From an uncultured bacterium (GTDB lineage Bacteria > Fermentibacterota > Fermentibacteria > Fermentibacterales > JCC-6), in the NCBI GenBank assembly GCA_964639605.1, contig CAZXEF010000001.1, positions 1-47,244 of the forward strand: a stretch of 47,244 nucleotides of DNA, in the 5' to 3' direction. Both the position numbers and the translations under genes were made by a program. Below are positions 1 through 47,244 of this stretch, one piece after another (within the stretch, counting starts at the first letter, position 1; each line of letters opens with the position of its first letter). The notes under the pieces are model-generated. The model was not told the origin of the DNA. It did no database searches and saw nothing but the letters and a program-made list of their open reading frames with translations.

Positions 1-306
1 AACGAGAAACCCAGCAAGCCCTATGATTTCAGGGTCGATAGGGGAACCCCTCTTGAAAATCCATATGTGATGCTGCGAGAAGCCCAGAGGAATTATGTAT
101 GTGATCAATACGAACAATTTTTCAACGATGTTATGCTGAACAGGAAAGCAGTGCAGGAATACCTTGAGCAGATTTTGCTGGCATACAGTGAATACGGGAT
201 GGTTAGGCTTTTCTGCTGGTGCATCCCATTGCGCTGCCACGCCGAGTCTATAGCCGCGTGGCTCAAGACCCAGATTGTGGAGGAAGTGCCCGGTGGGGTA
301 AAATGA
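1..306 (+). CDS. DUF4326-like protein, 5' end cut by window edge
   Basis: Frame 1 is open from nt 1 (NEKPSKPYDFRVDRGTPLENPY...) into ORF 67..306. 'RLFCWCIPLRCHAESIAAWL' resembles the CwC..CH signature I associate with DUF4326. Its stop overlaps the next start (ATGA at 303). Confidence 0.55.
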   Translation, partial: NEKPSKPYDFRVDRGTPLENPYVMLREAQRNYVCDQYEQFFNDVMLNRKAVQEYLEQILLAYSEYGMVRLFCWCIPLRCHAESIAAWLKTQIVEEVPGGVK

Positions 307-785
307 AAGAAGGAACGAGATCGGTATTATTCGGGTATCACAATCCGCTGATACATGGCCTAGCGGTTCTGATCGCGTGGCGCAGGGAGTATCATTCATG
401 GCCCAAATGGTGGGAATTGATATGCATTCTGCTGCACGACATAGGGATCTGGGGCAGGGATTACCTGAGCGACGATGAGGCCAAGAAGGGGCATGAGATG
501 GCTGGGGCTAGGCTGGCACTGGCCATAACGAGAAATGAGAGGGCCTATGTTTTGTGTTACACTCATGTCACATCGAATATTAGAAAGGGGAGATTATGGT
601 TGCCCGACAAGAAATCTTGGCTTATGCTGCCGAATTGGGTATGGTGGATATGCTGGTGGGTGGAACGCGGAAGGAAAATGGGACTGCAGACCCCGCCAGT
701 ATGGAAGAGGATAGTGGCAGATAACCTAGCAAAGAAGGAATATAGAGGGAGCCACCAACTATATATCGACCACAAGGGAGGATGA
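303..785 (+). CDS. HD-domain phosphohydrolase (candidate DatZ-like dATPase)
   Basis: ATG at 303 overlaps the upstream stop. The protein has an H...HD...D arrangement (NPLIH, 'ILLHDIG', later LPDK) and is about 160 aa. The DatZ idea rests only on the HD fold, the size and linkage to the PurZ-like gene. Confidence 0.5.
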   Translation: MKEGTRSVLFGYHNPLIHGLAVLIAWRREYHSWPKWWELICILLHDIGIWGRDYLSDDEAKKGHEMAGARLALAITRNERAYVLCYTHVTSNIRKGRLWLPDKKSWLMLPNWVWWICWWVERGRKMGLQTPPVWKRIVADNLAKKEYRGSHQLYIDHKGG

Positions 786-786
786 C

Positions 787-1047
787 ATGTTTACCAAGAA
801 CGAAAATGGAAAGTGGGTCCCCACTGGGAAAGATGTTATGTTCCCATGGGAAGTTCCCCCACTGGATGGGTGGTATATCGTCTGTCTCAACCATTACGTC
901 AGGGATGGGAATAAGCGGATCTTTTGCGCGATGAGCCGAAATGGAGTACTGATAGAGGCGAGGGGGGACGACACCAAATCCGTGTTCTGGCGACTGGTCA
1001 ATCAGGCTGAAGTCTGGAATAAAGTGTGGAAGACCGGGAGGGAATAA
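787..1047 (+). CDS. hypothetical protein
   Basis: 86-aa ORF with a GGGAGGA RBS just upstream (aagggaggatgacATG), tightly packed in the operon. Confidence 0.6.
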   Translation: MFTKNENGKWVPTGKDVMFPWEVPPLDGWYIVCLNHYVRDGNKRIFCAMSRNGVLIEARGDDTKSVFWRLVNQAEVWNKVWKTGRE

Positions 1048-1049
1048 CT

Positions 1050-1289
1050 ATGTTTAGTGGGCAAGATTTCCTTAACGTATATGACGAAGATTCTATCGTT
1101 GATAAGTACAAAGTGGAGGATTTCAGAAAGCACCCGAACGTCATGTGTCTGGTAGATACTACTAGCACAAGCGGGGAAGGGATGTGGATACTAGACCAGT
1201 GGAAGGAATTTTTGACAAACAAGGGAGTACCGTGGGTACACGTAGCGACCCGAACCAAAAATATGTTATGGAAGAGGTTATTAGCATGA
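1050..1289 (+). CDS. hypothetical protein
   Basis: ATG at 1050 lies 3 nt after the upstream stop and has a gggaggg RBS. I trimmed the start of ORF 1026..1289 to it. Confidence 0.55.
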   Translation: MFSGQDFLNVYDEDSIVDKYKVEDFRKHPNVMCLVDTTSTSGEGMWILDQWKEFLTNKGVPWVHVATRTKNMLWKRLLA

Positions 1290-1936
1290 GCAAGGACCTA
1301 TATGAGACACTGGGGGTAGACAGGAAAGCTACCAAGGAGACTATTAAGGCAGCATACCGAAAGCGCGCGATGGACACGCATCCCGACCGTGGCGGGTCAG
1401 AGGATGAATTTGCGCTAGTGTCGAAGGCATACCGGGTTCTGAGCGACCCGAGCATGAGGGGGAGATATGACAAAGGGGAGCCAGTTGATGGCACTATCAG
1501 CAGGGAGAGCTTCCTTGAGCAAGAGGCAATGAATGTCTTGTTAGCTACTCTCAATGCCCTGATGAGTCAGTTTATTTCTAATCCAGACAGGTTTGACATT
1601 ATCGGGCAGGCCAAGAACGATATAATCGAGAAAAGGAGGAGATGCATTGACGATTCTGGAAAGGTCAGCAGAGACCTATCGAAGATCAAAAAGGCTATCA
1701 GTAAAGTCAAATACACTGGCAGCAGGATAAATGCTGTGGAAGTGATGGTAAATCGAAAGCTGGAAGCAGCAGAGAAAGTCCTCAGTGACTTGAAGGATCA
1801 GGAAGAAATTTTATTGCTGGCAAGGGATATAATCAAGGACTACAAATGGATCGGCGAAGGAAATAACTCGCTGGATTCATTTCTCGGGGCTGCAACATCC
1901 TCGGCTTGGAACGACTTTGCGGATGGAAGATGGTAG
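1286..1936 (+). CDS. J-domain (DnaJ-like) co-chaperone protein
   Basis: 'DLYETLGVDRKATKETIKAAYRKRAMDTHPDRGG..FALVSKAYRVLSDPSMRGRYD' is a canonical J domain with an HPD motif. The start ATG at 1286 overlaps the upstream stop. Confidence 0.85.
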   Translation: MSKDLYETLGVDRKATKETIKAAYRKRAMDTHPDRGGSEDEFALVSKAYRVLSDPSMRGRYDKGEPVDGTISRESFLEQEAMNVLLATLNALMSQFISNPDRFDIIGQAKNDIIEKRRRCIDDSGKVSRDLSKIKKAISKVKYTGSRINAVEVMVNRKLEAAEKVLSDLKDQEEILLLARDIIKDYKWIGEGNNSLDSFLGAATSSAWNDFADGRW

Positions 1937-4545
1937 GAAGGCCGTTAAATAAGAACTGCACTTTATGCAGGCTTAGCGAGACCAGAAACCTCGTGGTTGG
2001 GGGGCAAGGCCCTAAGAAATGTGCCATAATGATGATAGCCGAGGCCCCCGGCGAGTTTGAGGATAGACACGGGACCCCGTTCCATCCTTCGGCGGCGGGC
2101 GGGGCAGAACTTGATCACATCCTCAACATAAATTCTTGTCCGCGCGAGAATGTCTATCTCACGAATAGTATTAAATGCAGGCCTCCCGGAAACAGGAATC
2201 CGCGCAAGGACGAGATTGATGCTTGCTCAGCCTATCTGGACTATGAGATAGATAGAGTTGACCCGCAAATAATAGCCACTATCGGAGGTTTCAGCACGAG
2301 GCGGGTACTGGGCGACGTGGACATGGAGACTGTGCACGGCATTCCCTTCCAGAAAAATGGAAGAATAGTAGTTCCGCTATATCATGTGGCTGCAGGATTG
2401 CGCGACAACAAGACCATGCTCAACGTATATGCAGATTTTAAGAGTCTGTTCGGAATAATACGGCAGGAGCGCCCATCTCGGCATATAGAAGATCCGTTTG
2501 CGGGCAAGGAGAGATACATCCGATGCCGGACTGCGGGAGACGTGCTGAGCGCAGTGGGCAATAGGAGTACTATAGCGGTGGATGTTGAGTGGAATACCAA
2601 CAACAATGAGCTATGGTGTATAACTTTCTCTGTCGAGCCGGGAACTTCCAACATGATAATGAGGGAGGATACCGAGGCGATATGGGCGCTGGACATGTTC
2701 GTTTCTAGCCCCAATATTGTGTCCATTATACACAATACATTGTCAGACTTGGGGATACTGGAGTCTGTGGGGATTCATCCGGCGCGCCCCTTCGACACGA
2801 TGATAGTGGCGTACCTTCTGCAGAATGAGCCTCAGGGATTGAAACCCCTAGCTTTCAGGCACTGCGGAATGAAGATGGGATCGTATGCAGAAGCGGTCGC
2901 CCCGGCTACGTATTTCAAAGCAATAGACTACTTGCATAAGGTGGTAGAGCGGAAATGGCCCAAGCCGGACCCGGTTCTGGAGTTTGTTCAGGGGGTGCCA
3001 AAGAAGCGCCAGCCGCAGGATATAGGGCGCAAGACCAGTGGCATTCTGCGCGATATGGTTTCGCCCAAGAAAGGAGATATAGACCCTCGCAAGCGCTGGC
3101 TCAATTTCGATCCACGCGAGAGAAAGATGGTTGAGGATGAGCTGGGGGTGATGGAGGAAGGATTTCTCGGGGATATAGACCCGGAAGAGGCCAAAACTTA
3201 CGCCTGTTCCGATGCTGACGCTACTATCAGGATATACCCTATAATGAAGAGACGGATAGAAGCGGAGGAGATGGTCGGCACTTTCGAGCGCGACATGCGG
3301 GCTGTGCCCATGGTAGCGGACATGATGAAGTATGGAATCCTCACTAACCCGCAGCATTTTGTAGAGTTTGGCGCCTATCTGCAGTCCAAGGAAGACGAAC
3401 TGCAGTCTAGAATCAGCGCAGAGGCGGGATGGGATGTGAATCCGGGATCGCCCCTGCAGATGCAGAAACTGCTGTACGACCAACTGGATTTGCCGAGATA
3501 TAAGAAGACGGATACTGGCTGGAGCACGGACGAGAAAGTATTGGCGCGTCTGGCGGATAAGCACCCAATCGTGCAGATGGTTAGGGATTATCGATCCTAT
3601 AACAAGCTGAGAACCAGTTATGCCGAGGTTATACCCAAGGTAGTGGACAAGCACAACCGAGTTAGGTCCAATCTTCGCGTGACGCGGACGGATACAGGAC
3701 GATTGTCGTCCGGGGAACCAGTGAACTTGATGGCTCAGCCTGTCCGAAGCGAAGAGGGATTAAAGATAAAGCGCGGGTATATTGCATCGCCGGGGTGCCA
3801 CTTGGTGGAAATTGATTACAGTCAGGCAGACATGAGGTGCTGCGCTCACGGCAGCGGGGATGAAAGGATGCTTCATATCTTCAGGTCCGGACTGGATATC
3901 CATAGCCAGACCGCCTCGGCCATGTTCAAACTGCCGATTAATCAGCTTGACGAGATGAAACATCGATACCCGGCGAAAAGGGTCGGGTTCGGCGTGCTAA
4001 ACGACATCTCGGCCAAGGGATTGCAACGAGAGATGATAGTTGGCGGGGCAAAGGAGAAAGATTGGCCTCTGTGGCTGTGCCAAGACCTGATCAACAAGTG
4101 GTTTGAGACCTATTCCGGGGTAGCCCGGTTCGTTAACCGAACCCGCGCAGAGGCCCGTCGGTACGGTTATGTGACCGATATGTGGGGAAGAAGAAGGTAT
4201 ATTCCCGGCATACGATCTTCTAGCAGGAGTGCTGTAGCAGAGGCCGAGCGCCAAGCCACCAATGCCCCATTCCAGATGGGGACCGCCGGGATAACAAAGG
4301 AAGCTATGGGCCGACTCGTCCCGGTGTATAGAGGGTATATAGATGATGGATATGTCTGCTACCCACTAATCCAAGTACATGACTCGCTGCTATTTGAAAT
4401 TCAGGACGAGATACTGGATGAAGTGGTGCCGAGATTTATGGAGATAATGGAAGGAGTAGCCCCGTTTATGAAAGTTCCACTAAAGGTAGATGCTAAGATA
4501 GGACTAAATTGGGGGGAGACAGAAAAATGGAAATACGGAGGTTAA
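1930..4545 (+). CDS. Family-4 uracil-DNA glycosylase domain fused to family A DNA polymerase with 3'-5' exonuclease
   Basis: N-terminus: CxxC, 'AEAPGEFEDRHGTPF', 'KCRPPGNRNPRKDEIDAC' and 'YHVAAGLR', which are the UDG4 Fe-S type motifs. Exonuclease motifs: 'VDVEW', 'HNTLSDL', 'YACSDAD'. Polymerase motifs: A 'EIDYSQADMR', B 'RYPAKRVGFG', C 'QVHDS'. The start is taken at ATG 1930, overlapping the J-domain gene stop by 7 nt. Confidence 0.9.
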   Translation: MVGRPLNKNCTLCRLSETRNLVVGGQGPKKCAIMMIAEAPGEFEDRHGTPFHPSAAGGAELDHILNINSCPRENVYLTNSIKCRPPGNRNPRKDEIDACSAYLDYEIDRVDPQIIATIGGFSTRRVLGDVDMETVHGIPFQKNGRIVVPLYHVAAGLRDNKTMLNVYADFKSLFGIIRQERPSRHIEDPFAGKERYIRCRTAGDVLSAVGNRSTIAVDVEWNTNNNELWCITFSVEPGTSNMIMREDTEAIWALDMFVSSPNIVSIIHNTLSDLGILESVGIHPARPFDTMIVAYLLQNEPQGLKPLAFRHCGMKMGSYAEAVAPATYFKAIDYLHKVVERKWPKPDPVLEFVQGVPKKRQPQDIGRKTSGILRDMVSPKKGDIDPRKRWLNFDPRERKMVEDELGVMEEGFLGDIDPEEAKTYACSDADATIRIYPIMKRRIEAEEMVGTFERDMRAVPMVADMMKYGILTNPQHFVEFGAYLQSKEDELQSRISAEAGWDVNPGSPLQMQKLLYDQLDLPRYKKTDTGWSTDEKVLARLADKHPIVQMVRDYRSYNKLRTSYAEVIPKVVDKHNRVRSNLRVTRTDTGRLSSGEPVNLMAQPVRSEEGLKIKRGYIASPGCHLVEIDYSQADMRCCAHGSGDERMLHIFRSGLDIHSQTASAMFKLPINQLDEMKHRYPAKRVGFGVLNDISAKGLQREMIVGGAKEKDWPLWLCQDLINKWFETYSGVARFVNRTRAEARRYGYVTDMWGRRRYIPGIRSSSRSAVAEAERQATNAPFQMGTAGITKEAMGRLVPVYRGYIDDGYVCYPLIQVHDSLLFEIQDEILDEVVPRFMEIMEGVAPFMKVPLKVDAKIGLNWGETEKWKYGG

Positions 4546-4548
4546 TGC

Positions 4549-4746
4549 ATGGGATACACATTCACGTTTGGGAAGCACCGTGGAGAGGATATCGAGGATG
4601 TTCCCACTAGTTATCTTCAGTGGGTATCGGAAAACTTTGACGACAACGAGGATAACGAAGCTTTGCTGGAGGAGGTTGACGAGGAGATTGATCGCAGGGT
4701 AAGATGTGGTCTGGAACGAGACGAGAGACCGTGGTGGGAGAGATGA
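4549..4746 (+). CDS. small DUF3820-like protein
   Basis: 'FTFGKHRGEDIEDVPTSYLQWV' resembles the F-GKH+G..l.dvp..Yl.W motif. There is a GGAGG RBS. Confidence 0.55.
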   Translation: MGYTFTFGKHRGEDIEDVPTSYLQWVSENFDDNEDNEALLEEVDEEIDRRVRCGLERDERPWWER

Positions 4747-4747
4747 A

Positions 4748-4999
4748 ATGAAAATAAAATTTATAGAGAAGGTTATACAGAACCAAAATAGGCCGGGACG
4801 TTCCCCTTGGGAAAGCAAGGAGATGACGCCAAAGCAATTTGACTTTTTACTGGGCGAAGTACCTGTTGAACTGTTGGAGAAACTAGACAGGGGAGGGGCG
4901 TCGATATTGATAGGAGATATAATAGCGGCTAGGCAAGAGGCGTATGCCTATTCGTTCCCGGACATAGGCGAGAACTTTCTAGACGATGGTAGCATATGA
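4748..4999 (+). CDS. hypothetical protein
   Basis: ATG at 4748 is 1 nt after the upstream stop. I trimmed the start of ORF 4706..4999 to it. Confidence 0.55.
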   Translation: MKIKFIEKVIQNQNRPGRSPWESKEMTPKQFDFLLGEVPVELLEKLDRGGASILIGDIIAARQEAYAYSFPDIGENFLDDGSI

Positions 5000-5295
5000 G
5001 CAGAACTGGAGCAGACAAACTTGAGATGTATAGAGGGCACTTCGACGAGCTTAAGGCTAGATTCAAAAAGCTGGACGGAGCGCTGGACGTGTACTTCCGT
5101 ATTTGTCCCTCAGACATAAGCATGTTTCTGTATTTGAAGAATGCCGAGCTTAGGGAGAAATTTGAAAATATGGAGGTGGATCAGAGGGTTGACACTGGGT
5201 CCAAACGCAAAAGGAGGCCCGAGTTTGGCGAAGGGACTACTGACATAAAGGACACTCCGTTCAGCGTTTTGGGGGAGGAGGAAGATGAAAAATAG
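4996..5295 (+). CDS. hypothetical protein
   Basis: ATGA start/stop overlap at 4996. 99-aa charged protein. Confidence 0.55.
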   Translation: MSRTGADKLEMYRGHFDELKARFKKLDGALDVYFRICPSDISMFLYLKNAELREKFENMEVDQRVDTGSKRKRRPEFGEGTTDIKDTPFSVLGEEEDEK

Positions 5296-5467
5296 CGCCG
5301 ATATGCACACTGTGTCTGACGCTTTCGAGATAGGGGAAGAATTGGAGTTGAAGGGTAAGGTTTTTGTGCTGCATGCTATACGCAAAAAACAAATAGTATT
5401 GAAACTAGCCCCATTACATAGACAACCAAACAACAAGGAGGAGCATTTTGAGGATAGGCAAATTTAA
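5285..5467 (+). CDS. hypothetical protein
   Basis: 60-aa ORF with a GGGGAGGAGGA RBS. Confidence 0.45.
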   Translation: MKNSADMHTVSDAFEIGEELELKGKVFVLHAIRKKQIVLKLAPLHRQPNNKEEHFEDRQI

Positions 5468-7004
5468 CATAGTCTGTGGTGCTCAGGCAGGCTCAGAGGC
5501 AAAGGGAAAATTCGCTGCGTTCTTGGCGGAGAAATACAGTAAAGAAATTCAGGCTATTGTCATGGCGGGATCTCCGAACGCGGGTCATACTGTGGTGGTG
5601 GACGGAAAGAAAACAGTTACATACCACCTTCCGGTCAGCGCAGTCGGATGCGACGCCCCGATATACTTGGGTCCTTCATCGCTAATTAACGCCGGGCTTC
5701 TCAGGAAGGAAATAGTAGACACCGGGATAGACCTAGAGAGAATAACCATAGACCCGAGAGCCGCAGTAATAACCGATGTACTGATCCGAGATGAGGAGCG
5801 GGCCGGTTTGTCGGATATAGGGTCCACGCTTCAGGGGATCGGCTCGACGCGGATTCTGAAGATGAAGAGAGATGGAACTATAACGCTGGCGCGTGACTGC
5901 GAAGAGCTTATCGATATGGGAGTGGTATCAGTAGAGCCAGTATCATTCTTCATCAATGATCTCCTAGATTCCAGAGAGACCGTGTTGTGCGAGATGACGC
6001 AGGGATTCGACCTAGACCTAGAGCACGGCATCGATCCAAGATATTGCTTTGCTAGAGGAACTAGGATACTTTTGGAAAATGGTAACTCAGTTCCAATAGA
6101 GGAGCTAGTTAGAGATAGAATACCCGCATCGGTCCTGTCCTACAACAGTACCACAGGTTTGCTTGAACCCAAAAAAGTGATAAACTGGTATAAAACTCCA
6201 CACGGGGGTGACTGGTATAGAGTTCACACAGATCTAGCCGTTGGGGATAAATCAGCTCCTAAGTGCACGGGGGGTCACAAGTATTATACCCAAAGGGGAA
6301 AAGTTGAGGCAAAAGATCTGATGGTAGGCGATCTATTGTACACAAACGAATATAGTTTAGAGGGGACCAACTGCCTTGCTACAGTGCGATGTACCGGAGT
6401 TGAAAAGCTGGCTCGCCTAGTATACGGCGTAAAATACAATATAGAGGTTGAGGATAATCATAACTACTTTGCGGGAAATCAGTTTGGGTACACTCTTGTT
6501 GGTAACTGTACAAGCAAGATGATCAATCCAGCCATGGCTATGGCCGAGGCCGGGGTCTCGCCCAAAATGGTGGGACACATCTATGGTGTGCTTAGGCCGT
6601 ACCCGATCCGGGTCAATAACCGGACTGGAAGCAGCGGGCCATATGCTGACGCAATCGAGCTGAAGTGGGAGAACGTGGCGAAGGGCTGCGGGCACCCCGA
6701 CCCGGACAATTTCGGTGAGATAACGACCACAACGAAACTGCCGAGGCGGGTATTCTCCTTCTCGTGGGAGAGATATGCTCATTTTATTCGGGTAGCGCGC
6801 CCAGACTTACTGTGTATGCAGTTCGCGAACTACCTGAATTGGGATGATTGCGGGAAGACCAACTGGTTCGATATGTCTGGGGCAGTCAGGGCTTTCGTAG
6901 AGACGCTGGAGAAACACGGCGGATGGGCGAGAGTGGCTTATGTCGGGACAGGGCCAGAGCACAAAGAGATGATTGATATGCGAGTGGACAGGGCAATTCT
7001 CTAA
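5448..7004 (+). CDS. purZ: Adenylosuccinate-synthetase family enzyme, PurZ-like, interrupted by an intein
   Basis: TTG start with an AAGGAGGAG RBS. The P-loop reads 'GAQAGSEAKGK' versus GDEGKGK in PurA, so Ser replaces the catalytic Asp. 'SPNAGHT' matches NAGHT, and 'QGFDLDLEHGIDPRY|..|CTSK' matches QG..LD.DHGTYPYVTS. The spliced length is about 364 aa. The family call is strong (~0.9). The PurZ versus PurA call is inference (~0.6). Confidence 0.65.
   Translation: MRIGKFNIVCGAQAGSEAKGKFAAFLAEKYSKEIQAIVMAGSPNAGHTVVVDGKKTVTYHLPVSAVGCDAPIYLGPSSLINAGLLRKEIVDTGIDLERITIDPRAAVITDVLIRDEERAGLSDIGSTLQGIGSTRILKMKRDGTITLARDCEELIDMGVVSVEPVSFFINDLLDSRETVLCEMTQGFDLDLEHGIDPRYCFARGTRILLENGNSVPIEELVRDRIPASVLSYNSTTGLLEPKKVINWYKTPHGGDWYRVHTDLAVGDKSAPKCTGGHKYYTQRGKVEAKDLMVGDLLYTNEYSLEGTNCLATVRCTGVEKLARLVYGVKYNIEVEDNHNYFAGNQFGYTLVGNCTSKMINPAMAMAEAGVSPKMVGHIYGVLRPYPIRVNNRTGSSGPYADAIELKWENVAKGCGHPDPDNFGEITTTTKLPRRVFSFSWERYAHFIRVARPDLLCMQFANYLNWDDCGKTNWFDMSGAVRAFVETLEKHGGWARVAYVGTGPEHKEMIDMRVDRAIL
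6045..6506 (+). mobile_element. Class-1 mini-intein (154 aa, no homing endonuclease domain) inside the PurZ-like gene
   Basis: Block A is 'CFARGTRILLENGNSVPIEELV', block B 'CTGGHKYYT', block F 'YNIEVEDNHNYFAG', and block G 'TLVGN' followed by the +1 Cys. Removing it restores the conserved 'HGIDPRY-CTSKMINPA' core of the PurA family. Confidence 0.85.
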
Positions 7005-7010
7005 GGGGGA

Positions 7011-7039
7011 TTGGCAAGGAGCGCCCGACGTGGTATAAT
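7011..7039 (+). promoter_or_regulatory. sigma70-type promoter with extended -10
   Basis: TTGGCA (7011-7016), a 17-nt spacer, then TGgTATAAT (TATAAT at 7034-7039). It sits in the gap after the PurZ-like stop. Confidence 0.6.
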
Positions 7040-7145
7040 GAAATTTTGGTGGGGGGCGGTCCCCTGCCTTGCCTTGGGTGAAGGCAGCATTCCCGGACTG
7101 AGTGGCGGGAGTGCTGCCCAAATTATGACAATAGGGAGGAAACGA

Positions 7146-7928
7146 ATGGAGGATAAACTAGTAGCCGACCCCAGTAACATCGGCATGGGAGTAACTGTAT
7201 ACAATAGATATCTGTTTGCCGTTCCTGTCAAGGGGATAATAACTAATACAAACGATGCTCTAAGCTGTTATCAGGTAATTTTTTGGACAGATAATCCCGG
7301 AGGAAAGAATGTCAATAAGCACGATGGAGAATACTTCTTCGTCAGAGAATGTATTGTCGGCAGAGATCTCCGTGGAGCAGGGGCAACTGAGTATATAGAG
7401 AAAAGAATGAAGAAGCTGGTGGGTATATGGAAAGCCAAAGGGCTGAACGGACTACAAGCCGAGCGCTGGATTACAAAAGAACCTGATAAGACTAAGGAAG
7501 CAATGATGGTCAGGGTAGAGTGCGGAGCTTGTGGCTGGGCGATTGAGCGGCCAGTAGAGGAACACGCAAATCATCCGTTTATAGCATGCCCGTCCTGTGG
7601 GAACTCTGATATCAAGGAAACATTTCGTGCGGACAAAGAGTGGGATAGCCACGAACGGGACAGTCTTCAATCACTGCGTCCATACCGGTTCGATCTGATC
7701 GACCCCAAGGCTATGCTATGTCTGGCGGGTATCATGCACGACGGATTAAAGGACCATGAACCTGATGGCTGGCGGGAACTTCCGATAGAGGATCACCTCA
7801 ATCACGCCGTGGGCCACATAACAGCCTACCGGGCCGGGAACCGGGAGCTTGACCACTTGGGCAGGGCCTTTGCCCGGTTGATGATGGCTGTGGCCGAGGA
7901 GAAGGAAGATGGGACGGAAAATGGATAA
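7146..7928 (+). CDS. Two-domain protein: Zn-ribbon-containing N-domain plus DUF5664 / dATP-dGTP diphosphohydrolase-like (MazZ-like) C-domain
   Basis: ATG 7146 has an AGGGAGGA RBS. 'CGACGW..(21)..CPSCGN' looks like a zinc ribbon. The C-terminus 'RPYRFDLIDPKAMLCLAGIMHDGLKDHEPDGWRELP..HLNHAVGHITAYRAGN..LDHLGRAFARLMM' fits the PR(F/W)DLIP...A..RH..A...G...HL pattern I recall for that family. Confidence 0.55.
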   Translation: MEDKLVADPSNIGMGVTVYNRYLFAVPVKGIITNTNDALSCYQVIFWTDNPGGKNVNKHDGEYFFVRECIVGRDLRGAGATEYIEKRMKKLVGIWKAKGLNGLQAERWITKEPDKTKEAMMVRVECGACGWAIERPVEEHANHPFIACPSCGNSDIKETFRADKEWDSHERDSLQSLRPYRFDLIDPKAMLCLAGIMHDGLKDHEPDGWRELPIEDHLNHAVGHITAYRAGNRELDHLGRAFARLMMAVAEEKEDGTENG

Positions 7929-7998
7929 GGAAGAGCTGTTCTGGGTATCAGTCGCTATTGCGGCTATAATAGTCAGCGTGGTATTGCCCCGATGCTGA
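7921..7998 (+). CDS. possible 25-aa membrane peptide
   Basis: MDKEELFWVSVAIAAIIVSVVLPRC. Its ATG overlaps the upstream stop region and it has a single hydrophobic helix. It is below the ORF-track size cut-off. Confidence 0.3.
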   Translation: MDKEELFWVSVAIAAIIVSVVLPRC

Positions 7999-8072
7999 AG
8001 AGACTTGTTGGGGCGGTACTGTGGACCATAATTATTGGGATGACGTTGTATAATCTGCGAGGGTTGTACTGA
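7992..8072 (+). CDS. possible 26-aa membrane peptide
   Basis: MLKRLVGAVLWTIIIGMTLYNLRGLY. It overlaps the previous mini-ORF through ATGCTGA. Confidence 0.3.
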   Translation: MLKRLVGAVLWTIIIGMTLYNLRGLY

Positions 8073-8437
8073 AGAGATTAATCATTTTTGTTGCGGGGTA
8101 ATATGGGAGTTCAGTTTGTGATCAGGAAGGATGCTGGTATATGCGGAAGGCGGGGGCCTCACGGCTTAATAATCCAGCAGACTAGAAGTGTATATCAGAG
8201 CAGCATACGACCTGTTTGTGGCTGTATGAACAGGCGAAAGGGGAACGGATAATTATGATGGCGGATGGGCGAAGTCGATTACTGTCAAAATCGCCGTGCT
8301 ATAGTCGCTCTTCCCGCTGCATCACATTGTGTTGATGATTAGCTTTAACCGAAAAGGCTGCAGGTATATCTGTGGCGCCGTTTCTTTTTTCGCCCCCGCA
8401 CCAAAGATGATTAACGCCATAACAAGGAGGAACAACA

Positions 8438-8848
8438 GTGACAAAGAAAAAAGCATCACTCAAACCCACAGTCCAGTGGGACGAAAAGACTATGACGGAA
8501 GTGGCTGTCAAGAAGGGGTTCAAGGATTTCGAGGCCGACCTGCTCAAGGGAATACAGCTCCGGGCCAAGGTCAAGGCCCTCAAGGGCGAGGTTGAGGGGT
8601 TGGAGGATCAGGCGAAAGCCCTGCTGGAGCCTGCGTTCACATTGCTGAAGACAACCCGGATAGGCACTAACGGGCTGGGCGTCCTGTCGTGGAGGAACGG
8701 ATCTTCCCCCGCGCGGGTTGATGGGGTGAAGGTGATAGAGAATCTGGTAACTGCAGGCGTAGACCCGACCGTGGCGCGCAAGGCAGTTGATGACGCCACG
8801 ACTCCCGGCACTCCGTATAAGTATTTTCAATTGACCAATAAAGGATAG
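8438..8848 (+). CDS. hypothetical protein
   Basis: GTG start with an AAGGAGGA RBS 6 nt upstream. 136 aa with a coiled-coil-like centre. Confidence 0.6.
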   Translation: MTKKKASLKPTVQWDEKTMTEVAVKKGFKDFEADLLKGIQLRAKVKALKGEVEGLEDQAKALLEPAFTLLKTTRIGTNGLGVLSWRNGSSPARVDGVKVIENLVTAGVDPTVARKAVDDATTPGTPYKYFQLTNKG

Positions 8849-8860
8849 GGGGAAAAGATT

Positions 8861-9748
8861 ATGAAATGTTTTTATCACTCAGCGGACTTGGACGGTCATT
8901 GTTCTGGAGCAATAATTAAAATGGCATTTCCTGAATGCGATATGATAGGGATCAATTATGGAGACGAATTTCCATGGGACGATATAGGGCCTGATGAATT
9001 AATCTTTATGGTTGATTTTTCCATTCAACCTTTTGAAGGAATGTTGAGGTTAAATCAATCCTGTGGAACGTTGATCTGGATAGATCACCACATATCAGCG
9101 ATTAAAGAATCTGAAGTTTACGGAAATAAATTCTATGGATTACAAAGGGATGGTATAGGAGCCTGTGCCTTAACATGGGAATATACATGGGAATATCTTA
9201 AATCCCTGGGGCATTTTTACACTGAAGATTTTCAAAATATTTCATCCGAAAGTGATCTCCCCACTTTTATAAAGCTTCTCGCTGAGTATGACGTGTGGAA
9301 CCATTCCGACCCAAGAACTCTTTCGTTCCAATACGGGATGAGACAGCAGCCCAATACATGGCCGGATAATCAGGATTTTTGGAACTCCTTATTTGATGTG
9401 GAAGAGGTCCAGAGAATTACCGAAATTGGCGGAACAATACTAAAATATCAATTAGCCGAAAATGAAAAATACTGTTCTGCCTGCGCCTTCGAAACAGAGC
9501 TGGATGGTCTGAAATGTATCGCAATCAATAAGATGCTCACCAACTCGCAGCTATTTAATTCTGTTTGGGACAGCCAAAAATATGATGCCATGCTTACTTT
9601 TGGGTGGCGTAAGGGAAAATGGACAGTATCCCTATATTCCGACAGGGATGATATTGATGTTTCGTCAGTGGCGAAGAAACATGGTGGGGGTGGGCATAAG
9701 GGGGCAGCCGGGTTTCAGTGCGAGTATTTACCATTCAATCTGACTTAG
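8861..9748 (+). CDS. DHH/DHHA1-family phosphoesterase (NrnA/RecJ-like fold)
   Basis: Motifs 'HSADLDGHCS', 'MVDFS', 'WIDHHIS' and the C-terminal 'HGGGGHKGAAGF'. The gene is visibly more AT-rich than its neighbours. Confidence 0.8.
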   Translation: MKCFYHSADLDGHCSGAIIKMAFPECDMIGINYGDEFPWDDIGPDELIFMVDFSIQPFEGMLRLNQSCGTLIWIDHHISAIKESEVYGNKFYGLQRDGIGACALTWEYTWEYLKSLGHFYTEDFQNISSESDLPTFIKLLAEYDVWNHSDPRTLSFQYGMRQQPNTWPDNQDFWNSLFDVEEVQRITEIGGTILKYQLAENEKYCSACAFETELDGLKCIAINKMLTNSQLFNSVWDSQKYDAMLTFGWRKGKWTVSLYSDRDDIDVSSVAKKHGGGGHKGAAGFQCEYLPFNLT

Positions 9749-9769
9749 CCTCGACATTGCCAGAAAGTA

Positions 9770-9785
9770 GGGGCCGAAAGGCCCC
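9770..9785. terminator. GC hairpin between convergent genes (bidirectional terminator candidate)
   Basis: GGGGCC-GAAA-GGCCCC lies between the + gene ending at 9748 and the - gene ending at 9791. Confidence 0.55.
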
Positions 9786-9790
9786 CACCC

Positions 9791-10324
9791 TCACATATCG
9801 TCTGGTATTGATCCTTTGGTTTTGTAGCGCCAAACTCGCATATATTCTCTGCGCCATTCCTTATTCTTCTTGCGGTATTCAGCCGCGCGCTTCTTCTTCT
9901 TAATATCACTGACCTCAGAGTCGAACCTGTCCCAGTTCATGTTCTGTAATCTCTGGGCCACGCTGTCCAATTCCCGGCGCAGAATGTCCTTCAGTATTGC
10001 TAGATCAACCTCATCCAGCGCGGATACCGGGCAAGGCCCGCACACAAACAGCCTGTCTAGGTCTGAATTTTCAACTATCCCGAACGGGACTCCCTCTGCA
10101 AGCATGTTCCACGCGCGAAGCCCGGCACACTGGTTAGCAACACATCCATACTTGGTAAGTCTGGCATTAAAACCCTCGCAGCGGAACAGGGTATTCAAGT
10201 CCCATTCGTCCCACTGCTCAAGGGTAGTAGGGCCGTCGCTATTCTGCGGCTGCGCTGCTTGGGGCAAGACTAGCGGCCTTTTTCTTGCCCTTCTTTCCTC
10301 CTCCACCTGTTCCGGCGGAGCCAC
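9791..10324 (-). CDS. hypothetical Cys-rich protein with a basic C-terminus
   Basis: 177-aa ORF with several Cys (CEGF..C..C..CGPC) and a KKKKRAAEYRKKNKEWRR tail. The start is uncertain because the ATG at 10324 overlaps the upstream gene by 86 nt. Confidence 0.55.
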   Translation of the reverse strand: MAPPEQVEEERRARKRPLVLPQAAQPQNSDGPTTLEQWDEWDLNTLFRCEGFNARLTKYGCVANQCAGLRAWNMLAEGVPFGIVENSDLDRLFVCGPCPVSALDEVDLAILKDILRRELDSVAQRLQNMNWDRFDSEVSDIKKKKRAAEYRKKNKEWRREYMRVWRYKTKGSIPDDM

Positions 10325-10796
10325 TTTTATTGTTGGCCGTCTTTTTTCCCTTCGGTTTGAGCTTGGGCGCGGGCTTGGGAGCAGACTTGGTAAGCTCCTT
10401 TCCCAGCTTGGCGCGGGCCTCGTCCATCACCTTATCGAAACACTCAGTGATTTTAATGGCGTCGGCATCGCCCTGCTTAACGTCGTGGACCAGACCTGCA
10501 GCCTGCTTGAGATCGAAGTAGGTCAACTGGTGCTCACTGTGAGACACGCTCCGTGAGGCCCTGATCATAAGGTTCATAAGCAGGGAATTGGCCATTCCTC
10601 GCTTGGCCATCGGTATTCCGGACAGGTCAAATCTCAGAGTGTCGCTGTCCGCGCCCGCATTCTCGATTGTGATTCCGAGCCTGCCCAGTTCGCGGGTACA
10701 GCGCGCGAACAGTACGTCTGCGTTAGTGGTTTTGGTGATGCTGATAACTTTACCAGCGCTGTCATTCTTTTTTAAAGTCGGTTCTACGTTTGCCAT
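10239..10796 (-). CDS. hypothetical protein with a Lys/Gly-rich tail
   Basis: Start taken at MANVEPT (ATG 10796) behind a GAGGAGAAAGGAAG RBS. The C-terminus is KPKGKKTANNKSG..GGGGKKGKKK. Confidence 0.55.
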   Translation of the reverse strand: MANVEPTLKKNDSAGKVISITKTTNADVLFARCTRELGRLGITIENAGADSDTLRFDLSGIPMAKRGMANSLLMNLMIRASRSVSHSEHQLTYFDLKQAAGLVHDVKQGDADAIKITECFDKVMDEARAKLGKELTKSAPKPAPKLKPKGKKTANNKSGSAGTGGGGKKGKKKAASLAPSSAAAE

Positions 10797-10902
10797 AGAA
10801 AAGCTTCCTTTCTCCTCTGTTGAGGACTTAAAATGTTGATACATACCAGACCTGCCGAATTAGAGCAGGCCCGGTTAAATAGGTGAATAGTAGATACAGA
10901 TC

Positions 10903-11118
10903 CTATCCTCCTTTCTTATTGGGATACTTGTAGACATTCAGCCCAATAATTACGCCCGGAATAGCTGTTCCTTCGACAGCCTTGTTTCCGCACGTGCTGG
11001 CGATCTTTATAGTTTTGCCAGACGCGCTTTTCCCGAACTCCTTATTGAGGTCCACCATTATGGTCAAAATTTCGCCCTGCTCGACCATATAGTCAACGTT
11101 GTCTCCTACTAATGGCAT
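10903..11118 (-). CDS. hypothetical protein
   Basis: 71 aa with a GGAGGCGGAG RBS. It overlaps the upstream gene end. Confidence 0.55.
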   Translation of the reverse strand: MPLVGDNVDYMVEQGEILTIMVDLNKEFGKSASGKTIKIASTCGNKAVEGTAIPGVIIGLNVYKYPNKKGG

Positions 11119-11606
11119 GTTTCTCCGCCTCCTTTCTCTCCCATTTCCATAAGCTCGATGATCTTTTCTTTCATCTCTTCGGGCATCCCTTCGGGCAGAT
11201 CATCGATGTTGTCAACTATTTTTACAGAAGGGCCAAAGCCCCCGCCGAGTCCTGCTGCTTCCATGGCTTCTCTCCTGACGGCAGCCATAACAACCATATG
11301 GACCAGAAGGTGGATTAGTTTGCCGAACGCCTCTTCCTTGGTAGTGACCTTTCTACCCTCTGGGCAGACAGCGAACACTGAACACTCTTTGCAGTTTTCG
11401 AGGTATATTTCGGATACCTCCTCCAGAGCGTCGTACAGGATTTTTGGGAAAGTCAGGTTAGTGAAAACGGTAGTATGCTCATCCTTGTCCTCGCCCTTTG
11501 TCATCGCTTCCATTTCGTTTTTCAGGGCTGAGAGGCTCAGAGCACGGACCAGCGCCTCGCCGATTTCCGGCCTTTCTAATAACTCATTAACGTATTTTTT
11601 AGACAT
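11109..11606 (-). CDS. hypothetical acidic protein
   Basis: 165 aa with a GCGGAGGAAAC RBS, directly downstream of a sigma70-like promoter. Confidence 0.6.
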   Translation of the reverse strand: MSKKYVNELLERPEIGEALVRALSLSALKNEMEAMTKGEDKDEHTTVFTNLTFPKILYDALEEVSEIYLENCKECSVFAVCPEGRKVTTKEEAFGKLIHLLVHMVVMAAVRREAMEAAGLGGGFGPSVKIVDNIDDLPEGMPEEMKEKIIELMEMGEKGGGETCH

Positions 11607-11627
11607 GTTTCCTCCGCAGAAAGTTAA

Positions 11628-11656
11628 ATTTTATCATGTAGGAGCAGCCTTGTCAA
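11628..11656 (-). promoter_or_regulatory. sigma70-type promoter with extended -10 (leftward)
   Basis: The minus strand reads TTGACA, a 17-nt spacer, then TGaTAAAAT. The -10 ends about 20 nt before the ATG at 11606. Confidence 0.6.
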
Positions 11657-11678
11657 GTACCCACTCCAGCCCCAGCCT

Positions 11679-11807
11679 TTAGTCTCTATCACCCCCTTTT
11701 GTAGTGTTTTCGTCTTTCACCAGCCCGCACCGGACGTCTTCTTCATACATCCTCTGGGCATGGTATTTAGCAAGTTCTTTACTCTGGCCGTCGACCACAG
11801 CGCACAT
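11679..11807 (-). CDS. possible 42-aa protein
   Basis: MCAVVDGQSKELAKYHAQRMYEEDVRCGLVKDENTTKGGDRD fills the 11607-11893 gap. The RBS is weak and it is below the ORF-track cut-off. Confidence 0.25.
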   Translation of the reverse strand: MCAVVDGQSKELAKYHAQRMYEEDVRCGLVKDENTTKGGDRD

Positions 11808-11893
11808 TCCAACGATCGGATGAACGAAACGCGGGTATACGGCCCACCGACAATCACCTGAGCCTCGGCCTCAGCCTATTTCGTAGCGTGAAT

Positions 11894-12268
11894 TCATTCT
11901 TCTAGCTCTACCTCCAACAGTCCCTGCAGGAACATCAGTTCCTTGTTGGCCAGTTCCCGGCACTCTCCGCACTCGGCCCAGTAAGGAATAGCACGCCCGT
12001 GAGCACATACCTGATGGTCTCTCCATTCTTCCCACGGCGATCCTACGCATCCTTCCATGCCGGTATACTCAAACACAGGACATCGATTCTTCCGACTATT
12101 AGCCCCGCAGTCCCAGCCATAGTGCTGGCATAGTTCGCAGTCCCAGCTACAGTGCTGGCACAGTTCGCAATTATCCGACATATTATCACAGCCCAGCCCA
12201 ACAGCAATCTTACTCCATTTCTGTACGGACAGCCGCAATAACTCTATCCTTTCTTTCCTCGATGTCAT
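11894..12268 (-). CDS. Cys-rich (metal-binding-like) hypothetical protein
   Basis: 124 aa with a GGGAGGA RBS and an ATGA overlap with the upstream gene. It contains the duplicated 'CELCQH(C/Y)(S/G)WDC' unit. Confidence 0.65.
   Translation of the reverse strand: MTSRKERIELLRLSVQKWSKIAVGLGCDNMSDNCELCQHCSWDCELCQHYGWDCGANSRKNRCPVFEYTGMEGCVGSPWEEWRDHQVCAHGRAIPYWAECGECRELANKELMFLQGLLEVELEE
12107..12166 (-). repeat. 30-bp tandem duplication inside the Cys-rich gene
   Basis: 12107-12136 and 12137-12166 match at 27 of 30 positions (gcagtcccagcYaYagtgctggcaYagttc). The two copies encode the two CELCQHxxWD units. Confidence 0.85.
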
Positions 12269-12513
12269 TCCTCCCTCGCTTTCTGCAGACGCTTCTCTGC
12301 CTTAATACGGTTCCTTTCCATCTGCCGACGTCGGCGCTCCTTCTCCTTGTTTCCCTGATGGTGCACGCGCGCAACCACTTTAACCTTGGGCGCGGGTGCT
12401 GGCCTCGGCTCAATGTCTGGCCGGATTATCGGGACAGTGGTTAGCCCCATCCTCAGCGCCTCGCCCATGTTGCGCACCACCAAAATCCTTCCGCTCTTCT
12501 CTCTGTCATCCAT
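12265..12513 (-). CDS. hypothetical protein with a basic C-terminus
   Basis: 82 aa with an AGGAGG RBS 9 nt upstream. It is the first gene after sigma54 promoter A. Confidence 0.6.
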   Translation of the reverse strand: MDDREKSGRILVVRNMGEALRMGLTTVPIIRPDIEPRPAPAPKVKVVARVHHQGNKEKERRRRQMERNRIKAEKRLQKAREE

Positions 12514-12539
12514 GTATCAAAACCTCCTACCTAAAAGAA

Positions 12540-12556
12540 ATGCAAGTTCCGTGCCA
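12540..12556 (-). promoter_or_regulatory. sigma54 (-24/-12) promoter A
   Basis: The minus strand reads TGGCACGGAACTTGCAT, an exact match to TGGCAC-N5-TTGCW. It is intergenic, and the predicted +1 near 12530 is about 17 nt before the ATG at 12513. Confidence 0.75.
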
Positions 12557-12569
12557 TAACCCATTTCAA

Positions 12570-12598
12570 CGAAGGCCCGCGTCGGACGGGCACCTTCG
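12570..12598. repeat. conserved GC-rich hairpin, copy A
   Basis: cgaaggcccgcgtcggacgggcaccttcg. It shares the CCCG(C)GTCSGACG(C)GGG core with copies at 13944, 15272, 16425 and 16530. Confidence 0.6.
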
Positions 12599-12627
12599 GC
12601 TCTGCCATTAACGCTAATTGCTGCAGG

Positions 12628-12667
12628 TGTGGTTCCCTTGCCACATTGGTGTGGTTCCGGTACCACA
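12628..12667. promoter_or_regulatory. paired 18-bp palindromes, enhancer/UAS candidate for promoter A
   Basis: TGTGGTTCCCTTGCCACA (12628-12645) and TGTGGTTCCGGTACCACA (12650-12667), with centres 22 bp apart. Confidence 0.6.
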
Positions 12668-12671
12668 TATC

Positions 12672-13292
12672 TCATCCACAAAAGGTTCCTATATAAACAC
12701 CGTCGTGAATTCCCGGCCAAGACAGCATTGGAATACGCGGTGCGCTCTCATCCACTTCAAAATTTCCACAAAAATATTCAGTGGCTGTACACCCGAACAT
12801 TTCCCCTATGTATATGACTGGGCCTCCCCAATGCCTGCATGCAGCCTCGAAGGAAGGATTGTCATACGGGGGCCACGATGCCAGCAGTATGTCTGCCCAA
12901 TCCCCGAACCTTCTAACTGCCTTGATAGCAGATGCTCTTTCTACTTCATGCACCAGTTTCATACGGTTGTGCTTCCAGCTAGATTCGAAATTGTCAGTGG
13001 CCTTTATATTAACCCCAAATTCGGACAGGGCCTTAGCAATCCAGCCCCGGCCCGCCATAATTTCAAGAACTCGTTTTCCGCCGATAAATTCTGATAGCAC
13101 CTTGGTCCAGTTCAGATCGACTATGCACCATGCTCCTAGATCATTAGCTTTATAGCGATACTTCATGTTATCCGAATAATGGCTAATTCTCCCTCCCCAA
13201 GTAGCGATCTCCGGCGGAAGCGGGGGAACTACACCAAGCCTCAAGTGGGCCACGTATTTACGATCACTTATCCTATTTATTCCATCCTTCAT
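12672..13292 (-). CDS. class I SAM-dependent methyltransferase (substrate unknown, possibly DNA)
   Basis: 'KRVLEIMAGRGWIAKALSEFG' looks like SAM-binding motif I. The later 'LLASWPPYDN' loosely resembles the (D/N/S)PP(Y/F) motif IV. Confidence 0.6.
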   Translation of the reverse strand: MKDGINRISDRKYVAHLRLGVVPPLPPEIATWGGRISHYSDNMKYRYKANDLGAWCIVDLNWTKVLSEFIGGKRVLEIMAGRGWIAKALSEFGVNIKATDNFESSWKHNRMKLVHEVERASAIKAVRRFGDWADILLASWPPYDNPSFEAACRHWGGPVIYIGEMFGCTATEYFCGNFEVDESAPRIPMLSWPGIHDGVYIGTFCG

Positions 13293-13488
13293 TTATGGCT
13301 ATCTCCCTTGTTACATTGAAATCGTTGTCGCATTCACGCCCGGCCCGGAAGTCCTCTTCGGTGATATAACTGTCGCACTCACCTTCGGCCTTCAAGTCCT
13401 CGACATCGAAGTCCAGTTCGGTCCCGATCGTCCACATGTTTACCAGAACTCCATCCTCGTCCGTCAGTATCAGTTTGTACCGTGCCAT
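13273..13488 (-). CDS. hypothetical acidic protein
   Basis: Start trimmed to MARYKLIL (ATG 13488) behind an AGGAGAG RBS, 10 nt after the upstream stop. Confidence 0.55.
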   Translation of the reverse strand: MARYKLILTDEDGVLVNMWTIGTELDFDVEDLKAEGECDSYITEEDFRAGRECDNDFNVTREIAINEGWNK

Positions 13489-13498
13489 AACATCTCTC

Positions 13499-13927
13499 CT
13501 ATTCCAGCACCTCGACTGCCTCGAAGGCCACAACACTGGGTTTAATCGCGTAAACACCGGGACTGCTGCCCTTGTAAATTTCGCCGTCGGAATTATAGTC
13601 AAGGTAGAGTCTATCTATTGAAGCATTGACCCGCCAGAAAATCGCTGGACTGTAAGTCGGGGAGCCTACTCCTCGAACCGACACTATCTTAGCCATGTCG
13701 TCTAACCTGTACTGCCCAATGAAATGCTCGGCAGCGTTCGTGTCGACGAAACAGAGAATGCCCACCGAATCCGGAACAGCCTTCACTATTTTTCCCTTAG
13801 GATAGCGCGGGTAATACCGAATAATTTCGCGGGCAATACTGCGCCTGTCAATCTTTCTGTTCCTCGTCTGTATTAGCCAGTTGCTACAGTCCCTTTTCTT
13901 CTTCCCTACTACCTTGTATGCTATCAC
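13499..13927 (-). CDS. hypothetical protein
   Basis: GTG start at 13927 with an AAGGAG RBS. 142 aa. Confidence 0.55.
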   Translation of the reverse strand: MIAYKVVGKKKRDCSNWLIQTRNRKIDRRSIAREIIRYYPRYPKGKIVKAVPDSVGILCFVDTNAAEHFIGQYRLDDMAKIVSVRGVGSPTYSPAIFWRVNASIDRLYLDYNSDGEIYKGSSPGVYAIKPSVVAFEAVEVLE

Positions 13928-13943
13928 TTGTTAATCTCCTTTC

Positions 13944-13966
13944 GAGGCCCGCGTCCGACGGACCTC
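13944..13966. repeat. conserved GC-rich hairpin, copy D (intercistronic)
   Basis: gaggcccgcgtccgacggacctc forms an 8-bp stem with a 7-nt loop. It lies exactly between the stop at 13967 and the next RBS. Confidence 0.6.
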
Positions 13967-14167
13967 TCATTCTGCGCTTACAGTGCTTACGTGCCAGCAA
14001 TACACCTCGTCATAATTACAAGCGTCATAGGATTCAGGCCCGTGCTTCGAAATCACTCTCCGCTTGTCCTCTCCCTGCAATTCGCGCTGTTTAGTATAGG
14101 CCTTGGCCAGATCGTCTAATACTACTGCCTTAGGCTCATTGTTACAAAATATGATGTGTGCTTTCAT
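13967..14167 (-). CDS. hypothetical protein
   Basis: 66 aa with an ATGA overlap with the upstream gene. Confidence 0.55.
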   Translation of the reverse strand: MKAHIIFCNNEPKAVVLDDLAKAYTKQRELQGEDKRRVISKHGPESYDACNYDEVYCWHVSTVSAE

Positions 14168-14835
14168 CGCTCATCCCCCTTCCCTACCCTGTCTATAAGC
14201 CTACTTGATAGTGATGCAATGTCCTGCATCCTGATGTTCGGTGAGTTTCTTTCTGAGACAGTAGCTAGCTTATTGATCTTGTGCAATCCTGTCAGCAAGT
14301 CGTTGGTAAACATTTCTCCTGTCTCCCTTTCTGCCATGGAATAGGGTGCAAGGTTTCCGTCTTCCTCAAACTCAAACTCATTGACCCTGATCGTCTCGAT
14401 TACGGCTTCACGGCTCAGTAGATATTCCCACTCACCCTTTAGCATGTAGAAATAGCATCGGTTAATGGCTCGCAAAAACTCTACATCGATGTCGCTAAAA
14501 TCAGGGTCCTCGTCTGTGGGTGTTTCACCCTTCCGCGCCGTATACCTCTCCTTGAAGAGCAATGCTGTTTTGTAGGTCTCTGTTTCCTTGCCATGCTCCG
14601 CGAGTATAGCATCAACAGTGTCAATACCTGACTTCACAAAATTGGCATACAGCGTGAACCTGTTAAGGTCAAACTCGTCGATTATAAGGTGGATATTCTT
14701 AGCGTCCTCATACACTGTGTCCCACCATCCATGCCCGATGTTGATGTATGAATGATCGCGGATTGCCTCTTCCTGCGCGTCCTCGGTGAGGTCGTCGAAA
14801 TTATAAAGTGTCTTTGTTATAGTAATCATCCTCAT
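14164..14835 (-). CDS. hypothetical, strongly acidic protein
   Basis: 223 aa with a TAAAGGAGGAAAA RBS. It is D/E-rich throughout. Confidence 0.65.
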   Translation of the reverse strand: MRMITITKTLYNFDDLTEDAQEEAIRDHSYINIGHGWWDTVYEDAKNIHLIIDEFDLNRFTLYANFVKSGIDTVDAILAEHGKETETYKTALLFKERYTARKGETPTDEDPDFSDIDVEFLRAINRCYFYMLKGEWEYLLSREAVIETIRVNEFEFEEDGNLAPYSMAERETGEMFTNDLLTGLHKINKLATVSERNSPNIRMQDIASLSSRLIDRVGKGDER

Positions 14836-14998
14836 AGTTTTCCTCCTTTACTGGACTGGTAATTCTGTCTAGTGAACGTTTATCGTGCCAAACGTAGTCC
14901 CTGCACCTGTCGCACCAATACCACGCTCCGGGTCCAGTGCTGTGGTCAAGAAACGCTTGGCATCCACAATGGGGGCATTGAATGCTAGCGCATATCAC
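14801..14998 (-). CDS. small Zn-ribbon protein
   Basis: GTG start. 'CPHCGC...(17)...CDRCRDY' provides two CxxC pairs. Confidence 0.55.
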   Translation of the reverse strand: MICASIQCPHCGCQAFLDHSTGPGAWYWCDRCRDYVWHDKRSLDRITSPVKEENYEDDYYNKDTL

Positions 14999-15128
14999 GG
15001 TTTCTCCCCCTTTCCCGGCACCTCTGGATGTTCCGCTTGGTGATTCTCTCGAAATTGCAGAACACTAAGACTAGCGCAATCAGCGCCAGCAGGTCCATTC
15101 CGATAAATGCAAACAACAGTGATTTCAT
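14985..15128 (-). CDS. 47-aa single-pass membrane protein
   Basis: MKSLLFAFIGMDLLALIALVLVFCNFERITKRNIQRCRERGRNRDMR with an AAGGAGG RBS 7 nt upstream. It is below the ORF-track cut-off and I found it by reading the strand. Confidence 0.5.
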   Translation of the reverse strand: MKSLLFAFIGMDLLALIALVLVFCNFERITKRNIQRCRERGRNRDMR

Positions 15129-15187
15129 GGCGTCACCTCCTTAATAGTACGTCGAGAGTGGCCGGGCTTTCCCCGGCCTGTCGACAT
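15125..15187 (-). CDS. possible 20-aa leader peptide, translationally coupled
   Basis: MSTGRGKPGHSRRTIKEVTP with a GGGAGGA RBS. Its TGA overlaps the ATG of the membrane-protein gene (ATGA). The ORF spans a GGCCGGG-GAAA-GCCCGGCC hairpin. Confidence 0.25.
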   Translation of the reverse strand: MSTGRGKPGHSRRTIKEVTP

Positions 15188-15242
15188 GACATCCTCCCGA
15201 ACATGGGTTGATATTGGGCCATCGGCCCTATACCTAAAAGAA

Positions 15243-15259
15243 ATGCAAGGCGCGTGCCA
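15243..15259 (-). promoter_or_regulatory. sigma54 (-24/-12) promoter B
   Basis: The minus strand reads TGGCACGCGCCTTGCAT. It has the same downstream context as copy A (TTGCATTTCTTTTAGGTA). Intergenic. Confidence 0.75.
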
Positions 15260-15271
15260 CAACGGATTAAA

Positions 15272-15302
15272 GCGAAGACCCGCGTCCGTCGCGGGCTTTC
15301 GC
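15272..15302. repeat. conserved GC-rich hairpin, copy B
   Basis: gcgaagacccgcgtccgtcgcgggctttcgc forms a stem of about 13 bp. It lies between the UAS pair and promoter B, as in copy A. Confidence 0.6.
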
Positions 15303-15329
15303 CTCTTCAGTTACCGTTTGTGCTATGAT

Positions 15330-15370
15330 TGTGGTTCTCCCGCCACATCCGGTGTGGTCCCCTCGCCACA
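15330..15370. promoter_or_regulatory. paired 18-bp palindromes, enhancer/UAS candidate for promoter B
   Basis: TGTGGTTCTCCCGCCACA (15330-15347) and TGTGGTCCCCTCGCCACA (15353-15370), with centres 23 bp apart. Confidence 0.6.
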
Positions 15371-15437
15371 TCCCTGCTTGGGCCATGGTTTCTTCCTGTG
15401 GTCCGGTTTCGGCCCCGGACCCCGGCCCTTGATTGGT

Positions 15438-16313
15438 TTAGTGGAAAAGTCTCCTGACGCGCCCCATCATCCTCTGCTGGACTACCTGATTCTCGATCCG
15501 GTGCGTGATGAACTGGGTAACGATGTTGTAGAAAGCCCACAAGGTTATCGCCTGCAGTTTCTGGTCCTCAAGCCGGACCCCGGATGAGACCTCGACCTCG
15601 CGGTGAAGGTCCTCGGTCTGTGTCTTGTTGAGCTTGAGTCCGGTGACGATGTTCTCGTATTCGGCTAGTGTGGTCACCCGGTCAACCCACTTTTCCCAGA
15701 TGCCAACCTGATCACTGAATCGCTTCATCCCGACGATGATCATTGCTTTCATGTCGTGGGTGCCATCCATCGGCTGGTGATGTTCGCGACGGTATTCGAT
15801 CTCCTTCGTGCCGACCGTCATCCCATTACTGCATATTATCCGGTATGCCCCGAAGATCGCCCGGAGCGCGATCGATCCATCAAGGCTATTGAAAGCATCA
15901 AAGCTTGGTGCGATTCCGCGCCCGCCGTCGGTGTCTCCCGCGACGGTCATTGCCGCCTCCGGGAATGTGTACTGCAGTCTCATTTTCGCACCGTCCTGCG
16001 GGAGCCATACCCGGCGTTCCGGCTTGCCGTATTCGGTCATTTCGTCCACGACGCTTTCGGCCATTTCGATCACCTGCTCGTGTCGGATGAGCTGGTAATC
16101 GTCGGTGACGATACTGAAGACTTCCTCGGTCTCCGGGTTGATCAGAGCCTTCTGGCCCTTGATTTCGATCCGGCGCCTGCTGGTGTCATCCCCGAAGTAG
16201 ACCGGACGCTCTTCGACCTTCGGAATTGCCTTCAGGGCAGACTCGACGCTCATTCCGCGCCCGGCCACCTTGCCTGTCATCCTTGCTTCTGTTGCTAATG
16301 CGTTTGCTGTCAT
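15438..16313 (-). CDS. DUF932-family protein
   Basis: Start trimmed to MTANALATE (ATG 16313) behind an AAGGAGGAAAC RBS. 'LRAIFGAYRIICSNGMTVG' resembles the R..C.NG core of DUF932. Confidence 0.6.
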   Translation of the reverse strand: MTANALATEARMTGKVAGRGMSVESALKAIPKVEERPVYFGDDTSRRRIEIKGQKALINPETEEVFSIVTDDYQLIRHEQVIEMAESVVDEMTEYGKPERRVWLPQDGAKMRLQYTFPEAAMTVAGDTDGGRGIAPSFDAFNSLDGSIALRAIFGAYRIICSNGMTVGTKEIEYRREHHQPMDGTHDMKAMIIVGMKRFSDQVGIWEKWVDRVTTLAEYENIVTGLKLNKTQTEDLHREVEVSSGVRLEDQKLQAITLWAFYNIVTQFITHRIENQVVQQRMMGRVRRLFH

Positions 16314-16384
16314 GTCGTTTCCTCCTTGCTGGCCGGGTTCAGGCCCGGCGCCCCGAGTGGCACCCCGCCACCCACCTTTAAAAA

Positions 16385-16401
16385 ATGCAAGCCTCGTGCC
16401 A
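16385..16401 (-). promoter_or_regulatory. sigma54 (-24/-12) promoter C
   Basis: The minus strand reads TGGCACGAGGCTTGCAT. The predicted +1 near 16375 is about 62 nt before the ATG at 16313. Confidence 0.75.
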
Positions 16402-16475
16402 GCCCGAACGGACGTTCGGTATATCCGTCGGACGCGGGCCTTGGGCGCTGGGTCCGGGTTCGACAATTCCTCAAT

Positions 16476-16511
16476 TGTGGTTCCGGGACCACAATGTGGC
16501 GAGGAGACACA
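16476..16511. promoter_or_regulatory. paired palindromes, enhancer/UAS candidate for promoter C
   Basis: TGTGGTTCCGGGACCACA (16476-16493, arms extend to ATTGTGGT/ACCACAAT) and the degenerate TGTGGCGAGGAGACACA (16495-16511). Confidence 0.55.
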
Positions 16512-16529
16512 TTTATAGCTCAAGCCCCG

Positions 16530-16555
16530 GAAAGCCCCGTCGGACGCGGGCCTTC
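16530..16555. repeat. conserved GC-rich hairpin, copy C2 (a related core, C1, lies at 16425-16440)
   Basis: gaaagccccgtcggacgcgggccttc has the same core in inverted orientation relative to copies A and D. Confidence 0.5.
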
Positions 16556-16635
16556 GCTGGTACCCAAATGGCAAGTGGGTTATGACCTTCGGGAGAGTGT
16601 GGTCCCGGCGCTACAGTGGGGGTATGGAGATGGTG

Positions 16636-16670
16636 TACAAAGGGTGTAAGTGGGATATACAAAGGGTGTA
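16636..16670 (+). promoter_or_regulatory. two 13-bp direct repeats (operator candidate) upstream of the rightward late block
   Basis: TACAAAGGGTGTA occurs at 16636-16648 and 16658-16670, a 22-bp period. Each overlaps a TGTACA half-palindrome. Confidence 0.45.
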
Positions 16671-16708
16671 CATCGGTTTATGCGTGGCATTTTCGGGAAG
16701 GTTCAGGT

Positions 16709-17197
16709 ATGGAGAAAAGGGAGAGACAAGAACTATTTCTGGTCATACTCAGGGCCAATGCTGGCAACATAAGTAGCGCCTGTCATGCGACGAGTATCAG
16801 CCGGTCGACCTATAACAAGTGGAGGAACGGCGATGAATGGTTCGCGGAGGCGCTAGCAGAGGTGCAAGAGTTCGTGGTTGATTTCGCGGAAAGTAAGCTG
16901 ATGGAAAACATCAGCGCCAACAGTTCCAGAGACATACATTTCTTCCTCAGCGCAAGGGGCAGGCATCGCGGATACGGTTCCGGGCGGGGTATCGGCGACG
17001 ACGACATGGCGCCACAATTGGCGTCTCCAACATACCCGCCAGAGCACGCATCGTTGGCGGACTGGGAGGCCGATGTCCGGCGCGCCAAAAACGCTCATCA
17101 AGGTTCGGACGCGGGGGGTTCGGCGGGGGGTCAGCCTAGACTATTATCGCGAAGGGCCGGTAAGGACGGGCATCCGGACGGTAACTACAGCAACTAG
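16709..17197 (+). CDS. HTH protein, terminase small subunit-like
   Basis: Start trimmed to MEKRERQELF. 'FLVILRANAGNISSACHATSISRSTYNKWRNGDEWFAEALAEVQE' fits the N-terminal HTH pattern common in small terminases. Confidence 0.45.
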   Translation: MEKRERQELFLVILRANAGNISSACHATSISRSTYNKWRNGDEWFAEALAEVQEFVVDFAESKLMENISANSSRDIHFFLSARGRHRGYGSGRGIGDDDMAPQLASPTYPPEHASLADWEADVRRAKNAHQGSDAGGSAGGQPRLLSRRAGKDGHPDGNYSN

Positions 17198-17421
17198 CGC
17201 GGGGTATCTCGATGAATCCACAAAAAAACAAAAACCAAATCCGATATTCCCTAGGGAGGGAAGGGGGGTATGCGGCAAGGAGAGGCCAAATCCGGAAGAT
17301 TGGGTGGATATTATTGTCCAATATATCCTCCGCTATAATTAGGTATCTGGAGCGGGGGTTTCGTCGGGGTTTCCAAGGACCGCGACGGCATGGCAAGACA
17401 GTTAACAATTATGAAGGGGGG

Positions 17422-17451
17422 TTGACGAGGGTACGCCTCGCATGGTATAAT
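17422..17451 (+). promoter_or_regulatory. sigma70-type promoter with extended -10
   Basis: TTGACG (17422-17427), an 18-nt spacer, then TGgTATAAT (TATAAT at 17446-17451). It sits in the 420-nt gap. Confidence 0.6.
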
Positions 17452-17620
17452 CAAAGAGTCCAGCTTTTGGGGCCTATTTTTTCCCCCGAAACAAGCTCCG
17501 AAGGAGGCAGAGCGCGGGTAATTGAAGGGATGGCGCGAAGCGCCAGCGCAAAAATTAACCGTCGGGCTGGCTCCGGTCCGCAGGGGCACTCAGTACTTTC
17601 CAATAGCAAGGGAGTATGAT

Positions 17621-17758
17621 ATGACAATCAGATCAGTTGGCGGAGATAAATTCGTCGTACTCAGCAAAAAAGGAAAACGCCTGTCGAAGCCCCTTTCCAA
17701 AAAGGGCGCGAAGAAAAGGCTTAGGCAGGTTGAATATTTCAGCCGCCACAAAAAATAG
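17621..17758 (+). CDS. 45-aa highly basic protein
   Basis: MTIRSVGGDKFVVLSKKGKRLSKPLSKKGAKKRLRQVEYFSRHKK with an AGGGAG RBS. I trimmed the start of ORF 17522..17758 to it. Confidence 0.5.
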   Translation: MTIRSVGGDKFVVLSKKGKRLSKPLSKKGAKKRLRQVEYFSRHKK

Positions 17759-17804
17759 TATTTTGTGGGGTTGAGAAGATACACAAAAATAACACAAGGA
17801 GGGT

Positions 17805-18119
17805 ATGGAAATGTTAATCGCAACATACATGCAGGACCCGGAAATAACATTGGGGGAAGTGGCTGACAGGCAGCCATCGGACGGGGTTGGGCAGTTATGC
17901 TTCGTGGTGATGGACTTGGAGGCACCGCACAAGGCAATAGTTCAGCACGGCGCGAAGGCAATGGCAGAACTAGGAAGGGATGTTCACATGGTGGTGTCAG
18001 CACCTTGGGGGCAGCTCAAAAAAGCACTGGAGAAGGCCGAGAAAGAGGTTGAAGATCTGAAAGGCAAGCTCGCGAGTGCAAAAAAAGAAATAAAAACACT
18101 TAAAGAGGCCAGTAAATAG
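17805..18119 (+). CDS. hypothetical protein with a coiled-coil C-terminus
   Basis: 104 aa with an AAGGAGGG RBS. Confidence 0.55.
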   Translation: MEMLIATYMQDPEITLGEVADRQPSDGVGQLCFVVMDLEAPHKAIVQHGAKAMAELGRDVHMVVSAPWGQLKKALEKAEKEVEDLKGKLASAKKEIKTLKEASK

Positions 18120-18331
18120 TGGCTGGAATAACCAAAGAGCATATTGGAAATAGCATACAACTGTATTTTCGGGGGGGCAGCGCCGAGGGAATATATGCTC
18201 GCGCCGGGGAGAAAGAGGATCTATCGTACCTGTCAATATATGCCCCGACAAAAGAAGCCATATTAAAGGTGTGTGATGACCTCATCGAGTCAATTGAAGA
18301 ACGTAAAAGACAGTTAACCGAAGGAGAATGA
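18119..18331 (+). CDS. hypothetical protein
   Basis: GTG start abutting the upstream stop. Its own stop overlaps the TerL start. Confidence 0.45.
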   Translation: MAGITKEHIGNSIQLYFRGGSAEGIYARAGEKEDLSYLSIYAPTKEAILKVCDDLIESIEERKRQLTEGE

Positions 18332-19893
18332 TGCCATACTGGACCCCGCAAATAGGACCTCAGGCTGCGGCAGCGACGTGCCCCGCCGACGAAACCTTCT
18401 ATGGTGGAACAAGAGGTGGAGGCAAGAGCGATACCGCGATAGGGCGCCAAGTGCGCGGGGCCGAGAGGTATGGGCCGCACTGGAATGGATTATTCATACG
18501 ACGTAAGTACAAGGACTTGGCCGAGGTCCGTAGGAGATTTGATGAGCTGATAGCTCAGGGAATGCCCGCGATACGGGTCGGAGGAGAGAATCAGACAAAC
18601 TATGTCAGGTTTACGGATGGCCCCGCCACAGGAGCTGTGATAGTTCTGGCGGCTATCCTTAAGCTTGAGATGGCAGATGCATTTCAGGGGCACCAGTACA
18701 CGGAAATTACCATCGATGAGGCCCCGACGATACCTTTCATAGGGCAGTTGATAGACCGGATGAAGGGGTGTTTAAGGTCCCCACATGGGGTGCCGTGCCG
18801 GATGTTCCTGACCGGGAACCCCGGAGGATCGGGCGCTTCGCAGGCCAAACAGATGTATATACCAGAAGTAGATGGCGGGATGAGTCCCGTGGGCGACAGC
18901 GAAATATACAAGCTGGACGACGGAACTACTAGGGTATTCATTCGATCCACCGTGTATGACAACGCAATTCTGTGCGATAACGACCCAAAATATGTGCAGA
19001 GGCTGCAGTCTATTAAGGACCCCGTTCTGCGCAAGGCTTGGCTGGACGGAAGATGGGATGTATTCATCGGGCAGGCCTTCAACTTCACCGAAAGGCATAT
19101 CATCGACCCGATATGGCCTATACCGGAATTTGTGCCACTATACATGACATTCGACTGGGGCTTCGGAGCGCCGTTCCACATAGGATGGTGGTGGGTTGAT
19201 CAGTACAATCGACTGGTGCTGTTCGCTGAGTGGTATGGGTGCGAAAAGGGAAAGGCCAATGTAGGACTTAGGCTGGAAGACCCGAAAATCGCCGAGGGGA
19301 TACTTGAGCGCGAACAGAAAATGGGGATACTGGGGCGCAACATCAAGCGTCTGGTAGGGCATGATAGTTTCAACAAAAAGCCGGACTACAAGGGCGGAGG
19401 ACAGGGGGATTCTACAGCGGATGAATTTATAGCCTACGCATCCAGACCGGAAGTAATTGAAAAGTATGGCAGCAAGATAAACCTGAATTTGCTTCCGGGA
19501 GACCCCAACCGAGAATTGAAGATCAGGCAATTCAGAAACCGGCTGATGCTGCCGGACGACCCCGACGAGAGACCTATGCTGGTGGTGTACAGGACATGCA
19601 AGGATTTCATCAGAATAATACCGGACCTATGCACAGACGAGCTCACAGGAGAATACTTGGAGAATGGGCAGGAGCTGCATCCATTCGACAGCGCGTGCCA
19701 TATATGCATGGACAGGCCGGTGGGGCTGGACGAGATGAAAATAGCAAGGGAGCGCGAGGAACGGCGTCTGGAGCAGATCAGATCGCAGCTTGACGCCCCG
19801 TCTAGGGCAGCCGCAGACGAATTTGCGAAGATGGTTCAGGACCTGAAGGAGAAATCCGAGGAAAGGTTCGACGTTGGAATTTTCATGAACTAG
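18328..19893 (+). CDS. terL: terminase large subunit
   Basis: Walker A 'GGTRGGGKSD' and Walker B 'TEITIDEAP'. It is 521 aa and lies just upstream of the portal-size gene. Confidence 0.85.
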   Translation: MMPYWTPQIGPQAAAATCPADETFYGGTRGGGKSDTAIGRQVRGAERYGPHWNGLFIRRKYKDLAEVRRRFDELIAQGMPAIRVGGENQTNYVRFTDGPATGAVIVLAAILKLEMADAFQGHQYTEITIDEAPTIPFIGQLIDRMKGCLRSPHGVPCRMFLTGNPGGSGASQAKQMYIPEVDGGMSPVGDSEIYKLDDGTTRVFIRSTVYDNAILCDNDPKYVQRLQSIKDPVLRKAWLDGRWDVFIGQAFNFTERHIIDPIWPIPEFVPLYMTFDWGFGAPFHIGWWWVDQYNRLVLFAEWYGCEKGKANVGLRLEDPKIAEGILEREQKMGILGRNIKRLVGHDSFNKKPDYKGGGQGDSTADEFIAYASRPEVIEKYGSKINLNLLPGDPNRELKIRQFRNRLMLPDDPDERPMLVVYRTCKDFIRIIPDLCTDELTGEYLENGQELHPFDSACHICMDRPVGLDEMKIAREREERRLEQIRSQLDAPSRAAADEFAKMVQDLKEKSEERFDVGIFMN

Positions 19894-19902
19894 GGAGGAA
19901 AT

Positions 19903-20160
19903 ATGGAATATATTACTGGATTTCTTTTTGTGGTAGTGCTGGTGCTGCTGGCAATTATTGACAGGGAGCGCCGGGCATTCAGCAAAAAAGAGGAACGTTT
20001 CATTAACCGTATAATGGCCAAGGATTTAGAGGAATTTCGCAGGGTTACGGAAAGCATGGAAAAAACCCACGCCGATGTTATCAGGGAGATGGAGAAGGAA
20101 AATGAGCTGTATGAGAACATGGAGAAGAACACACGGCGCGGATTCAGGCTAACAGGATAA
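19903..20160 (+). CDS. hypothetical protein with an N-terminal TM helix
   Basis: 'ITGFLFVVVLVLLAII' is followed by a charged tail. There is an AGGGAGGA RBS. Confidence 0.55.
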   Translation: MEYITGFLFVVVLVLLAIIDRERRAFSKKEERFINRIMAKDLEEFRRVTESMEKTHADVIREMEKENELYENMEKNTRRGFRLTG

Positions 20161-20163
20161 TAT

Positions 20164-22209
20164 ATGCCAGATAACAAAAAAGACGATTTCGAGGTACTGT
20201 TCAACCCGGTCACTAATTTCTACCGGACGATGCTTGAGCGTATATGGTTCAGAAACATACTGTACTACATAGGCGAGCAGTGGATAGTGTGGGGAGAGGG
20301 AAATACTTTCGAGTACATGTACGGGTATGCAAGCGGCGTCCCGACGCCCGTCTCCGACATAATCAAGGATCATGTCAGGTCCATGAAAGCCTTGATAATG
20401 AACAAGAAATTTCGGGTCGGGGTGGTGCCAAACAGCATGGAGATGAAGGACAGAGATTCGGCAAAACTGTCCACGATGATATGCGACGATCTGTATCGCA
20501 GGAATGACTTCGAAGAGAAGGACATGCAGGAGCTGTGCGCGATGATGATGGTGCTGACCGGAAATGGATTTATCCGCACATTCCCCAACCCAAACAGCGG
20601 GAAATACGTTATAGATAAGGACGGAAATCCGGTGGTAGGAAAAGGGGATATAGCGACCGTAGCTAGAATGCCCTTCGACATATATACTCCGGACGCTGGA
20701 ATTATGCTGCGGGACAAGACCAAGGTCGGGATACGCACCTTGACCAGCAAGGAATGGGTCGAGGACACGTACAAGAAGAAACTGAAGGTATCGAGCGACA
20801 GTAGGCATCTGGCGGACTACCAGCGCCAACTGGCGGTATTGGTAGCGAATGTGTCCCCGTGGAAGGCAGCCGGTCTTGAAGCATCCCTCCAGAGCTTTAG
20901 CGAGGACGATGTGGTCATAGAGGAAATAGAATACAGGCCGACGATGGAATACCCGAAGGGGCGGCACATCGCTAGGTGCTGCGGGGAAGAGCTGTTCGAC
21001 AAGAAAGAACTGCCGGTGCCGGTAGGTAAGGATGGTAGCTGGGAGTACAGCATAACCCATTTCCAGTACAACTATAATCCGGGGAGCTTCTGGGCCAGCG
21101 GAGGAGTTGACCCATTGATAAGCCCTCAGGACACTATCAACAGAATAGATCAGGCCGCAGAGAACAATCGAGAGACTCTAGGGAGACCATTCGTCCTGAC
21201 CCCCTCCGAGCTTACTCTCCGAAGACTATCCAAGCGCGGGTCTAGACTGCTGGCCATAGAGTACGACGCGCAGAGTTCGCGCAATATGAAACCGGAGATA
21301 CACCCCGGTACTGCTATGCCGGACCAGATGTTCACCGATAGACAAAATAGGTTGCTGGCTGCTCAGGACGCGGGAGGAAACCCTAAGAACGTGCTGCGCG
21401 GGGGAACCCCATTTGCTGGTGCTGCGGGGATAGCGCTGGAGACACTGAGGGAAAGCGCAGAATTGTCGCATACCCCGGACGTGGACAGATACTTCCGAAG
21501 ATGGGGAGGGGTGAAAAGGAAACAGCTTATAATAGCCCAGAAACTATATACAGAGACTAGAATACTGAGAATACCCGGAGCAGGAAACAACGTTCTAGTA
21601 AGGAGCTTCAGGGGATCTGATATACACAATAACACCGATGTGAATATTGAAATGACCAGTGGTCTGGCATCTACTCAGTCGGGAAGGACGAGCCTATTGA
21701 TGGATACGATACAGTATGGACTGTGGAACGACCAGATGGTCAGGCCGGACCTCAGGCGTCAAGTATTGACACTGCTTGAACTTGGCGGAGTTGAAGAGAC
21801 GACAAACATACACATGGAGAGAGCGGAATACGAAAATAGCATATTGGTGCACGAAGAAAACCCGGAAGGTATAGCGCTGGTAAAGCAGGAGTCCGGAACG
21901 AAAATAGAGGATGTGGACGGGAAGGAATTAACTAGCGCAGCCAATGAGTCTGATCCGGTATTCAGACTGGACAACCACTCTATACATATGGAGGTCCACG
22001 ACAGACTGATATTCAGCAGGGAATTTTCGTCTCTCAGCAGAGACAAACAGGAAAATATAATAGGTCACAGGGACCTACACGCGACAATGCTGGCCCAGCA
22101 GCAGGAGTCACAGAGCATGCTGGATAACTTTGCCGAGGCAGATGCCGGAAGGGCAAAGGGAGGCATGAACGAAACATCAATGGAGGAGATATACAATGGC
22201 AGATCTTAA
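20164..22209 (+). CDS. portal protein
   Basis: 681 aa, directly after TerL and before the scaffold and capsid genes. The call rests on position and size, with no motif verification. Confidence 0.7.
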   Translation: MPDNKKDDFEVLFNPVTNFYRTMLERIWFRNILYYIGEQWIVWGEGNTFEYMYGYASGVPTPVSDIIKDHVRSMKALIMNKKFRVGVVPNSMEMKDRDSAKLSTMICDDLYRRNDFEEKDMQELCAMMMVLTGNGFIRTFPNPNSGKYVIDKDGNPVVGKGDIATVARMPFDIYTPDAGIMLRDKTKVGIRTLTSKEWVEDTYKKKLKVSSDSRHLADYQRQLAVLVANVSPWKAAGLEASLQSFSEDDVVIEEIEYRPTMEYPKGRHIARCCGEELFDKKELPVPVGKDGSWEYSITHFQYNYNPGSFWASGGVDPLISPQDTINRIDQAAENNRETLGRPFVLTPSELTLRRLSKRGSRLLAIEYDAQSSRNMKPEIHPGTAMPDQMFTDRQNRLLAAQDAGGNPKNVLRGGTPFAGAAGIALETLRESAELSHTPDVDRYFRRWGGVKRKQLIIAQKLYTETRILRIPGAGNNVLVRSFRGSDIHNNTDVNIEMTSGLASTQSGRTSLLMDTIQYGLWNDQMVRPDLRRQVLTLLELGGVEETTNIHMERAEYENSILVHEENPEGIALVKQESGTKIEDVDGKELTSAANESDPVFRLDNHSIHMEVHDRLIFSREFSSLSRDKQENIIGHRDLHATMLAQQQESQSMLDNFAEADAGRAKGGMNETSMEEIYNGRS

Positions 22210-22477
22210 AAGTATGAAAATGGGCAAGAAAGAGGCCAAAAAGATGTACGGCGAGTCTATACCAAGCGCCGAGGCAGAATACCCTTGGGGTCTTCAGATC
22301 GAGCTAGATGAGGAATCACTGGGTAAACTGGGTATGTCTATTGAGGATGTTACAGTAGGGGATGAGGTCGATGTAACTGCTGTAGCGATGGTGGAGAGCC
22401 TGAGGATGAGCCAGCATCAGGATGGAAGCAAATGCGAGAATATAACTTTGCAGATTACGAAAATGGGAATCAAATAA
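22196..22477 (+). CDS. hypothetical head-module protein
   Basis: 93 aa, overlapping the portal end by 14 nt. Confidence 0.5.
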   Translation: MADLKSMKMGKKEAKKMYGESIPSAEAEYPWGLQIELDEESLGKLGMSIEDVTVGDEVDVTAVAMVESLRMSQHQDGSKCENITLQITKMGIK

Positions 22478-22546
22478 CCTTTTATCCAGAGCTATATACC
22501 AAACACAGGGATACTGGTTCGGTGATATAGACGAATTGGAGGGAAC

Positions 22547-23584
22547 ATGGCAGATCATATTAGTACATTGTTTGATGGGGGAGTAGACGCCACTACGGCA
22601 GCCGGTGGAATTGCAGGCGGCGGACAAAGTGGGGGTCTACCCTTTGACAAAGGTGGCGGAGAAGGGGCAGGAGCCGCGCCGGAAGGGGCGTCTGCAGATT
22701 CTAAGCCAGCAAATGAGCATGTAGGCGACGACGAAGCCGGGGCAGGAAATGCTTCCGGGGCTGCCGGAGCTGAAGAGGGTCTAGAGCATCCGGGGGAAGA
22801 TACCGGGGATGGGTCAGATACAGGTGAGGGAGCGCAGGCTGGGAAAGAATCCCCAAGCAATGCGCAGGCGAACGAGGCCGCAGAAAGACTTCAGTCAATA
22901 CTCGATGAAAACGGATACGCGGACATTGATGAGCTGATGGCTGATGTCGAGACCGGGCGAACCCTGAAGGATATACTTGGGTCGCGCGACGCGAAGAAAG
23001 TGGTTGATGACGCCGATACTCTTGACAGGTACAAACAAGTGTGGGCCGCAGAGGAGCTTGAGGAGCAGCGAAGGAATGAAACTGAATCCGACAGAATAGC
23101 GCGGCTGGAAAAGGAAAATAAGGATTTAAAGAACGCTATACAAACAAACCAAAATAAAGCCAAAGAGGCTGAAACAGCAGAGAAATCTTTGAGGATCCTG
23201 AGTTCAGAAGTTGATAGGATTCTCGGCAAGGTAGCCCCTGACATGGGGGAGAGCGAGCGAGAGATGGCACTACTGGTACTTGGAGTTGATAACCCTATGG
23301 ATGACATAGACGATATAGGCAATGTTAGGTTGGTCCGGCCTACGGCAACCAACCTTGCCAAGAAATTCTCTAAGTTCATCGCAGACATAAAGCAGCAGGC
23401 GATAGATGAATATGCTGCCGGGAAAAGCGACTTCAAGCCACTTGATAAAGGTGGAACTGACACCAACGCACAGGGAGTGAAGGAAACCCGTCTAGTAACT
23501 GACAAGGACGATTCTAGAACCGGGTTTGCTAAAGCAGGTGAAAGGTTCAGAGAGGTGTTGCATCGCTTGGCGAATGCTGAGTAG
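22547..23584 (+). CDS. scaffolding protein
   Basis: The N-terminus is acidic Gly/Ala-rich low complexity. A long charged helical region (EELEEQRRNETESDRIARLEKENKDLK) follows. It lies between the portal and capsid genes. Confidence 0.65.
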   Translation: MADHISTLFDGGVDATTAAGGIAGGGQSGGLPFDKGGGEGAGAAPEGASADSKPANEHVGDDEAGAGNASGAAGAEEGLEHPGEDTGDGSDTGEGAQAGKESPSNAQANEAAERLQSILDENGYADIDELMADVETGRTLKDILGSRDAKKVVDDADTLDRYKQVWAAEELEEQRRNETESDRIARLEKENKDLKNAIQTNQNKAKEAETAEKSLRILSSEVDRILGKVAPDMGESEREMALLVLGVDNPMDDIDDIGNVRLVRPTATNLAKKFSKFIADIKQQAIDEYAAGKSDFKPLDKGGTDTNAQGVKETRLVTDKDDSRTGFAKAGERFREVLHRLANAE

Positions 23585-23607
23585 GCCCTAGGCGAGGAGA
23601 TCGAAAT

Positions 23608-24951
23608 ATGGGACAATTAGATACCACAGCATTGGCGTACCAGTTCAAACGTACGTATGGTGATATGATCACCGACATTTTTCCACGGCAGATTATGACA
23701 TATAACCTGTTCCAGACCTCGGCCAGAAAGGCCAAGTTCAGAACAGGCGGGGCAGGCTTCTACTTCTCAGCAAGGCAGGCGGATGTTGAGGGAGTTGGTG
23801 GCCGCGCCGAGAACGCATATTTGCCTGAGCCTCTGTCCGGAGACGGCGTACAGGGGGTCATCACGCCGAAACTTAATTATGCCGTAGTGCGACTTTCCGG
23901 TCTCGCTATGGAAGCTGGCAAGGCGGATCTGGATTCCTTCGTGGATGCCCAGACCGACGCGACGCAGAACGCGTACAATTCCCTTGTCAGCGACCTCAAC
24001 AGGCAGTGTCACGGAGACGGGTATGGGTTGCTTGCAACACTGTCCACTACCTCAGACACCCTGTCTACTTCTGCTACATGGACAATAACCTGTAACAACG
24101 ACAGAGGAGTCAGATACCTCAAAAAAGGTATGGTAGTTGACTTCTACAACAGTACTGCTATCGACCAAGGTGCTGTCGCGTCGAGGATCTCTTCGATAGA
24201 TCCTATCAACAAAACTGCCGAGATGGAAGCTGTTTCAGCCGCTGGGGCAGGTGGTTCTGCCTATCAGGCATACCACCCCTTGTCAGCAGCCAGAACCTAT
24301 ACAATCGCGGCTGAAACAATAGCTTCAGGATCTTTCGTGGTCCGGTACGGGGCAAGGCTTGCTGCGCACGCAACATCCAATGCCAATTATGAGTTGGCAG
24401 GACTTGAGGCTGCATACGACGATGGGACCAACCTTGCTACATACGAAGGTATTACCATCGCCAATGACCCCGAGTTCAAGGCCAATATAATGAGCAACAG
24501 CGGAGTACCAAGGGATCTGTCAATAGACCTTATGCTTGCCGCAGTAGATATGACCGCAGCTCGGTCACAGAATACTGTTGGGCTTATCCGGATGGGTATC
24601 GGCCAGAGACGGAAGTACTATGGATTGATGGCCCCGGATATCAGGTATAGCGCAGGGCAGCTCATGGGCGGATACGAGAAACTTTCGTTCAGCCAGAATG
24701 GAGCCATCTCCATGGTGGTTGACCCTGTTACTCAGCCGAACACAATATACTTCGAGCCTATGGACGCGCTGAAGAGATACGTGCTCGCGGATATTGGATG
24801 GGGCGGATTTGACCCGAACAAGATGCACTGGAGAGAGGACTATGATCAGGCGACCATGTTCCTGAGAATATACTCCAACCTTGGAACTGAAGAGCGAAAT
24901 GCTCTAACCAAGCTGGCTGATCTCAGGGAACCGAGCAATATGCCGTTCTAG
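23608..24951 (+). CDS. major capsid protein
   Basis: 447 aa with a strong RBS, immediately after the scaffold gene and followed by a hairpin. The call rests on position. Confidence 0.7.
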   Translation: MGQLDTTALAYQFKRTYGDMITDIFPRQIMTYNLFQTSARKAKFRTGGAGFYFSARQADVEGVGGRAENAYLPEPLSGDGVQGVITPKLNYAVVRLSGLAMEAGKADLDSFVDAQTDATQNAYNSLVSDLNRQCHGDGYGLLATLSTTSDTLSTSATWTITCNNDRGVRYLKKGMVVDFYNSTAIDQGAVASRISSIDPINKTAEMEAVSAAGAGGSAYQAYHPLSAARTYTIAAETIASGSFVVRYGARLAAHATSNANYELAGLEAAYDDGTNLATYEGITIANDPEFKANIMSNSGVPRDLSIDLMLAAVDMTAARSQNTVGLIRMGIGQRRKYYGLMAPDIRYSAGQLMGGYEKLSFSQNGAISMVVDPVTQPNTIYFEPMDALKRYVLADIGWGGFDPNKMHWREDYDQATMFLRIYSNLGTEERNALTKLADLREPSNMPF

Positions 24952-24969
24952 CAATCTGAAACTTAGTAT

Positions 24970-24993
24970 CCTAGGGGTGTAGTCGCCCCTAGG
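24970..24993 (+). terminator. stem-loop after the capsid gene (attenuator/terminator candidate)
   Basis: CCTAGGGG-tgtagtcg-CCCCTAGG forms an 8-bp stem. There is no clear U-tract. Confidence 0.4.
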
Positions 24994-25023
24994 GGTAAAC
25001 TATGAACACAAAGGAGACAAATT

Positions 25024-26034
25024 ATGGGAATTAAATTAAGGAATTTGGACCAGAGCTTGGTTCAATGGATAATGACTGCTACAGGGCTTGGTCCCGGAAT
25101 CGGGAAACTGCACTGGGTAGCGCCCGAGGCAGCCGCAACGTCGCAATTTAGAACTCAGCTTGAGGACATGGGGGTTGAAGAGGATTACCCAATCCACACT
25201 CTCCCGTCCGTGGCTGAGGGGTATATGGAAGGATACCGAAACGACGTAATGCTTGTCGCTCCGGGAGCCTATGACGAGAGTGCTTCAATAGCATGGAGCA
25301 ATCCGTGGTCCCACATACTCGGTCTGGGAGGCCCGAACTGCGCGGGAGATTACTCGGAGCCGAACACGGTAATATACACTGATACAACTGGAATAGCCGC
25401 TACAATCAATATTACCGGGCAGAACTGCACATTCGTCAACATGAACTTCCAGAATGCGGGGGCACACGCAGGAAACCTTGCAGCGGTCAAGCTGGACAAA
25501 TACGGGTGTTATTTCAAAAATTGCCACATCGCAGGCTGTATGGCGGCGACGCAGGCAGCGACAGCGCTGGCTTGCTCTCTCCAGATAGAATACGATGGTA
25601 TGTACCCCGTGTTTGATAACTGTATAATCGGCCACGACGTGTGGACAACTCGATCAGGCGCGAATCAGGGTGTTATACTGTTCAAGGATGGGCAGACAAA
25701 TGGCGGAACATTCGTCGACTGTGATATCCTTAGTGTATGTGAGACAGCGACAGGTGTTTTTGTGGCTGTGGTTGGCGCCAACAAACTTGGTAGAGGATGG
25801 ACATTCAAGCGGTGTAAATTTGATAACTACACCACGGGCACCAGAATGAATCAGGCTTTCTACGAGAGTGCCGCGAATTCCATCGGTGACAGGACAATTC
25901 ATCTGATTGACTGCTATCTTAACACTAACGGCTGCGACGCATGGCAGGACGACAACAACGACACCATTCACGGTTCTATGCCTGTTGCCAGTGCTGCTGG
26001 CGGACTCAGCGCAGAAATTTCGGACGGTGGATAA
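25024..26034 (+). CDS. parallel beta-helix repeat protein
   Basis: Repeated 'xNCxFxNxxF / CYFKNCHIAG / FDNCIIGHD / FVDCDIL / FKRCKFDN' rungs are typical of a right-handed beta-helix. Confidence 0.55.
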   Translation: MGIKLRNLDQSLVQWIMTATGLGPGIGKLHWVAPEAAATSQFRTQLEDMGVEEDYPIHTLPSVAEGYMEGYRNDVMLVAPGAYDESASIAWSNPWSHILGLGGPNCAGDYSEPNTVIYTDTTGIAATINITGQNCTFVNMNFQNAGAHAGNLAAVKLDKYGCYFKNCHIAGCMAATQAATALACSLQIEYDGMYPVFDNCIIGHDVWTTRSGANQGVILFKDGQTNGGTFVDCDILSVCETATGVFVAVVGANKLGRGWTFKRCKFDNYTTGTRMNQAFYESAANSIGDRTIHLIDCYLNTNGCDAWQDDNNDTIHGSMPVASAAGGLSAEISDGG

Positions 26035-26246
26035 TGTTGGTGAGTAAAAATACTAGGCGGCGAAGGAAGAGGACAGTGCCCAATGTCAACACTCCAATAG
26101 TAGTTGGAAAGGGAAAAGACATGCAGTTCAATCCCCCAGTAATAAAGACATGGAGAGAGGATGCATGCGACGCTGACAACTGGAAACACGGGAGAGTCAG
26201 CGACCCGTACCGGGACAACTACGAAAGGATATTCGGGCACAACTGA
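26034..26246 (+). CDS. hypothetical protein with an Arg-rich N-terminus
   Basis: TAATG overlap at 26034. Sequence begins MLVSKNTRRRRKRT.... Confidence 0.45.
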   Translation: MLVSKNTRRRRKRTVPNVNTPIVVGKGKDMQFNPPVIKTWREDACDADNWKHGRVSDPYRDNYERIFGHN

Positions 26247-26857
26247 TGCTACCTTCATTTGCCGTATCAGGATTTCCAAGGGCGGGTACTTCTACCATGA
26301 TGAGATTTATGTATTATGGTGGTATACCCGCTCTTGTCAGCGAAAACAAGTGCGAAGGCACCTCGGAATTTAATCCCTATGGGGAATGGGAGCTTGAGGA
26401 CGTAGGAAATGCGCTGAAAAAGATTGGCCCGGAGGATACTTCTGGGCATGTTGTAAAACTAGTTGCGCCGTACATGCATGCTCTTCCGCTGGACAGGAAA
26501 TGGAAAGTCGTCTTTATGAACCGGGACATCAATGAGATAATAACGTCCCTTCTGGCGATGAGAACTGTATGGGAGCATTCCCCAGCCGAGGCGATATCTG
26601 ATGCAAAGATGTTCTTGAGAAGGCATCAGGTGCCGACGCTGGATGTACACTACAAGGATATGTTGAATTACCCAAAGAGTGTGGCTGCAGCAATTAGCGA
26701 ATTTCTCGAAGTGGACCTAGACGTGGACGAAGCTGTCAAAGCAGTGGACCCCAACGCTAGGCAGAAGATAAAAGGAGTCCGGCACAAAAATGGAGAGGAA
26801 CCCTTGCTTGGATTTGATTTCAACAGGGTAGTGCCGGAAAAGGAAATGGATTTATAG
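26246..26857 (+). CDS. sulfotransferase-like protein
   Basis: 'SGFPRAGTSTMM' resembles a PAPS 5'-phosphosulfate loop (PKxGTT/PRSGTS type). 'NRDINEIITS' resembles the 3'-phosphate motif RxxxDxxxS. TGATG overlap with the upstream gene. Confidence 0.55.
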   Translation: MLPSFAVSGFPRAGTSTMMRFMYYGGIPALVSENKCEGTSEFNPYGEWELEDVGNALKKIGPEDTSGHVVKLVAPYMHALPLDRKWKVVFMNRDINEIITSLLAMRTVWEHSPAEAISDAKMFLRRHQVPTLDVHYKDMLNYPKSVAAAISEFLEVDLDVDEAVKAVDPNARQKIKGVRHKNGEEPLLGFDFNRVVPEKEMDL

Positions 26858-26870
26858 GGAGGATACTGAT

Positions 26871-27356
26871 ATGTACGAAGGAATAACCCCAAGCGTTCCA
26901 GCAGAATTTTTAAGGAAGCTAAAGAAGCTGGACAAGGGCCTTGGATGCGAGTTTAGCAGGGAGCATAGCAGGTTTGTCATAACCCAGACAGGGAAAATAT
27001 CCGGGAAAGTGCCGGTATTTCTGGTGCTGGGCGATGATGGCGGCGGATACAGGTACCCCGACCAGCGAGACATAGATGTTCTTCACAGGGCAGATATGCA
27101 CAGAAAGGGACAGGAAGTTAAGGACAGGATTCGTATCGGTGAGGAGTATATGAGGGAGTCCAGAGAGAAGCAGGACAAGAGCAATGCTTCAACCATACGG
27201 GACCAGACCAAGGACGACAAAATACAGTTGTCCAACACATACGTAAAGTCCTTCAATCTTGGTAAGGGAAATTCTGCATTCAGACGGATAGAACACAAGC
27301 CAAAGGGGTTTGTGGTAAAGGATAACAGATTAACTAATGCTTCGGAAATCAACTGA
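26871..27356 (+). CDS. hypothetical protein
   Basis: 161 aa with an AGGGAGGA RBS. Confidence 0.6.
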   Translation: MYEGITPSVPAEFLRKLKKLDKGLGCEFSREHSRFVITQTGKISGKVPVFLVLGDDGGGYRYPDQRDIDVLHRADMHRKGQEVKDRIRIGEEYMRESREKQDKSNASTIRDQTKDDKIQLSNTYVKSFNLGKGNSAFRRIEHKPKGFVVKDNRLTNASEIN

Positions 27357-27401
27357 TAGTTGGTCAGTAACGACCTATATCAAGATGATTCGAAAGGAGA
27401 C

Positions 27402-28073
27402 ATGGAAATGGCAATAGTAGCAAATTTTACACCGGACACAATTGAGTGGACACACATCGGGGTAGTAGGGACACTGAAACCTGATGAAATAGAGGACTTC
27501 AATACTGGCAGAGCGAACCATATCCTCAGCAAATACGGCAATCGCGGGCTGGTTAGACTGGAGCTTGGCGATGATAAGGAAGAGATCATCAAGGGAAAAA
27601 GGAAAGTAGCGATGAAAATGTGGAGAGATTTCTGGCTTAAACAGATAGCCTACCACAACCAGCACAATGAGAATCTGAAGAACTCTAATTGCGCTCTGGT
27701 CGACCCGGCGGAAGACCTGAGAGACCACGCCGAGAAACTGGGGGTAGACCTGATAGGCCCTTGGAGCATCAAGCAGTTTGAGAAGGACAAGGAAGTAACC
27801 CAGCTTCGCGAGGATAATGCCCAGCTCAGACGGGATTTTGACGAGCTAAAGCGACTGATAACCATGACGAATACTAGGGAAGAAGCTTCTGCGAACTATG
27901 ACAGTATTAGAAGCAGATTCAAGACCCTGAACAGAAACAATCTCGCCGCATTCGTCAATGAGAATGCTGCGGATATAATGGCATGGCCCATGGCCATAGT
28001 CTTGGAGCTTAAGGACAAGTACAAGAAATTCTACGACAAGGACGGAAAGGATTCTTGGCCTTTAGCCCAGTAG
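27402..28073 (+). CDS. hypothetical protein
   Basis: Start trimmed to the ATG at 27402 behind an AAAGGAGA RBS. 223 aa. Confidence 0.55.
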   Translation: MEMAIVANFTPDTIEWTHIGVVGTLKPDEIEDFNTGRANHILSKYGNRGLVRLELGDDKEEIIKGKRKVAMKMWRDFWLKQIAYHNQHNENLKNSNCALVDPAEDLRDHAEKLGVDLIGPWSIKQFEKDKEVTQLREDNAQLRRDFDELKRLITMTNTREEASANYDSIRSRFKTLNRNNLAAFVNENAADIMAWPMAIVLELKDKYKKFYDKDGKDSWPLAQ

Positions 28074-28082
28074 GGAGAGGCG

Positions 28083-28961
28083 ATGACATACAGAAATTCC
28101 TACGATATGTTGGGGGATCTCAGACATAACCTCAACGAGTATAGCACAGCGCTGCACCAAGGGACCTCCACCAGCGGGAAATACGATAATGGGTGGCTGA
28201 TGCGGGAAGGGATCAATATAGCTCAGGCGGAATTGTATGAAATGCTGGTGCTGGTAATGCGAGAGCACTTTCTGGAGGGTCCTGAGGACATAGCTGTCAC
28301 AAGCTCTGTCATAACGCTGCCATCCGATTTCGGGGAGCTTGAGGAACTGAGGGACGGAAATGGCGCCAAGGTATACAGGTCGGGAGTAAAAAATCTCCCG
28401 GCCAACGGAAGCGATGGCTCTAAGCGGGCATACTACCGCAAGGGAAATACCTTGGTGCTCAACAGAAGTGGAATTACTGATACTTATTCAATAGCATATA
28501 TAAGAAAGCCTAGGGATCTGGATCAGGGGGCCGCCTCTTCTGGAAATACCCTAGCCACTACTGCTGTTCCAGTCGACGACTACTATAACGGGATGTATAT
28601 CGAGAGCATTACTGGAAGCTGGGCAGGCGAGATAAGCGACTATACAGCAGGAAGAGTTATAACTGTCAGCGGACAGACCCTGACCAGCGGACACTACTAT
28701 GGAATAATAAGCGATCTGCCATATGAGTTCCACAAGCACATCGTCCCTAGGGCAACAATACTATGCAAGGCGGCTCATCCATCCTCGCAGGAGAAACCCA
28801 GTGCGGGGGACGTGCAATTATGGAGCAAAAGCGTCGCTGACACATTTCGGGCATTTGCCGGAAATAAAGCGGATGTGGACCCAGAGAGTATATGGTGCGA
28901 TAGTGATAGAGCACTATCCGGTGGGTTCAGTATTCCCGGACACAGTAACTTGGTTTGGTAA
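28083..28961 (+). CDS. virion structural protein (position fits an adaptor / tail-tubular-A-like role)
   Basis: 292 aa, immediately before an ~820-aa gene, as in podovirus tail modules. Positional inference only. Confidence 0.45.
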   Translation: MTYRNSYDMLGDLRHNLNEYSTALHQGTSTSGKYDNGWLMREGINIAQAELYEMLVLVMREHFLEGPEDIAVTSSVITLPSDFGELEELRDGNGAKVYRSGVKNLPANGSDGSKRAYYRKGNTLVLNRSGITDTYSIAYIRKPRDLDQGAASSGNTLATTAVPVDDYYNGMYIESITGSWAGEISDYTAGRVITVSGQTLTSGHYYGIISDLPYEFHKHIVPRATILCKAAHPSSQEKPSAGDVQLWSKSVADTFRAFAGNKADVDPESIWCDSDRALSGGFSIPGHSNLVW

Positions 28962-28970
28962 GGATATACT

Positions 28971-31442
28971 ATGCCTAAGAACTCATTAACTCCACTGACC
29001 GGGGTGCCTTTGCGCGGGGGGATGAATTCCTATCTGGAAGCGCCTCAACTTCCTCCGGGGGCGTTCTCGTTGGTTCAGAACCTACGCCCTAGGCACCCCG
29101 GATTTACGAAGCGTCCGGGCCATCGCAAACAGCACAGTACTGCGGACGGCACAAATCAAGTGCAGACCCTGTACCAATTTCGGAAAACTCAGATCGACGA
29201 GTCCCATTTCTTCGGACAATTCTCCGATGGGGATATACTTGAGGCAGACAATGCTCCCCCCGCCGTAACGACGGGAGCCTTCGGGGATGAGGTATTTTCC
29301 GGGTCGGCCAGCCAGAAGCCTGCAGCGTGGTCCAATATGCAGGACCTATTGATAATGTCGAACGGAGTAGACCAGCACAAAGTATACGCCGGTCTAAGCA
29401 ATTATCCCGACAAAGTTGTCGTCTATGATCACACGGCTGCCGCTCCAGTAGTGCCCGACGAGGGAATGGATTATACGGAACAGGCCACCGATGGATTAAG
29501 TACTACTGTGGTAGTTTTGGATGCAATTGGGACAGACAGCGATCAGGCCCTGTTCATATGCTGCCCGGTTCCCGCCAACAGACTTACTTTCACTGTGTCT
29601 GCCGCGAACGGAAATGACGTGGCAGTGACTGTATCGTGCAGAACTCAAACCAATACTTGGTCGGACGTATCCGCTACGGACGGAACTGATTCCAGCGGGT
29701 CTCTAGCCCAGACCGGAACAATGTACTGGACGCCTAACGCGTCTGAGATACCTACATATATGTACGGGATGTGCGGATTCTGGTACAGACTGACGTGGGA
29801 TGGAGCGCTGGACGCAGAGGTGGAAGTATCCAAAATAACCTACGGGACGGATCACGATGGAGACGGGGCGCGGACTTCTTTTCTCAACATACACAATGTG
29901 TGGGACGGACTTCCCCCATACGCCATCGAGGCAGTTGTGTACGACAGCAGCGCAGGAACATACAACACCAATGGGACTGGGGCTGTAGACCTCGGGTCCG
30001 TACTCATGGACGAAAATGATGCGCTGTTCATCTCTAGCCCATATCCGCTGATGGGGTTATACATTGATCCGGGAAGTACTCCCAACACCGGGGACGCTAC
30101 ATCTATCGATGCAGCCTATTACTGGGACGGGGATAGTTGGGCCGCCCTGTCCAATCTAGCCGACGAAACTGCAGGACTGACTGGGGCTGGATGGGTGACG
30201 TGGGACAGACCCTCGGGGGAATATCAGCAGCAATTCCGCGCGACCCAGTACTACGCATACTGGTATAAACTGGAAGTAGACGATGCGATAGCTGGGGATG
30301 CCAATGGGACTATGGTAATATCTATTCAAACTATGCCATATTTCGATATAAACGAGGCCGGTTCCGTAGGGGTAGCGAACTGCGCTTGGGGAGATCATAT
30401 GTGCTATTCCTTCTCGCGATACGGGCAGTATATATACGTATCGGCTCTAGGAAAAATCCTGACATTAAACGGGCTAGGGTTCGGGGTGCTTGAGGCCGGG
30501 GATGGTCGCTCTAATAAAGTTATAGCGATGGACAAATTTCACAATGAAATGATAGCGTGGCAGGAAGAGAAAGGAATTGAGGGAGGATGCACTACCCTTT
30601 TTGAGGGGTACAGCCCGGACACATATGGCAAGCTGCTACTGTCGTCCAGAGTTGGAATAGTCAATGCCAAGGCCCACATAGTGGTTGATGGGGTATTGAC
30701 AAGCACTGCCACCGACGAGCGCCTGAAGACGCTGGCTTTCTGGATAAGCAGATACGGGGTATGCGTCTCAGACGGAAGGACTGTCGCGATAATATCGGAT
30801 AGTGTAAGAAACTACTTTGACCCCACCAACTCCAGCAATTGTATAACATATGGGGCCGAGGATCAGCACTGGATAGGGTTCGATTCGGCGTACAATATCC
30901 TAAGGGTGGGATTAGCTACTGGAGGATCTGACACGCCCAACACATTTCTGGTATTTGATCTAACAGACAAGGTATGGTATAAGGATTCCATAGCGCAGGA
31001 GTTGGCGTGCGCGACAGAGGTAGAGGCTGGCAGCGGGGACATACCGGTGGTTCAGGTCGGGGGCGGTATCGACGACGGGACAGTGTATCAATTGAACTAT
31101 GGCACGACAGATATCAGTACAGCAATAACCAGTATACTGGACATCGAATTTCAGGACGGGGGCCAGCAGTTGATATTGGACGAACTACTACTGAGGTGCA
31201 AGACGCAGGCCGCCGGAAGTATACTTCTGTCAATATACGAGAACAAAATAGTTTCTCCGAACGTAACCGATGAAGCGCTGGCAATGACAGTGGAGAACGC
31301 CAATGAAGTAGTAAGACGGCATGTAGTTCCGCTAAATAATTCAAGCCAGCATATTACCGTGAGGCTAGCCCACGCGACGGCCTCTCAGGAAATGTATCTG
31401 TATGACTTGGGAATAAGGATGTATATATGGACCCTAAGATAG
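28971..31442 (+). CDS. large virion structural protein (tail-tubular-B/nozzle-like by size and position)
   Basis: 823-aa uninterrupted ORF in the tail module. Positional inference only. Confidence 0.45.
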   Translation: MPKNSLTPLTGVPLRGGMNSYLEAPQLPPGAFSLVQNLRPRHPGFTKRPGHRKQHSTADGTNQVQTLYQFRKTQIDESHFFGQFSDGDILEADNAPPAVTTGAFGDEVFSGSASQKPAAWSNMQDLLIMSNGVDQHKVYAGLSNYPDKVVVYDHTAAAPVVPDEGMDYTEQATDGLSTTVVVLDAIGTDSDQALFICCPVPANRLTFTVSAANGNDVAVTVSCRTQTNTWSDVSATDGTDSSGSLAQTGTMYWTPNASEIPTYMYGMCGFWYRLTWDGALDAEVEVSKITYGTDHDGDGARTSFLNIHNVWDGLPPYAIEAVVYDSSAGTYNTNGTGAVDLGSVLMDENDALFISSPYPLMGLYIDPGSTPNTGDATSIDAAYYWDGDSWAALSNLADETAGLTGAGWVTWDRPSGEYQQQFRATQYYAYWYKLEVDDAIAGDANGTMVISIQTMPYFDINEAGSVGVANCAWGDHMCYSFSRYGQYIYVSALGKILTLNGLGFGVLEAGDGRSNKVIAMDKFHNEMIAWQEEKGIEGGCTTLFEGYSPDTYGKLLLSSRVGIVNAKAHIVVDGVLTSTATDERLKTLAFWISRYGVCVSDGRTVAIISDSVRNYFDPTNSSNCITYGAEDQHWIGFDSAYNILRVGLATGGSDTPNTFLVFDLTDKVWYKDSIAQELACATEVEAGSGDIPVVQVGGGIDDGTVYQLNYGTTDISTAITSILDIEFQDGGQQLILDELLLRCKTQAAGSILLSIYENKIVSPNVTDEALAMTVENANEVVRRHVVPLNNSSQHITVRLAHATASQEMYLYDLGIRMYIWTLR

Positions 31443-31600
31443 CCACGTGGACAAAGAAATTTTTCAATATCAAGAAGATAGGGGACGAGCCTCCACTCAG
31501 GAATAGTGGAATATGGAAAGAGTGGGAAGGCGGAATCGACAAGAAGACATGGGACAGGAATGTAGTAAATGGCAAAGCCGAAAAATCCAATAGTGCGTAA
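31427..31600 (+). CDS. possible 57-aa protein
   Basis: MDPKIATWTKKFFNIKKIGDEPPLRNSGIWKEWEGGIDKKTWDRNVVNGKAEKSNSA fills the 31442-31569 gap. It overlaps the annotated fibre start in another frame. Confidence 0.3.
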   Translation: MDPKIATWTKKFFNIKKIGDEPPLRNSGIWKEWEGGIDKKTWDRNVVNGKAEKSNSA

Positions 31601-33728
31601 TTACGGCAGAAGGCCTTCAGTAATCGGGGACGAGGGAGACTATCACGAGATGATGAAGACCCCGCCCAGAAAGGCTCTGCTTGACCAGCGCTTGGAGCCT
31701 AAGAGCCAGTTTGACAAGCCATATCTGCAGGATGACTATGCCGAGATGGAATACGAACAGCCAGCTCCTCCGGGCCTTACCAGCGTATCCACCCCTGATC
31801 TTGACTGGCCAGAGGTCCCAAGCTCTCCGGTCCCGGATCTACCTCCTCCGGGAGAAGGAGGAAAACTGTGCGGTCTGGTGTGCTTCTCGCCTCTGTATTG
31901 CGACGATCCTGTGGAATGTCATATAGCAGTGATTCAGGGCTACACGACTGAGGATATATATACTCATCCGGGACTATTCCACGCGACGATAAACGGTGCC
32001 CCAGTCAATATAAAAATTGAGGGAGGGATTCGCCCAATAAAAATATACCCACCCGCAATCAGAAGTCCAAGGTGCTGGGGAGTTTACCCGGACGACCCAA
32101 AGGACCTCGTGTCTCTGAGAATAATAGGAAAGGACAAGAGTGGTAATATAATATTATCATGCGAGGAAAATATTGACGTGTTCTGCCAGCCGGGGAACAA
32201 ATGCGGGTGTAACTGCGAAGATCTCCCCGAAGGGGCATTTGCCTTCGACGCTGATAGTACTACGGATACAATAGGACCCAATAGTTCAACAACTATTTAT
32301 TTTACTGGAGGTTGTCCTCCTTATAAATTCTTTATACCCTATGCTTTAGGATATTATTTTGATGTCAATCATACCATAACAGAATTAACTATTACAGATC
32401 CTTATTCGGAGGATAATAACTCTATTAATCTTTTTTGTTTGGATGGAGTTGCAGAGGTAAATTTTGATTGTGAAGCTCTTGTTACAGGTTTAGACAAATG
32501 TTCAGGATACAGTGACTACCCTGCCTGGAAAAGTGGAGTAAATTATACTGGTGGAAAAACGGTGGTATATGATGATCGTTATGAATGTTTGGAAGATCAT
32601 ACCTCATCAGGCAATTTTTATGAGGATTATGACGCTGGATATTGGTTTAAAAATACTTTTGGTGACGACTTCGTAAAGACTATAACTATATATAATACAG
32701 CTTGTTGTTGTGATGATCTGCCTTTTGGTGCATTGGAATTTGATAATGATTCTACACCTGATACCGTAGTAGCTGGAAGTTCTATAGATATTTATGTAAC
32801 AGGTGGATGTGGTCCGTTTGTATTCTCTACTGATAGCGTAGGATATAGCTTTCCAAGCCACAACTATTCTTCGTGGGCAACAGAAACAGATTACGTTTAT
32901 GAAGACGTTGTAGAACCTCCAACTTATCTGGATTGGACTACCAGTACATTATATGAAGTAGGAGATACGGTATCTAATTCCGGTGTATATGTGTGTTTAG
33001 TAGAGCATACATCAGGTGATTTTGAGGATGATGTAACCTCCGGATATTGGTATTCGTATGGAGTACTTGCTCCATATTACATCTGTATTGGAGATCATAC
33101 TTCTACAGATTTCATAGATGACATTGAAGCATGGTATCCTTTACAGGAAAATGATCATTGGACGTTAGATAGAGTTGATACGTTATCTTGCGATACAGGT
33201 GTTTGCGGAGATCCAGGAGGATATGCAGCAAATGCTTTAGTTTCGATAAAGGACATTTGTGATACAGTAGTTACAGCTAATATAAGAAATACTTCAGGTC
33301 ACTGGGATTTCTTCATTGGATCAAGTAATAGTCCTGATCCAATAAGGGCATCGGGATATGTTTACATCGATAACATGAGAGTTTATATAGGTTGGGGAGA
33401 AGGTGGCACAATACCAGTTAATGCTAATTCATGTGCTCAAGAATACCCGGTTCCACTAACTTCTTTGTTTTCTCCTTCATTAACTGGTCCTGGATATCTT
33501 CCCCAAGAGATGGTGAACCATAGCAATAATCCCGATAGAACTTGGGAGGAATATGCTACTTGGCTGGGAGAACAGGGAGACATTGTAGCAGCAGGACTTG
33601 TTCTTGATTGGTGTAGATGGGCTGGAACCTCTATTTGCTATTTTATGTTCCAAGATAATCCTTGTACTGTCGGTAATTCAAATAAACGATTGGCAAGATC
33701 ATGGTCTGTATATGAGTGGGTATGCTAA
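31569..33728 (+). CDS. tail fibre / receptor-binding protein with CBM5/12-like carbohydrate-binding repeats
   Basis: 'YPAWKSGVNYTGGKTVVYDDRYECLEDHTS', 'LDWTTSTLYEVGDTVSNSGVYVCLVEHTS' and 'YYICIGDHTS' follow the W..g..Y..Gd.V...g..Y.c...H.s pattern. The module CxC(E/D)DLP.GA..FD.DST.DT......I..TGGC.P..F is duplicated. The start could instead be a downstream Met near 31647. Confidence 0.6.
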   Translation: MAKPKNPIVRNYGRRPSVIGDEGDYHEMMKTPPRKALLDQRLEPKSQFDKPYLQDDYAEMEYEQPAPPGLTSVSTPDLDWPEVPSSPVPDLPPPGEGGKLCGLVCFSPLYCDDPVECHIAVIQGYTTEDIYTHPGLFHATINGAPVNIKIEGGIRPIKIYPPAIRSPRCWGVYPDDPKDLVSLRIIGKDKSGNIILSCEENIDVFCQPGNKCGCNCEDLPEGAFAFDADSTTDTIGPNSSTTIYFTGGCPPYKFFIPYALGYYFDVNHTITELTITDPYSEDNNSINLFCLDGVAEVNFDCEALVTGLDKCSGYSDYPAWKSGVNYTGGKTVVYDDRYECLEDHTSSGNFYEDYDAGYWFKNTFGDDFVKTITIYNTACCCDDLPFGALEFDNDSTPDTVVAGSSIDIYVTGGCGPFVFSTDSVGYSFPSHNYSSWATETDYVYEDVVEPPTYLDWTTSTLYEVGDTVSNSGVYVCLVEHTSGDFEDDVTSGYWYSYGVLAPYYICIGDHTSTDFIDDIEAWYPLQENDHWTLDRVDTLSCDTGVCGDPGGYAANALVSIKDICDTVVTANIRNTSGHWDFFIGSSNSPDPIRASGYVYIDNMRVYIGWGEGGTIPVNANSCAQEYPVPLTSLFSPSLTGPGYLPQEMVNHSNNPDRTWEEYATWLGEQGDIVAAGLVLDWCRWAGTSICYFMFQDNPCTVGNSNKRLARSWSVYEWVC

Positions 33729-34093
33729 TGGGACATATACTTGAAGCATTTAGACTAGCAGATATCCAAACATATCTCAACATTAGGCATCATCTTGCGC
33801 GGCACAACAAGACAGATGAGGATGTAAGGAAATACTTGAAGCGCATAAAGAATGAAATGAGTATCGGGGCCGCCAAAGAAGTAGCGTTTGTTAAATGCCC
33901 CGAATGCTCCAACCGGATGCGCTTGTACAAGGTGAACACGTCGGGCGGAGATCAAGTCCCCGACAAAAGGTTGAAATCGCAATGGTGGTGTAGCTTTTGC
34001 GGACATTCGATATTTAAGCGAAGGACGTATAAACGAGAAATGGAAATTGCCTTAAAGGAGAGAAACAATGCCACTAGCAGAAGAAACAAATAA
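33716..34093 (+). CDS. Zn-ribbon protein
   Basis: 'CPECSNRM...(29)...CSFCGHS' provides two CxxC pairs. It overlaps both neighbours. Confidence 0.55.
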   Translation: MGMLMGHILEAFRLADIQTYLNIRHHLARHNKTDEDVRKYLKRIKNEMSIGAAKEVAFVKCPECSNRMRLYKVNTSGGDQVPDKRLKSQWWCSFCGHSIFKRRTYKREMEIALKERNNATSRRNK

Positions 34094-34883
34094 ACTTCCG
34101 GACCCCACAGACCCGAACAGTTACGGGTACAATGAGTACTTGAGCCGGGGCGGAACAGGATACGTGGACAGCGCAGGACCTGCCCCGTCTTCGCAACCCT
34201 CATACGAAACAGAGCTTGTTAGTGGGTATTCAACAGGATATTACTCAGGCGACAAGACCGACAGCAAGGGCCAGCGAATAAACCAGACCACCCAAAACAG
34301 GGGAGATATATATTTCACTGGGGGCGGGGGAGGTGGAGGAGGCGGAGGAGGCTCTACTCTTAGTCCCACCGGCTCTATATCCACCAGCAAGGTTCAGCGA
34401 GGCCCTACACCGGAGCAGCCAGAACTGGTACCGTTTGAAATGCCGGAAGGGTGGACCGGCGAAGAACGGGCTGCGGAGGTTGCCAAGCAGTCTGCCCTCG
34501 GGCTTCGAGAGGCCCGTCGTTCGCTGCGCGAGACTATGATGGGGCTGCGAAACGACCCGGCGTCCAAGCTAGCGCGGGCTAGAGCACTGGAAGCGCACGG
34601 TATCAATATCGAGAGGACTCTGGGCGGGGCCAGAAGGTATGCCGAGCAGATCGAGCAGACAGATACAGGGCGCGAAACTCAGGCTGCGGTGTTGAACTAT
34701 CAGGCGTACCTCAGCAACAGGGCCAGCATAATCAGCAATGCGTGGAATGCATGGGCCGCGTCCGGGACTACTATATCATCCAGCCAGTATACATATGGCG
34801 GGGATGATGCAGCAGACAAACTTAATTCTCTCGGGGAAGGCTATGTGTCCGGCGAGAGATCCCTGTCTAAGATAGGAGGTTAA
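34068..34883 (+). CDS. virion-associated protein with a poly-Gly tract
   Basis: AAGGAGAG RBS. It carries a Gly run (TGGGGGGGGGGGST) followed by a helical C-terminus. Confidence 0.55.
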   Translation: MPLAEETNKLPDPTDPNSYGYNEYLSRGGTGYVDSAGPAPSSQPSYETELVSGYSTGYYSGDKTDSKGQRINQTTQNRGDIYFTGGGGGGGGGGGSTLSPTGSISTSKVQRGPTPEQPELVPFEMPEGWTGEERAAEVAKQSALGLREARRSLRETMMGLRNDPASKLARARALEAHGINIERTLGGARRYAEQIEQTDTGRETQAAVLNYQAYLSNRASIISNAWNAWAASGTTISSSQYTYGGDDAADKLNSLGEGYVSGERSLSKIGG

Positions 34884-34885
34884 AT

Positions 34886-36136
34886 ATGACTAGAGCTATA
34901 ACGGATAATCCAGAACGGATGGGGACTGAGGCAGCTCCGGGAGTTCCGTGGGAAATTGCCAAAAATACTGATGGCCCCGGAATTGACTGGGACCCAAGTA
35001 TGTTGCACAGTAGAGTATCACCGGAGACTCTTGACGAGTTTGCGAGAGTAGACCCTGAAAATGCCGACGCTATAATGGATAGCTACGGCTATAGTAGTAA
35101 GGACGTGCCAAGAAACCCAGAGAAACCCCGACCGACGCAAGCTCCAGCAGCATCCCAACCCGTGCGTGCTGGGCTTAAGCCCCCGGTGGATACTTCCAAA
35201 GCGCCAGACTATTCTGCTTCGGGGAGGGACAGGTTTGCTGTGGCTATAAAGCAACAAATAGGATTCGACCCAGTGAGACTGGACCCGTACAAGGAAGTAC
35301 AGAAAGCGGAGGCCAGAATGCTGCCAAAGATATTTAATCAATTCTTCGGCGGCAAAGTAATGTGGCAGGACAGGGAGCGCCTAAATGCCCAGCAAAAAAA
35401 GGCTTGGGAAGAGGAGCACCTGAAATTTCGCTCCCACGTATTCAACAGAGCAGAACAGCTTAAGGAAAACGGAATAGCGATAATGAGAGAGGGATTAGAC
35501 AGCTTCGACAGAAAGGCGAAGGAGTACTCCGACATAATGTCAAAGGTTGAGAAGCAGATCGAGGCAGACCGAAAGGCCAGAGAAACTGCGCCTCAGATGA
35601 TTGGTATAGTTCCTCTGGGGAAAAATCAGAAGACAGTCCACGTATGGGATAGAGCGACTGGAACTTATGTCGACACTGGACGCCCTTGGTCTGATACCTC
35701 TACCCCACAGATAATTCAGCAGATGGACTTCGAGGACAAGATACTTGGAAATTATGAACCGAACCAGAAGTTAGACCCGGTTGATCTGCAGGCTATGAAC
35801 GATAGACGCGTCACAAGGGGGATGCCAAATATCGTCGAGGTTCAGGTCAAGGCCCCCATCAAAAGGTCCCGATTCGGGATTGACTGGTTGGCCAAGGACG
35901 AAAAGGGAGAATATCAGTACCTCGAAGAAGGTTCGCCAGAACTTGAGCAGGCCCTAGCGGAGGGCGGAACGCGAACTGACAGTATCAGGGAAGATGTTGG
36001 TGGAAGCGCCGAGGCTTCTCCAACCGGGTCTTCTGCCCAAATTTTAGAGCAGTTTCCGACGGCGTACCAAGCCACGGACGGGAAGTGGTATTACACGGAT
36101 GATAATGGTCAAACCTATCGAATAGAGGAAGAATAA
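34886..36136 (+). CDS. virion-associated protein (internal-protein-like by position)
   Basis: 416 aa, tightly coupled to both neighbours. Confidence 0.5.
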   Translation: MTRAITDNPERMGTEAAPGVPWEIAKNTDGPGIDWDPSMLHSRVSPETLDEFARVDPENADAIMDSYGYSSKDVPRNPEKPRPTQAPAASQPVRAGLKPPVDTSKAPDYSASGRDRFAVAIKQQIGFDPVRLDPYKEVQKAEARMLPKIFNQFFGGKVMWQDRERLNAQQKKAWEEEHLKFRSHVFNRAEQLKENGIAIMREGLDSFDRKAKEYSDIMSKVEKQIEADRKARETAPQMIGIVPLGKNQKTVHVWDRATGTYVDTGRPWSDTSTPQIIQQMDFEDKILGNYEPNQKLDPVDLQAMNDRRVTRGMPNIVEVQVKAPIKRSRFGIDWLAKDEKGEYQYLEEGSPELEQALAEGGTRTDSIREDVGGSAEASPTGSSAQILEQFPTAYQATDGKWYYTDDNGQTYRIEEE

Positions 36137-39100
36137 TGTCTCCTTTTAAAGCTATACCAGTAGATAGCGCGCCCGAACCGGCGTTCGACCCTGAAGGTGA
36201 CGGGTACGACTATATTACTGCCAGAGAGGCTGGCCTCGGCCAAGACGGATCCGGGCACTGGCCCAGCCTAGACCCGAGGACGGGAATGGTCCTAAAAGGA
36301 ACAGGCCACCCTACGTATAAAGAGACTGTTGACGCTGAATCGGAACTGGGAAATACTATCTCCAAGAAAGGGAACAGGTACTACTCAGCCAAGTCCTCCG
36401 GGAAGTTTAAGCTAACCCCGGTGGATAAGGCTCCTGAACCTGTACAAGCTGCGGCCCCAGCACAGAGTGCAGTACCCCCCTCAAAGGAGCAGCCATCTTT
36501 CAATGTAGCCCCGGAGCGCACCTTCGCGGATAAAGTAAAGGACATGTTATTCCGGGAAGGGAAAGACAAACTTACGGCTAAAGCACAGAATGCTATGGCG
36601 ATAGCCAAGGAGTTCGGAGTAAGACCGTCCGAGGCGTACACCAATCAGGAGCAGATATCTAAAGAAGTTGGCTTTAAGGACAACCCGAATACATCACAGC
36701 TTTTGGCCGGGCCAGTAGTAGCTTTTTTCATGGCGAATCCAGTCGGGGCTACCCTAGGATTAGCCACGTATACCGCACTTGGAGAAGTAGAGAATGCAGT
36801 AGCTACAGGGATAAAGGGAGATAAATACAAGTTCGGGAAATACTCAACTCCATCGCAGTGGCTGCCAGAAGATACCAGCGAAGGAGTTAAAGCTATCCTT
36901 GACGGGGCAGACATGCTGGTAAAGGGCGGGCTGATATCCAAAGGAAAAAATATCCCGGAAAACATAAGGGAGAAATTTCTAAGGGAGACTATAACTGAAT
37001 ACAATCTACCGAAAACAATCAGCATAAGTCCAAAGCAGGTTAAGGATGCCCTGTCCTTGGACCCCTCACTGCTTACCCCAGAGGAGCTGGATGCTCTCAA
37101 AGCGCTTTCCGGAAAGAAAGGAGAGTGGGCTAGGGCGGCTCGCGAGGGTATCCGCATTGATATACCAGCCGAGAAGATAGTCAGGGTAGCCGACAAGCCA
37201 TGGTGGAAAAAGGTAAAGAGCAAGCTCGGCTTGAAGGCCGGAAGAGAATATACCGTCACTCACAGGGCGGGAGAGACCACAACTGGAAGGCCCGTGGCTG
37301 GACTACTGAGAGACCCCAGAGAAGTTCCTACCCGAGCTGGCCGATCAAATGATATAGAGCCGGAGGTTCCCGGATTCGAGGGAGCAGTAGAGGAAGCGGA
37401 GAATGCTGAGAGAATTATAAATATTCGGAGAGGGCGGTCCACTGTGGAGGAGTCCCCGTACGATACCGGGGCAATAGAGTATCCGAAGAAGGCTGGCAGA
37501 GGGATATTCCCGATCGCAAGAAAGGCCCCACCAGATATTCCATCGGGCAGATCCACAATTGAGGAGTCCCCGTACGAGACAGGAACTGTCAAATACCCAG
37601 AGAAAACCGGGGGCGGAATACCGCCTACGACCAGACCTACTATACGCAAGCCGCCACCTTCGCTGCCTCAGCGTCAGACTTCGGTTGAGGAGTCTCCGTA
37701 CAAGACTGGAACTATTGCTCCTCGCCCCAGAAGGACAGCAGGAATTGTACCGCGCAACCCAAATAGGCCTCCACCCCCAACTATCCCGCAAAGGAGGTCC
37801 ACTATCGAGGACACCCCATATATACCAGCGGCGATACGCAGACCGGGAGGAATACCAATAGCGACGAAAGCTCCGTCCGATGCGCCCACTGCTAAATTTC
37901 TCGGGTACCATGATCTTACCTCGATCGGCGAGGGGCAGTCTCCTCTGTACAATATCGAGGGCGGTGAGCATCATGGGTCTACTGTCACCAAGGCCAGACT
38001 GGAGCAACTGGGAATACCAGTACCTGAGACTCCTCCGCCTGCCAAGCCCGAAGAGGATTTCGTCACGCAGTCAGGAAAGCCGTACAAGCGCAGAGGAAAT
38101 CTGGAAAATGCCCTGAAGAAAGCCGGGAAGGAAGACCAGTACGACATACTTAAGCTCCGCGATGGATATGTCGGGCGCACAAAATTGTCTAAGGGAGGGG
38201 GAATATCCCCGACGAATTACCGCACTGTAGTGTCAGATACCACTACGGAGGGAAAGAAGGGAAATATATGGATACTTACCGATGAGGGGGTACGCTATGA
38301 AAGCGCCCAGCCAATGCACTTCATGATCGCCGAGGAATTCAATATCCCGTATAGCAGTGTGGTAGAGAGTGGCATTATCGGTGGATCATCTACCAACTTG
38401 AGGAAAATGCAGGAGCTACTGTCGAAGCTATCCAAAGGGGGTTATGTCGGGGATGTGAACAACCGCGCCCTGAACTCGATACCCCCCAAGCAGCAGGGCA
38501 GGATACTTAGGCTGGTGTCTGAGATACCCAAATGGATGAAGGAGGCTGGAGCCGATCAGGAATTGATGGACCGGGTTGATGTCGAGCTTAAATCCATAGT
38601 GGAAGTTCCGGAAGAGGGCGTGGACGAGAGCATTCAGCAGTGGTCGCAGCTTGGCAAGCAGATGGAGAGAGTGCTTGGGGCCACGACATTCGATCCGACG
38701 GGCCTCTTCGCCATAATGCAGTTGTCACTGGATCAGGGAACTGGGCGCTTGAAAAAGACTACCGTCCACGAGACATACCATTTGATGAAAGCGTGGATGC
38801 TGCCCCGCGCAGAGAGTGAGCGCGTTTCCAAATTCTATGGTGACAATGAAGAAGCCGAGGCAGACGACTATTTTGACTTCCTTGAGGGCAGGAAGAAAGA
38901 ACGACCGGACTGGCTTACAAGGATATTCAACAAATTGAAGGCATTGTTGGAGCGAGTATGGAACTGGGCCAGAGGGAAGGGATTCACATCCAGCGCCGAT
39001 GTCAAGGTTGTATGGGAGAGTCTCCGCAGCGGGGTATGGAGGACGCGACCGATTGGGGTAACTAGAAATCCAACTACCTCATTTGCCGGGGAACAGACTC

Positions 39101-42100
39101 CGGTGCAGTGGGGATTTAGCCAACTAGCGAAAGTAGCCGCCGATCCATCTATGCCTACCAAAGCTCAGTCCGTGCCAAATTGGTTGTTAAAGCAAGGGGT
39201 GAAACCCGCCGAGATGAAATGGATGGGAGTTGAGCAATGGCTGTCTGATAATCAGACCAAGCAGGGCAAGATCGACCGGCAGGCTTTCGCAGAATGGGTT
39301 AATTCCAATAAAGTCCAAGTTAGCGAAGTATTTAAGGAGGGAGAAGGAGGGGACGAAGAAGTTGCAATGGAGATAGCAAATGAAGTAACCTCTCTTATAT
39401 ATAACTCTGACTACAGGCTGGGAATCCTAATGGAGGAAGGAGTGTTGCACGAAGAATTTCTATCTGATATAGAAATGACCACTATAAGAAATATTGTGGA
39501 TGGTTGGGGAAATTATTCTTCCGCTGAGCAGGTTCGACAGGAATTGATGAGTGCCATATCTCAAATCCCTGAGGACGTTATCGCTGGTCTGGACCCAGAT
39601 GTTGTCCCAGAAGTTACTGCTGCGATAAAAGGGATAAGGAATGATGGATTGCCAGCTATAGATGAGGAAGTGCTCCCTGAAGAATTAATGCCCGGCGATA
39701 CGCAGTATAAGGAATATGTTCTTCCCGGAGGTGAGGATTATGGAGAATTGCTGCTGACACTCCCCGCAACCAATGCCCCATACACTATGATTGGTACGTA
39801 TGAGCAAGTTCCTGCCGGGCCAAATTTTCAGTCTGATCACTGGGAAGAGCCAAACGTCTTAGCGCACACCCGTTTCAATTCCAGAGCGGATACGGAAGGA
39901 AACAGTGTGCTATTTCTTGAGGAAGTACAGAGCGACTGGCTGCAAACAGCAAAGGAGACTGGAATGGTTAGCAGTGAAGACGCCCGGTTGTTGGAAGAGT
40001 ACGAGGCCAAGAAGAAACCCTTAGAGGAAGAGTATAACGAATTGTTGGCGCATGCTGGAGGCGTTGAGGGGGCTAAATCTGCGCTGCCAAGTGCTCCTTT
40101 CCTTGACACTTGGCACGAGCTAACTCTCAAGAGAATGTTGCGTTGGGCCGCTGAGAGGGGATATGACAGACTGGCGTGGACGACCGGAATACAGCAGGTG
40201 GATCGCTGGTCAAAGGCGACGAGACGGGTCGTGGATAGTATCAGTTGGCAGAACGTAAGCAATGATAATCTCAGTGTTGAGAGGCTGTCCGATAACCACT
40301 ATGCAGTATTCAACAATAGAACAGGACAATTTGTTGAAGGAACCGATGGGTCATATAGGGCGCCGGTGCAGGATATAGCTGATAAATTAATGAATGACAG
40401 CGCTGGGAATGGGTATGCTACTATAACTGGACACAAAGATGGGAAGGTAGTGTTCAGCGAAGTTATACCGTTACAGGGTTCTACCAAGATACATAACCAA
40501 GAGGTTACACTTCAAGATCTTGTAGGGAAGCAGCTTGCCGATCGCATTCGGTCTGGGGAGAGCCGGGGTAGCGTGGAGGGGGAAGGCCTAACCATTGGCG
40601 GCGAGGGTATGAAAACTTTCTACGACCAACGCCTCCCCGGATTCGCCGAAAAATATGGCAAGCAATGGGGAGCGAAGACCGGGAAACTGGAAATATGGGA
40701 GGGCAGAGTAGACCAGAAACAAGTAACCCCCGACAATATCGATAGAATAGCCGTGAATAAGGCAAAGGTTCATTATATTGAAATTACTGATGCGATGCGC
40801 GAGTCTGTTCTCCACAAGGGTCAGACGCTTTTCTCCATCGACTCTGCTGCCAAAACTGGCCGCGCGGAGAAGGTCAAAGCCCGCGTCGAGGCGTACAAGA
40901 AGCAGTTCTATACCCCGATAGAGGGTTCTCCGCTGGACAAAAGCGCCATAGCATATCTCAAGGAGAAGGACCCGGCCAATATCAAGGTATACTTCGACAA
41001 TATGCCTACCATTGGCGAGTTGCTTCCGTCCGAGGTGTACAGGTTCGACGAGAAGGCCAAGCAGTACATTGCCACTATTACCACGGAAGCTGGAAATATC
41101 AAGCCCGCCATACGCCAGAGTGGATATTTTGTTCTAGACAAGTTTAAGGACACAATTTCCGCATACACCGATATCAGCAAGCGCGTGGAAATGTGGACGG
41201 ACCCGACCCGGATGATGCAGGCCATTGACCAAGGCCATTTCGGGGGTCCGGTCCAGTCTCATGTCCTGTGGCCAGCTCGCTCCACAATGATGGCGAAGCT
41301 CAAATGGGTGGATTATCAAAAATCTCAGGTAGCCGATATACTGGACAAGCACAAAATCCGGACCCGCAAGAAAGACGAGGCCGTCACAGCAGTGCTAGAG
41401 CATGTTAGCCAGAGCAAGGCCTTCGGAAAGAAGGTCGACGACATACTTAGCATGAAGGGGGTAAAAGAGGCGCTGGTAAAAATCAAGCCCAAGGACCACA
41501 GGGATATTGTCGAGGCCGCGATCGAGGCTAGGGTTCTATATACCCGGATGCGGGCCAATGTCAACACTGCACGTCGGTTGAGGAAACAGAAGGAAATCCC
41601 GCGCAGGGCATTCTACTCCCCGGACATACTTGCGCAGAATGCGTGGGCCAAACTTTATGGCTCCATGCACAATATCCATTTGGTGATGGAGCGGCCAGAG
41701 ATGCCGGACTTTATACAGCCGAACCAACCCTTCAACCCAAGAGCGCTGCCCAAGGAAGGAGGAATCCCGGACTATATGAAGGAGCGCAGACTGTCTGTTC
41801 TGATGGCCGATTATGCAGATACGTCCGGGAGGGATATATTCGACACTAATATAATCCACAACAATAAAATATATAGCGCGGTTATGAAAAGCGTCGGACT
41901 TGATCACTCCGCAGATGCGATAAATACGTGGACCAGTGAGGTGTTCGCCGGAACTAGCCCGGCCATAACCAAGGTTGCCAAGAGAGTCCTTCCGGAGAAG
42001 GTTCACGGAGGACTACTATCGCTGCGCAGAAATCTGTCTAGGGCAGTTTTTCCGCTGAACTTCACGTGGAATATGTTCATTCAGACATCCTCCGCTGGAA

Positions 42101-43215
42101 TAACCTTTGCCAGATATGGCACTATCGCTAACATCAAAGGGCTGTCCTACCTGACAAGCCCGACGATGAATCAGGCTGTTCAGCAGATAGCGTACAGCCA
42201 AATAGTCAAATCCAGATGGGGCGGGAAACTACACTATCAAGATGTGCAGGATTCTATCACCAAAAACAAAAGGCTGCAGGCCAGCAAATTGGATTCTGTT
42301 ACCGAGTATGCTAACTTCCTTACATCGGCTATAGAGAATTTACTGACTGGGCATGCTGTAGCTTCAGCATATTACTATGGAAAGAATCATTTGGGCCTTA
42401 CGGGACGGGCGCTGTGGGAGTACGCCTCCGAGGGAGGAGCCAAGACCCAGAGCATGTACAACTACGCAGATCTTCCGGGGCTGCTGAGGGCTAGAGAAGT
42501 TGGAGCAGTGACCCCATTCCAGACATTTGCTTTCGACGTGTTCAACACAGTGCGCGAGATAAATGTTCCGATATTGAGAAGCACTATCGGAAGGGTCGGT
42601 ATATACCACACTATCTCCTCAAAGGAGGCTCCGCCAGAAGGGGAAAAGGTAGACCCGGACAGCGATGCCGGGAGAGCGACCATACGTCGACGCTTGATGA
42701 TATTGGGGAGATGGGTTGCTGCAATAATGGTGACTAATGCCGTTGTCGATAAATCGATCGGGAGAAAGCCATGGACTGTAAGCTCATTTGTCCCGTTCTT
42801 CGGATATATTATGGGGCAGATCCCTTACGTCGGGGAATATGTCGGGGGGCCTCAGTCCGGGCGCGGAACTACCCCGTTCGAGTATTTCAGTGATCTGGCC
42901 ACCGGAATACAGCGCTTTATGAAATACGAAGATTTCACCAAGCTCCGCCAGTGGCTGCTTAGGTATCATACTACTGCCGGGGTCCAGTGGGACAGAACCA
43001 TTCAGGGAATAGAGGCTGTGGCGCGAGGAGAGGTCACGGACGTCAGAGGGCATCAGTTGTTTAGGGTCAGGGGAACATCGGAGCAGGTTCGGGCAGTGCT
43101 AGGAGGCCCATTCAGAACCGAAGCTGGAATTGAGTATCTCAGGGAAAAAGATAAGAAGAAGGGCCTTTCCAAGAAAAGGGCCAGACAGACAATATCAAGG
43201 GGAAGAAAACGTTAA
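36136..43215 (+). CDS. giant (2359 aa) multidomain virion protein, internal/ejected or polyvalent-protein-like
   Basis: A single uninterrupted ORF with a TAATG overlap. It has four Pro-rich tandem repeats, an HExxH motif ('HETYH' at 38767-38781) and hydrophobic segments near the C-terminus. Confidence 0.7.
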   Translation: MSPFKAIPVDSAPEPAFDPEGDGYDYITAREAGLGQDGSGHWPSLDPRTGMVLKGTGHPTYKETVDAESELGNTISKKGNRYYSAKSSGKFKLTPVDKAPEPVQAAAPAQSAVPPSKEQPSFNVAPERTFADKVKDMLFREGKDKLTAKAQNAMAIAKEFGVRPSEAYTNQEQISKEVGFKDNPNTSQLLAGPVVAFFMANPVGATLGLATYTALGEVENAVATGIKGDKYKFGKYSTPSQWLPEDTSEGVKAILDGADMLVKGGLISKGKNIPENIREKFLRETITEYNLPKTISISPKQVKDALSLDPSLLTPEELDALKALSGKKGEWARAAREGIRIDIPAEKIVRVADKPWWKKVKSKLGLKAGREYTVTHRAGETTTGRPVAGLLRDPREVPTRAGRSNDIEPEVPGFEGAVEEAENAERIINIRRGRSTVEESPYDTGAIEYPKKAGRGIFPIARKAPPDIPSGRSTIEESPYETGTVKYPEKTGGGIPPTTRPTIRKPPPSLPQRQTSVEESPYKTGTIAPRPRRTAGIVPRNPNRPPPPTIPQRRSTIEDTPYIPAAIRRPGGIPIATKAPSDAPTAKFLGYHDLTSIGEGQSPLYNIEGGEHHGSTVTKARLEQLGIPVPETPPPAKPEEDFVTQSGKPYKRRGNLENALKKAGKEDQYDILKLRDGYVGRTKLSKGGGISPTNYRTVVSDTTTEGKKGNIWILTDEGVRYESAQPMHFMIAEEFNIPYSSVVESGIIGGSSTNLRKMQELLSKLSKGGYVGDVNNRALNSIPPKQQGRILRLVSEIPKWMKEAGADQELMDRVDVELKSIVEVPEEGVDESIQQWSQLGKQMERVLGATTFDPTGLFAIMQLSLDQGTGRLKKTTVHETYHLMKAWMLPRAESERVSKFYGDNEEAEADDYFDFLEGRKKERPDWLTRIFNKLKALLERVWNWARGKGFTSSADVKVVWESLRSGVWRTRPIGVTRNPTTSFAGEQTPVQWGFSQLAKVAADPSMPTKAQSVPNWLLKQGVKPAEMKWMGVEQWLSDNQTKQGKIDRQAFAEWVNSNKVQVSEVFKEGEGGDEEVAMEIANEVTSLIYNSDYRLGILMEEGVLHEEFLSDIEMTTIRNIVDGWGNYSSAEQVRQELMSAISQIPEDVIAGLDPDVVPEVTAAIKGIRNDGLPAIDEEVLPEELMPGDTQYKEYVLPGGEDYGELLLTLPATNAPYTMIGTYEQVPAGPNFQSDHWEEPNVLAHTRFNSRADTEGNSVLFLEEVQSDWLQTAKETGMVSSEDARLLEEYEAKKKPLEEEYNELLAHAGGVEGAKSALPSAPFLDTWHELTLKRMLRWAAERGYDRLAWTTGIQQVDRWSKATRRVVDSISWQNVSNDNLSVERLSDNHYAVFNNRTGQFVEGTDGSYRAPVQDIADKLMNDSAGNGYATITGHKDGKVVFSEVIPLQGSTKIHNQEVTLQDLVGKQLADRIRSGESRGSVEGEGLTIGGEGMKTFYDQRLPGFAEKYGKQWGAKTGKLEIWEGRVDQKQVTPDNIDRIAVNKAKVHYIEITDAMRESVLHKGQTLFSIDSAAKTGRAEKVKARVEAYKKQFYTPIEGSPLDKSAIAYLKEKDPANIKVYFDNMPTIGELLPSEVYRFDEKAKQYIATITTEAGNIKPAIRQSGYFVLDKFKDTISAYTDISKRVEMWTDPTRMMQAIDQGHFGGPVQSHVLWPARSTMMAKLKWVDYQKSQVADILDKHKIRTRKKDEAVTAVLEHVSQSKAFGKKVDDILSMKGVKEALVKIKPKDHRDIVEAAIEARVLYTRMRANVNTARRLRKQKEIPRRAFYSPDILAQNAWAKLYGSMHNIHLVMERPEMPDFIQPNQPFNPRALPKEGGIPDYMKERRLSVLMADYADTSGRDIFDTNIIHNNKIYSAVMKSVGLDHSADAINTWTSEVFAGTSPAITKVAKRVLPEKVHGGLLSLRRNLSRAVFPLNFTWNMFIQTSSAGITFARYGTIANIKGLSYLTSPTMNQAVQQIAYSQIVKSRWGGKLHYQDVQDSITKNKRLQASKLDSVTEYANFLTSAIENLLTGHAVASAYYYGKNHLGLTGRALWEYASEGGAKTQSMYNYADLPGLLRAREVGAVTPFQTFAFDVFNTVREINVPILRSTIGRVGIYHTISSKEAPPEGEKVDPDSDAGRATIRRRLMILGRWVAAIMVTNAVVDKSIGRKPWTVSSFVPFFGYIMGQIPYVGEYVGGPQSGRGTTPFEYFSDLATGIQRFMKYEDFTKLRQWLLRYHTTAGVQWDRTIQGIEAVARGEVTDVRGHQLFRVRGTSEQVRAVLGGPFRTEAGIEYLREKDKKKGLSKKRARQTISRGRKR
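37435..37887 (+). repeat. four in-frame tandem repeats (38-42 aa) in the giant protein
   Basis: The R(S/T)(T/S)(V/I)E(E/D)(S/T)PY..G(A/T)(I/V)..P....G(I)(F/V/P)P.....PP..P units have their E-E/D codons at 37447, 37561, 37687 and 37807. Confidence 0.85.
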
Positions 43216-43237
43216 ACCTATATAATGGGGGTGTTAA

Positions 43238-43855
43238 ATGGAAATAGATATTAGTAGACTGGACAAATGGCATTTCAGTGGCGATGAGGAAATGAACACC
43301 GTCATTGGGGCTTCGGCTATATCCAATCAGTCAGGGAGCTACCCGGACCTGATCCGGGCGACAGGAGTTGGTGGAGTAGTCAGATTAACCAGCAATGATC
43401 ACGGATTTAAGGCCACTGCAGATGCGTGGAAACGGAACGAGAGCAATTGCATCTATGTTCAGGGAACCACCAATTATGATGGGCTAAGAACTATCATAGC
43501 GGTTGCGGCAAATACTCTGGACATACTGGCCCCGTACGTCGCCGAGACTCCGGGCGGAACGGAGACTCTCAGACCCGGATTCAAGTACCCGGAAAGGAGT
43601 GAGTTCTGGGGTCTAGCACTGCATTTGGCTGCAGCCTGCGCGACCGAGGAGGATTTGGAGATAAGTGTGGATGCAAGTCGCGGCGCGGCATGGGACAGGA
43701 AGATATATGACGAGCCGATGTATGGGGTTCAGGATATAATCGATATATTCGACGAGCCTATTCCCCTCGACCCGAACGATATCGTATATGTTACTTTCCC
43801 GAACACGGATGATAACCTTTGGGGGCTGACACTGTACAGCAGGAGGTTGGTATAA
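43238..43855 (+). CDS. hypothetical tail-module protein
   Basis: 205 aa with a GGGGG RBS. Confidence 0.55.
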   Translation: MEIDISRLDKWHFSGDEEMNTVIGASAISNQSGSYPDLIRATGVGGVVRLTSNDHGFKATADAWKRNESNCIYVQGTTNYDGLRTIIAVAANTLDILAPYVAETPGGTETLRPGFKYPERSEFWGLALHLAAACATEEDLEISVDASRGAAWDRKIYDEPMYGVQDIIDIFDEPIPLDPNDIVYVTFPNTDDNLWGLTLYSRRLV

Positions 43856-44250
43856 TGAAACGGATAAATGGAAAGCTTGTCATAGGGGACGCTATTAATA
43901 CTCCGGGGGATATCGCCGGGGGTACCCCCGACATAGAGTCCAACGGGAATATAACTCTGACAAGGGATCAGTGTCGGGGCCAGATTTTGTATATGACCGC
44001 GACTGGGACAGTAACTCTGCCTCCAGTCATCGGAGATGGTCTGGCTATAACTGTGTATAGCACAACTGCGGCAGCGGTACATGTCGACCCCAATGCCAAT
44101 GACCGAATTGTGCTGGATGGCGTAGCGCTGGATAACGGGGATAAAATATCTTCCGCGAGCGGGGCTGGGGATTTTGTAGTTCTTCACAACGATGATATAA
44201 ATGGGTGGAGAACTCTGGGCCGGTCGGGGACGTGGACAGACGGGGGCTAG
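43855..44250 (+). CDS. hypothetical tail-module protein
   Basis: TAATG overlap at 43855. 131 aa. I trimmed the start of ORF 43819..44250 to it. Confidence 0.55.
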   Translation: MKRINGKLVIGDAINTPGDIAGGTPDIESNGNITLTRDQCRGQILYMTATGTVTLPPVIGDGLAITVYSTTAAAVHVDPNANDRIVLDGVALDNGDKISSASGAGDFVVLHNDDINGWRTLGRSGTWTDGG

Positions 44251-44251
44251 C

Positions 44252-44944
44252 ATGCGAGTAATAGGAAACCAGTTGGGGGGAGGGGTCAATCGACCCATAA
44301 CCAGCATAACTGAATTTACCTCAGTTTTGGCATCTCTGGTCGATGGAATAGCCTTTGTGTACTCGGATGTCGACCTATCGTCGTACGCGGGCACACAGAA
44401 GCTTACACTCATAGATTCGTCGGGGAAAAAAGCTGTCGGGTTCACTGGATCAATTGGAAGTGGGTTGACACTTGGAGAAGAACTTTTATCTAATGGGGAT
44501 TTTGAATCTGGTGGAACCGATTGGGTAGTGGGGGAAGGAGACAGGGCATGGACATTTAGTGATGGCAAAGCGTATGCTCCTGTGGATACTTATAAAAACT
44601 TAGATCAACTTAGTATATTCTCAACTGGATTATTTCAACTTGTTGTTGATATGGATGCTGAAGGCGGAGACGGGATTCAACTTGGACCTACGGCCAAAGT
44701 AACAGTGTTCACCGAATCAGCTACGAAATACTTTAGCTATATTTCCCCAAATTCCTCGTTCAGAGCGCAGAACAAAAGTGCCGATACGGGGTATCTTGAG
44801 AGCCTGTCAGTCAAGCAAGTAACCGAGCCTCCGGCAACGGGGCTTCTGATTGTATCAACAAGAGGGGGGTCAACGCGAAATTGGGCTAATATCGAGAGCG
44901 GGTTCGACCCCAACGATATTGCAGAGATAGAACTGGAGGGATAA
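44252..44944 (+). CDS. fibre-like protein with a CBM4/9-like opening motif
   Basis: Start is the ATG at 44252, 1 nt after the upstream stop. 'LSNGDFESGGTDWVVGEG' is the NGDFE.G...W signature seen in carbohydrate-binding and fibre domains. Confidence 0.5.
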   Translation: MRVIGNQLGGGVNRPITSITEFTSVLASLVDGIAFVYSDVDLSSYAGTQKLTLIDSSGKKAVGFTGSIGSGLTLGEELLSNGDFESGGTDWVVGEGDRAWTFSDGKAYAPVDTYKNLDQLSIFSTGLFQLVVDMDAEGGDGIQLGPTAKVTVFTESATKYFSYISPNSSFRAQNKSADTGYLESLSVKQVTEPPATGLLIVSTRGGSTRNWANIESGFDPNDIAEIELEG

Positions 44945-44945
44945 T

Positions 44946-45116
44946 ATGCCACTGCAAGCATGGAGAATAGGCGGAATAAATGGTGGAGCAGTTGAATATC
45001 AACCTTTAAATGACTGGCTGGCAGTAGTTAGCGGCGGGGTATTTCCTACTCCAACTCCTACTGCTGCAGCGAGAGCATACTTCGCGGCCACACAGGGACT
45101 GAGGCATGAATTGTAA
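44946..45116 (+). CDS. 56-aa hypothetical protein
   Basis: MPLQAWRIGGINGGAVEYQPLNDW.... Its ATG is 1 nt after the upstream stop, and its TAA overlaps the next ATG (TAATG). It is below the ORF-track cut-off. Confidence 0.5.
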   Translation: MPLQAWRIGGINGGAVEYQPLNDWLAVVSGGVFPTPTPTAAARAYFAATQGLRHEL

Positions 45117-45319
45117 TGTCAGAGACCTTAGAAAAATATACTGCCAATGGCAGAATTTATATCAGAGATGGCGGAAAGAAAGTCTACAAAAGTCATGTAG
45201 GGGAAAGTAATATTTCCAACGGATCCGAGGGTTTTGTTCCATTTCTTCTGCAAGGTACTGAGCTTAGAAATGCCGGTATAGACATTGACTTTCAGACTGA
45301 CAAGCAGAGGATATTATAA
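45116..45319 (+). CDS. hypothetical protein
   Basis: 67 aa, AT-rich. Confidence 0.5.
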   Translation: MSETLEKYTANGRIYIRDGGKKVYKSHVGESNISNGSEGFVPFLLQGTELRNAGIDIDFQTDKQRIL

Positions 45320-45321
45320 CT

Positions 45322-45864
45322 TTGGTAACAAACCCTGTAATTATTATATCTCCTCCGAGAAGCGGATCAAGTTTCGTGGCTAGGATTGTGAATGAATATT
45401 TCGGAGTATGTTTATATAGAACTACTCACGGAAAAACCCATGTCTGGCCCCGAGGTAGTTTTGAGGATGTTAAATTACATCAAGCGTGTAAGGAACTTAT
45501 AAATTCAGTATGCACACTTGAAGATCATTATAATTTTAATATGGAATATACTGAATTTATAAAAACAATGTCAAAACATAAAAAATGGGGATTTAAAGAG
45601 CCTCTATTGTGTTTTAAAATGAAAGAAATAGTTGAATCCTTTGATAATCCTACGTTGATAAGATGTTGGAGAGATAAAAAAACCACAGTACAAAGTATGC
45701 ATGATAGACTTGGATGGTCTTTAGAAGATGCTGATAAGAGATATGACTCTGATGACAATAGCATTAATGAGGCATTAAAGGGAAAGAAGCATTGTTTTAT
45801 AGATTTGTCAAATCGTATTAGTGGGACACAAATATTAACTAAATTAAATAGGTATTTACAATGA
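45322..45864 (+). CDS. sulfotransferase-like protein (second copy)
   Basis: TTG start. 'ISPPRSGSSFVARI' looks like a PAPS P-loop and 'CWRDKKTTVQS' matches RxxxxxxxS. AT-rich. Confidence 0.5.
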   Translation: MVTNPVIIISPPRSGSSFVARIVNEYFGVCLYRTTHGKTHVWPRGSFEDVKLHQACKELINSVCTLEDHYNFNMEYTEFIKTMSKHKKWGFKEPLLCFKMKEIVESFDNPTLIRCWRDKKTTVQSMHDRLGWSLEDADKRYDSDDNSINEALKGKKHCFIDLSNRISGTQILTKLNRYLQ

Positions 45865-47243
45865 AATTCAATCACTTAAAATGGGAAAAAGCAGGTAGAA
45901 CATTTGAAGTTACTGATGACTTGGATGTTGTTATACCTAATACTTATGCCTTCAGAAGTTCTCCTGGCGATGAAAATATATTGGATGGTAATGGAGAATA
46001 CCAACCATATGTCAAGGATGGCTTTCAGTTAAAATTTGGCAAAAGTAAAAATGTCTTAAGACTTGATCCCGACAGACAAACGATATCAAGGCTCGGTCAG
46101 GTTATATGCAACAAGTTCAAATTTGCTGTACAAGCATACATAGGCGGTGAATGGGTTACACAACCACATGGAACACCTGAAAGAGGTTTCAGAGATGGGG
46201 AAGTTTTCAGAGGGGAATGGGTAGAAAGAGAGAAGAAGTGTACCGGATACTTAACTTTTCCAGATGCTCATTTAAGCTTTGGTTCTCAAAATCCGTATGA
46301 TCTTGCCATTGGATTAGAAGCTGGTGGAAGTGGAGACAATATACATATTGGAGTTAGATTAAAGTCTCCGGTTGCAGGACAGGTAAGGATTATTGCTATA
46401 CTTGATGATTTACCTGACGATATAGAAATAATTCAGATTCAAAATTCTGGCGCCTTCGGTAATCCCATACGAACAATGGGTTTTAAAATAACTGATAAGT
46501 TTACATGGAGATGGGATTATGATGAAGCCGAAGAGAGAGAAATTGCAGTAATAGATAATGGCGATGGCACAAAGAAAATTAACATTATCATGGGGCCTTT
46601 CAACGTTGAGGCTGACGAATGGCTCTATATTTACCCAGACACTACTTATGGTCCTACAGAAGCCACAAGTGATGGATTTGAAACAGTTGGTGGATCTTGG
46701 TTTGATAATTATAGCGGTGTTATTTTTGTCGGTTCTTATGGAGGCGCGGCTTTTAATGCAGGATTACATTGGAGTTCTATATCTGTACCTGCTGGAGCAA
46801 CTGCCACAAACGGATGTAAAATTACTGTTAATAGTACAGGAACTACTGGATCAGGTGTTCAAGATGCTACTATTGAATTAGTTGATTCCAGGTCGCCGGC
46901 AGTATGGGGAGATACTAATAGACCTGTTGACGGAGTATTCCACTCTGATGCAGTTGCGTGGGACGGTTCGGACGGAGACTCATCTGAATTATCTACACTT
47001 TTTAATCACAGATTTAATGGAGATGAAGTTGCAGCAGCTCATCAAGAAAATGATCCTTGGGCTATAGCAATCCTTGAAAATAGTCCAAGTGGCTATGACT
47101 ATGTTGGTCTTGTTGCAGTGGAAAGTGGAGATGGAACCGAACTAACCATTGTTTATACACCTGCTGGGGGCGGAGGATCAATTATGAACCAACTTCAAGG
47201 GCCAAATTTAGGCTCTGATTTATTTAATGGAGTAATACAATGA
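45861..47243 (+). CDS. hypothetical large distal tail/fibre-module protein
   Basis: ATGA overlap at 45861. 460 aa, AT-rich. Its stop overlaps another ATG at 47240, so the next gene runs off the window. Confidence 0.55.
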   Translation: MKFNHLKWEKAGRTFEVTDDLDVVIPNTYAFRSSPGDENILDGNGEYQPYVKDGFQLKFGKSKNVLRLDPDRQTISRLGQVICNKFKFAVQAYIGGEWVTQPHGTPERGFRDGEVFRGEWVEREKKCTGYLTFPDAHLSFGSQNPYDLAIGLEAGGSGDNIHIGVRLKSPVAGQVRIIAILDDLPDDIEIIQIQNSGAFGNPIRTMGFKITDKFTWRWDYDEAEEREIAVIDNGDGTKKINIIMGPFNVEADEWLYIYPDTTYGPTEATSDGFETVGGSWFDNYSGVIFVGSYGGAAFNAGLHWSSISVPAGATATNGCKITVNSTGTTGSGVQDATIELVDSRSPAVWGDTNRPVDGVFHSDAVAWDGSDGDSSELSTLFNHRFNGDEVAAAHQENDPWAIAILENSPSGYDYVGLVAVESGDGTELTIVYTPAGGGGSIMNQLQGPNLGSDLFNGVIQ

Positions 47244-47244
47244 A

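Follow-up and report, generated by a model that had tools for sequence, protein, structure and literature searches.

The window, by which we mean the whole stretch of 47,244 nucleotides analysed here, opens with a group of replication and nucleotide-metabolism genes (Table 1). The four open reading frames in which a sequence-only reading had seen a Z-base module, made up of PurZ, DatZ, a MazZ or DUF550-type hydrolase and DpoZ, were all confirmed on the + strand. The PurZ part of that proposal stood, as did a DUF5664 partner, but neither DatZ nor DpoZ was recovered. Apart from the weak HD call, the matches on which these assignments rest lie well outside what chance would produce.

Table 1. Features of the putative PurZ module, in window coordinates
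Feature	Coordinates	Strand	Characteristics
Orphan 160-aa HD-like protein, LLHDIG motif	303..785	+	H13, H18, H45-D46, H64, H88, D102-K103 conserved
DnaJ-domain protein	1232..1936	+	PF00226 E=1.5e-19; directly upstream of PolA; gene call in L054
Family-4 UDG (~2002-2409) + 3'-5' exonuclease (~2536-2877) + family A DNA polymerase (~3364-4518)	1930..4545	+	
PurZ N-extein, aa 1-199	5448..6044	+	P-loop QAGSEAKGK, Ser16 for PurA Asp13; C-end ...GIDPRY
154-aa mini-intein	6045..6506	+	TIGR01445, TIGR01443, PF14890, PF07591 matches
PurZ C-extein	6507..7004	+	CTSKMINP... to stop; Thr272, PurZ-type insertion with Arg238, QFANY donor-base pocket
260-aa protein with C-terminal DUF5664/PF18909 domain (~nt 7680-7907)	7146..7928	+	PF18909

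The synthetase gene (5448-7004) encodes a 518-aa adenylosuccinate synthetase homologue, which matches PF00709 (E=3.9e-26) together with intein/Hint models in Pfam, and PHROG 1211 ('2-aminooxy adenylosuccinate synthetase') with E=1.3e-46. Removal of aa 200-353 leaves an extein of 364 aa. The family assignment, the P-loop GSEAKGK, the Ser found in place of Asp13 as in PurZ and the spliced length of about 364 aa had all been read from the sequence beforehand, and all four hold. Among the PDB sequences, the top solved structures for the extein are the PurZ of phiVC8 (E=1.7e-32) and that of S-2L (7e-32), followed by archaeal PurA (1e-25), PurZ0 (5e-17) and bacterial PurA. A profile built on the clade of this protein gives 198 bits for phiVC8 PurZ, 172 for S-2L PurZ, 171 for archaeal PurA, 110 for PurZ0 and about 104 for bacterial PurA.

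The residue signature, scored over 20 members of the clade, is that of a PurZ (for the roles of these residues, see PMC8342488 and the metaGPA preprint). Ser16 (equivalent to S-2L S23 and PurA Asp13), Thr272 (S-2L T273, Gly in PurA) and Asn307 (Q308/N297, Asp in PurA and PurZ0) are each present in 20/20 members, and Phe305, Tyr308, Trp253, Tyr245 and Arg238 are likewise invariant in the 20. The ATP pocket of the spliced protein is made of Asn, Phe and Tyr, where PurA has its guanine-reading Asp. One position counts against this assignment: the aromatic residue that adjoins the guanine 2-amino group (Y21 in S-2L, F12 in phiVC8) is Ala throughout the clade. The spliced protein is at most 33% identical to any PurZ of a cultured phage and belongs to a large metagenomic group. 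In a neighbour-joining tree, rooted against only one archaeal and one bacterial PurA, this group has 100% bootstrap and is nested within PurZ+PurZ0 (100%), with the P. horikoshii and Salmonella enzymes outside; PurZ0 branches outside the PurZ-like group at 77%. The phylogenetic comparison with PurA, archaeal PurA and known PurZ that had been proposed earlier thus groups the clade with PurZ/PurZ0 and excludes PurA. It forms a separate deep clade, so far known from metagenomes.

The synthetase is interrupted by a mini-intein covering aa 200-353 of the precursor (CFARG...TLVGN), after which the extein resumes with its +1 Cys. Both splicing regions score above cut-off (TIGR01445, N-terminal, 30.7 against 24.5; TIGR01443, C-terminal, 21.3 against 15.6), and Cys1, a TxxH block at intein residue 75 and the terminal Asn can be recognized. 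The insertion point, Tyr199/Cys200, matches Y203 and C204 of S-2L PurZ, which are dGMP-pocket residues (PMC8342488). Three PurZ homologues (P0002-P0004) carry homologous inteins at the identical site, and two of these inteins contain a LAGLIDADG domain; in a further homologue (P0005) the site is empty. A second intein of the same phage genome lies within a helicase. The PurZ intein resembles those of other phage proteins (RNR, helicase, terminase, polymerase) in being of class 1, with Cys1, terminal Asn and +1 Cys, in its insertion in a substrate-binding motif and in the LAGLIDADG homing endonuclease of its relatives; it differs in its host protein, PurZ. We found no mention of an intein in PurZ or adenylosuccinate synthetase in the searchable literature, which is absence of evidence only.

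Could the gene instead encode an ordinary archaeal-type adenylosuccinate synthetase, an auxiliary purine gene of a phage whose DNA contains normal adenine? The archaeal PurA model NF003295 does score marginally above the curated PurZ model NF038379 (176 against 173 bits, the latter model having its cut-off at 300), and P. horikoshii PurA gives a good alignment at the C-terminus. However, Asp13 is conserved in 99% of true PurA (PMC12884076), and its replacement by Ser, like that of the guanine-reading Asp of the NKxD-like motif by Asn, extends to the whole clade sample. The position in the tree and the tight linkage to a gene of a dATP/dGTP-pyrophosphohydrolase family also speak against this explanation, which we consider very improbable. 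We hold equally improbable that the gene is decaying, that is, that the mini-intein has lost its splicing competence and that PurZ is therefore inactive in this phage. The penultimate intein residue is Gly and not the usual His, and the homing endonuclease is absent from the 154-aa element, as would be expected from decay. Against this, the 518-codon reading frame of the precursor is intact, the splicing residues named above are present and the catalytic residues of the extein are all kept. Moreover, the G/S-N ending is common to all four inteins of this allele, although their host proteins are only ~56-60% identical. An active PurZ-type synthetase, matured by splicing, remains our preferred reading.

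The gene that follows encodes a protein whose C-terminal domain passes PF18909 (formerly DUF5664; E=3.9e-10) with 40 bits, where the gathering score is 27, and whose N-terminal domain, of unassigned function, has a Cys4 zinc ribbon. Profile searches thus upheld the DUF5664-like call made earlier for the C-domain, but not the suggestion of a MazZ (MazG-type) or DUF550 homologue, which we rejected, as the DUF5664 domain was the only one found. At least 26 of the 34 clade loci have a DUF5664 gene directly after purZ; of the partner proteins, 22 were tested against PF18909 and every one passed. The stand-alone DUF5664 protein of phage Wayne hydrolyses dATP, dGTP and dUTP (PMC12884076). We regard the protein as a candidate dATP/dGTP pyrophosphohydrolase, with a putative role in both dGMP supply and dATP removal. 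However, the sub-family of this clade lacks the KYG motif and most of the acidic residues of the characterised enzymes.

The 1930-4545 fusion is the phage replicase. It matches PF00476 (E=7.6e-95), PF01612 (E=1e-13) and, in a UDG domain that the sequence-only reading did not mention, PF03167 (E=1.4e-22; TIGR00758, 126.2 against 125.3). Its exonuclease and polymerase motifs are intact, and such a UDG-PolA fusion occurs in ~18 related loci; the DnaJ-PolA arrangement is also found in the closest relative, L001. The earlier assignment to PolA is therefore sound, but that to DpoZ is rejected: the fusion scores 400 bits with the Pol I model NF004397, and only 94 bits with NF038380 (cut-off 500) and 59 with NF038381 (cut-off 350), which puts it outside both DpoZ clades and much nearer bacterial Pol I. 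With the Z-selective DpoZ of phiVC8 and Wayne type it shares the family A fold, an active-looking 3'-5' exonuclease, a position a few kb from purZ, a motif C of sequence HDS (also in phiVC8, Wayne-type RAP15 and Ghobes) and the replacement of the 'strictly conserved' helix-O tyrosine (Klenow Y766). In contrast, this residue is Asn here and Phe in DpoZ, and the N-terminal family-4 UDG domain sets the fusion apart.

The small protein encoded at 303-785 is more difficult to place. As a single sequence it found nothing in Pfam, PHROGs, NCBIfam or the PDB sequences, and its HD label, a weak call, was recovered solely through a family profile: 15/115 members of the family (387 representatives) match PF01966, and the profile reaches the HD oxygenase TmpB (6NPA) with E=2.5e-5. 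The AF2 model is confident (pLDDT 93) and its top Foldseek matches are HD proteins, at non-significant scores. The HD hydrolase class proposed earlier thus survives as a remote superfamily relationship, but its identification as DatZ does not. Like DatZ (YfbR-like dATP triphosphohydrolase, PDB 6ZPA), the protein is small (160 aa), all-helical and has an HD motif. However, it matches neither HD_3/YfbR-like models nor a DatZ profile, and its six-ligand H/HD/H/H/D pattern is typical of dinuclear HD enzymes. We consider it a possible nucleotide phosphohydrolase, with an uncertain link to the Z pathway.

It may nevertheless be a functional replacement of DatZ, a dinuclear HD phosphohydrolase destroying dATP or dADP in DatZ-less Z-phages, which we judge rather unlikely. 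The conserved ligand set and the remote HD homology of the family would fit, and a gene of this type is present in 11/38 PurZ-clade loci, just upstream of UDG-PolA in five related loci and at the datZ position in two (L026 and L030, in the order purZ-DUF5664-HD-like-PolA). In L001 the corresponding slot, between ERCC4 and DnaJ-PolA, is filled by an NDT-like gene, whose family includes the dAMP hydrolase DmtZ, and a classical DatZ was found neither in the genome nor in 290 neighbouring ORFs of the clade. On the other hand, the ligand pattern is that of phosphodiesterases and oxygenases (PgpH, PhnZ, TmpB) and not that of YfbR/DatZ, and the large family is not confined to purZ phages: on its contigs of judgeable length outside the PurZ clade (L002-L004, L050 and L052), purZ is absent within 10 kb on either side. 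These same observations favor a general early-phage HD-type hydrolase, perhaps with a role on signalling nucleotides or in anti-defence, unrelated to Z synthesis and placed in the replication module by chance. The family occurs in purZ-less contexts beside helicases and PrimPol, with the L052 copy 6 kb from an Apyc1-like gene, and structurally it comes nearest to cyclic-dinucleotide phosphodiesterases and HD oxygenases. Within the PurZ clade, the repeated placement beside purZ-DUF5664 or PolA argues the other way, and we see the chances of this explanation as evenly balanced.

Taken together, these genes probably form the part of an uncultured tailed phage genome (~64 kb) that serves replication and nucleotide metabolism, and encode a PurZ-based pathway for 2-aminoadenine in DNA. 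A PurZ-type synthetase adjoined by a gene of a dATP/dGTP-pyrophosphohydrolase family makes the phage a candidate for a Z genome, supported by sequence, signature residues, tree and conserved synteny. Independent wet-lab work provides a further association: among aquatic contigs that are restriction-resistant (dZ), PF00709, PF18909, PolA, UDG and NDT domains show enrichment (10.1101/2025.10.22.683976). The window has the first four, and L001 also NDT. Points against the proposal are the score of the curated PurZ model, below its cut-off, the penultimate Gly of the intein and the absence of DatZ, MazZ, DUF550, Dut and NDT from the whole ~64-kb genome. The PurZ precursor would be translated with the intein inside its dGMP pocket, and splicing would join ...GIDPRY to CTSKM... 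to give the 364-aa enzyme. As its residue signature and established PurZ biochemistry suggest, this enzyme would condense dGMP with aspartate, with ATP or dATP as phosphate donor, into N6-succino-2-amino-dAMP, from which host PurB and kinases would produce dZTP. The DUF5664 protein may provide PurZ with its substrate by hydrolysing dGTP to dGMP, and remove the competitor dATP by hydrolysing it to dAMP; the family it belongs to, its conserved place next to purZ and the characterised enzymes of Wayne and SH-Ab 15497 point to this step. The UDG-exonuclease-PolA fusion would then replicate the genome. As there is no DatZ, dATP would have to be excluded by the DUF5664 protein, by its consumption in the PurZ reaction and possibly by the HD-like protein.

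Compared with the PurZ (N6-succino-2-amino-2'-deoxyadenylate synthase) of S-2L, phiVC8 and SH-Ab 15497 (7ODX, 6FM1), the synthetase has the same fold family and length (~360 aa), the Ser and Thr at the Asp13 and T273 positions, the YCT dGMP-pocket motif, the PurZ-specific loop insertion with its Arg and an ATP-type pocket (N/Q-F-x-N/Q-Y), and its gene also adjoins a dNTP pyrophosphohydrolase gene, with PolA nearby. It differs in its identity of only ~32%, in its score below the NCBIfam PurZ cut-off, in its separate metagenomic clade, in the Ala replacing the aromatic Y21/F12, in its intein and in having no DatZ partner. The PurZ0 systems of Arthrobacter phage Wayne and Gordonia phage Ghobes (PurZ0, DutZ and DmtZ, with or without DUF5664) differ in their synthetase, which is PurZ-like here with Asn and not Asp as donor-base residue, in having a Dut and in their polymerase, as the PolA described here is unrelated to DpoZ-1. 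They are alike in being Z modules without DatZ, in the stand-alone DUF5664 protein and in the NDT-like genes, which sister phages of the window carry, in one case as an NDT-DUF5664 fusion. The module would thus add to these systems a PurZ interrupted by an intein and paired with an unusual set of helper genes.

The locus is probably a working PurZ-based module for the use of 2-aminoadenine (Z) in place of adenine, an assignment that builds on gene content, residue signatures, synteny and intein architecture, all of which were observed directly. Every ORF named in the sequence-only reading was found to be present (see the table), and the synthetase at the centre of the locus passes nearly all the sequence tests that define PurZ. 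Indeed, its precursor matches PF00709 (E=3.9e-26), in agreement with the adenylosuccinate synthetase family membership first proposed, as well as intein/Hint models and PHROG 1211, '2-aminooxy adenylosuccinate synthetase' (E=1.3e-46). The spliced form, or extein, has the short PurZ-type length that had been predicted (364 aa, inside the archaeal-like class of about 340-390 aa), and aligns end to end with 6FM1. When solved structures are ranked against the extein, phiVC8 PurZ (1.7e-32) and S-2L PurZ (7e-32) are the best two, followed by P. horikoshii PurA (1e-25), PurZ0 7VF6 (5e-17) and then bacterial PurA. The same order (198, 172, 171, 110 and about 104 bits) is given by a profile of 34 members of the clade, that is, of the PurZ-like synthetases known from metagenomes to which this protein belongs. 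The curated models do not decide the matter: the PurZ model NF038379, derived from the PurZ of cultured phages, with which the clade shares no more than 33% identity, gives 173 bits against a cut-off of 300, and the archaeal PurA model gives 176 bits, likewise far under its cut-off. We therefore turned to the residues and to the tree.

The residues were compared in a MAFFT alignment of 20 clade members, 7 phage PurZ/PurZ0 and 2 PurA. All 20 clade members carry Ser at the position of PurA Asp13 (Ser16 here, within the altered P-loop QAGSEAKGK already noticed in the sequence-only reading), Thr272 at the S-2L T273/phiVC8 T262 position, where PurA has Gly, and the PurZ loop insertion with Arg238, the equivalent of R244; the functional roles of the T273 and R244 positions in PurZ have been described (PMC8342488). 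A Q304-F305-A-N307-Y308 donor pocket is equally constant (20/20), and its Asn307 is an amide, as are S-2L Q308 and phiVC8 N297, at the position of the guanine-reading Asp that PurA and PurZ0 retain. Together with the flanking Phe305 and Tyr308, this Asn corresponds to the ATP/dATP-type donor pocket of PurZ. There is one departure from PurZ: the aromatic Y21/F12 (S-2L/phiVC8) is Ala14 in all 20 members. It is the backbone atoms of the Y21/F12 residue that are credited in the same study (PMC8342488). In a neighbour-joining phylogeny against PurA (200 bootstraps), the clade is recovered at 100% and lies within a PurZ+PurZ0 group (100%), PurZ0 branching outside at 77%. This group excludes both PurA outgroups, which are a thin sampling (Salmonella PurA and a single archaeal sequence, P. 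horikoshii, rebuilt from the 5K7X alignment); to this extent the tree, too, sides with the PurZ assignment.

The PurZ precursor contains a 154-aa element (residues 200-353, CFARGTR...YTLVGN, followed by Cys), which exceeds the curated cut-offs of both NCBIfam splicing-region models (TIGR01445 and TIGR01443). Its removal leaves the junction ...LEHGIDPRY/CTSKMINP..., restoring the conserved YCTS motif, and the alignment with P0005, an intein-free homologue that is 70% identical, reveals a clean and exact insertion. The class 1 intein blocks can be recognized (Cys1, TGGH at residue 75, the terminal Asn of ...GN and the +1 Cys); the penultimate His is replaced by Gly (by Ser in P0004), a trait common to the whole allele. 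Since three further homologues (P0002-P0004) carry a homologous intein at the identical site, two of the three with a LAGLIDADG endonuclease domain, the copy studied here is a mini-intein of a homing-intein family. In terms of S-2L PurZ, the insertion separates Y203 from C204, two residues that line the dGMP pocket (PMC8342488). No paper linking inteins with PurZ or adenylosuccinate synthetase was found in the literature searched; PurZ would be a newly recognized host protein for inteins, and its intein a possible post-translational switch on base modification. An intein (PF14890) is also found in a DinG/XPD-like helicase (Helicase_C_2) of the same phage, whose genome thus holds at least two inteins.

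The gene directly 3' of purZ encodes a protein with the C-terminal DUF5664-like domain that had been suspected (PF18909, 40 bits against a gathering score of 27). The synteny set comprised 38 related loci, drawn from IMG/VR, Logan and one MAG; the downstream sequence was long enough in 34, and at least 26 of these have a PF18909 gene in this place. The purZ-adjacent homologues tested all exceed the Pfam threshold (22/22). The stand-alone DUF5664 enzyme of phage Wayne converts dATP, dGTP and dUTP to their monophosphates, and the DUF5664-DUF550 fusion of SH-Ab 15497 is a dATP/dGTP pyrophosphohydrolase (PMC12884076). Next to these characterized enzymes the present sub-family is divergent: it is devoid of their KYG motif and poorer in acidic residues, and no fold could be assigned to it, as its clade profile had no match in the PDB. 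The more specific proposal, that this protein is a MazZ or a DUF550 enzyme, did not survive: no homology to MazG-type MazZ or to DUF550/PF04447 was detected, Pfam reports PF18909 only, and profiles of S-2L MazZ and DUF550 match nothing anywhere in the genome. The N-terminal part of the protein is a domain without family assignment that has a CxxC...CxxC zinc ribbon (Cys4), common only to the related locus L013 and the homologue P0127; other DUF5664 proteins of the clade bear other fused domains at the N terminus (NDT-like, DUF7768), in line with what is reported for MazZ-1 fusions. Beside purZ-DUF5664, in at least 11 related loci and on either strand, lies a small ORF without family assignment, which may belong to the module as well or just to the phage group. 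The DHH/DHHA1 phosphoesterase gene downstream of the module (PHROG 4771, E=1.5e-39) was rejected as a member, not being conserved in the related loci; a DHH gene also lies near an HD-like homologue in an unrelated phage contig (L052).

Positions of the features discussed; nucleotides of the window unless another contig is named
Feature	Position	Strand	Remark
Replication and nucleotide-metabolism gene block	1-9,750	+	
HD-like protein	303-785		160 aa
DnaJ (J-domain) protein	1232-1936		
UDG-exonuclease-PolA fusion	1930-4545		
PolA motifs B and C	3910-4545		
PurZ precursor with intein	5448-7004		518 aa
DUF5664 protein	7146-7928		260 aa
N-terminal part of DUF5664 protein	7146-7655		170 aa
Small ORF beside purZ-DUF5664	8438-8848		136 aa
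DHH/DHHA1 phosphoesterase	8861-9748		
Large terminase	18328-19893		
Major head protein	23608-24951		
Region of low G+C	32-34 kb		
Long single ORF	36136-43215		2,359 aa
Region of low G+C	44-46 kb		
ThyX	L054 4565-5266		same phage genome
DinG/XPD-like helicase	L054 1-1159; L055 18804-21185		793 aa; same phage genome

Which enzymes would stand in for the rest of a Z pathway? DatZ, MazZ, DUF550, dUTPase and NDT are all missing from the complete genome of about 64 kb. Home-made profiles of DatZ (4 sequences), S-2L MazZ, DUF550 and Dut retrieved nothing from the genome, inside or outside the window, or from the 38 clade loci, and the HD-like and DUF5664 products, put forward as DatZ and MazZ, were no exception. 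A lone match to the DatZ profile (E=0.004), in a holin ORF, was rejected as noise. Furthermore, a Pfam census that covered 290 further clade-locus ORFs, out of 446 neighbouring ORFs, turned up neither an HD_3/YfbR-like domain nor a dUTPase; all it yielded was one MazG and a scattering of NDT-like domains (Nuc_deoxyrib_tr, DUF4406, DUF1937).

The HD-like protein had been read as DatZ, and this identification must be given up: it has no PF13023/PF12917 (HD_3/YfbR-like) domain, and 6ZPA does not appear in its PDB searches. The HD label itself fared better at the level of the family than at that of the protein. Direct annotation of the protein gave no match in Pfam, PHROGs, NCBIfam or PDB sequences, and a word-indexed search returned only 4 close homologues. 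A profile search of 1.84 billion representatives recovered 387 family members, and across 115 of them H13, H18, H45-D46, H64, H88 and D102-K103 are near-invariant, a ligand set that, to judge from conservation, corresponds to the six-ligand pattern seen in dinuclear HD enzymes. Pfam HD (PF01966) is reached by 15 of these 115, and the family profile matches the HD oxygenase TmpB (E=2.5e-5). AF2 models reached a pLDDT of 75 with 5 sequences and 93 with 115. Foldseek matches were non-significant (for the latter model E>=1 against the PDB, 0.1-0.3 against BFVD), the weak top matches being HD proteins (PhnZ, PgpH, Ddi2 and phage 'HD-motif phosphohydrolases'), and on predicted structure the protein is graded no more strongly than 'HD-like'.

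The HD-like gene is present in 11 of the 38 PurZ-clade loci and lies directly upstream of UDG-PolA in 5 of them; the order is purZ-DUF5664-HD-like-PolA in L026 and L030, and in L001, the closest relative, an NDT-like gene fills its slot between ERCC4 and DnaJ-PolA. Outside the clade, the HD-like members inspected on contigs of sufficient length (35-133 kb) have no purZ within 10 kb; one further member lies on a contig of only 1.4 kb. Just upstream of the HD-like gene, the same genome carries an AAA_24 ATPase, an ERCC4 nuclease, DUF4326 and the flavin-dependent thymidylate synthase ThyX, the last some 3.5 kb before the first nucleotide of the window; many PurZ-clade loci likewise have ERCC4 and AAA_24.

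The polymerase gene encodes three domains, a family-4 UDG, a 3'-5' exonuclease and a family A polymerase. The UDG scores 126.2 bits on TIGR00758 against a cut-off of 125.3, and its translation has the four Fe-S Cys (CxxC...C...C) and the AEAPG and HVAAGLR motifs; about 18 related loci have the same fusion. We could not uphold the proposal that this PolA is DpoZ: NF038380 gives 94 bits against 500 and NF038381 59 against 350, both far under their cut-offs, whereas the bacterial Pol I model NF004397 gives 400 bits. The exonuclease and polymerase motifs are intact, and Z-over-A selectivity has been attributed to polymerase/exonuclease interplay with no single sequence determinant known (PMC8599892). 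At the motif B helix-O position of Klenow Y766, described as otherwise strictly conserved and Phe in both DpoZ clades, the window PolA has Asn, as do most PolAs of the phage group (compared in loci L001, L007, L022, L024, L026, L030, L033, L036 and L039). Its motif C is HDS, as in DpoZ of phiVC8, RAP15 and Ghobes, instead of HDE. On sequence comparison, Tyr766Asn and HDS may together be a convergent adaptation of PurZ-linked polymerases. A DnaJ gene, overlapping the PolA start, is located directly upstream, and likewise in L001.

The window, which encodes a large terminase and a major head protein, is a portion of an uncultured tailed-phage genome. Another assembly of the same phage, from run SRR8557488, is a contig of 63,987 bp with a 30-nt overlap between its two ends, and the genome of about 64 kb is therefore assembled as a circle. 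A Megablast search with nt 1-8000 found no match among 50,697 phage records, so the phage is no close relative of any cultured phage. With the extein, tblastn matched 217 phage records, every one below 34% identity, and the clade is at most 33% identical to the PurZ of any sequenced phage. The clade is well populated elsewhere: 271 protein-database clusters match its PurZ at E<=1e-5, many on 40-60-kb contigs. Among 185,579 cellular genomes scanned, the sole clade match was L049 (JAUXIH010000023.1), an 11-kb contig with purZ then DUF5664. It lies in a Dehalococcoidia MAG, where binning seems to have placed a phage contig, and it is at best a weak hint of the host; the scan yielded no archaeal PurA sequences. 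Elsewhere in the window, one very long ORF with no family match on record presumably encodes a tail or fibre protein, and G+C falls from about 0.51 to about 0.40-0.42 in two regions.

In the pathway that we propose, the intein would splice out of the PurZ precursor, PurZ would convert dGMP, Asp and (d)ATP to dSMP, and host enzymes would complete dZTP. The DUF5664 protein would supply dGMP and remove dATP. The exclusion of A would be aided by the dATP consumption of PurZ itself, as shown for S-2L PurZ (PMC8342488), and perhaps by the HD-like protein, while UDG-PolA would replicate the phage genome. Independent support comes from a restriction-resistance enrichment of aquatic viromes (10.1101/2025.10.22.683976), in which dZ-modified contigs were associated with PF00709, PF18909, PolA/exonuclease, UDG and NDT. 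Exactly this domain set is carried by the window together with its relatives, and the UDG-PolA fusion explains the otherwise puzzling association of UDG with dZ contigs.

A more far-reaching reading joins all these features: a large clade of uncultured phages would have assembled a Z toolkit independently for the third time. Since its intein is located in the dGMP pocket, PurZ would be under the control of protein splicing; the sole dGTP/dATP pyrophosphohydrolase would be a divergent DUF5664 protein that stands alone; an unrecognized dinuclear HD-like family, or an NDT-like protein in sister phages, would act as DatZ; and the Pol I-like polymerase, fused to UDG and with Asn in place of Klenow Tyr766, would be the third convergent Z-adapted PolA. 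We regard this combination as unlikely. Taken simply as a PurZ-based Z module, the reading that we favor, the locus would anchor a third, apparently abundant, metagenome-only PurZ lineage, with an accessory set made of DUF5664 alone and a UDG-PolA fusion, without DatZ. It would also provide candidate parts for dZ-DNA engineering, namely a new PolA, a minimal pyrophosphohydrolase and the HD-like candidate.

To our knowledge, Z-genomes are the only natural case of a complete swap of a canonical base for one that alters base-pair strength. Two enzyme sets have been described, PurZ/DatZ/MazZ/DpoZ and PurZ0/DutZ/DmtZ, nearly all of them in cultured phages. With the first set the phage studied here shares a PurZ-type synthetase, but it has neither DatZ, DUF550 nor MazZ; with the PurZ0 phages it shares a DUF5664 protein that stands alone, but Dut is absent. 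The PolA of this phage falls outside both DpoZ clades and forms a third lineage. Judged by its genes, the locus is Z-cluster-like, with an accessory set that corresponds to neither published type.

Follow-up and report, generated by a model that had tools for sequence, protein, structure and literature searches.

The purZ gene and its neighbourhood

The window, which is the whole 47,244-nucleotide stretch of DNA that was analysed, contains a purZ open reading frame on the forward strand (positions 5448..7004, 518 amino acids). The frame starts with a TTG codon, and a Shine-Dalgarno-like AAGGAGG (5435..5441, forward strand), read directly from the sequence, lies 6 nt upstream of it. The position of this start fits the N-termini of homologous proteins, which follow the pattern M-R-x-G-K-F-N-I. 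The encoded protein can be divided into an N-extein, a putative mini-intein, and a C-extein. The N-extein (residues 1–199; 5448..6044, forward strand), delimited by Pfam and by alignment to the PurZ of phage phiVC8 (PDB: 6FM1), ends with ...LEHGIDPRY and holds the P-loop QAGSEAKGK, in which serine occupies the place of PurA Asp13, the motif NAGHT, and the loop GFDLDLEHG. The mini-intein of 154 residues (462 nt; 6045..6506, forward strand) has a class 1 signature and lacks an endonuclease domain. The C-extein (residues 354–518 and the stop codon; 6507..7004, forward strand), delimited by the 6FM1 alignment, reads CTSKMINPAM...TTTTKLPRRVF...GTGPEH.

The insert is in frame and positioned exactly between ...HGIDPRY and CTSKM.... 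Tyr199 of the precursor is followed by Cys200 (6045-6047), the first residue of the insert, and the terminal ...LVGN (6504-6506) is followed by Cys354 (6507-6509). An insertion of 154 residues that starts with cysteine at 6045, ends with LVGN at 6506, and is followed by another cysteine had been proposed in the initial annotation of this DNA, and its boundaries are correct to the base. In a phmmer search of the PDB, phiVC8 PurZ (E 1.3e-26) aligned residues 7–199 of the query with its residues 25–220, and residues 353–506 with its residues 220–354, so that the two parts are contiguous in the phage enzyme. Removal of the insert in silico yields HGIDPRY|CTSKMINPA, which matches intein-less homologues column for column; the insert corresponds to an exact gap at RY|CTS, and six aligned homologues of about 360 residues have no break across RY|CTSKM. 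The equivalent junctions are YPY|CTS in phiVC8 PurZ, YPY|CTA in S-2L PurZ, and YPY|VTS in E. coli PurA, where V238 and T239 come after the junction. The restoration of the substrate loop by excision, as well as the insertion point suggested initially, thus agree with all of these proteins. The insertion site immediately precedes the counterpart of Thr239 in E. coli PurA and is part of the nucleotide-binding loop. The computed masses are 57.2 kDa for the precursor, 40.0 kDa for spliced PurZ, and 17.2 kDa for the intein, close to the previous estimates of about 40 and 17 kDa. Alignment of the two junction regions identified no meaningful flanking direct repeats, as expected for an intein. The DNA of an empty purZ site can be written as ...GAYCCNMGNTAY|TGYACNAGY....

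The spliced protein matches the Pfam family Adenylsucc_synt (PF00709) with an E-value of 8e-32. Its closest relatives in the PDB are the PurZ enzymes of phiVC8 (1.3e-26) and S-2L (4.9e-26), followed by archaeal PurA (7e-20), PurZ0 (PDB: 7VF6, identified as PurZ0 from PMC12884076; 4e-13), and bacterial PurA (about 1e-11). The P-loop QAGSEAKGK aligns with QFGSTGKG and QYGSTGKG of PurZ proteins, as opposed to QWGDEGKG of E. coli PurA. The replacement of Asp13 by serine (S14 in phiVC8, S23 in S-2L) serves as a criterion for PurZ (PMC8342488 and bioRxiv 10.1101/2025.10.22.683976). The PurZ proteins of vibriophage phiVC8 (PDB: 6FM1) and cyanophage S-2L (PDB: 7ODX) are 34–35% identical to the spliced protein. 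Both share its Y|CT[SA] loop as well as the motif TT.TK..RR, but neither contains an intein. The residues common to PurZ and PurA are retained: NAGHT, T127, R141, Q185, the threonine that follows the junction, and the RR motif. Judged from these sequence comparisons, the host protein can be assigned to the adenylosuccinate synthetase family and is of the PurZ type, and the enzyme looks functional once spliced.

Upstream of purZ is a gene for an intein-free DNA polymerase (1906..4545, forward strand), in which Pfam recognises a UDG-like domain, a 3'-5' exonuclease domain, and a polymerase domain of family A. The open reading frame immediately downstream of purZ (7011..7928, forward strand) contains a DUF5664 / dGTP_diPhyd_N domain in its C-terminal part (residues 224–299; PF18909, 3.9e-10), and a DUF5664 gene also directly follows purZ in two other loci (L001 and L003). 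Hydrolysis of dATP, dUTP, and dGTP to dNMPs has been described for a DUF5664 protein (PMC12884076); the domain would be an accessory of nucleotide-pool control for DNA containing 2-aminoadenine (Z). Genes associated with Z clusters include MazZ / DUF550 / DUF5664, DatZ, and PolA; the DUF5664 domain and the upstream PolA are of these types, and DatZ-like HD proteins, DUF550, and MazG had no match among the open reading frames of the window that were scanned. The PurZ-like nature of the host gene, as first annotated, is in line with its closest solved relatives, the serine in place of Asp13, and the DUF5664 neighbour, and the phage may make Z-DNA.

Predicted splicing residues and fold of the insert

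The strings KCTGGH, YNIEVEDNHNYFAG, and LVGN|C are all found in the insert. The predicted N-terminal splicing nucleophile, Cys1 (6045..6047, forward strand), is a cysteine in all 146 aligned members of the intein clade. Block B, T75-G-G-H78 (6267..6278, forward strand), contains Thr at position B:7 (codon 6267-6269) and His at B:10 (codon 6276-6278), which are conserved in 164 (91%) and 178 (99%) of 180 clade sequences, respectively; their roles are as described in PMC4031507. Block F, Y131-N-I-E-V-E-D-N-H139-N-Y-F142 (6435..6470, forward strand), has Asn132 at position F:4, and His139 is the conserved histidine of the block, present in 112 of 122 clade members. Block G, L-V-G153-N154 (6495..6506, forward strand), read directly from the sequence, ends with the asparagine predicted to cyclise, which is preceded by glycine and not by histidine. 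The predicted second nucleophile, Cys+1 (6507..6509, forward strand), is the first residue of the C-extein and belongs to the native CTS motif of PurZ: a contiguous x-C-T-[SA]-[KR] occupies the site in 105 of the 120 best homologues, and these include proteins without an intein. Cys1, Thr75, His78, His139, Asn154, and Cys+1 are all kept, and each is the clade consensus.

The insert has the features of a class 1 intein, namely an in-frame insertion that is absent from orthologues, Cys1, block B, a terminal asparagine followed by Cys+1, and a predicted HINT fold. In this class, position 1 is Cys or Ser, and the residue at +1 is Cys, Ser, or Thr. Two assisting residues depart from the canon: Asn132 at F:4 and Gly153 at G:6, where histidine is common but not obligatory. 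Position F:4 is most commonly aspartate, then cysteine, and then tryptophan; the aspartate has been implicated in the activation of Cys+1, and inteins without His G:6 are known (PMC4031507). Within the clade, F:4 is Asp in 72, Asn in 44, and Cys in 5 sequences, and Ser, Gly, or Lys are frequent as penultimate residues. Of 34 clade inteins with Asn at F:4, 32 have a penultimate residue other than histidine, and some of these still bear an endonuclease; the pairing is a trait of the lineage. The initial reading had recognised the TGGH block, the block F segment EVEDNHNYFAG, and the glycine in place of the penultimate histidine, all of which are present, but had missed the asparagine that replaces the usual aspartate at F:4. 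Other intein classes do not fit the insert. Class 2 inteins of the KlbA type have alanine at position 1, which is here a cysteine, and class 3 inteins, which use Cys at F:4 as the obligate nucleophile and usually lack an N-terminal Cys or Ser, can be dismissed since Cys1 is present and F:4 is Asn.

A phmmer search of 1.84 billion proteins with the 155-residue segment gave 1282 matches with E ≤ 1e-3, 125 of them with E ≤ 1e-10. The ten closest matches outside PurZ, when scanned with Pfam, are all intein or Hint domains within other enzymes. A profile of 28 mini-inteins of the clade, with the window copy as the first sequence, matches 53 intein chains in the PDB, the best being the DnaX intein of Spirulina platensis (1.8e-26), with NrdJ-1 at 5.8e-20 and the RecA intein of Mycobacterium tuberculosis at about 1e-18; the comparison with intein (Hint) profiles thus bears out the first reading. 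The structure of the insert predicted by AlphaFold2 from the 28-sequence alignment has a pLDDT of 93.9 and a pTM of 0.88, and this quality depends on the alignment of relatives, as prediction from the single sequence gave a pLDDT of 32.8. A Foldseek search with the model found 59 PDB matches with E ≤ 1e-3 and TM-scores up to 0.80/0.88, and the best 50 of the 59 are inteins, bacterial intein-like (BIL) domains, or Hedgehog Hint domains. A search of the window translated in all six frames found no Hint domain besides the purZ insert. The profile matches and the predicted structure identify the insert as a HINT-fold intein.

The DnaX mini-intein of S. platensis (PDB: 7CFV; TM-scores 0.75/0.84), also among the top structural matches, is a class 1 element of about 140 residues, which shares the block F architecture ...YDIEVE.NHNF... 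with the window intein. However, it resides in a clamp-loader subunit, and it differs from the window intein at F:4 (the canonical Asp instead of Asn) and in its ending (...LLVHN instead of LVGN). The best fold match is the RecA mini-intein of M. tuberculosis (PDB: 2IMZ and 2IN8; Foldseek E 2.6e-9, TM-scores 0.80/0.86 for 2IMZ, rmsd 2.3–2.5 Å). It is likewise a class 1 intein with Cys1 and Cys+1, but its host is RecA, the sequence identity is only 24–27%, and it has Asp (D422) at F:4 and histidine as the penultimate residue. The closest intein outside PurZ (P0121; IMG/VR loci L114-L116), which belongs to other purZ-carrying phages, is 45% identical to the window copy and has the block F sequence KYNIEVEDNHNYF, with Asn at F:4 and the non-histidine ending LVKN|C. 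It is located in a UDG-exo-PolA polymerase with the same domain architecture as the polymerase in the window, and an intein-free purZ homologue is positioned directly downstream of that polymerase gene. P0121 has kept its LAGLIDADG domain, including the conserved aspartate in both motifs, whereas the purZ intein of the window lacks the domain.

Same-site alleles and the history of the element

Three proteins contain purZ inteins at the same site as the window copy: P0002 (JGI), P0003 (Logan SRR24907504), and P0004 (ENA ERZ27257504), with the insertion point RY/TY/HY|CFARGT...N|CTSKM. Their inteins are 59–66% identical to that of the window over the first 105 residues and 80–85% over the last approximately 40, and share its Asn at F:4 together with Gly or Ser as the penultimate residue. 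All three are database proteins without annotation, and we found no paper describing them. P0003 and P0004 retain a LAGLIDADG_2 domain of about 200 residues, which is missing from the window copy. The conserved aspartate is lost from both of their LAGLIDADG motifs (GGG/GKG and DRG, compared with GDG and DDG elsewhere), while the more distant same-site inteins P0213, P0235, and P0152 keep it in both (GDG and DDG).

Comparison with P0004 places the scar of the endonuclease deletion around N109|C110 of the window intein (...EGTN|CLATV...; 6366..6377, forward strand), where P0004 reads ...EGTN-[203 residues with the LAGLIDADG_2 domain]-CPATVEC.... The window copy is an endonuclease-deleted derivative because the same-site metagenomic alleles bear a LAGLIDADG endonuclease, which agrees with the original description of a mini-intein without this domain. 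The loss of the domain from P0002 has a different boundary, EPDI|GSRPAQ, and the window copy represents an independent loss. No free-standing homing endonuclease that could mobilise the mini-intein was found among the four small open reading frames at 4549-5467 or the other reading frames scanned. The inteins of P0002 and P0003 are 97–100% identical, with exteins that are only 52–64% identical. Like the LAGLIDADG-bearing relatives at the site and the lower GC3 and dN of the inteins (given below), this points to the behaviour of a mobile element.

It is improbable, given the state of its sequence, that the insert has decayed into a HINT remnant incapable of splicing. The purZ gene would then be effectively a pseudogene or yield only cleaved fragments, and the synthesis of Z would be lost or otherwise supplied. 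The asparagine at F:4, the glycine in place of the penultimate histidine, and the lost endonuclease are consistent with such decay, and under this explanation the missing aspartates of P0003 and P0004, its nearest relatives, would mean that the homing cycle of the element has reached its decay phase. However, nothing in block B or among the three nucleophiles has been lost, the reading frame is open, and the extein residues common to PurZ and PurA are all retained. The pairing of Asn F:4 with a non-histidine residue also occurs in clade inteins that bear LAGLIDADG domains, such as those in PolA and SNF2 genes. Furthermore, the splicing blocks are invariant among the four alleles at an overall identity of 59–68%. 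The dN values of the splicing domain (0.23–0.29) are lower than those of the exteins from the same allele pairs (0.44–0.47), the dN comparison alone being usable because dS between the intein alleles is saturated.

The distribution of the insert bears on the still less probable explanation that it is a stable accessory domain of PurZ that is never excised, or a Hint domain of the kind found in BIL or pretoxin-HINT proteins, which only cleaves. The Pfam scan of the isolated segment might point to the latter, as PT-HINT is the best match above its cut-off (29.1 bits compared with 27.7), and Intein_splicing (PF14890), at 29.2 bits, is below its gathering cut-off of 35.8. However, true inteins are top-ranked in both the profile and fold searches. 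The insert splits a loop in contact with the nucleotide substrate, and it has the terminal asparagine and Cys+1 that BIL domains lack (PMC4031507). BIL and pretoxin-HINT domains occur in secreted proteins and toxins, and were rejected as candidates on account of the Cys+1 and the cytoplasmic nucleotide-metabolism host enzyme. Same-site relatives contain homing endonucleases. Moreover, 116 of the 120 closest homologues lack the insert, which leaves 4 that contain it, and it is likewise absent from the site in all 27 IMG/VR loci and from the phage genes in GenBank, where the 217 PurZ or PurZ0 records each match in one place without a split, and the 60 alignments sampled across the ranking are all contiguous over the site. 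The structures of phiVC8 and S-2L PurZ are uninterrupted at this position, and the syntenic relative L003, in which the order DnaJ, UDG-PolA, purZ, and DUF5664 is kept, has an empty purZ site. The segment is thus not conserved among homologues, an outcome that would have spoken against the initial annotation, and its distribution is that expected of a sporadic element. Same-site inteins occur in at least six other metagenomic clusters of adenylosuccinate synthetase family proteins. When the PurZ-intein alignment was used to search JGI metagenome contigs, IMG/VR, and the genomes of GTDB, only distant inteins (≤45% identity) in other genes were returned, none of them in an adenylosuccinate synthetase gene, so the prevalence given here is that in the protein databases.

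A chimeric contig in which an intein of another gene was joined into purZ, as the lower GC3 of the insert (0.41, compared with 0.605 in the exteins) might suggest, can be dismissed almost entirely. The architecture recurs in three data sets that are independent of one another (Logan SRR24907504, ENA ERZ27257504, and the JGI protein), and moreover the frame is continuous, the junctions are exact to the codon, and GC3 is lower in the intein than in the extein in all three loci examined.

Predicted splicing and its implications for Z synthesis

The 462-nt segment is very probably a class 1 mini-intein in a phage purZ gene that has lost its endonuclease and splices to give active PurZ; an active element, whose splicing is required before PurZ works, is the most likely reading of the sequence. 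Translation of the gene would give a 57-kDa precursor whose nucleotide-binding pocket is split into two halves by the 17-kDa HINT domain. Splicing would begin with an N-S acyl shift at Cys1 (Cys200 of the precursor), helped by Thr75 and His78. The resulting thioester would be attacked by Cys+1 (Cys354) to form a branched intermediate, the cyclisation of Asn154 would release the intein, and an S-N shift would establish a normal peptide bond in the 40-kDa PurZ, ...DPRY-CTSKM.... The element very probably descends from a homing intein that carried a LAGLIDADG endonuclease and invaded the purZ site, and the endonuclease was deleted later in the lineage of the window. With the endonuclease deleted, the intein would persist only by splicing cleanly from an enzyme that the phage needs.

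We infer that the unspliced precursor is inactive in the PurZ reaction, which converts dGMP with Asp and (d)ATP to succinoaminodeoxyadenylate, and that the synthesis of Z depends on splicing. The combination of Asn at F:4 with the penultimate glycine could make splicing slow or prone to side cleavage. Conditional splicing, for example redox-dependent through Cys1 and Cys+1 or slowed by Asn F:4 and Gly G:6, might act as a post-translational timer or switch for PurZ activity and the onset of dZTP production, but we consider this unlikely.

Text searches of a literature collection, a term search of papers that they returned and of one intein survey, and the GenBank phage records revealed no PurZ or PurA protein with an intein, and the initial annotation was likewise aware of none. 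The element itself is of an ordinary type in a host protein that seems to have no earlier report, and current understanding is not overturned. The catalogue of inteins gains a host family, PurZ of the adenylosuccinate synthetases, and an insertion site that fits the known bias of inteins towards the loops with which enzymes of replication and nucleotide metabolism bind nucleotides. The clade also offers a naturally occurring collection of inteins that combine Asn at F:4 with a penultimate residue other than histidine. Stages of the homing cycle are represented at a single site by intact LAGLIDADG motifs, motifs without the conserved aspartate, and two independent domain deletions. The compact 154-residue mini-intein with Cys1 and Cys+1 is a candidate tool, and surveys that select PurZ by length or annotation may mishandle intein-bearing genes. 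If the phages that encode P0213, P0235, and P0152 have Z-DNA, homing by their endonucleases would require the recognition and cutting of 2-aminoadenine-substituted DNA. For some phages, the synthesis of 2-aminoadenine would thus start from an inactive form of its first committed enzyme, which needs protein splicing to mature.

An intein within the purZ reading frame

The purZ ORF (5448..7004, + strand) encodes 518 aa from a TTG start, which AAGGAGG precedes at a spacing of 6 nt. It contains an insert of 462 nt, or 154 aa, that extends from Cys200 (6045-6047) to Asn353 (6504-6506) and is directly followed by Cys354 (6507-6509). Read in this ORF, the coordinates and description of the insert in the initial annotation are exact, and the strings CFARGTRILLENG, KCTGGH, YNIEVEDNHNYFAG, and LVGN directly before Cys are all present. 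Residues 7-199 and 353-506 of the window protein align with the contiguous residues 25-220 and 220-354 of vibriophage phiVC8 PurZ (E 1.3e-26; phmmer, PDB sequences), and the cyanophage S-2L PurZ is matched at 4.9e-26 in the same search. The segment between the two PurZ blocks separately matches the Spl DnaX mini-intein (1.4e-4). Removal of the insert improves the E-value of the Pfam Adenylsucc_synt match from 3.9e-26 to 8e-32.

An exhaustive phmmer search of 1.84 billion representative proteins with a 155-aa segment gave 1282 matches at E<=1e-3 and 125 at E<=1e-10. All ten closest matches outside PurZ contain Intein_splicing or PT-HINT in a Pfam scan. Nine of them are located inside other enzymes (family A DNA polymerases, a T4-type portal protein, RecA, SNF2 helicases, RNA ligases, and a subtilase), six of these with LAGLIDADG_2 between the two halves. 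The catalytic columns of the aligned matches contain Cys1 in 146/146, the block B Thr in 164/180, the block B His in 178/180, and the block F His in 112/122. A profile built from 28 mini-inteins of the clade of sequence relatives, with the window copy first, agrees with the proposed intein identity: it matches 53 distinct PDB chains, which are inteins and a few intein-like BIL domains, including Spl DnaX (1.8e-26), NrdJ-1 (5.8e-20), Npu DnaB (7e-19), and Mtu RecA (~1e-18). The AlphaFold prediction of the insert as a single sequence was unusable (pLDDT 32.8), whereas that with the 28-sequence alignment reached a pLDDT of 93.9 and a pTM of 0.88. When this model was compared with PDB structures in Foldseek, the Mtu RecA intein was the top match (E 2.6e-9, TM 0.80/0.86, rmsd ~2.4 Å), ahead of DnaX, DnaE, DnaB, and other inteins. 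In the six-frame translation of the window, the clade HMM matches the purZ insert and no second Hint domain.

Splicing residues and proposed mechanism

The insert has the class 1 nucleophiles Cys1, Cys+1, and a terminal Asn, together with the block B Thr and His. According to the reviewed nomenclature (PMC4031507), class 2 inteins start with Ala1, class 3 inteins have Cys at position F:4, which is Asn132 here, and BIL domains lack a +1 nucleophile; all three assignments are therefore ruled out. The non-canonical penultimate Gly (G153, 6501-6503) is present as initially annotated. A second non-canonical assisting residue, Asn132 (6438-6440) at F:4, where Asp is usual, had been overlooked. In the clade, F:4 is occupied by Asp in 72 inteins, Asn in 44, and Cys in 5. 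A penultimate residue other than His (Ser, Gly, or Lys) occurs in 32/34 inteins with Asn at F:4 versus 35/72 with Asp (Fisher's p 3e-6 among clade inteins P0001-P0268, phylogeny ignored). Endonuclease-bearing inteins of the clade (P0121, P0123, and P0127, for example) show the pairing as well. It resembles a functional solution specific to this lineage more than a sign of decay, and its carriers appear to form a sub-lineage that uses a different pair of assisting residues.

Translation of purZ would yield a 57.2-kDa precursor, in which the HINT domain would fold. Cys1 would undergo an N-S acyl shift, then there would be trans-thioesterification to Cys+1, cyclisation of Asn154, and an S-N shift. 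The predicted products are PurZ of 40.0 kDa and an intein of 17.2 kDa (calculated masses). The unspliced precursor is expected to be inactive, since the insert parts Tyr199 from the Cys-Thr-Ser lining the substrate site. PurZ activity, and thus any synthesis of 2-aminoadenine (Z), would be splicing-dependent.

Insertion site and homing history

A search of 5.8 billion proteins with the window protein identified 278 relatives. Among the best 120, 116 are ~360 aa long (median 363), and the four longer ones are the window protein P0001 and the metagenomic alleles P0002, P0003, and P0004. The insertion point was upheld by alignment, in which six short homologues run uninterrupted through HGIDPRY-CTSKMINPAM and the four long ones are interrupted at the same column. 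The short homologue P0005, 73% identical to the window protein in the best local alignment and 70% in the multiple alignment, is encoded on the 61-kb contig L003. The gene order of L003 is that of the window (DnaJ, UDG-exo-PolA polymerase, small ORFs, purZ, DUF5664 gene), and its purZ is an empty-site relative of the window purZ. Match lengths of ~1.05 kb show that none of 27 close IMG/VR purZ loci has an insert. The spliced protein matches 217 records of the GenBank phage collection, each at a single place, and all 60 records sampled over the whole ranking give one contiguous alignment without a split at the site. The intein alone matches 25 GenBank phage records, in no case at a purZ gene; the matches fall in genes for helicase, DNA polymerase, or RNA ligase, or in features that are hypothetical or lack annotation.

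By alignment, the junction corresponds to Tyr237 and Val238-Thr239 of E. coli PurA, in the loop DHGTYPY-VTSS (numbering verified on the K-12 sequence). In the E. coli enzyme, Thr239 binds the IMP 5'-phosphate and Gln224, 14 residues upstream, contacts the base. On this basis, the alignment places the intein within the nucleotide-substrate pocket.

In P0003 (710 aa; L001:195-2327) and P0004 (715 aa), the intein at this site includes a LAGLIDADG_2 domain of ~200 aa. In the window intein EGTN is joined to CLATV, at the same point where 203 aa separate EGTN from CPATV in P0004; the deletion boundary in P0002 lies between EPDI and GSRPAQ. Since these boundaries differ, the endonuclease domain was lost in two independent deletions. 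The conserved Asp is gone from both LAGLIDADG motifs of P0003 and P0004 (LLGGG/LLGKG and YQDRG), and therefore these endonucleases, the nearest to the window copy, are probably decaying and inactive. P0121, P0152, P0213, and P0235 retain Asp in LLGDG and YQDDG. The inteins of P0002 and P0003 are 97-100% identical and their exteins 52-64%, a contrast that points to recent lateral intein transfer between divergent purZ alleles. GC3 is lower in the intein than in the extein at all three loci compared (0.41 vs 0.605 in the window, 0.557 vs 0.68, and 0.40 vs 0.60). For the same allele pairs, dN is 0.23-0.29 in the intein and 0.44-0.47 in the extein, with dS saturated.

LAGLIDADG inteins also interrupt three far more divergent AdSS-family proteins, P0213, P0235, and P0152, at this site. 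P0152, a metagenomic representative of 742 aa, is an adenylosuccinate-synthetase homologue with the PurA-type P-loop GDEGKG, with Asp instead of Ser, and the site is thus in use beyond PurZ proper. The closest intein outside PurZ, P0121, is 45% identical to the window intein and resides in a UDG-exo-PolA polymerase; unlike the window intein, it has a LAGLIDADG domain, with Asp in both motifs. On L114, this intein-bearing polymerase (L114:871-4467) is directly followed by an intein-free purZ homologue (L114:4680-5735), as also on L115 and L116 (IMG/VR contigs, 37-70 kb). Different replication-module genes are therefore occupied by related inteins in different purZ phages.

Host enzyme, gene neighbourhood, and significance

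The exteins are classified as PurZ-like by structure ranking, P-loop Ser, and the neighbouring DUF5664 gene. Their best solved relatives are PurZ structures; archaeal PurA (7e-20), the PurZ0 from Gordonia phage Archimedes (4e-13; 7VF6, identified as such in PMC12884076), and bacterial PurA all rank lower. The P-loop has Ser at the position of PurA Asp13, a marker used in calling dZ phages (bioRxiv 10.1101/2025.10.22.683976; PMC8342488). In Z phages, a DUF5664 protein turns dATP, dUTP, and dGTP into dNMPs (PMC12884076). The ORF downstream of purZ (7011-7928, + strand, 305 aa) contains the DUF5664 domain (PF18909) in aa 224-299 only. Its long N-terminal part has a CxxC...CxxC motif and no family match, and the proteins encoded at this place in relatives measure only 120-163 aa; translation may in fact begin further downstream (ATG at 7147 after GGGAGG), or the ORF may be a fusion.

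The DNA polymerase upstream of purZ (1906-4545, + strand) combines an N-terminal family 4-like uracil-DNA glycosylase domain, a 3'-5' exonuclease, and a family A polymerase, an arrangement conserved in L003 and L114. Its TTG start overlaps the 3' end of a DnaJ-domain ORF (1184-1936). A DHH/DHHA1 phosphoesterase (8861-9748, + strand; PHROG 4771, 1.5e-39) is encoded ~1.9 kb downstream of purZ. A very long ORF of 2359 aa (36136-43215, + strand) is located in the structural half of the window. The window ORFs that were scanned yielded no DatZ-like HD protein, and nucleotide-pool clearing in this phage may therefore be performed by other enzymes. A Z genome is likely for this phage.

A full-text literature search found no intein reported in PurZ or PurA, as had been supposed. 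The main text of a large intein survey (PMC4760082) does not contain 'PurA'. A giant-virus paper mentioning both intein and adenylosuccinate draws no connection between the two. The window element is of a canonical kind but in a new host protein; since nucleotide-metabolism enzymes are favoured intein hosts, its presence in PurZ is not conceptually surprising. The purZ inteins illustrate the homing cycle neatly and may complicate surveys of PurZ, and the window mini-intein is a candidate tool intein.

Follow-up and report, generated by a model that had tools for sequence, protein, structure and literature searches.

Candidate sigma-54-dependent promoters with tandem upstream palindromes in the leftward gene block of a phage genome

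The leftward gene block and its -24/-12 elements

The stretch of DNA analysed here (the window, 47,244 nucleotides) covers 47 kb of the genome of an uncultivated phage of about 64 kb, which was reassembled from the source contig as a complete circle of 63,957 bp. The phage is probably a 2-aminoadenine (Z-genome) phage. Its only minus-strand gene block spans positions 9791–16313 and is composed of three predicted transcription units, C, B and A, in the direction of transcription. According to gene calls and domain matches, unit C (15438–16313) consists of a single gene encoding a DUF932 protein of 291 aa. Unit B (12672–15229), delineated by gene calls and profile matches, contains about eight small genes of no known function, among whose products are a membrane peptide of 47 aa, a Cys-rich protein of 65 aa, and the phrog_5162 (223 aa) and SAM-methyltransferase-like phrog_19090 (206 aa) proteins. 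Unit A (9791–12513), delineated by gene calls and homologues, comprises about seven genes, likewise of no known function, and several of its products are Cys-rich or basic-tailed. The first gene of unit A (12265–12513) encodes a small protein with a candidate HTH-like segment and a basic tail.

Upstream of these units, the minus strand carries the elements TGGCACGGAACTTGCA (promoter A, 12541–12556), TGGCACGCGCCTTGCA (promoter B, 15244–15259) and TGGCACGAGGCTTGCA (promoter C, 16386–16401). They are the only matches without mismatch to the sigma-54 consensus TGGCAC-N5-TTGCW in the 47-kb window, where 0.06 matches are expected, and none of 100 dinucleotide-preserving shuffles yielded three. All of them extend to TGGCACG-N4-TTGCA, with a distance of exactly 10 bp between the GG and GC doublets, and this longer form occurs nowhere else in the complete circular genome. 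When up to two mismatches were allowed, 26 sites were found in the window as compared to 20.4 expected. Thus, there is no tail of weak sites, and the three perfect sites stand out over a chance background. The sole one-mismatch site (24423–24438, plus strand) is intragenic and lacks an upstream palindrome of the kind described below. A strain variant from a different sample has an identical promoter C element. The preliminary description had reported three exact minus-strand sites, intergenic and co-oriented with the downstream genes, and no other correctly spaced site in the window. Both statements were borne out, the latter for the whole genome as well, and the sequences that it quoted were correct.

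The three elements are all intergenic, have the same orientation as the next gene, and are followed by ribosome-binding sites and start codons. The 3′ end of site A lies 27 nt before the ATG at 12513, and that of site C lies 72 nt before the DUF932 ATG at 16313, while site B ends about 14 nt before a possible 20-codon ORF, or about 113 nt before the 47-codon gene. Sigma-54 promoters usually initiate transcription about 12 nt past the GC in the -12 element. The predicted starts lie near 12530 for promoter A, just 5′ of a ribosome-binding site, AGGAGG, and of the start codon at 12513; near 15233 for promoter B; and near 16375 for promoter C, which would leave a leader of about 62 nt before the DUF932 ATG. 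As described earlier, promoters A and B have the downstream context TTGCATTTCTTTTAGGTA in common, and promoter C has its own version, TTGCATTTTTTAAAGG. Within the leftward block, sigma-70-like matches occur at chance level, and promoters of any other class were not detected for the three units.

Tandem palindromes and a GC-rich hairpin upstream of the elements

Each of the three elements is preceded, 70–74 nt upstream of its -24 element, by tandem 18-bp enhancer-type palindromes (UAS) of the form TGTGG-N8-CCACA. This form is present in five exact copies in the complete genome, all five of which are located at promoters A, B and C, and at one mismatch it has nine matches in the window against 1.24 expected. 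The paired palindromes are centred at 81–85 bp and at about 104 bp from the -24 GG, within the range of about 70–150 bp upstream that is usual for the enhancers of sigma-54 promoters. At promoter A, the proximal palindrome reads TGTGGCAAGGGAACCACA on the minus strand (12628–12645, centred at 82 bp) and the distal one TGTGGTACCGGAACCACA (12650–12667, 104 bp). At promoter B, the corresponding palindromes are TGTGGCGGGAGAACCACA (15330–15347, 81 bp) and TGTGGCGAGGGGACCACA (15353–15370, 104 bp). At promoter C, the proximal copy is TGTGGTCCCGGAACCACA (16476–16493, 85 bp), and the distal copy is a degenerate 17-mer, TGTGTCTCCTCGCCACA (16495–16511, 103.5 bp). The palindrome scan also detected an extra copy with one mismatch, TGTGGTCCCGGCGCTACA (16598–16615), which lies where promoter C and terS diverge and may be a third site.

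The same tandem palindromes, paired with TGGYAT-N5-TTGCA, are present in an unrelated group of viral contigs with a GC content of about 42%. Among 13 promoters from these two unrelated viral lineages (the sigma-54 phage clade and the contig group), the distance between the proximal palindrome centre and the -24 GG is 61, 61, 61 or 62 bp, 72 bp (five promoters), or 81, 82, 83 or 85 bp. The distances fall into steps of about one helical turn, a spacing that would keep the enhancer on one face of the helix.

A GC-rich hairpin lies between the palindromes and the promoter as a further repeated module. At promoter A, it is the minus-strand sequence CGAAGGTGCCCGTCCGACGCGGGCCTTCG (12570–12598), with the UAS on one side and the -24 element on the other. 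Only the copy at promoter B (15271–15304, minus strand) folds into a strong terminator-like structure (-27.6 kcal/mol, z = -3.7), which is followed by UUU. The hairpin would most likely terminate or insulate transcription arriving from the upstream unit, a role that is tentative because only one copy is strong, and the copy at promoter A would probably be such a terminator or insulator.

Conservation and absence of the module in related phages

Two close relatives share this arrangement. In the phage L240, which has the same gene order and a TerL 81% identical to that of the present phage, there are three exact TGGCACG-N3-CTTGCA sites, and its two leftward sites have the tandem palindromes and the hairpin. 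Most unit A genes have homologues in the leftward block of L240, with 47–60% identity. In L105 (85% identity over a TerL fragment and 61% for DUF932), the same module is located upstream of the DUF932 gene. When the seven promoters from the three phages were aligned, the invariant columns were exactly TGGCACG...CTTGCA, whereas the spacer triplet and the palindrome centres were variable. The variable columns correspond to the positions at which the sigma-54 consensus is known to be degenerate. The conservation of the motif in three phages would at most be indirect support for a host that encodes sigma-54. Moreover, the block proteins of the window and L240 are 37–60% identical, and the promoter and UAS segments still have 76–82% nucleotide identity. 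The spacers between the modules have diverged but the modules have not, which points to selection on the modules rather than recent duplication.

These comparisons bear on the idea that the motif only resembles the sigma-54 consensus and serves a different factor, such as an unrecognised phage sigma-like protein or a host factor of the sigma-70 family, or that the matches arose through the duplication of an intergenic repeat. The three regions have several modules in common, as copies of a single cassette might, and most of the phage proteins are unannotated, leaving room for such a factor. However, in the seven copies from the three phages the conserved bases coincide with the sigma-54 core and the variable bases with its degenerate positions, the divergence of the spacers is that expected under selection on the modules, and none of the phage genes has a recorded RNA polymerase, sigma factor or RpoN domain. 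As chance is also excluded (3 matches against 0.06), we regard this explanation as extremely improbable.

L240 contains an orphan as well. Its third exact site (7255–7270, plus strand) lacks palindromes and points towards the 3′ end of a gene on the minus strand, and therefore not every consensus site in the clade fits a simple model. Such a site would suit a scheme in which the sigma-54 holoenzyme binds without firing, serving as a roadblock or insulator between the units or sequestering the host sigma-54 polymerase. The holoenzyme is stable on DNA while inactive, and many non-productive intragenic sites are described in E. coli (PMC4591121); the phage, moreover, has no activator of its own (see below). 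However, all three window sites occupy proper promoter positions ahead of ribosome-binding sites and start codons, they are the only promoter class detected for the block, and each has retained a phased enhancer, for which a roadblock would have no use. We consider this role very unlikely for the three sites. Instead, the palindromes, the conservation in two relatives and the helical phasing argue for the earlier proposal that the sites serve the leftward block as sigma-54 promoters.

Not all TerL relatives carry the module. L241, which has the same synteny and a TerL with 63% identity, carries sigma-70-like sites (TTGACA-18-TAGCAT) at the equivalent place, and neither a sigma-54 site nor a palindrome was found in it. 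In about 875 kb of other TerL relatives, sigma-54 sites occur at chance level only.

Candidate activators and known systems

Since sigma-54 promoters depend on an ATPase of the enhancer-binding protein (EBP) class, the phage was searched for one. No GAFTGA or GESGTGK signature was found in six frames of the window and the complete genome, in agreement with the earlier statement that the window encodes no GAFTGA-type AAA+ protein, and Sigma54_activat was absent from the precomputed Pfam hits of all called genes. A profile HMM of the AAA+/HTH regions of four EBPs was searched against all 602 ORFs with filters off and gave a best E-value of 1.1. The preliminary description had placed the activator either elsewhere in the phage or in the host. 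With no EBP in the complete 64-kb genome, the first option is essentially excluded for a canonical EBP, which leaves a host EBP as the likely activator.

In four cellular loci (L102, L056, L080 and L082), the TGTGG-N8-CCACA palindrome and a sigma-54 promoter adjoin EBP genes, whose products match Sigma54_activat with E-values of 1e-58 to 1e-68 and have an HTH_8 or HTH_50 DNA-binding domain. Such EBP genes next to this palindrome class occur in Desulforapulum, Mailhella and Binatia-like MAGs. At a further cellular locus (L073), the palindrome and a sigma-54 promoter are located at the lpxC promoter. PMC4641369 describes EBP motif groups in which TGT and ACA half-sites are 9, 11 or 12 bp apart, and TGTGG-N8-CCACA, being TGT-N12-ACA, matches the 12-bp group; TGT-N12-ACA motifs are found in Desulfovibrio EBP regulons (PMC4641369). 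This palindrome class is used by many different EBPs, and thus no specific activator can be named. An extended half-site, GAACCACA, is common to the phage and three MAG loci, a resemblance that is not statistically compelling given the search pattern.

On the other hand, tandem TGTGG-N8-CCACA palindromes are also present in provirus-like contigs that lack a nearby sigma-54 site, as an ordinary operator would be, and therefore the palindrome alone is no proof of EBP binding. The promoters could be genuine while the palindromes are operators for a phage HTH regulator (a repressor, an anti-activator or a tethering adaptor), with the ATPase coming from solution or elsewhere, for example a host EBP without a DNA-binding domain. 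The near-palindrome at 16598–16615 in the divergent terS region would suit a regulator that coordinates both directions, and the product of the gene at 12265–12513, with its possible HTH-like segment and basic tail, would be a candidate. However, Pfam and PHROGs revealed no recognisable regulator in the block or in the rest of the phage, and in the limited sequence available the three sigma-54-using phages have no genes in common besides terS and TerL. Furthermore, a tandem position some 80–105 bp upstream in one-turn steps meets the needs of a looping activator and not those of a repressor acting at the -24/-12 element, and the palindrome class lies beside EBP genes in the four cellular loci. 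An operator function for the palindromes thus seems unlikely.

From the sequence evidence, we consider it probable that the three sites are functional enhancer-dependent sigma-54 (RpoN) promoters, which would divide the block at 9791–16313 into three units with a host EBP as activator. In the proposed mechanism, host RNA polymerase with sigma-54 would bind TGGCACG-N4-TTGCA to form a closed complex, unable to open the DNA unaided. A dimeric helix-turn-helix EBP would bind both TGTGG-N8-CCACA palindromes, about 82 and 104 bp upstream of the -24 GG, form an AAA+ ring, loop the DNA to reach the polymerase on the correct helix face, and drive promoter opening with ATP. As the phage has no such ATPase, the activator would be a host EBP, and about 16 accessory genes would be gated by the signal that switches this protein on. 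If the DNA carries 2-aminoadenine in place of adenine, sigma-54 and the EBP would have to recognise modified DNA.

A broader scenario is offered more tentatively, with doubt prevailing. A sub-clade of uncultivated sediment phages with a Z-genome toolkit may have swapped the sigma-70 promoters of its accessory leftward block for host-type sigma-54 enhancer modules, so that the roughly 16 genes would be on only with an active host EBP, and a widespread EBP class may act as a recurrent phage ‘sensor’. The recurrent-sensor reading is suggested because unrelated viral lineages share the tandem palindrome and the sigma-54-type promoter with the same phasing. If true, phages would tap a host EBP to read host physiology or stress.

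The remark in the preliminary description that sigma-54-based phage programmes are barely described is fair, but they are not undescribed. PMC10914365, citing Ceyssens et al. 2008, refers to experimentally tested sigma-54 dependence of the Pseudomonas aeruginosa phage YuA (Yuavirus, NC_010116), which is a precedent, and the present phage is an unusually clear-cut further candidate for sigma-54 use, here predicted from sequence. Like YuA, it is a tailed phage that encodes neither an RNA polymerase nor an EBP and would employ host sigma-54 for part of its genes, and YuA likewise has three annotated -24/-12 promoters. However, the YuA sites are located in the structural and lysis region rather than an accessory block, and they are weak, with no TGG[CT]A[CT]-N5-T[TC]GC[AT] in the 50 kb of YuA examined, whereas all of ours are perfect. 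In addition, no enhancer is annotated in YuA, as compared to a tandem palindrome pair per promoter here. The two phages are only remotely related (27% identity for TerL and 22% for PolA, nothing else being detectable), and the present phage does not belong to the Yuavirus lineage.

Tandem-dyad UAS systems in cells include the NifA sites (TGT-N10-ACA), NtrC at glnAp2 and DctD at dctA. The predicted phage promoters resemble such cellular EBP promoters in having a canonical -24/-12 core and two adjacent 18-bp dyads roughly 80–130 bp upstream with face-of-helix spacing. In cells, the EBP gene usually adjoins its target and a metabolic operon is controlled, whereas here three promoters with the same enhancer lie in a viral gene block and the EBP gene is absent from the phage. 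In the phage-shock (psp) response, PspF-activated sigma-54 promoters are induced by the filamentous-phage secretin pIV (PMC3068692 and PMC3128695). Nothing connects the present palindromes with PspF, although in both cases phage infection is linked, here by prediction, with a host EBP and sigma-54. The psp promoters lie on host genes that answer a phage protein, whereas those described here lie on the phage genome itself.

Sigma-54-type sites and putative enhancer palindromes of the leftward block

The strict motif TGGCAC-N5-TTGCW has exactly three zero-mismatch matches in the window, all on the minus strand, as the preliminary description had claimed: site A (12541-12556, TGGCACGGAACTTGCA), site B (15244-15259, TGGCACGCGCCTTGCA) and site C (16386-16401, TGGCACGAGGCTTGCA). 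The expectation for strict sites in the window is 0.06, and none of 100 shuffles reached three. Scoring of the complete 63,957-bp genome, which had been proposed as a check, still returned just these three. When up to two mismatches were allowed, the window contained 26 sites against 20.4 expected, and thus it holds three perfect sites on a chance background, with no graded family. The G of the extended consensus (TGGCACG) and the C ahead of TTGC are present in all three. As also described, each site is intergenic and oriented toward the next gene, and the similarity of their downstream context is real. The 3' end of site A is 27 nt from the ATG at 12513, with AGGAGG within that interval, and that of site C is 72 nt from the ATG of the DUF932 gene at 16313. 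Downstream of site B lie two very short ORFs, followed by the remainder of the block.

The complete genome has five exact copies of the 18-bp palindrome TGTGG-N8-CCACA, all of them located upstream of the three sites. Promoters A and B are each preceded by an exact tandem pair (12628-12645 and 12650-12667 for A; 15330-15347 and 15353-15370 for B). Promoter C has one exact copy (16476-16493), an adjoining degenerate 17-mer (16495-16511) and a nearby palindrome with one mismatch (16598-16615). The gap between the proximal palindrome and TGGCAC is 71, 70 and 74 nt for A, B and C, respectively. Measured from the palindrome centre to the GG of the -24 element, the distances are 82, 81 and 85 bp for the proximal copies and 104, 104 and 103.5 bp for the distal ones. 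Judged by sequence, this is the layout of enhancer-dependent sigma-54 promoters, with the palindromes as putative upstream activating sites (UAS), and it is highly probable that the three sites function as sigma-54 promoters.

A GC-rich element lies between the enhancer and the promoter (consensus CGAAGG-CCCG-TCCGAC-GCGGG-CCTTCG), and its hairpin motif, GGCCCGCGTCCGACG, often extends to a complete stem of 7-12 bp. Shine-Dalgarno sequences aside, no word in the genome is more over-represented. The element is not restricted to promoters: copies in both orientations, mostly intergenic, lie at 12573, 13945, 15279, 16426, 16538 and 17103 in the window and at 57059 and 60404 in the genome. The element was also found in the close relatives L240 and L105. 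A conserved RNA structure was considered and rejected, since significantly better folding than in shuffles was confined to copy B and the intergenic copy at 13945, and Rfam gave no match in the window. The element might tentatively be regarded as a terminator or insulator hairpin, often placed at terminator-promoter junctions.

The automatic gene calls on the source contig include a 52-aa ORF over promoter region A (12517-12675, minus) and a 133-aa ORF (15186-15587, plus) antisense to the 3' end of the DUF932 gene and region B; in both cases, regulatory DNA has probably been miscalled as a gene. Within unit A, the genes downstream of promoter A, a strong sigma-70-like site (11628-11656, minus; TTGACA-17-TAAAAT with an upstream TG, 11 of 12 matches) is located just upstream of a 165-aa gene (11109-11606), and may be an internal sigma-54-independent promoter.

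The module in close relatives and in unrelated viruses

A TerL search identified L240, on a 61-kb contig, whose TerL is 81% identical and whose gene order is that of the window (PurZ, diphosphohydrolase, leftward block, terS, TerL). It contains three exact TGGCACG-N3-CTTGCA sites, and the two leftward ones are accompanied by tandem palindromes (8843-8860 and 8866-8883; 6329-6346 and 6351-6368) and the hairpin. DUF932 is absent from L240, and its leftward-block proteins are 37-60% identical to those of the window; few stretches can be aligned as DNA, the promoter and UAS segments being among them (76-82%). L105, a 5.3-kb contig reached by a DUF932 protein query and with a TerL fragment 85% identical to that of the window, encodes a DUF932 homologue (61% identical) preceded by TGGCACGGCACTTGCA, the palindrome TGTGGTGCGCAGGCCACA, two more TGTG...CACA dyads and the GC element. 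In a strain variant from another sample, promoter C is unchanged. In an alignment of seven promoters, the TGGCACG and CTTGCA columns are invariant, while the three intervening bases and the palindrome centres are free to differ, as would be expected of DNA read by sigma-54 and a dimeric DNA-binding protein. The third L240 site (7255-7270, plus; exact TGGCACGATTCTTGCA) has the GC hairpin without palindromes and faces right, into a minus-strand gene at its 3' end, and could be an antisense RNA promoter or a relic.

L241, a relative with a 63% identical TerL and the same synteny, keeps the divergent arrangement of the leftward block and terS, and neither a sigma-54 site nor the palindromes were found in it. 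At the equivalent position it has sigma-70-like sites, with TTGACA-18-TAGCAT and an upstream TG (four matches against 1.3 expected), and a different promoter type thus occupies this position in the relative. The neighbourhoods of more distantly related TerL genes (105 loci, 875 kb) had loose sigma-54 matches at chance level only (two unique against about 1.7 expected). Together with the lack of the module in L241, this confines the module to a narrow sub-clade. In its intergenic region, L241 (8976-9460) also carries consecutive GAGACAGG repeats. A search by phyletic profiling for genes peculiar to the sigma-54-using phages gave no information, since the L105 contig measures only 5 kb.

A promoter-only pattern gave 28 single matches in IMG/VR, none of them related to the phage, and these were treated as unrelated or chance. 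When viral contigs were scanned with the tandem palindrome alone, 24 contigs matched, against fewer than one estimated for 20 specified bases. In six of the 24, which belong to an unrelated lineage of ~42% GC, and in L036, a sigma-54-type element follows the tandem palindrome after 50-61 nt (TGGTAT or TGGCAT-N5-TTGCA; TGGCACTAGCCTTGCT in L036). These modules are located at 2536-2640 in L220, likewise in L225, L229, L231, L232 and L238, and at 6961-7069 in L036; the module is upstream of a ~244-aa gene. No gene for an enhancer-binding protein (EBP), the AAA+ activator of sigma-54, was found nearby. A separate group of seven contigs, which are provirus-like, has the tandem palindrome without any sigma-54 site, and the palindrome by itself is therefore no proof of an EBP. 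The proximal distances of 13 promoters fall at 61, 61, 61 and 62 bp, at 72 bp (five promoters) and at 81, 82, 83 and 85 bp, classes that differ by about one helical turn. Such phasing is what short-range looping from an enhancer-bound activator to the polymerase would predict.

The low-GC phage contig L106 encodes a distant DUF932 homologue (34%) and shows TGGCAT-type -24/-12-like sites at 768-783, 10021-10036 and ~4590, 35-50 nt upstream of three genes. One of them is preceded by five direct repeats (9769-10020; AAGCGAGCCA ... GAAACCCA), and a further phage sigma-54 system, one in which the enhancer differs, may be present here.

A host activator as the probable reader of the palindromes

The preliminary description had noted no GAFTGA-type AAA+ protein, and a six-frame signature search for GAFTGA or GESGTGK returned none in the window or the complete genome. 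No match to Sigma54_activat, RpoN or RNA polymerase is on record for any gene of the contig, and Pfam and PHROGs scans of unannotated genes, covering the block, the structural genes and the small genes outside the window, detected no regulator. With filters off, a four-EBP AAA+/HTH profile reached E = 1.1 at best among the 602 ORFs (every ORF of 50 codons or more). No hidden activator or regulator of the phage came to light in these searches. The activator had been placed either elsewhere in the phage or in the host. With no canonical EBP among the phage ORFs the first option falls, and the activator must be the host's, unless the phage uses something unprecedented. The full model, in which a host EBP at the palindromes would drive the sigma-54 promoters, appears reasonably likely.

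The composite UAS and promoter pattern had 67 matches in 596 Gb of genomes against ~28 expected for 20 specified bases, and most of these matches are therefore chance. The analysis was restricted to loci that have tandem sites or a neighbouring EBP gene; five cellular loci were informative. In L102 (a Binatia MAG) and L056, a ~1430-aa protein is encoded divergently from the promoter, with the site in between; this protein has an N-terminal Sigma54_activat domain (E = 2e-58), HTH_8, and then AAA_16 and TPR regions; the sigma-54 promoter divergent from this EBP gene has tandem TGTGGYCCAWGAACCACA sites. In L080 (a Desulforapulum autotrophicum MAG), a PAS / Sigma54_activat / HTH_8 gene is directly upstream. 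One Mailhella locus, L082, has an EBP gene upstream and a glycyl-radical enzyme gene downstream, and another, L073, has tandem TGTGGC-N6-GCCACA ahead of lpxC, a target class listed for the EBP DVU2934 (PMC4641369). Three EBP motif groups consist of TGT and ACA half-sites 9, 11 or 12 bp apart (PMC4641369), and TGTGG-N8-CCACA is TGT-N12-ACA. The cellular loci and these published motifs support the assignment of the palindrome to a putative EBP-site class. Because the motif class is shared, many EBPs could be the activator used.

The ~1430-aa EBP (L102 3440-7744; L056 3340-7623) is unusual in having a STAND-type AAA_16 NTPase and MalT-like TPR repeats. An extended half-site, GAACCACA, common to L050, L056 and L102, was considered as a pointer to a specific EBP and dropped as statistically weak; the lead was also disfavoured by the high GC content of the Binatia-like MAGs as compared to the 50% GC phage.

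Sigma-54 promoters are silent until a signal turns on their ATP-driven activator. A sigma-54-type block without a phage-encoded activator is therefore conditional on host state, and would be a direct way for the virus to read host signalling. A phage programme of this kind had been described beforehand as barely known. It is indeed rarely documented, but a precedent exists in YuA, and further literature searches found no other phage case. The YuA sites are weak and have no known enhancer, and the YuA sigma-54 promoter regions had no match even to a relaxed consensus; YuA and the present phage share only distant TerL and PolA similarity. An rpoN mutant was reportedly used in the YuA work. The present case is a much clearer member of a known, rarely documented kind, with no new mechanism or principle. 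The module is textbook-clear, is kept in relatives, gives way to sigma-70-like sites in a more distant relative, and is repeated in an unrelated viral lineage. This conservation and recurrence suggest that the strategy is commoner in environmental phages than the literature shows. The phage would be a clean example of a viral gene block placed under the control of a host signalling ATPase, with hints of recurrence in other environmental phages. The ~160 bp promoter fragments offer a means to find the cognate EBP, and thereby the host and the signal.

Genome layout and a probable Z-genome toolkit

A 63,987-bp Logan contig (run SRR8557488) carries the gene for the DUF932 protein, and the remainder of this contig was recovered via genes near both window ends. 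The contig is self-closing with a 30-nt overlap, giving the 63,957-bp circular sequence, in which the window occupies positions 1-47244 after rotation. The phage is present in sediment samples represented by SRR8557488 and by JGI 3300031364, 3300035136 and 3300042731. The genome's sole leftward block (9791-16313, minus) comprises ~16 genes, including DUF932, a methyltransferase-like protein and many small Cys-rich or basic proteins. The rightward genes start at 16709 with terS, TerL, structural and lysis genes, small genes and a helicase, and continue with ThyX, recombination genes, DNA polymerase and PurZ, ending at 9748. Beyond Shine-Dalgarno and the GC hairpin, no over-represented motif was found that would define a promoter class for the plus-strand genes, and sigma-70-like matches were near chance level. 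No near-identical phage was found among GenBank phages by megablast of 9000-20000, and a search with the DUF932 protein gave no relatives in IMG/VR. TerL relatives among isolated phages are at most 32% identical and have many and varied hosts, the TerL and ThyX homologues are almost all metagenomic proteins, and no tRNA genes were found in the phage.

Just upstream of the terS start (ATG 16709), the direct repeat TACAAAGGGTGTA is present in two copies 22 bp apart (16636-16648 and 16658-16670), and is otherwise absent from the genome except for one copy with two mismatches at 56830. Possible roles of this repeat are those of a packaging (pac/terS) site and of an operator controlling the rightward late operon.

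Genes at 5448-7004, 7011-7928, 1906-4545 and 8861-9748 resemble the 2-aminoadenine (Z-genome) phage toolkit, and their similarities make this a probable Z-genome phage. The PurZ-like adenylosuccinate synthetase homologue has its best PDB matches in 7ODX and 6FM1/6FKO (all E ~ 1e-26), as compared to ~1e-10 for E. coli-type PurA entries. 7ODX is labelled PurZ, and 6FM1/6FKO, labelled adenylosuccinate synthetase, are presumably phage phiVC8 PurZ. Further members of the toolkit are a protein carrying the dATP/dGTP diphosphohydrolase N-terminal domain, a family A DNA polymerase to which a UDG-superfamily domain is fused, and a DHH-family protein. If the genome contains 2-aminoadenine, the promoter fragments would be natural substrates for studying sigma-54/EBP action on modified DNA.

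The PurZ gene has an intein/HINT insertion (residues ~207-345), which the 361-aa PurZ of L240 lacks. An intein-splicing domain is also borne by the helicase (793 aa, Helicase_C_2; L030 18804-21185, genome ~56,050-58,430, outside the window), and thus at least two replication or nucleotide-metabolism genes of this genome contain inteins.

Follow-up and report, generated by a model that had tools for sequence, protein, structure and literature searches.

The window considered here (the whole analysed stretch of 47,244 nucleotides, within a phage contig of ~64 kb) contains three perfect TGGCAC-N5-TTGCA elements on the minus strand, all of which also fit the longer form TGGCACG-N4-CTTGCA. The first, P1 (TGGCACGGAACTTGCA, 12541..12556, minus strand), is an exact -24/-12 match whose elements are invariant in relatives, and it lies ahead of an 82-aa gene (12265-12513) with an ATG 43 nt from the T of TGGCAC. 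Downstream of P2 (TGGCACGCGCCTTGCA, 15244..15259, minus strand), also an exact match, are a 20-codon ORF (15125-15187), a gene for a 47-aa membrane protein (14985-15128) and genes extending to ~13273. The third exact match, P3 (TGGCACGAGGCTTGCA, 16386..16401, minus strand), lies ahead of a DUF932 gene (15438-16313). Co-oriented gene starts are 43-88 nt downstream of the three elements, and there are no further copies in the rest of the window or of the contig. Based on element spacing, placement and conservation, we interpret P1-P3 as sigma-54 (RpoN)-dependent promoters, with the dependence on rpoN and the start sites being inferred. Promoters of this class cannot fire without an activated ATPase.

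Upstream of each promoter are two palindromes of the form TGTGG(T/C)-N6-(A/G)CCACA, to which no strand is assigned. Distances are given from the palindrome centre to the T of TGGCAC (the promoter edge). For P1, the proximal palindrome (TGTGGTTCCCTTGCCACA, 12628..12645) is centred at 80.5 bp, and the distal one (TGTGGTTCCGGTACCACA, 12650..12667), which begins 5 nt past the stop codon of an upstream 206-aa gene, at 102.5 bp. The P2 palindromes are centred at 79.5 bp (TGTGGTTCTCCCGCCACA, 15330..15347) and 102.5 bp (TGTGGTCCCCTCGCCACA, 15353..15370); in a strain variant (L130) the arms of the proximal copy are the same and four nearby non-arm positions are changed. For P3, the proximal palindrome (TGTGGTTCCGGGACCACA, 16476..16493) is at 83.5 bp, and the distal site, a degenerate 17-mer (TGTGGCGAGGAGACACA, 16495..16511), is at 102 bp. 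All but this last site match TGTGGT-N6-RCCACA exactly. A seventh site with one mismatch (TGTGGTCCCGGCGCTACA, 16598..16615) is located 205.5 bp from P3. In the motif, the promoter-proximal half is longer (G-R-A-CCACA), which makes it asymmetric. The five exact and two near palindromes are all 60-210 bp upstream of P1-P3. Matches with at most one mismatch number 11 (both strands counted), compared with 0.24 expected from shuffles, and none of 100 shuffles reached 11.

The original prediction, made from the sequence alone, had listed all the palindromes except the seventh as lying upstream of sigma-54 promoters, and its coordinates are confirmed throughout. Its statement that five of six palindromes fit TGTGGT-N6-(G/A)CCACA, with the sixth degenerate, also held, with the site at 16598-16615 now added, as did its distal centres of 102-103 bp (measured, 102-102.5 bp) and proximal centres of 80-84 bp (measured, 79.5-83.5 bp). 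It had proposed a motif search of the phage and host genomes, and considered that a motif common elsewhere in the genome without promoters would refute it. Across the 64 kb the palindromes are solely upstream of the three sigma-54 promoters, with no further copies in the rest of the window or contig, so that the elements and their exclusive association are shown for this genome; promoterless copies do occur in temperate Pseudomonas phages (below).

The "fixed distance" upstream of each promoter is true only inside this genome, and is partly owed to cassette duplication: the P1 and P2 cassettes are paralogues with 76% identity over 86 nt, and therefore their equal spacing is partly inherited and is not independent evidence.

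What is retained across cassettes is the helical phase. Relative to the inferred start, the site geometry is -106/-128, and the within-pair spacing is 19-23 bp in the clade of this phage, or about two helical turns. The proximal site is ~60, 70 or 80 bp out depending on the cassette (59.5, 70.5, 80.5), in steps of ~10-11 bp; the shifts are thus whole helical turns, and the helical face is kept. In an unrelated lineage from IMG/VR, two variants of the module differ by exactly 11 bp (59.5/79.5 versus 70.5/90.5). For the 11 sites within 104 bp, the distance modulo 10.5 is 6-10 (Rayleigh p ~0.001, with the caveat that the sites are not fully independent). That the tandem sites share one helical face is therefore shown at the level of sequence only, and a phase-dependent function is inferred.

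Conservation was examined in an alignment of six cassettes from three phages. One relative, L134, whose TerL is 81% identical, carries two cassettes, their pairs being centred at 70.5/93.5 and 81.5/103.5 bp. In the other, L005, whose DUF932 protein is 61% identical, an exact site lies at 59.5 bp, and the ortholog of the P3 region has degenerate distal sites ~151 and 171 bp upstream. Invariance is confined to the columns of the proximal-palindrome arms TGTGG/CCACA, the promoter elements TGGCACG/CTTGCA and a few scattered positions in a GC-rich element and in the distal site. Divergence is seen in the spacers and linkers, including the promoter N4 spacer, and the flanking proteins are merely 37-59% identical. 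Because the arms never co-vary while the spacers do vary, sequence-specific recognition by a protein is favoured over RNA pairing.

The GC-rich element is an inverted repeat found between the sites and the promoters, and is the second repeated element of the cassettes. Its core at P1 is CCGTCCGACGCGGGCC (12570..12598, minus strand). Within the set, the P2 copy (15269..15305, minus strand) folds into the most stable hairpin (-24.4 kcal/mol, z = -4.7), which was flagged as resembling a terminator. At P3, a 16-mer of the element (CCGTCGGACGCGGGCC, 16425..16440, plus strand) is present in inverted orientation with weak predicted pairing, and another 16-mer copy (16537..16552, plus strand) separates the P3 pair from the far site at 16598. 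A further copy (13944..13966, minus strand) is located in an ordinary gap between cistrons that has neither a promoter nor a palindrome, and the element is therefore not specific to the enhancer cassettes; there are two more copies in plus-strand operons outside the window. The repeat is thus shown as a sequence element only, with no function explained. An IHF site or intrinsic bend between sites and promoter is common in systems of this kind, though not obligatory; no IHF-like site (WATCAA-N4-TTR) was found here, the linkers having an A+T content of 29-46% and containing the GC-rich repeat instead.

The same module is present in the IMG/VR lineage mentioned above. The two module-carrying lineages have terminases with 25% identity, and no other protein is common to the compared loci. 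It is also present in cellular DNA: at four chromosomal loci of Acidobacteriota (L080, L095, L097 and L105), the same pair is upstream of sigma-54-like promoters, and the loci align without gaps with a phage cassette (L134a) over the pair, ~52 nt and GG-N10-TGC, with centres at 69.5/92.5 bp. As in the phage, the order is GTGTGG-N8-CCACA, N4-5, TGTGG-N6-RACCACA and then GG-N10-TGC; unlike the phage modules, these are cellular, high in G+C and uncharacterised, and have a weaker -24 element (GGCAT or GGCGT). The downstream genes encode secreted fn3/beta-propeller proteins. The existence of a chromosomal counterpart is shown, but the genome scan was noisy, which counts against our preferred reading. 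Finally, temperate P. aeruginosa phages (the L148 group) carry the same palindrome pair in a lambda-like early region (TGTGGTAAGAACGCCACA, TTGGA, TGTGGTAGAAACGCCACA), with matching arms and 23-bp spacing. Unlike in this phage, there is no sigma-54 promoter within 220 bp of the pair, and so the motif alone is not proof of binding by a bacterial enhancer-binding protein (bEBP), since such sites can also be used by other proteins.

Which protein would act at these sites? The phage sequences examined all lacked a Sigma54_activat domain, a GAFTGA motif and a Walker A of the bEBP type. Because the phage is without an activator gene, the activator is probably borrowed from the host; we consider a host-encoded activator likely, with the protein being inferred and none identified. 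No bEBP gene was found within 8 kb of the Acidobacteriota sites. To our knowledge there is no upstream activating sequence matching this motif, those of NtrC, NifA (TGT-N10-ACA) and others being different. Acidobacteriota as the host is a possible lead and nothing firmer. The G+C content of Vicinamibacterales, which is well above the 50% of this phage, counts against the reading favoured below, as do the unidentified activator, the unmatched motif, the promoterless pairs in Pseudomonas phages and the missing IHF-like site.

The reading that we favour, at a probability of roughly 0.7, is that each palindrome pair acts as an enhancer (upstream activating sequence) to which a host bEBP binds as a dimer. 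There are no transcription or binding data; the binding of a bEBP, its host origin and a looping mechanism are all inferred. The original prediction had likewise identified bEBP geometry at about -105/-128, and this is supported in that none of the tests run overturned it, with the activator remaining unidentified. In the proposed mechanism, host sigma-54 RNA polymerase would wait as a closed complex on TGGCACG-N4-CTTGCA, and activator dimers would occupy the two TGTGG-N8-CCACA sites, which share a helical face and are separated by about two turns. The dimers would form an active AAA+ ring, loop across the ~50-70 bp GC-rich linker and open the promoter with ATP. The three cassettes would in this way drive a leftward arm of small genes (~9.8-16.3 kb), whose expression would be tied to whatever signal activates the host protein.

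The arrangement has clear parallels. The NtrC sites of glnAp2 and the DctD sites of dctA are likewise 17-18 bp dyads paired on one helical face, ~80-140 bp upstream of TGGCAC-N5-TTGCA, and act by looping and ATP-driven opening. The NtrC site differs in sequence (TGCACC-N5-GGTGCA), and in contrast to both systems the sites here are on a phage genome without an activator gene, have no IHF-like linker site and have an unknown activator. The upstream activating sequence of NifA shares the outer TGT...ACA dyad, the dependence on helical face and a location ~100 bp upstream. An assignment as a NifA-type site (TGT-N10-ACA) was rejected by spacing, the motif here being TGT-N12-ACA (N11 in degenerate 17-mers) with five-base arms TGTGG/CCACA. 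Among phages, Pseudomonas phage YuA lacks an RNA polymerase of its own and reportedly uses promoters of the sigma-54 type (PMC10914365, citing "-24/-12" promoters annotated in NC_010116), and its terminase is distantly related to that of this phage family (~30% identity). Neither a canonical TGGCAC-N5-TTGC element nor a TGTG-N10-CACA palindrome is present in the YuA promoter fragments. In the literature searched, YuA included, we found no phage enhancer, only the weakly defined YuA promoters.

There are three rival explanations. The palindromes could be operators of a phage-encoded regulator (a repressor, anti-activator or timing switch), with the promoters being fired by a host activator that acts from solution or is otherwise recruited. 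A tandem of 18-bp palindromes spaced by 20-23 bp is a typical arrangement for phage repressor operators too, the pair in the temperate P. aeruginosa phages is without a sigma-54 promoter, and most leftward-arm proteins have no family assignment, so that a small DNA binder could hide there. We nevertheless think this unlikely. The sites keep clear of the promoters, at 60-130 bp upstream, the module is found beside cellular genes in Acidobacteriota, and the two phage lineages that bear it are unrelated, with a 25%-identical terminase as the sole common protein of the compared loci. Moreover, a distance quantised in helical turns is expected of a looping contact with polymerase, not of simple occlusion.

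Still less probable is that the palindromes bind a dimeric non-ATPase co-regulator of the host (CRP/FNR-like or another helix-turn-helix protein) that would modulate the sigma-54 promoters, with the true activator bound elsewhere or lacking a DNA-binding domain. It is the case that TGTG-N10-CACA resembles the CRP-type TGTGA-N6-TCACA, from which it differs by 2 extra bp of spacer, that CRP acts on sigma-54 promoters from upstream sites, and that no known bEBP motif matches. A CRP/FNR-type site proper (TGTGA-N6-TCACA, 16-bp core) was rejected, because the motif has G, not A, as its fifth base and 8 bp between its pentamers. Against the co-regulator, upstream conservation is mainly that of the palindromes and the -24/-12 elements, the sole other conserved element being the GC-rich repeat, which also occurs in promoterless places, and a tandem arrangement at -85 to -130, with two turns between the sites, fits the nucleation of a ring by bEBP dimers. 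The remaining possibility, that the palindromes are RNA hairpins (terminating, processing or stabilising) at the ends of upstream units and only incidentally near promoters, is very unlikely. Each palindrome can be folded as a 6-bp stem, and the P1 distal site closely follows a stop codon, but the fold energies are ordinary (z = -1.5 to -1.8) with no U-tract after, and among the diverged phages the arms stay constant without any compensatory change. In addition, no co-oriented gene precedes P3 or L134a, and the chromosomal counterparts are intergenic and upstream of promoters. There was also no Rfam family match for the palindromes.

Under the enhancer reading, the mechanism is classical, and it is the phage setting and the recognition motif that are new. 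A bolder reading is possible, in which unrelated lineages of uncultivated phages carry one cellular TGTGG-N8-CCACA enhancer, phase-locked ~60, 70 or 80 bp from sigma-54 promoters, and hand an arm of accessory genes to a single widespread signal-transducing ATPase of the host. The enhancer motif would then be a host marker, here pointing to Acidobacteriota-like bacteria. A sister phage (L140) has 14 co-oriented sigma-54 sites in 500 bp, which in the bolder reading suggests that the family also manipulates or titrates host sigma-54 polymerase. The phage family carries PurZ and MazZ-like genes and probably replaces adenine by 2-aminoadenine. If the genome is really 2-aminoadenine DNA, it would be a natural case for enhancer binding, looping and promoter melting on modified DNA, and, as a last part of the bolder reading, ATP-driven opening might be a means of transcribing Z:T DNA, which is harder to melt.

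For an uncultivated phage family, a regulatory motif offers a route to host assignment, and the motif defined here is a precise and testable recognition sequence for an unknown activator. Having genes behind sigma-54 promoters without its own activator would make the expression of these phage genes conditional on the signalling state of the host. The reading of host physiology by a virus through sigma-54 promoters is a poorly documented route, and this phage may provide an example of it.

The minus strand of the window carries three sigma-54 promoters, P1 (12541-12556), P2 (15244-15259) and P3 (16386-16401), each a perfect fit to TGGCACG-N4-CTTGCA. P1 precedes a co-oriented 82-aa gene (12265-12513), P2 a 20-codon ORF and then a gene for a 47-aa membrane protein (14985-15128), and P3 a co-oriented DUF932 gene (15438-16313). 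Two palindromes are located on the upstream side of each promoter, at higher coordinates. The original prediction had placed such pairs at a constant distance from the promoters, and a motif search upheld both their positions and their distances: five of the six paired palindromes are exact matches to TGTGGT-N6-RCCACA and the sixth, at 16495-16511, is a 17-mer of degenerate sequence; the centres lie 80.5 and 102.5 bp (P1), 79.5 and 102.5 bp (P2) and 83.5 and 102 bp (P3) from TGGCAC. Transcription is inferred to start some 26 nt downstream, counted from the T of TGGCAC, which would put these positions at roughly -106 and -128. The predicted list was incomplete, since it missed a seventh site with one mismatch (16598-16615). 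The claim that the fixed distance is independent evidence held only in part: P1 and P2 are paralogous cassettes (promoter plus upstream palindromes), 76% identical over 86 nt, while the P3 cassette is more diverged, with several linker indels, yet has nearly equal distances.

Palindrome matches numbered 11, against 0.24 in shuffles (both strands counted), and a motif search found the palindrome confined to the promoter cassettes, with no further copies of it or of the promoter elsewhere in the 64-kb phage genome. Both the elements and their association are shown directly. There was no IHF-like site between palindromes and promoters, no match in Rfam or tRNA scans, and no excess over shuffle counts of sigma-70-like promoters or terminators at 9.5-18.5 kb. 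Between P3's palindromes and the small terminase gene there is also a direct repeat, TACAAAGGGTGTA, at 16636-16648 and 16658-16670 (22 bp apart); at the matching place in the related phage L134 there are five or six CTGGATACCCC-like repeats. These repeats may belong to a late promoter or serve in packaging.

A second, GC-rich inverted repeat, whose core is CCGTC(C/G)GACGCGGGCC, is present between sites and promoter in six of seven cassettes. Copies are found in the window at 12570-12598, 13944-13966, 15269-15305, 16425-16440 and 16537-16552, and in locus L003 at 2316 and 5661. Three window copies are identical over 16 nt, and the stem flanks vary from copy to copy; some fold well and others poorly despite the same 16-mer. 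An enhancer-specific role is unsupported, since copies also occur in plain gaps between cistrons, one at 13944-13966 and two in plus-strand operons outside the window. The orientation of the repeat tracks local transcription except at P3. It may be a terminator or insulator that ends the upstream unit, or a protein site, and we cannot decide between these.

The conservation of the cassette is shown by comparison with other phages. Megablast found no close GenBank phage relatives, and nothing in GenBank phages is more than 32% identical to the terminase. A terminase search identified a large uncultivated phage family with genome sizes of about 60-68 kb. L134, from another sample (terminase 81% identical), has two leftward sigma-54 promoters, both with paired TGTGG-N8-CCACA sites, located 70.5/93.5 bp away in one case and 81.5/103.5 bp in the other, even as its leftward-arm proteins are just 37-59% identical to those of the window. 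A second related phage, L005 (DUF932 protein 61% identical), has a promoter preceded at 59.5 bp by a single exact palindrome, with a degenerate pair farther upstream. When six cassettes are aligned, no variation is seen in the proximal palindrome's arms, in TGGCACG or in CTTGCA; the only other invariant columns are a few within the GC-rich element and two within the distal site. Neither palindrome nor promoter is present in L135 and L137, which are more distant members of the family, and the system therefore belongs to a sub-clade. Searches of IMG/VR gave no match to cassette-specific DNA patterns and no DUF932 protein, and a metagenome scan for palindrome, hairpin and promoter together returned a single real relative, the strain variant L130; its other five matches were attributable to chance. 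Around the P2 sites, four positions distinguish L130 from the window; none of them falls within a palindrome arm, in a sample too small to bear much weight. L130 (JGI sample 3300031364) also has an extra ~180 bp at 528-708, between the DUF932 gene and the sites upstream of P2, and is 96-99% identical outside this insert.

Sigma-54-like sequences were observed in other settings in the family. L134 has a third perfect promoter (7255-7270, plus strand), antisense into the gene at 7273-7575, with the GC-rich repeat just upstream and no palindrome. L138 (terminase 66% identical, G+C 0.62) has TTGGCATGGTAATTGCA at 160-175, 22 nt before a plus-strand gene start, as does L139. Promoters of the sigma-54 type thus occur repeatedly, in several family branches. 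In L140 (terminase 62% identical), 14 co-oriented promoter-like 16-mers with the consensus YTGGCAYG-N4-YTTGCA occupy 500 bp of the minus strand (8483-8981), just upstream of the small terminase gene, and additional copies are located at 7880, 7810 and 5633. The array is also present in L141 (4811-5309). Its spacers are not conserved, TRF detected no tandem repeat, and two everted TACCACAgTGTRGTA elements mark its upstream end. The array is unexplained; it might serve as a promoter array or as a decoy for sigma-54 polymerase.

Proximal-site distances fall into three classes that cover all cassettes: about 59.5-60.5 bp (L005, L151, L166, L155 and L126), 69.5-70.5 bp (one L134 cassette, L134a, the L146 phage group and four Acidobacteriota loci) and 79.5-83.5 bp (P1-P3 and the other L134 cassette, L134b). 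For the eleven sites of the window's clade that lie within 104 bp of the promoter, a Rayleigh test with a 10.5-bp period gave p ~0.001, although this overstates their independence. The cleanest case is an unrelated IMG/VR phage lineage, in which two variants differ in distance by exactly 11 bp. The phasing is shown; movement by whole turns is what would be predicted if a bound activator contacts promoter-bound polymerase by looping, and looping itself is inferred.

That unrelated lineage emerged from an IMG/VR scan for the pair pattern. Its terminase is ~25% identical, its G+C is 0.41-0.43, and no protein besides terminase is shared with the window's family in the loci compared. Pairs of TGTGGT-N6-ACCACA sites, 20 bp apart, precede TGG(T/C)AT-N5-YTTGCA in this lineage. 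Six of its loci (L146, L151, L156, L158, L159 and L166) have a different inverted repeat, GTGACAAAATTTGTCAC, between the pair and the sigma-54-like promoter, in a position that parallels the GC-rich repeat of the window.

The module is also found in cellular genomes. A partial loose-pair scan of one genome per species gave mostly noise, dominated by unrelated matches such as DnaA-box pairs, actinobacterial operators and gut-MAG repeats. At least four Acidobacteriota loci have the module (two in Vicinamibacterales MAGs, two unclassified), with pairs 69.5/92.5 bp from GG-N10-TGC that align without gaps to cassette L134a; cellular genes flank them, and secreted fn3/beta-propeller proteins are encoded downstream. 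One MAG each of Myxococcales and Desulfobaccales has a similar layout of pair and promoter. The downstream genes (fn3/beta-propeller in Acidobacteriota, YeaQ/ElaB-like membrane proteins in Myxococcales) were uninformative about regulon function. The bEBP (bacterial enhancer-binding protein) genes beside pairs in L030, L075, L076 and L121 showed no common pattern and were set aside. Acidobacteriota are a possible lead to the host, and a weak one given the phage's 50% G+C and the partial scan.

We suggest that the palindrome pairs are enhancers for a host activator, which we regard as likely (probability about 0.72); the original reading of them as bEBP sites is supported. In this scheme host sigma-54 polymerase would occupy each promoter in a closed complex. 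A host NtrC-type activator would bind both palindromes as dimers, which would assemble into a ring, loop across the linker and use ATP to open the promoter. Binding and the identity of the activator are inferred, without binding data. Pfam scans and precomputed annotations revealed no sigma-54 activator domain in the phage proteins, and six-frame translations contained no GAFTGA motif or bEBP-type Walker A.

Other scenarios seem less probable. The palindromes could be operators of a phage-encoded regulator, and the same pair pattern does occur in temperate Pseudomonas phages without a sigma-54 promoter. We consider this unlikely; the presence of the module in Acidobacteriota loci, and of similar layouts in Myxococcales and Desulfobaccales MAGs, argues for a cellular reader of the motif. 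A host co-regulator other than the ATPase is also unlikely as the bound protein: the cassette architecture works like the classical bEBP enhancers of NtrC at glnAp2, DctD at dctA and NifA, and the motif is not a CRP-type site. Least plausible and poorly supported is that the palindromes act as RNA hairpins, because their arms never co-vary and their spacers vary freely, a pattern consistent with recognition by a sequence-specific protein rather than with an RNA stem.

As enhancers for a host activator, the pairs would be an element of a known kind. What is new is the phage setting without an activator gene, the recurrence in unrelated phages, and the recognition motif, which differs from NtrC, DctD and NifA sites. 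In the open-access literature searched, the motif matched only primers, and no paper on a phage-borne enhancer for a host activator was found. For phage YuA, the use of '-24/-12' promoters has been reported (PMC10914365); unlike the window cassettes, its promoter fragments have no canonical sigma-54 element and no palindrome.

The window belongs to a 63,987-bp Logan contig, SRR8557488_119715, whose sequence appears to represent an entire phage genome. Its sole leftward arm (~9.8-16.3 kb) consists of small genes almost without family assignments and is inferred, without transcription data, to be driven by P1, P2 and P3. A Cys-rich 124-aa gene of the P1 operon contains a 30-nt tandem duplication (12106-12165, 90% identical). 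The plus-strand packaging and structural module begins with the small terminase gene at 16709, is podovirus-like, and includes an SU10-type adaptor (28083-28961) and a 2359-aa ORF without Pfam match (36136-43215). Two stretches of low G+C (32001-34000 and 45001-47244; 0.36-0.41 versus 0.50) hold a CBM_5_12-containing 719-aa protein and, at 45-47 kb, a sulfotransferase-like gene with its neighbours, and may represent recently exchanged host-recognition genes.

The plus-strand replication module encodes DnaJ, a family-A DNA polymerase fused to UDG (1906-4545), an intein-bearing adenylosuccinate-synthetase (PurZ-like) gene (5448-7004) and a dATP/dGTP diphosphohydrolase (PF18909; 7011-7928). A second intein, in the phage helicase gene outside the window (L002 18804-21185), brings the genome to at least two. 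Polymerase, PurZ-like and diphosphohydrolase genes together are characteristic of phages with 2-aminoadenine in place of adenine, and L134 has the same gene pair. If the genome is indeed 2-aminoadenine DNA, the enhancer and promoters would be read on modified DNA.
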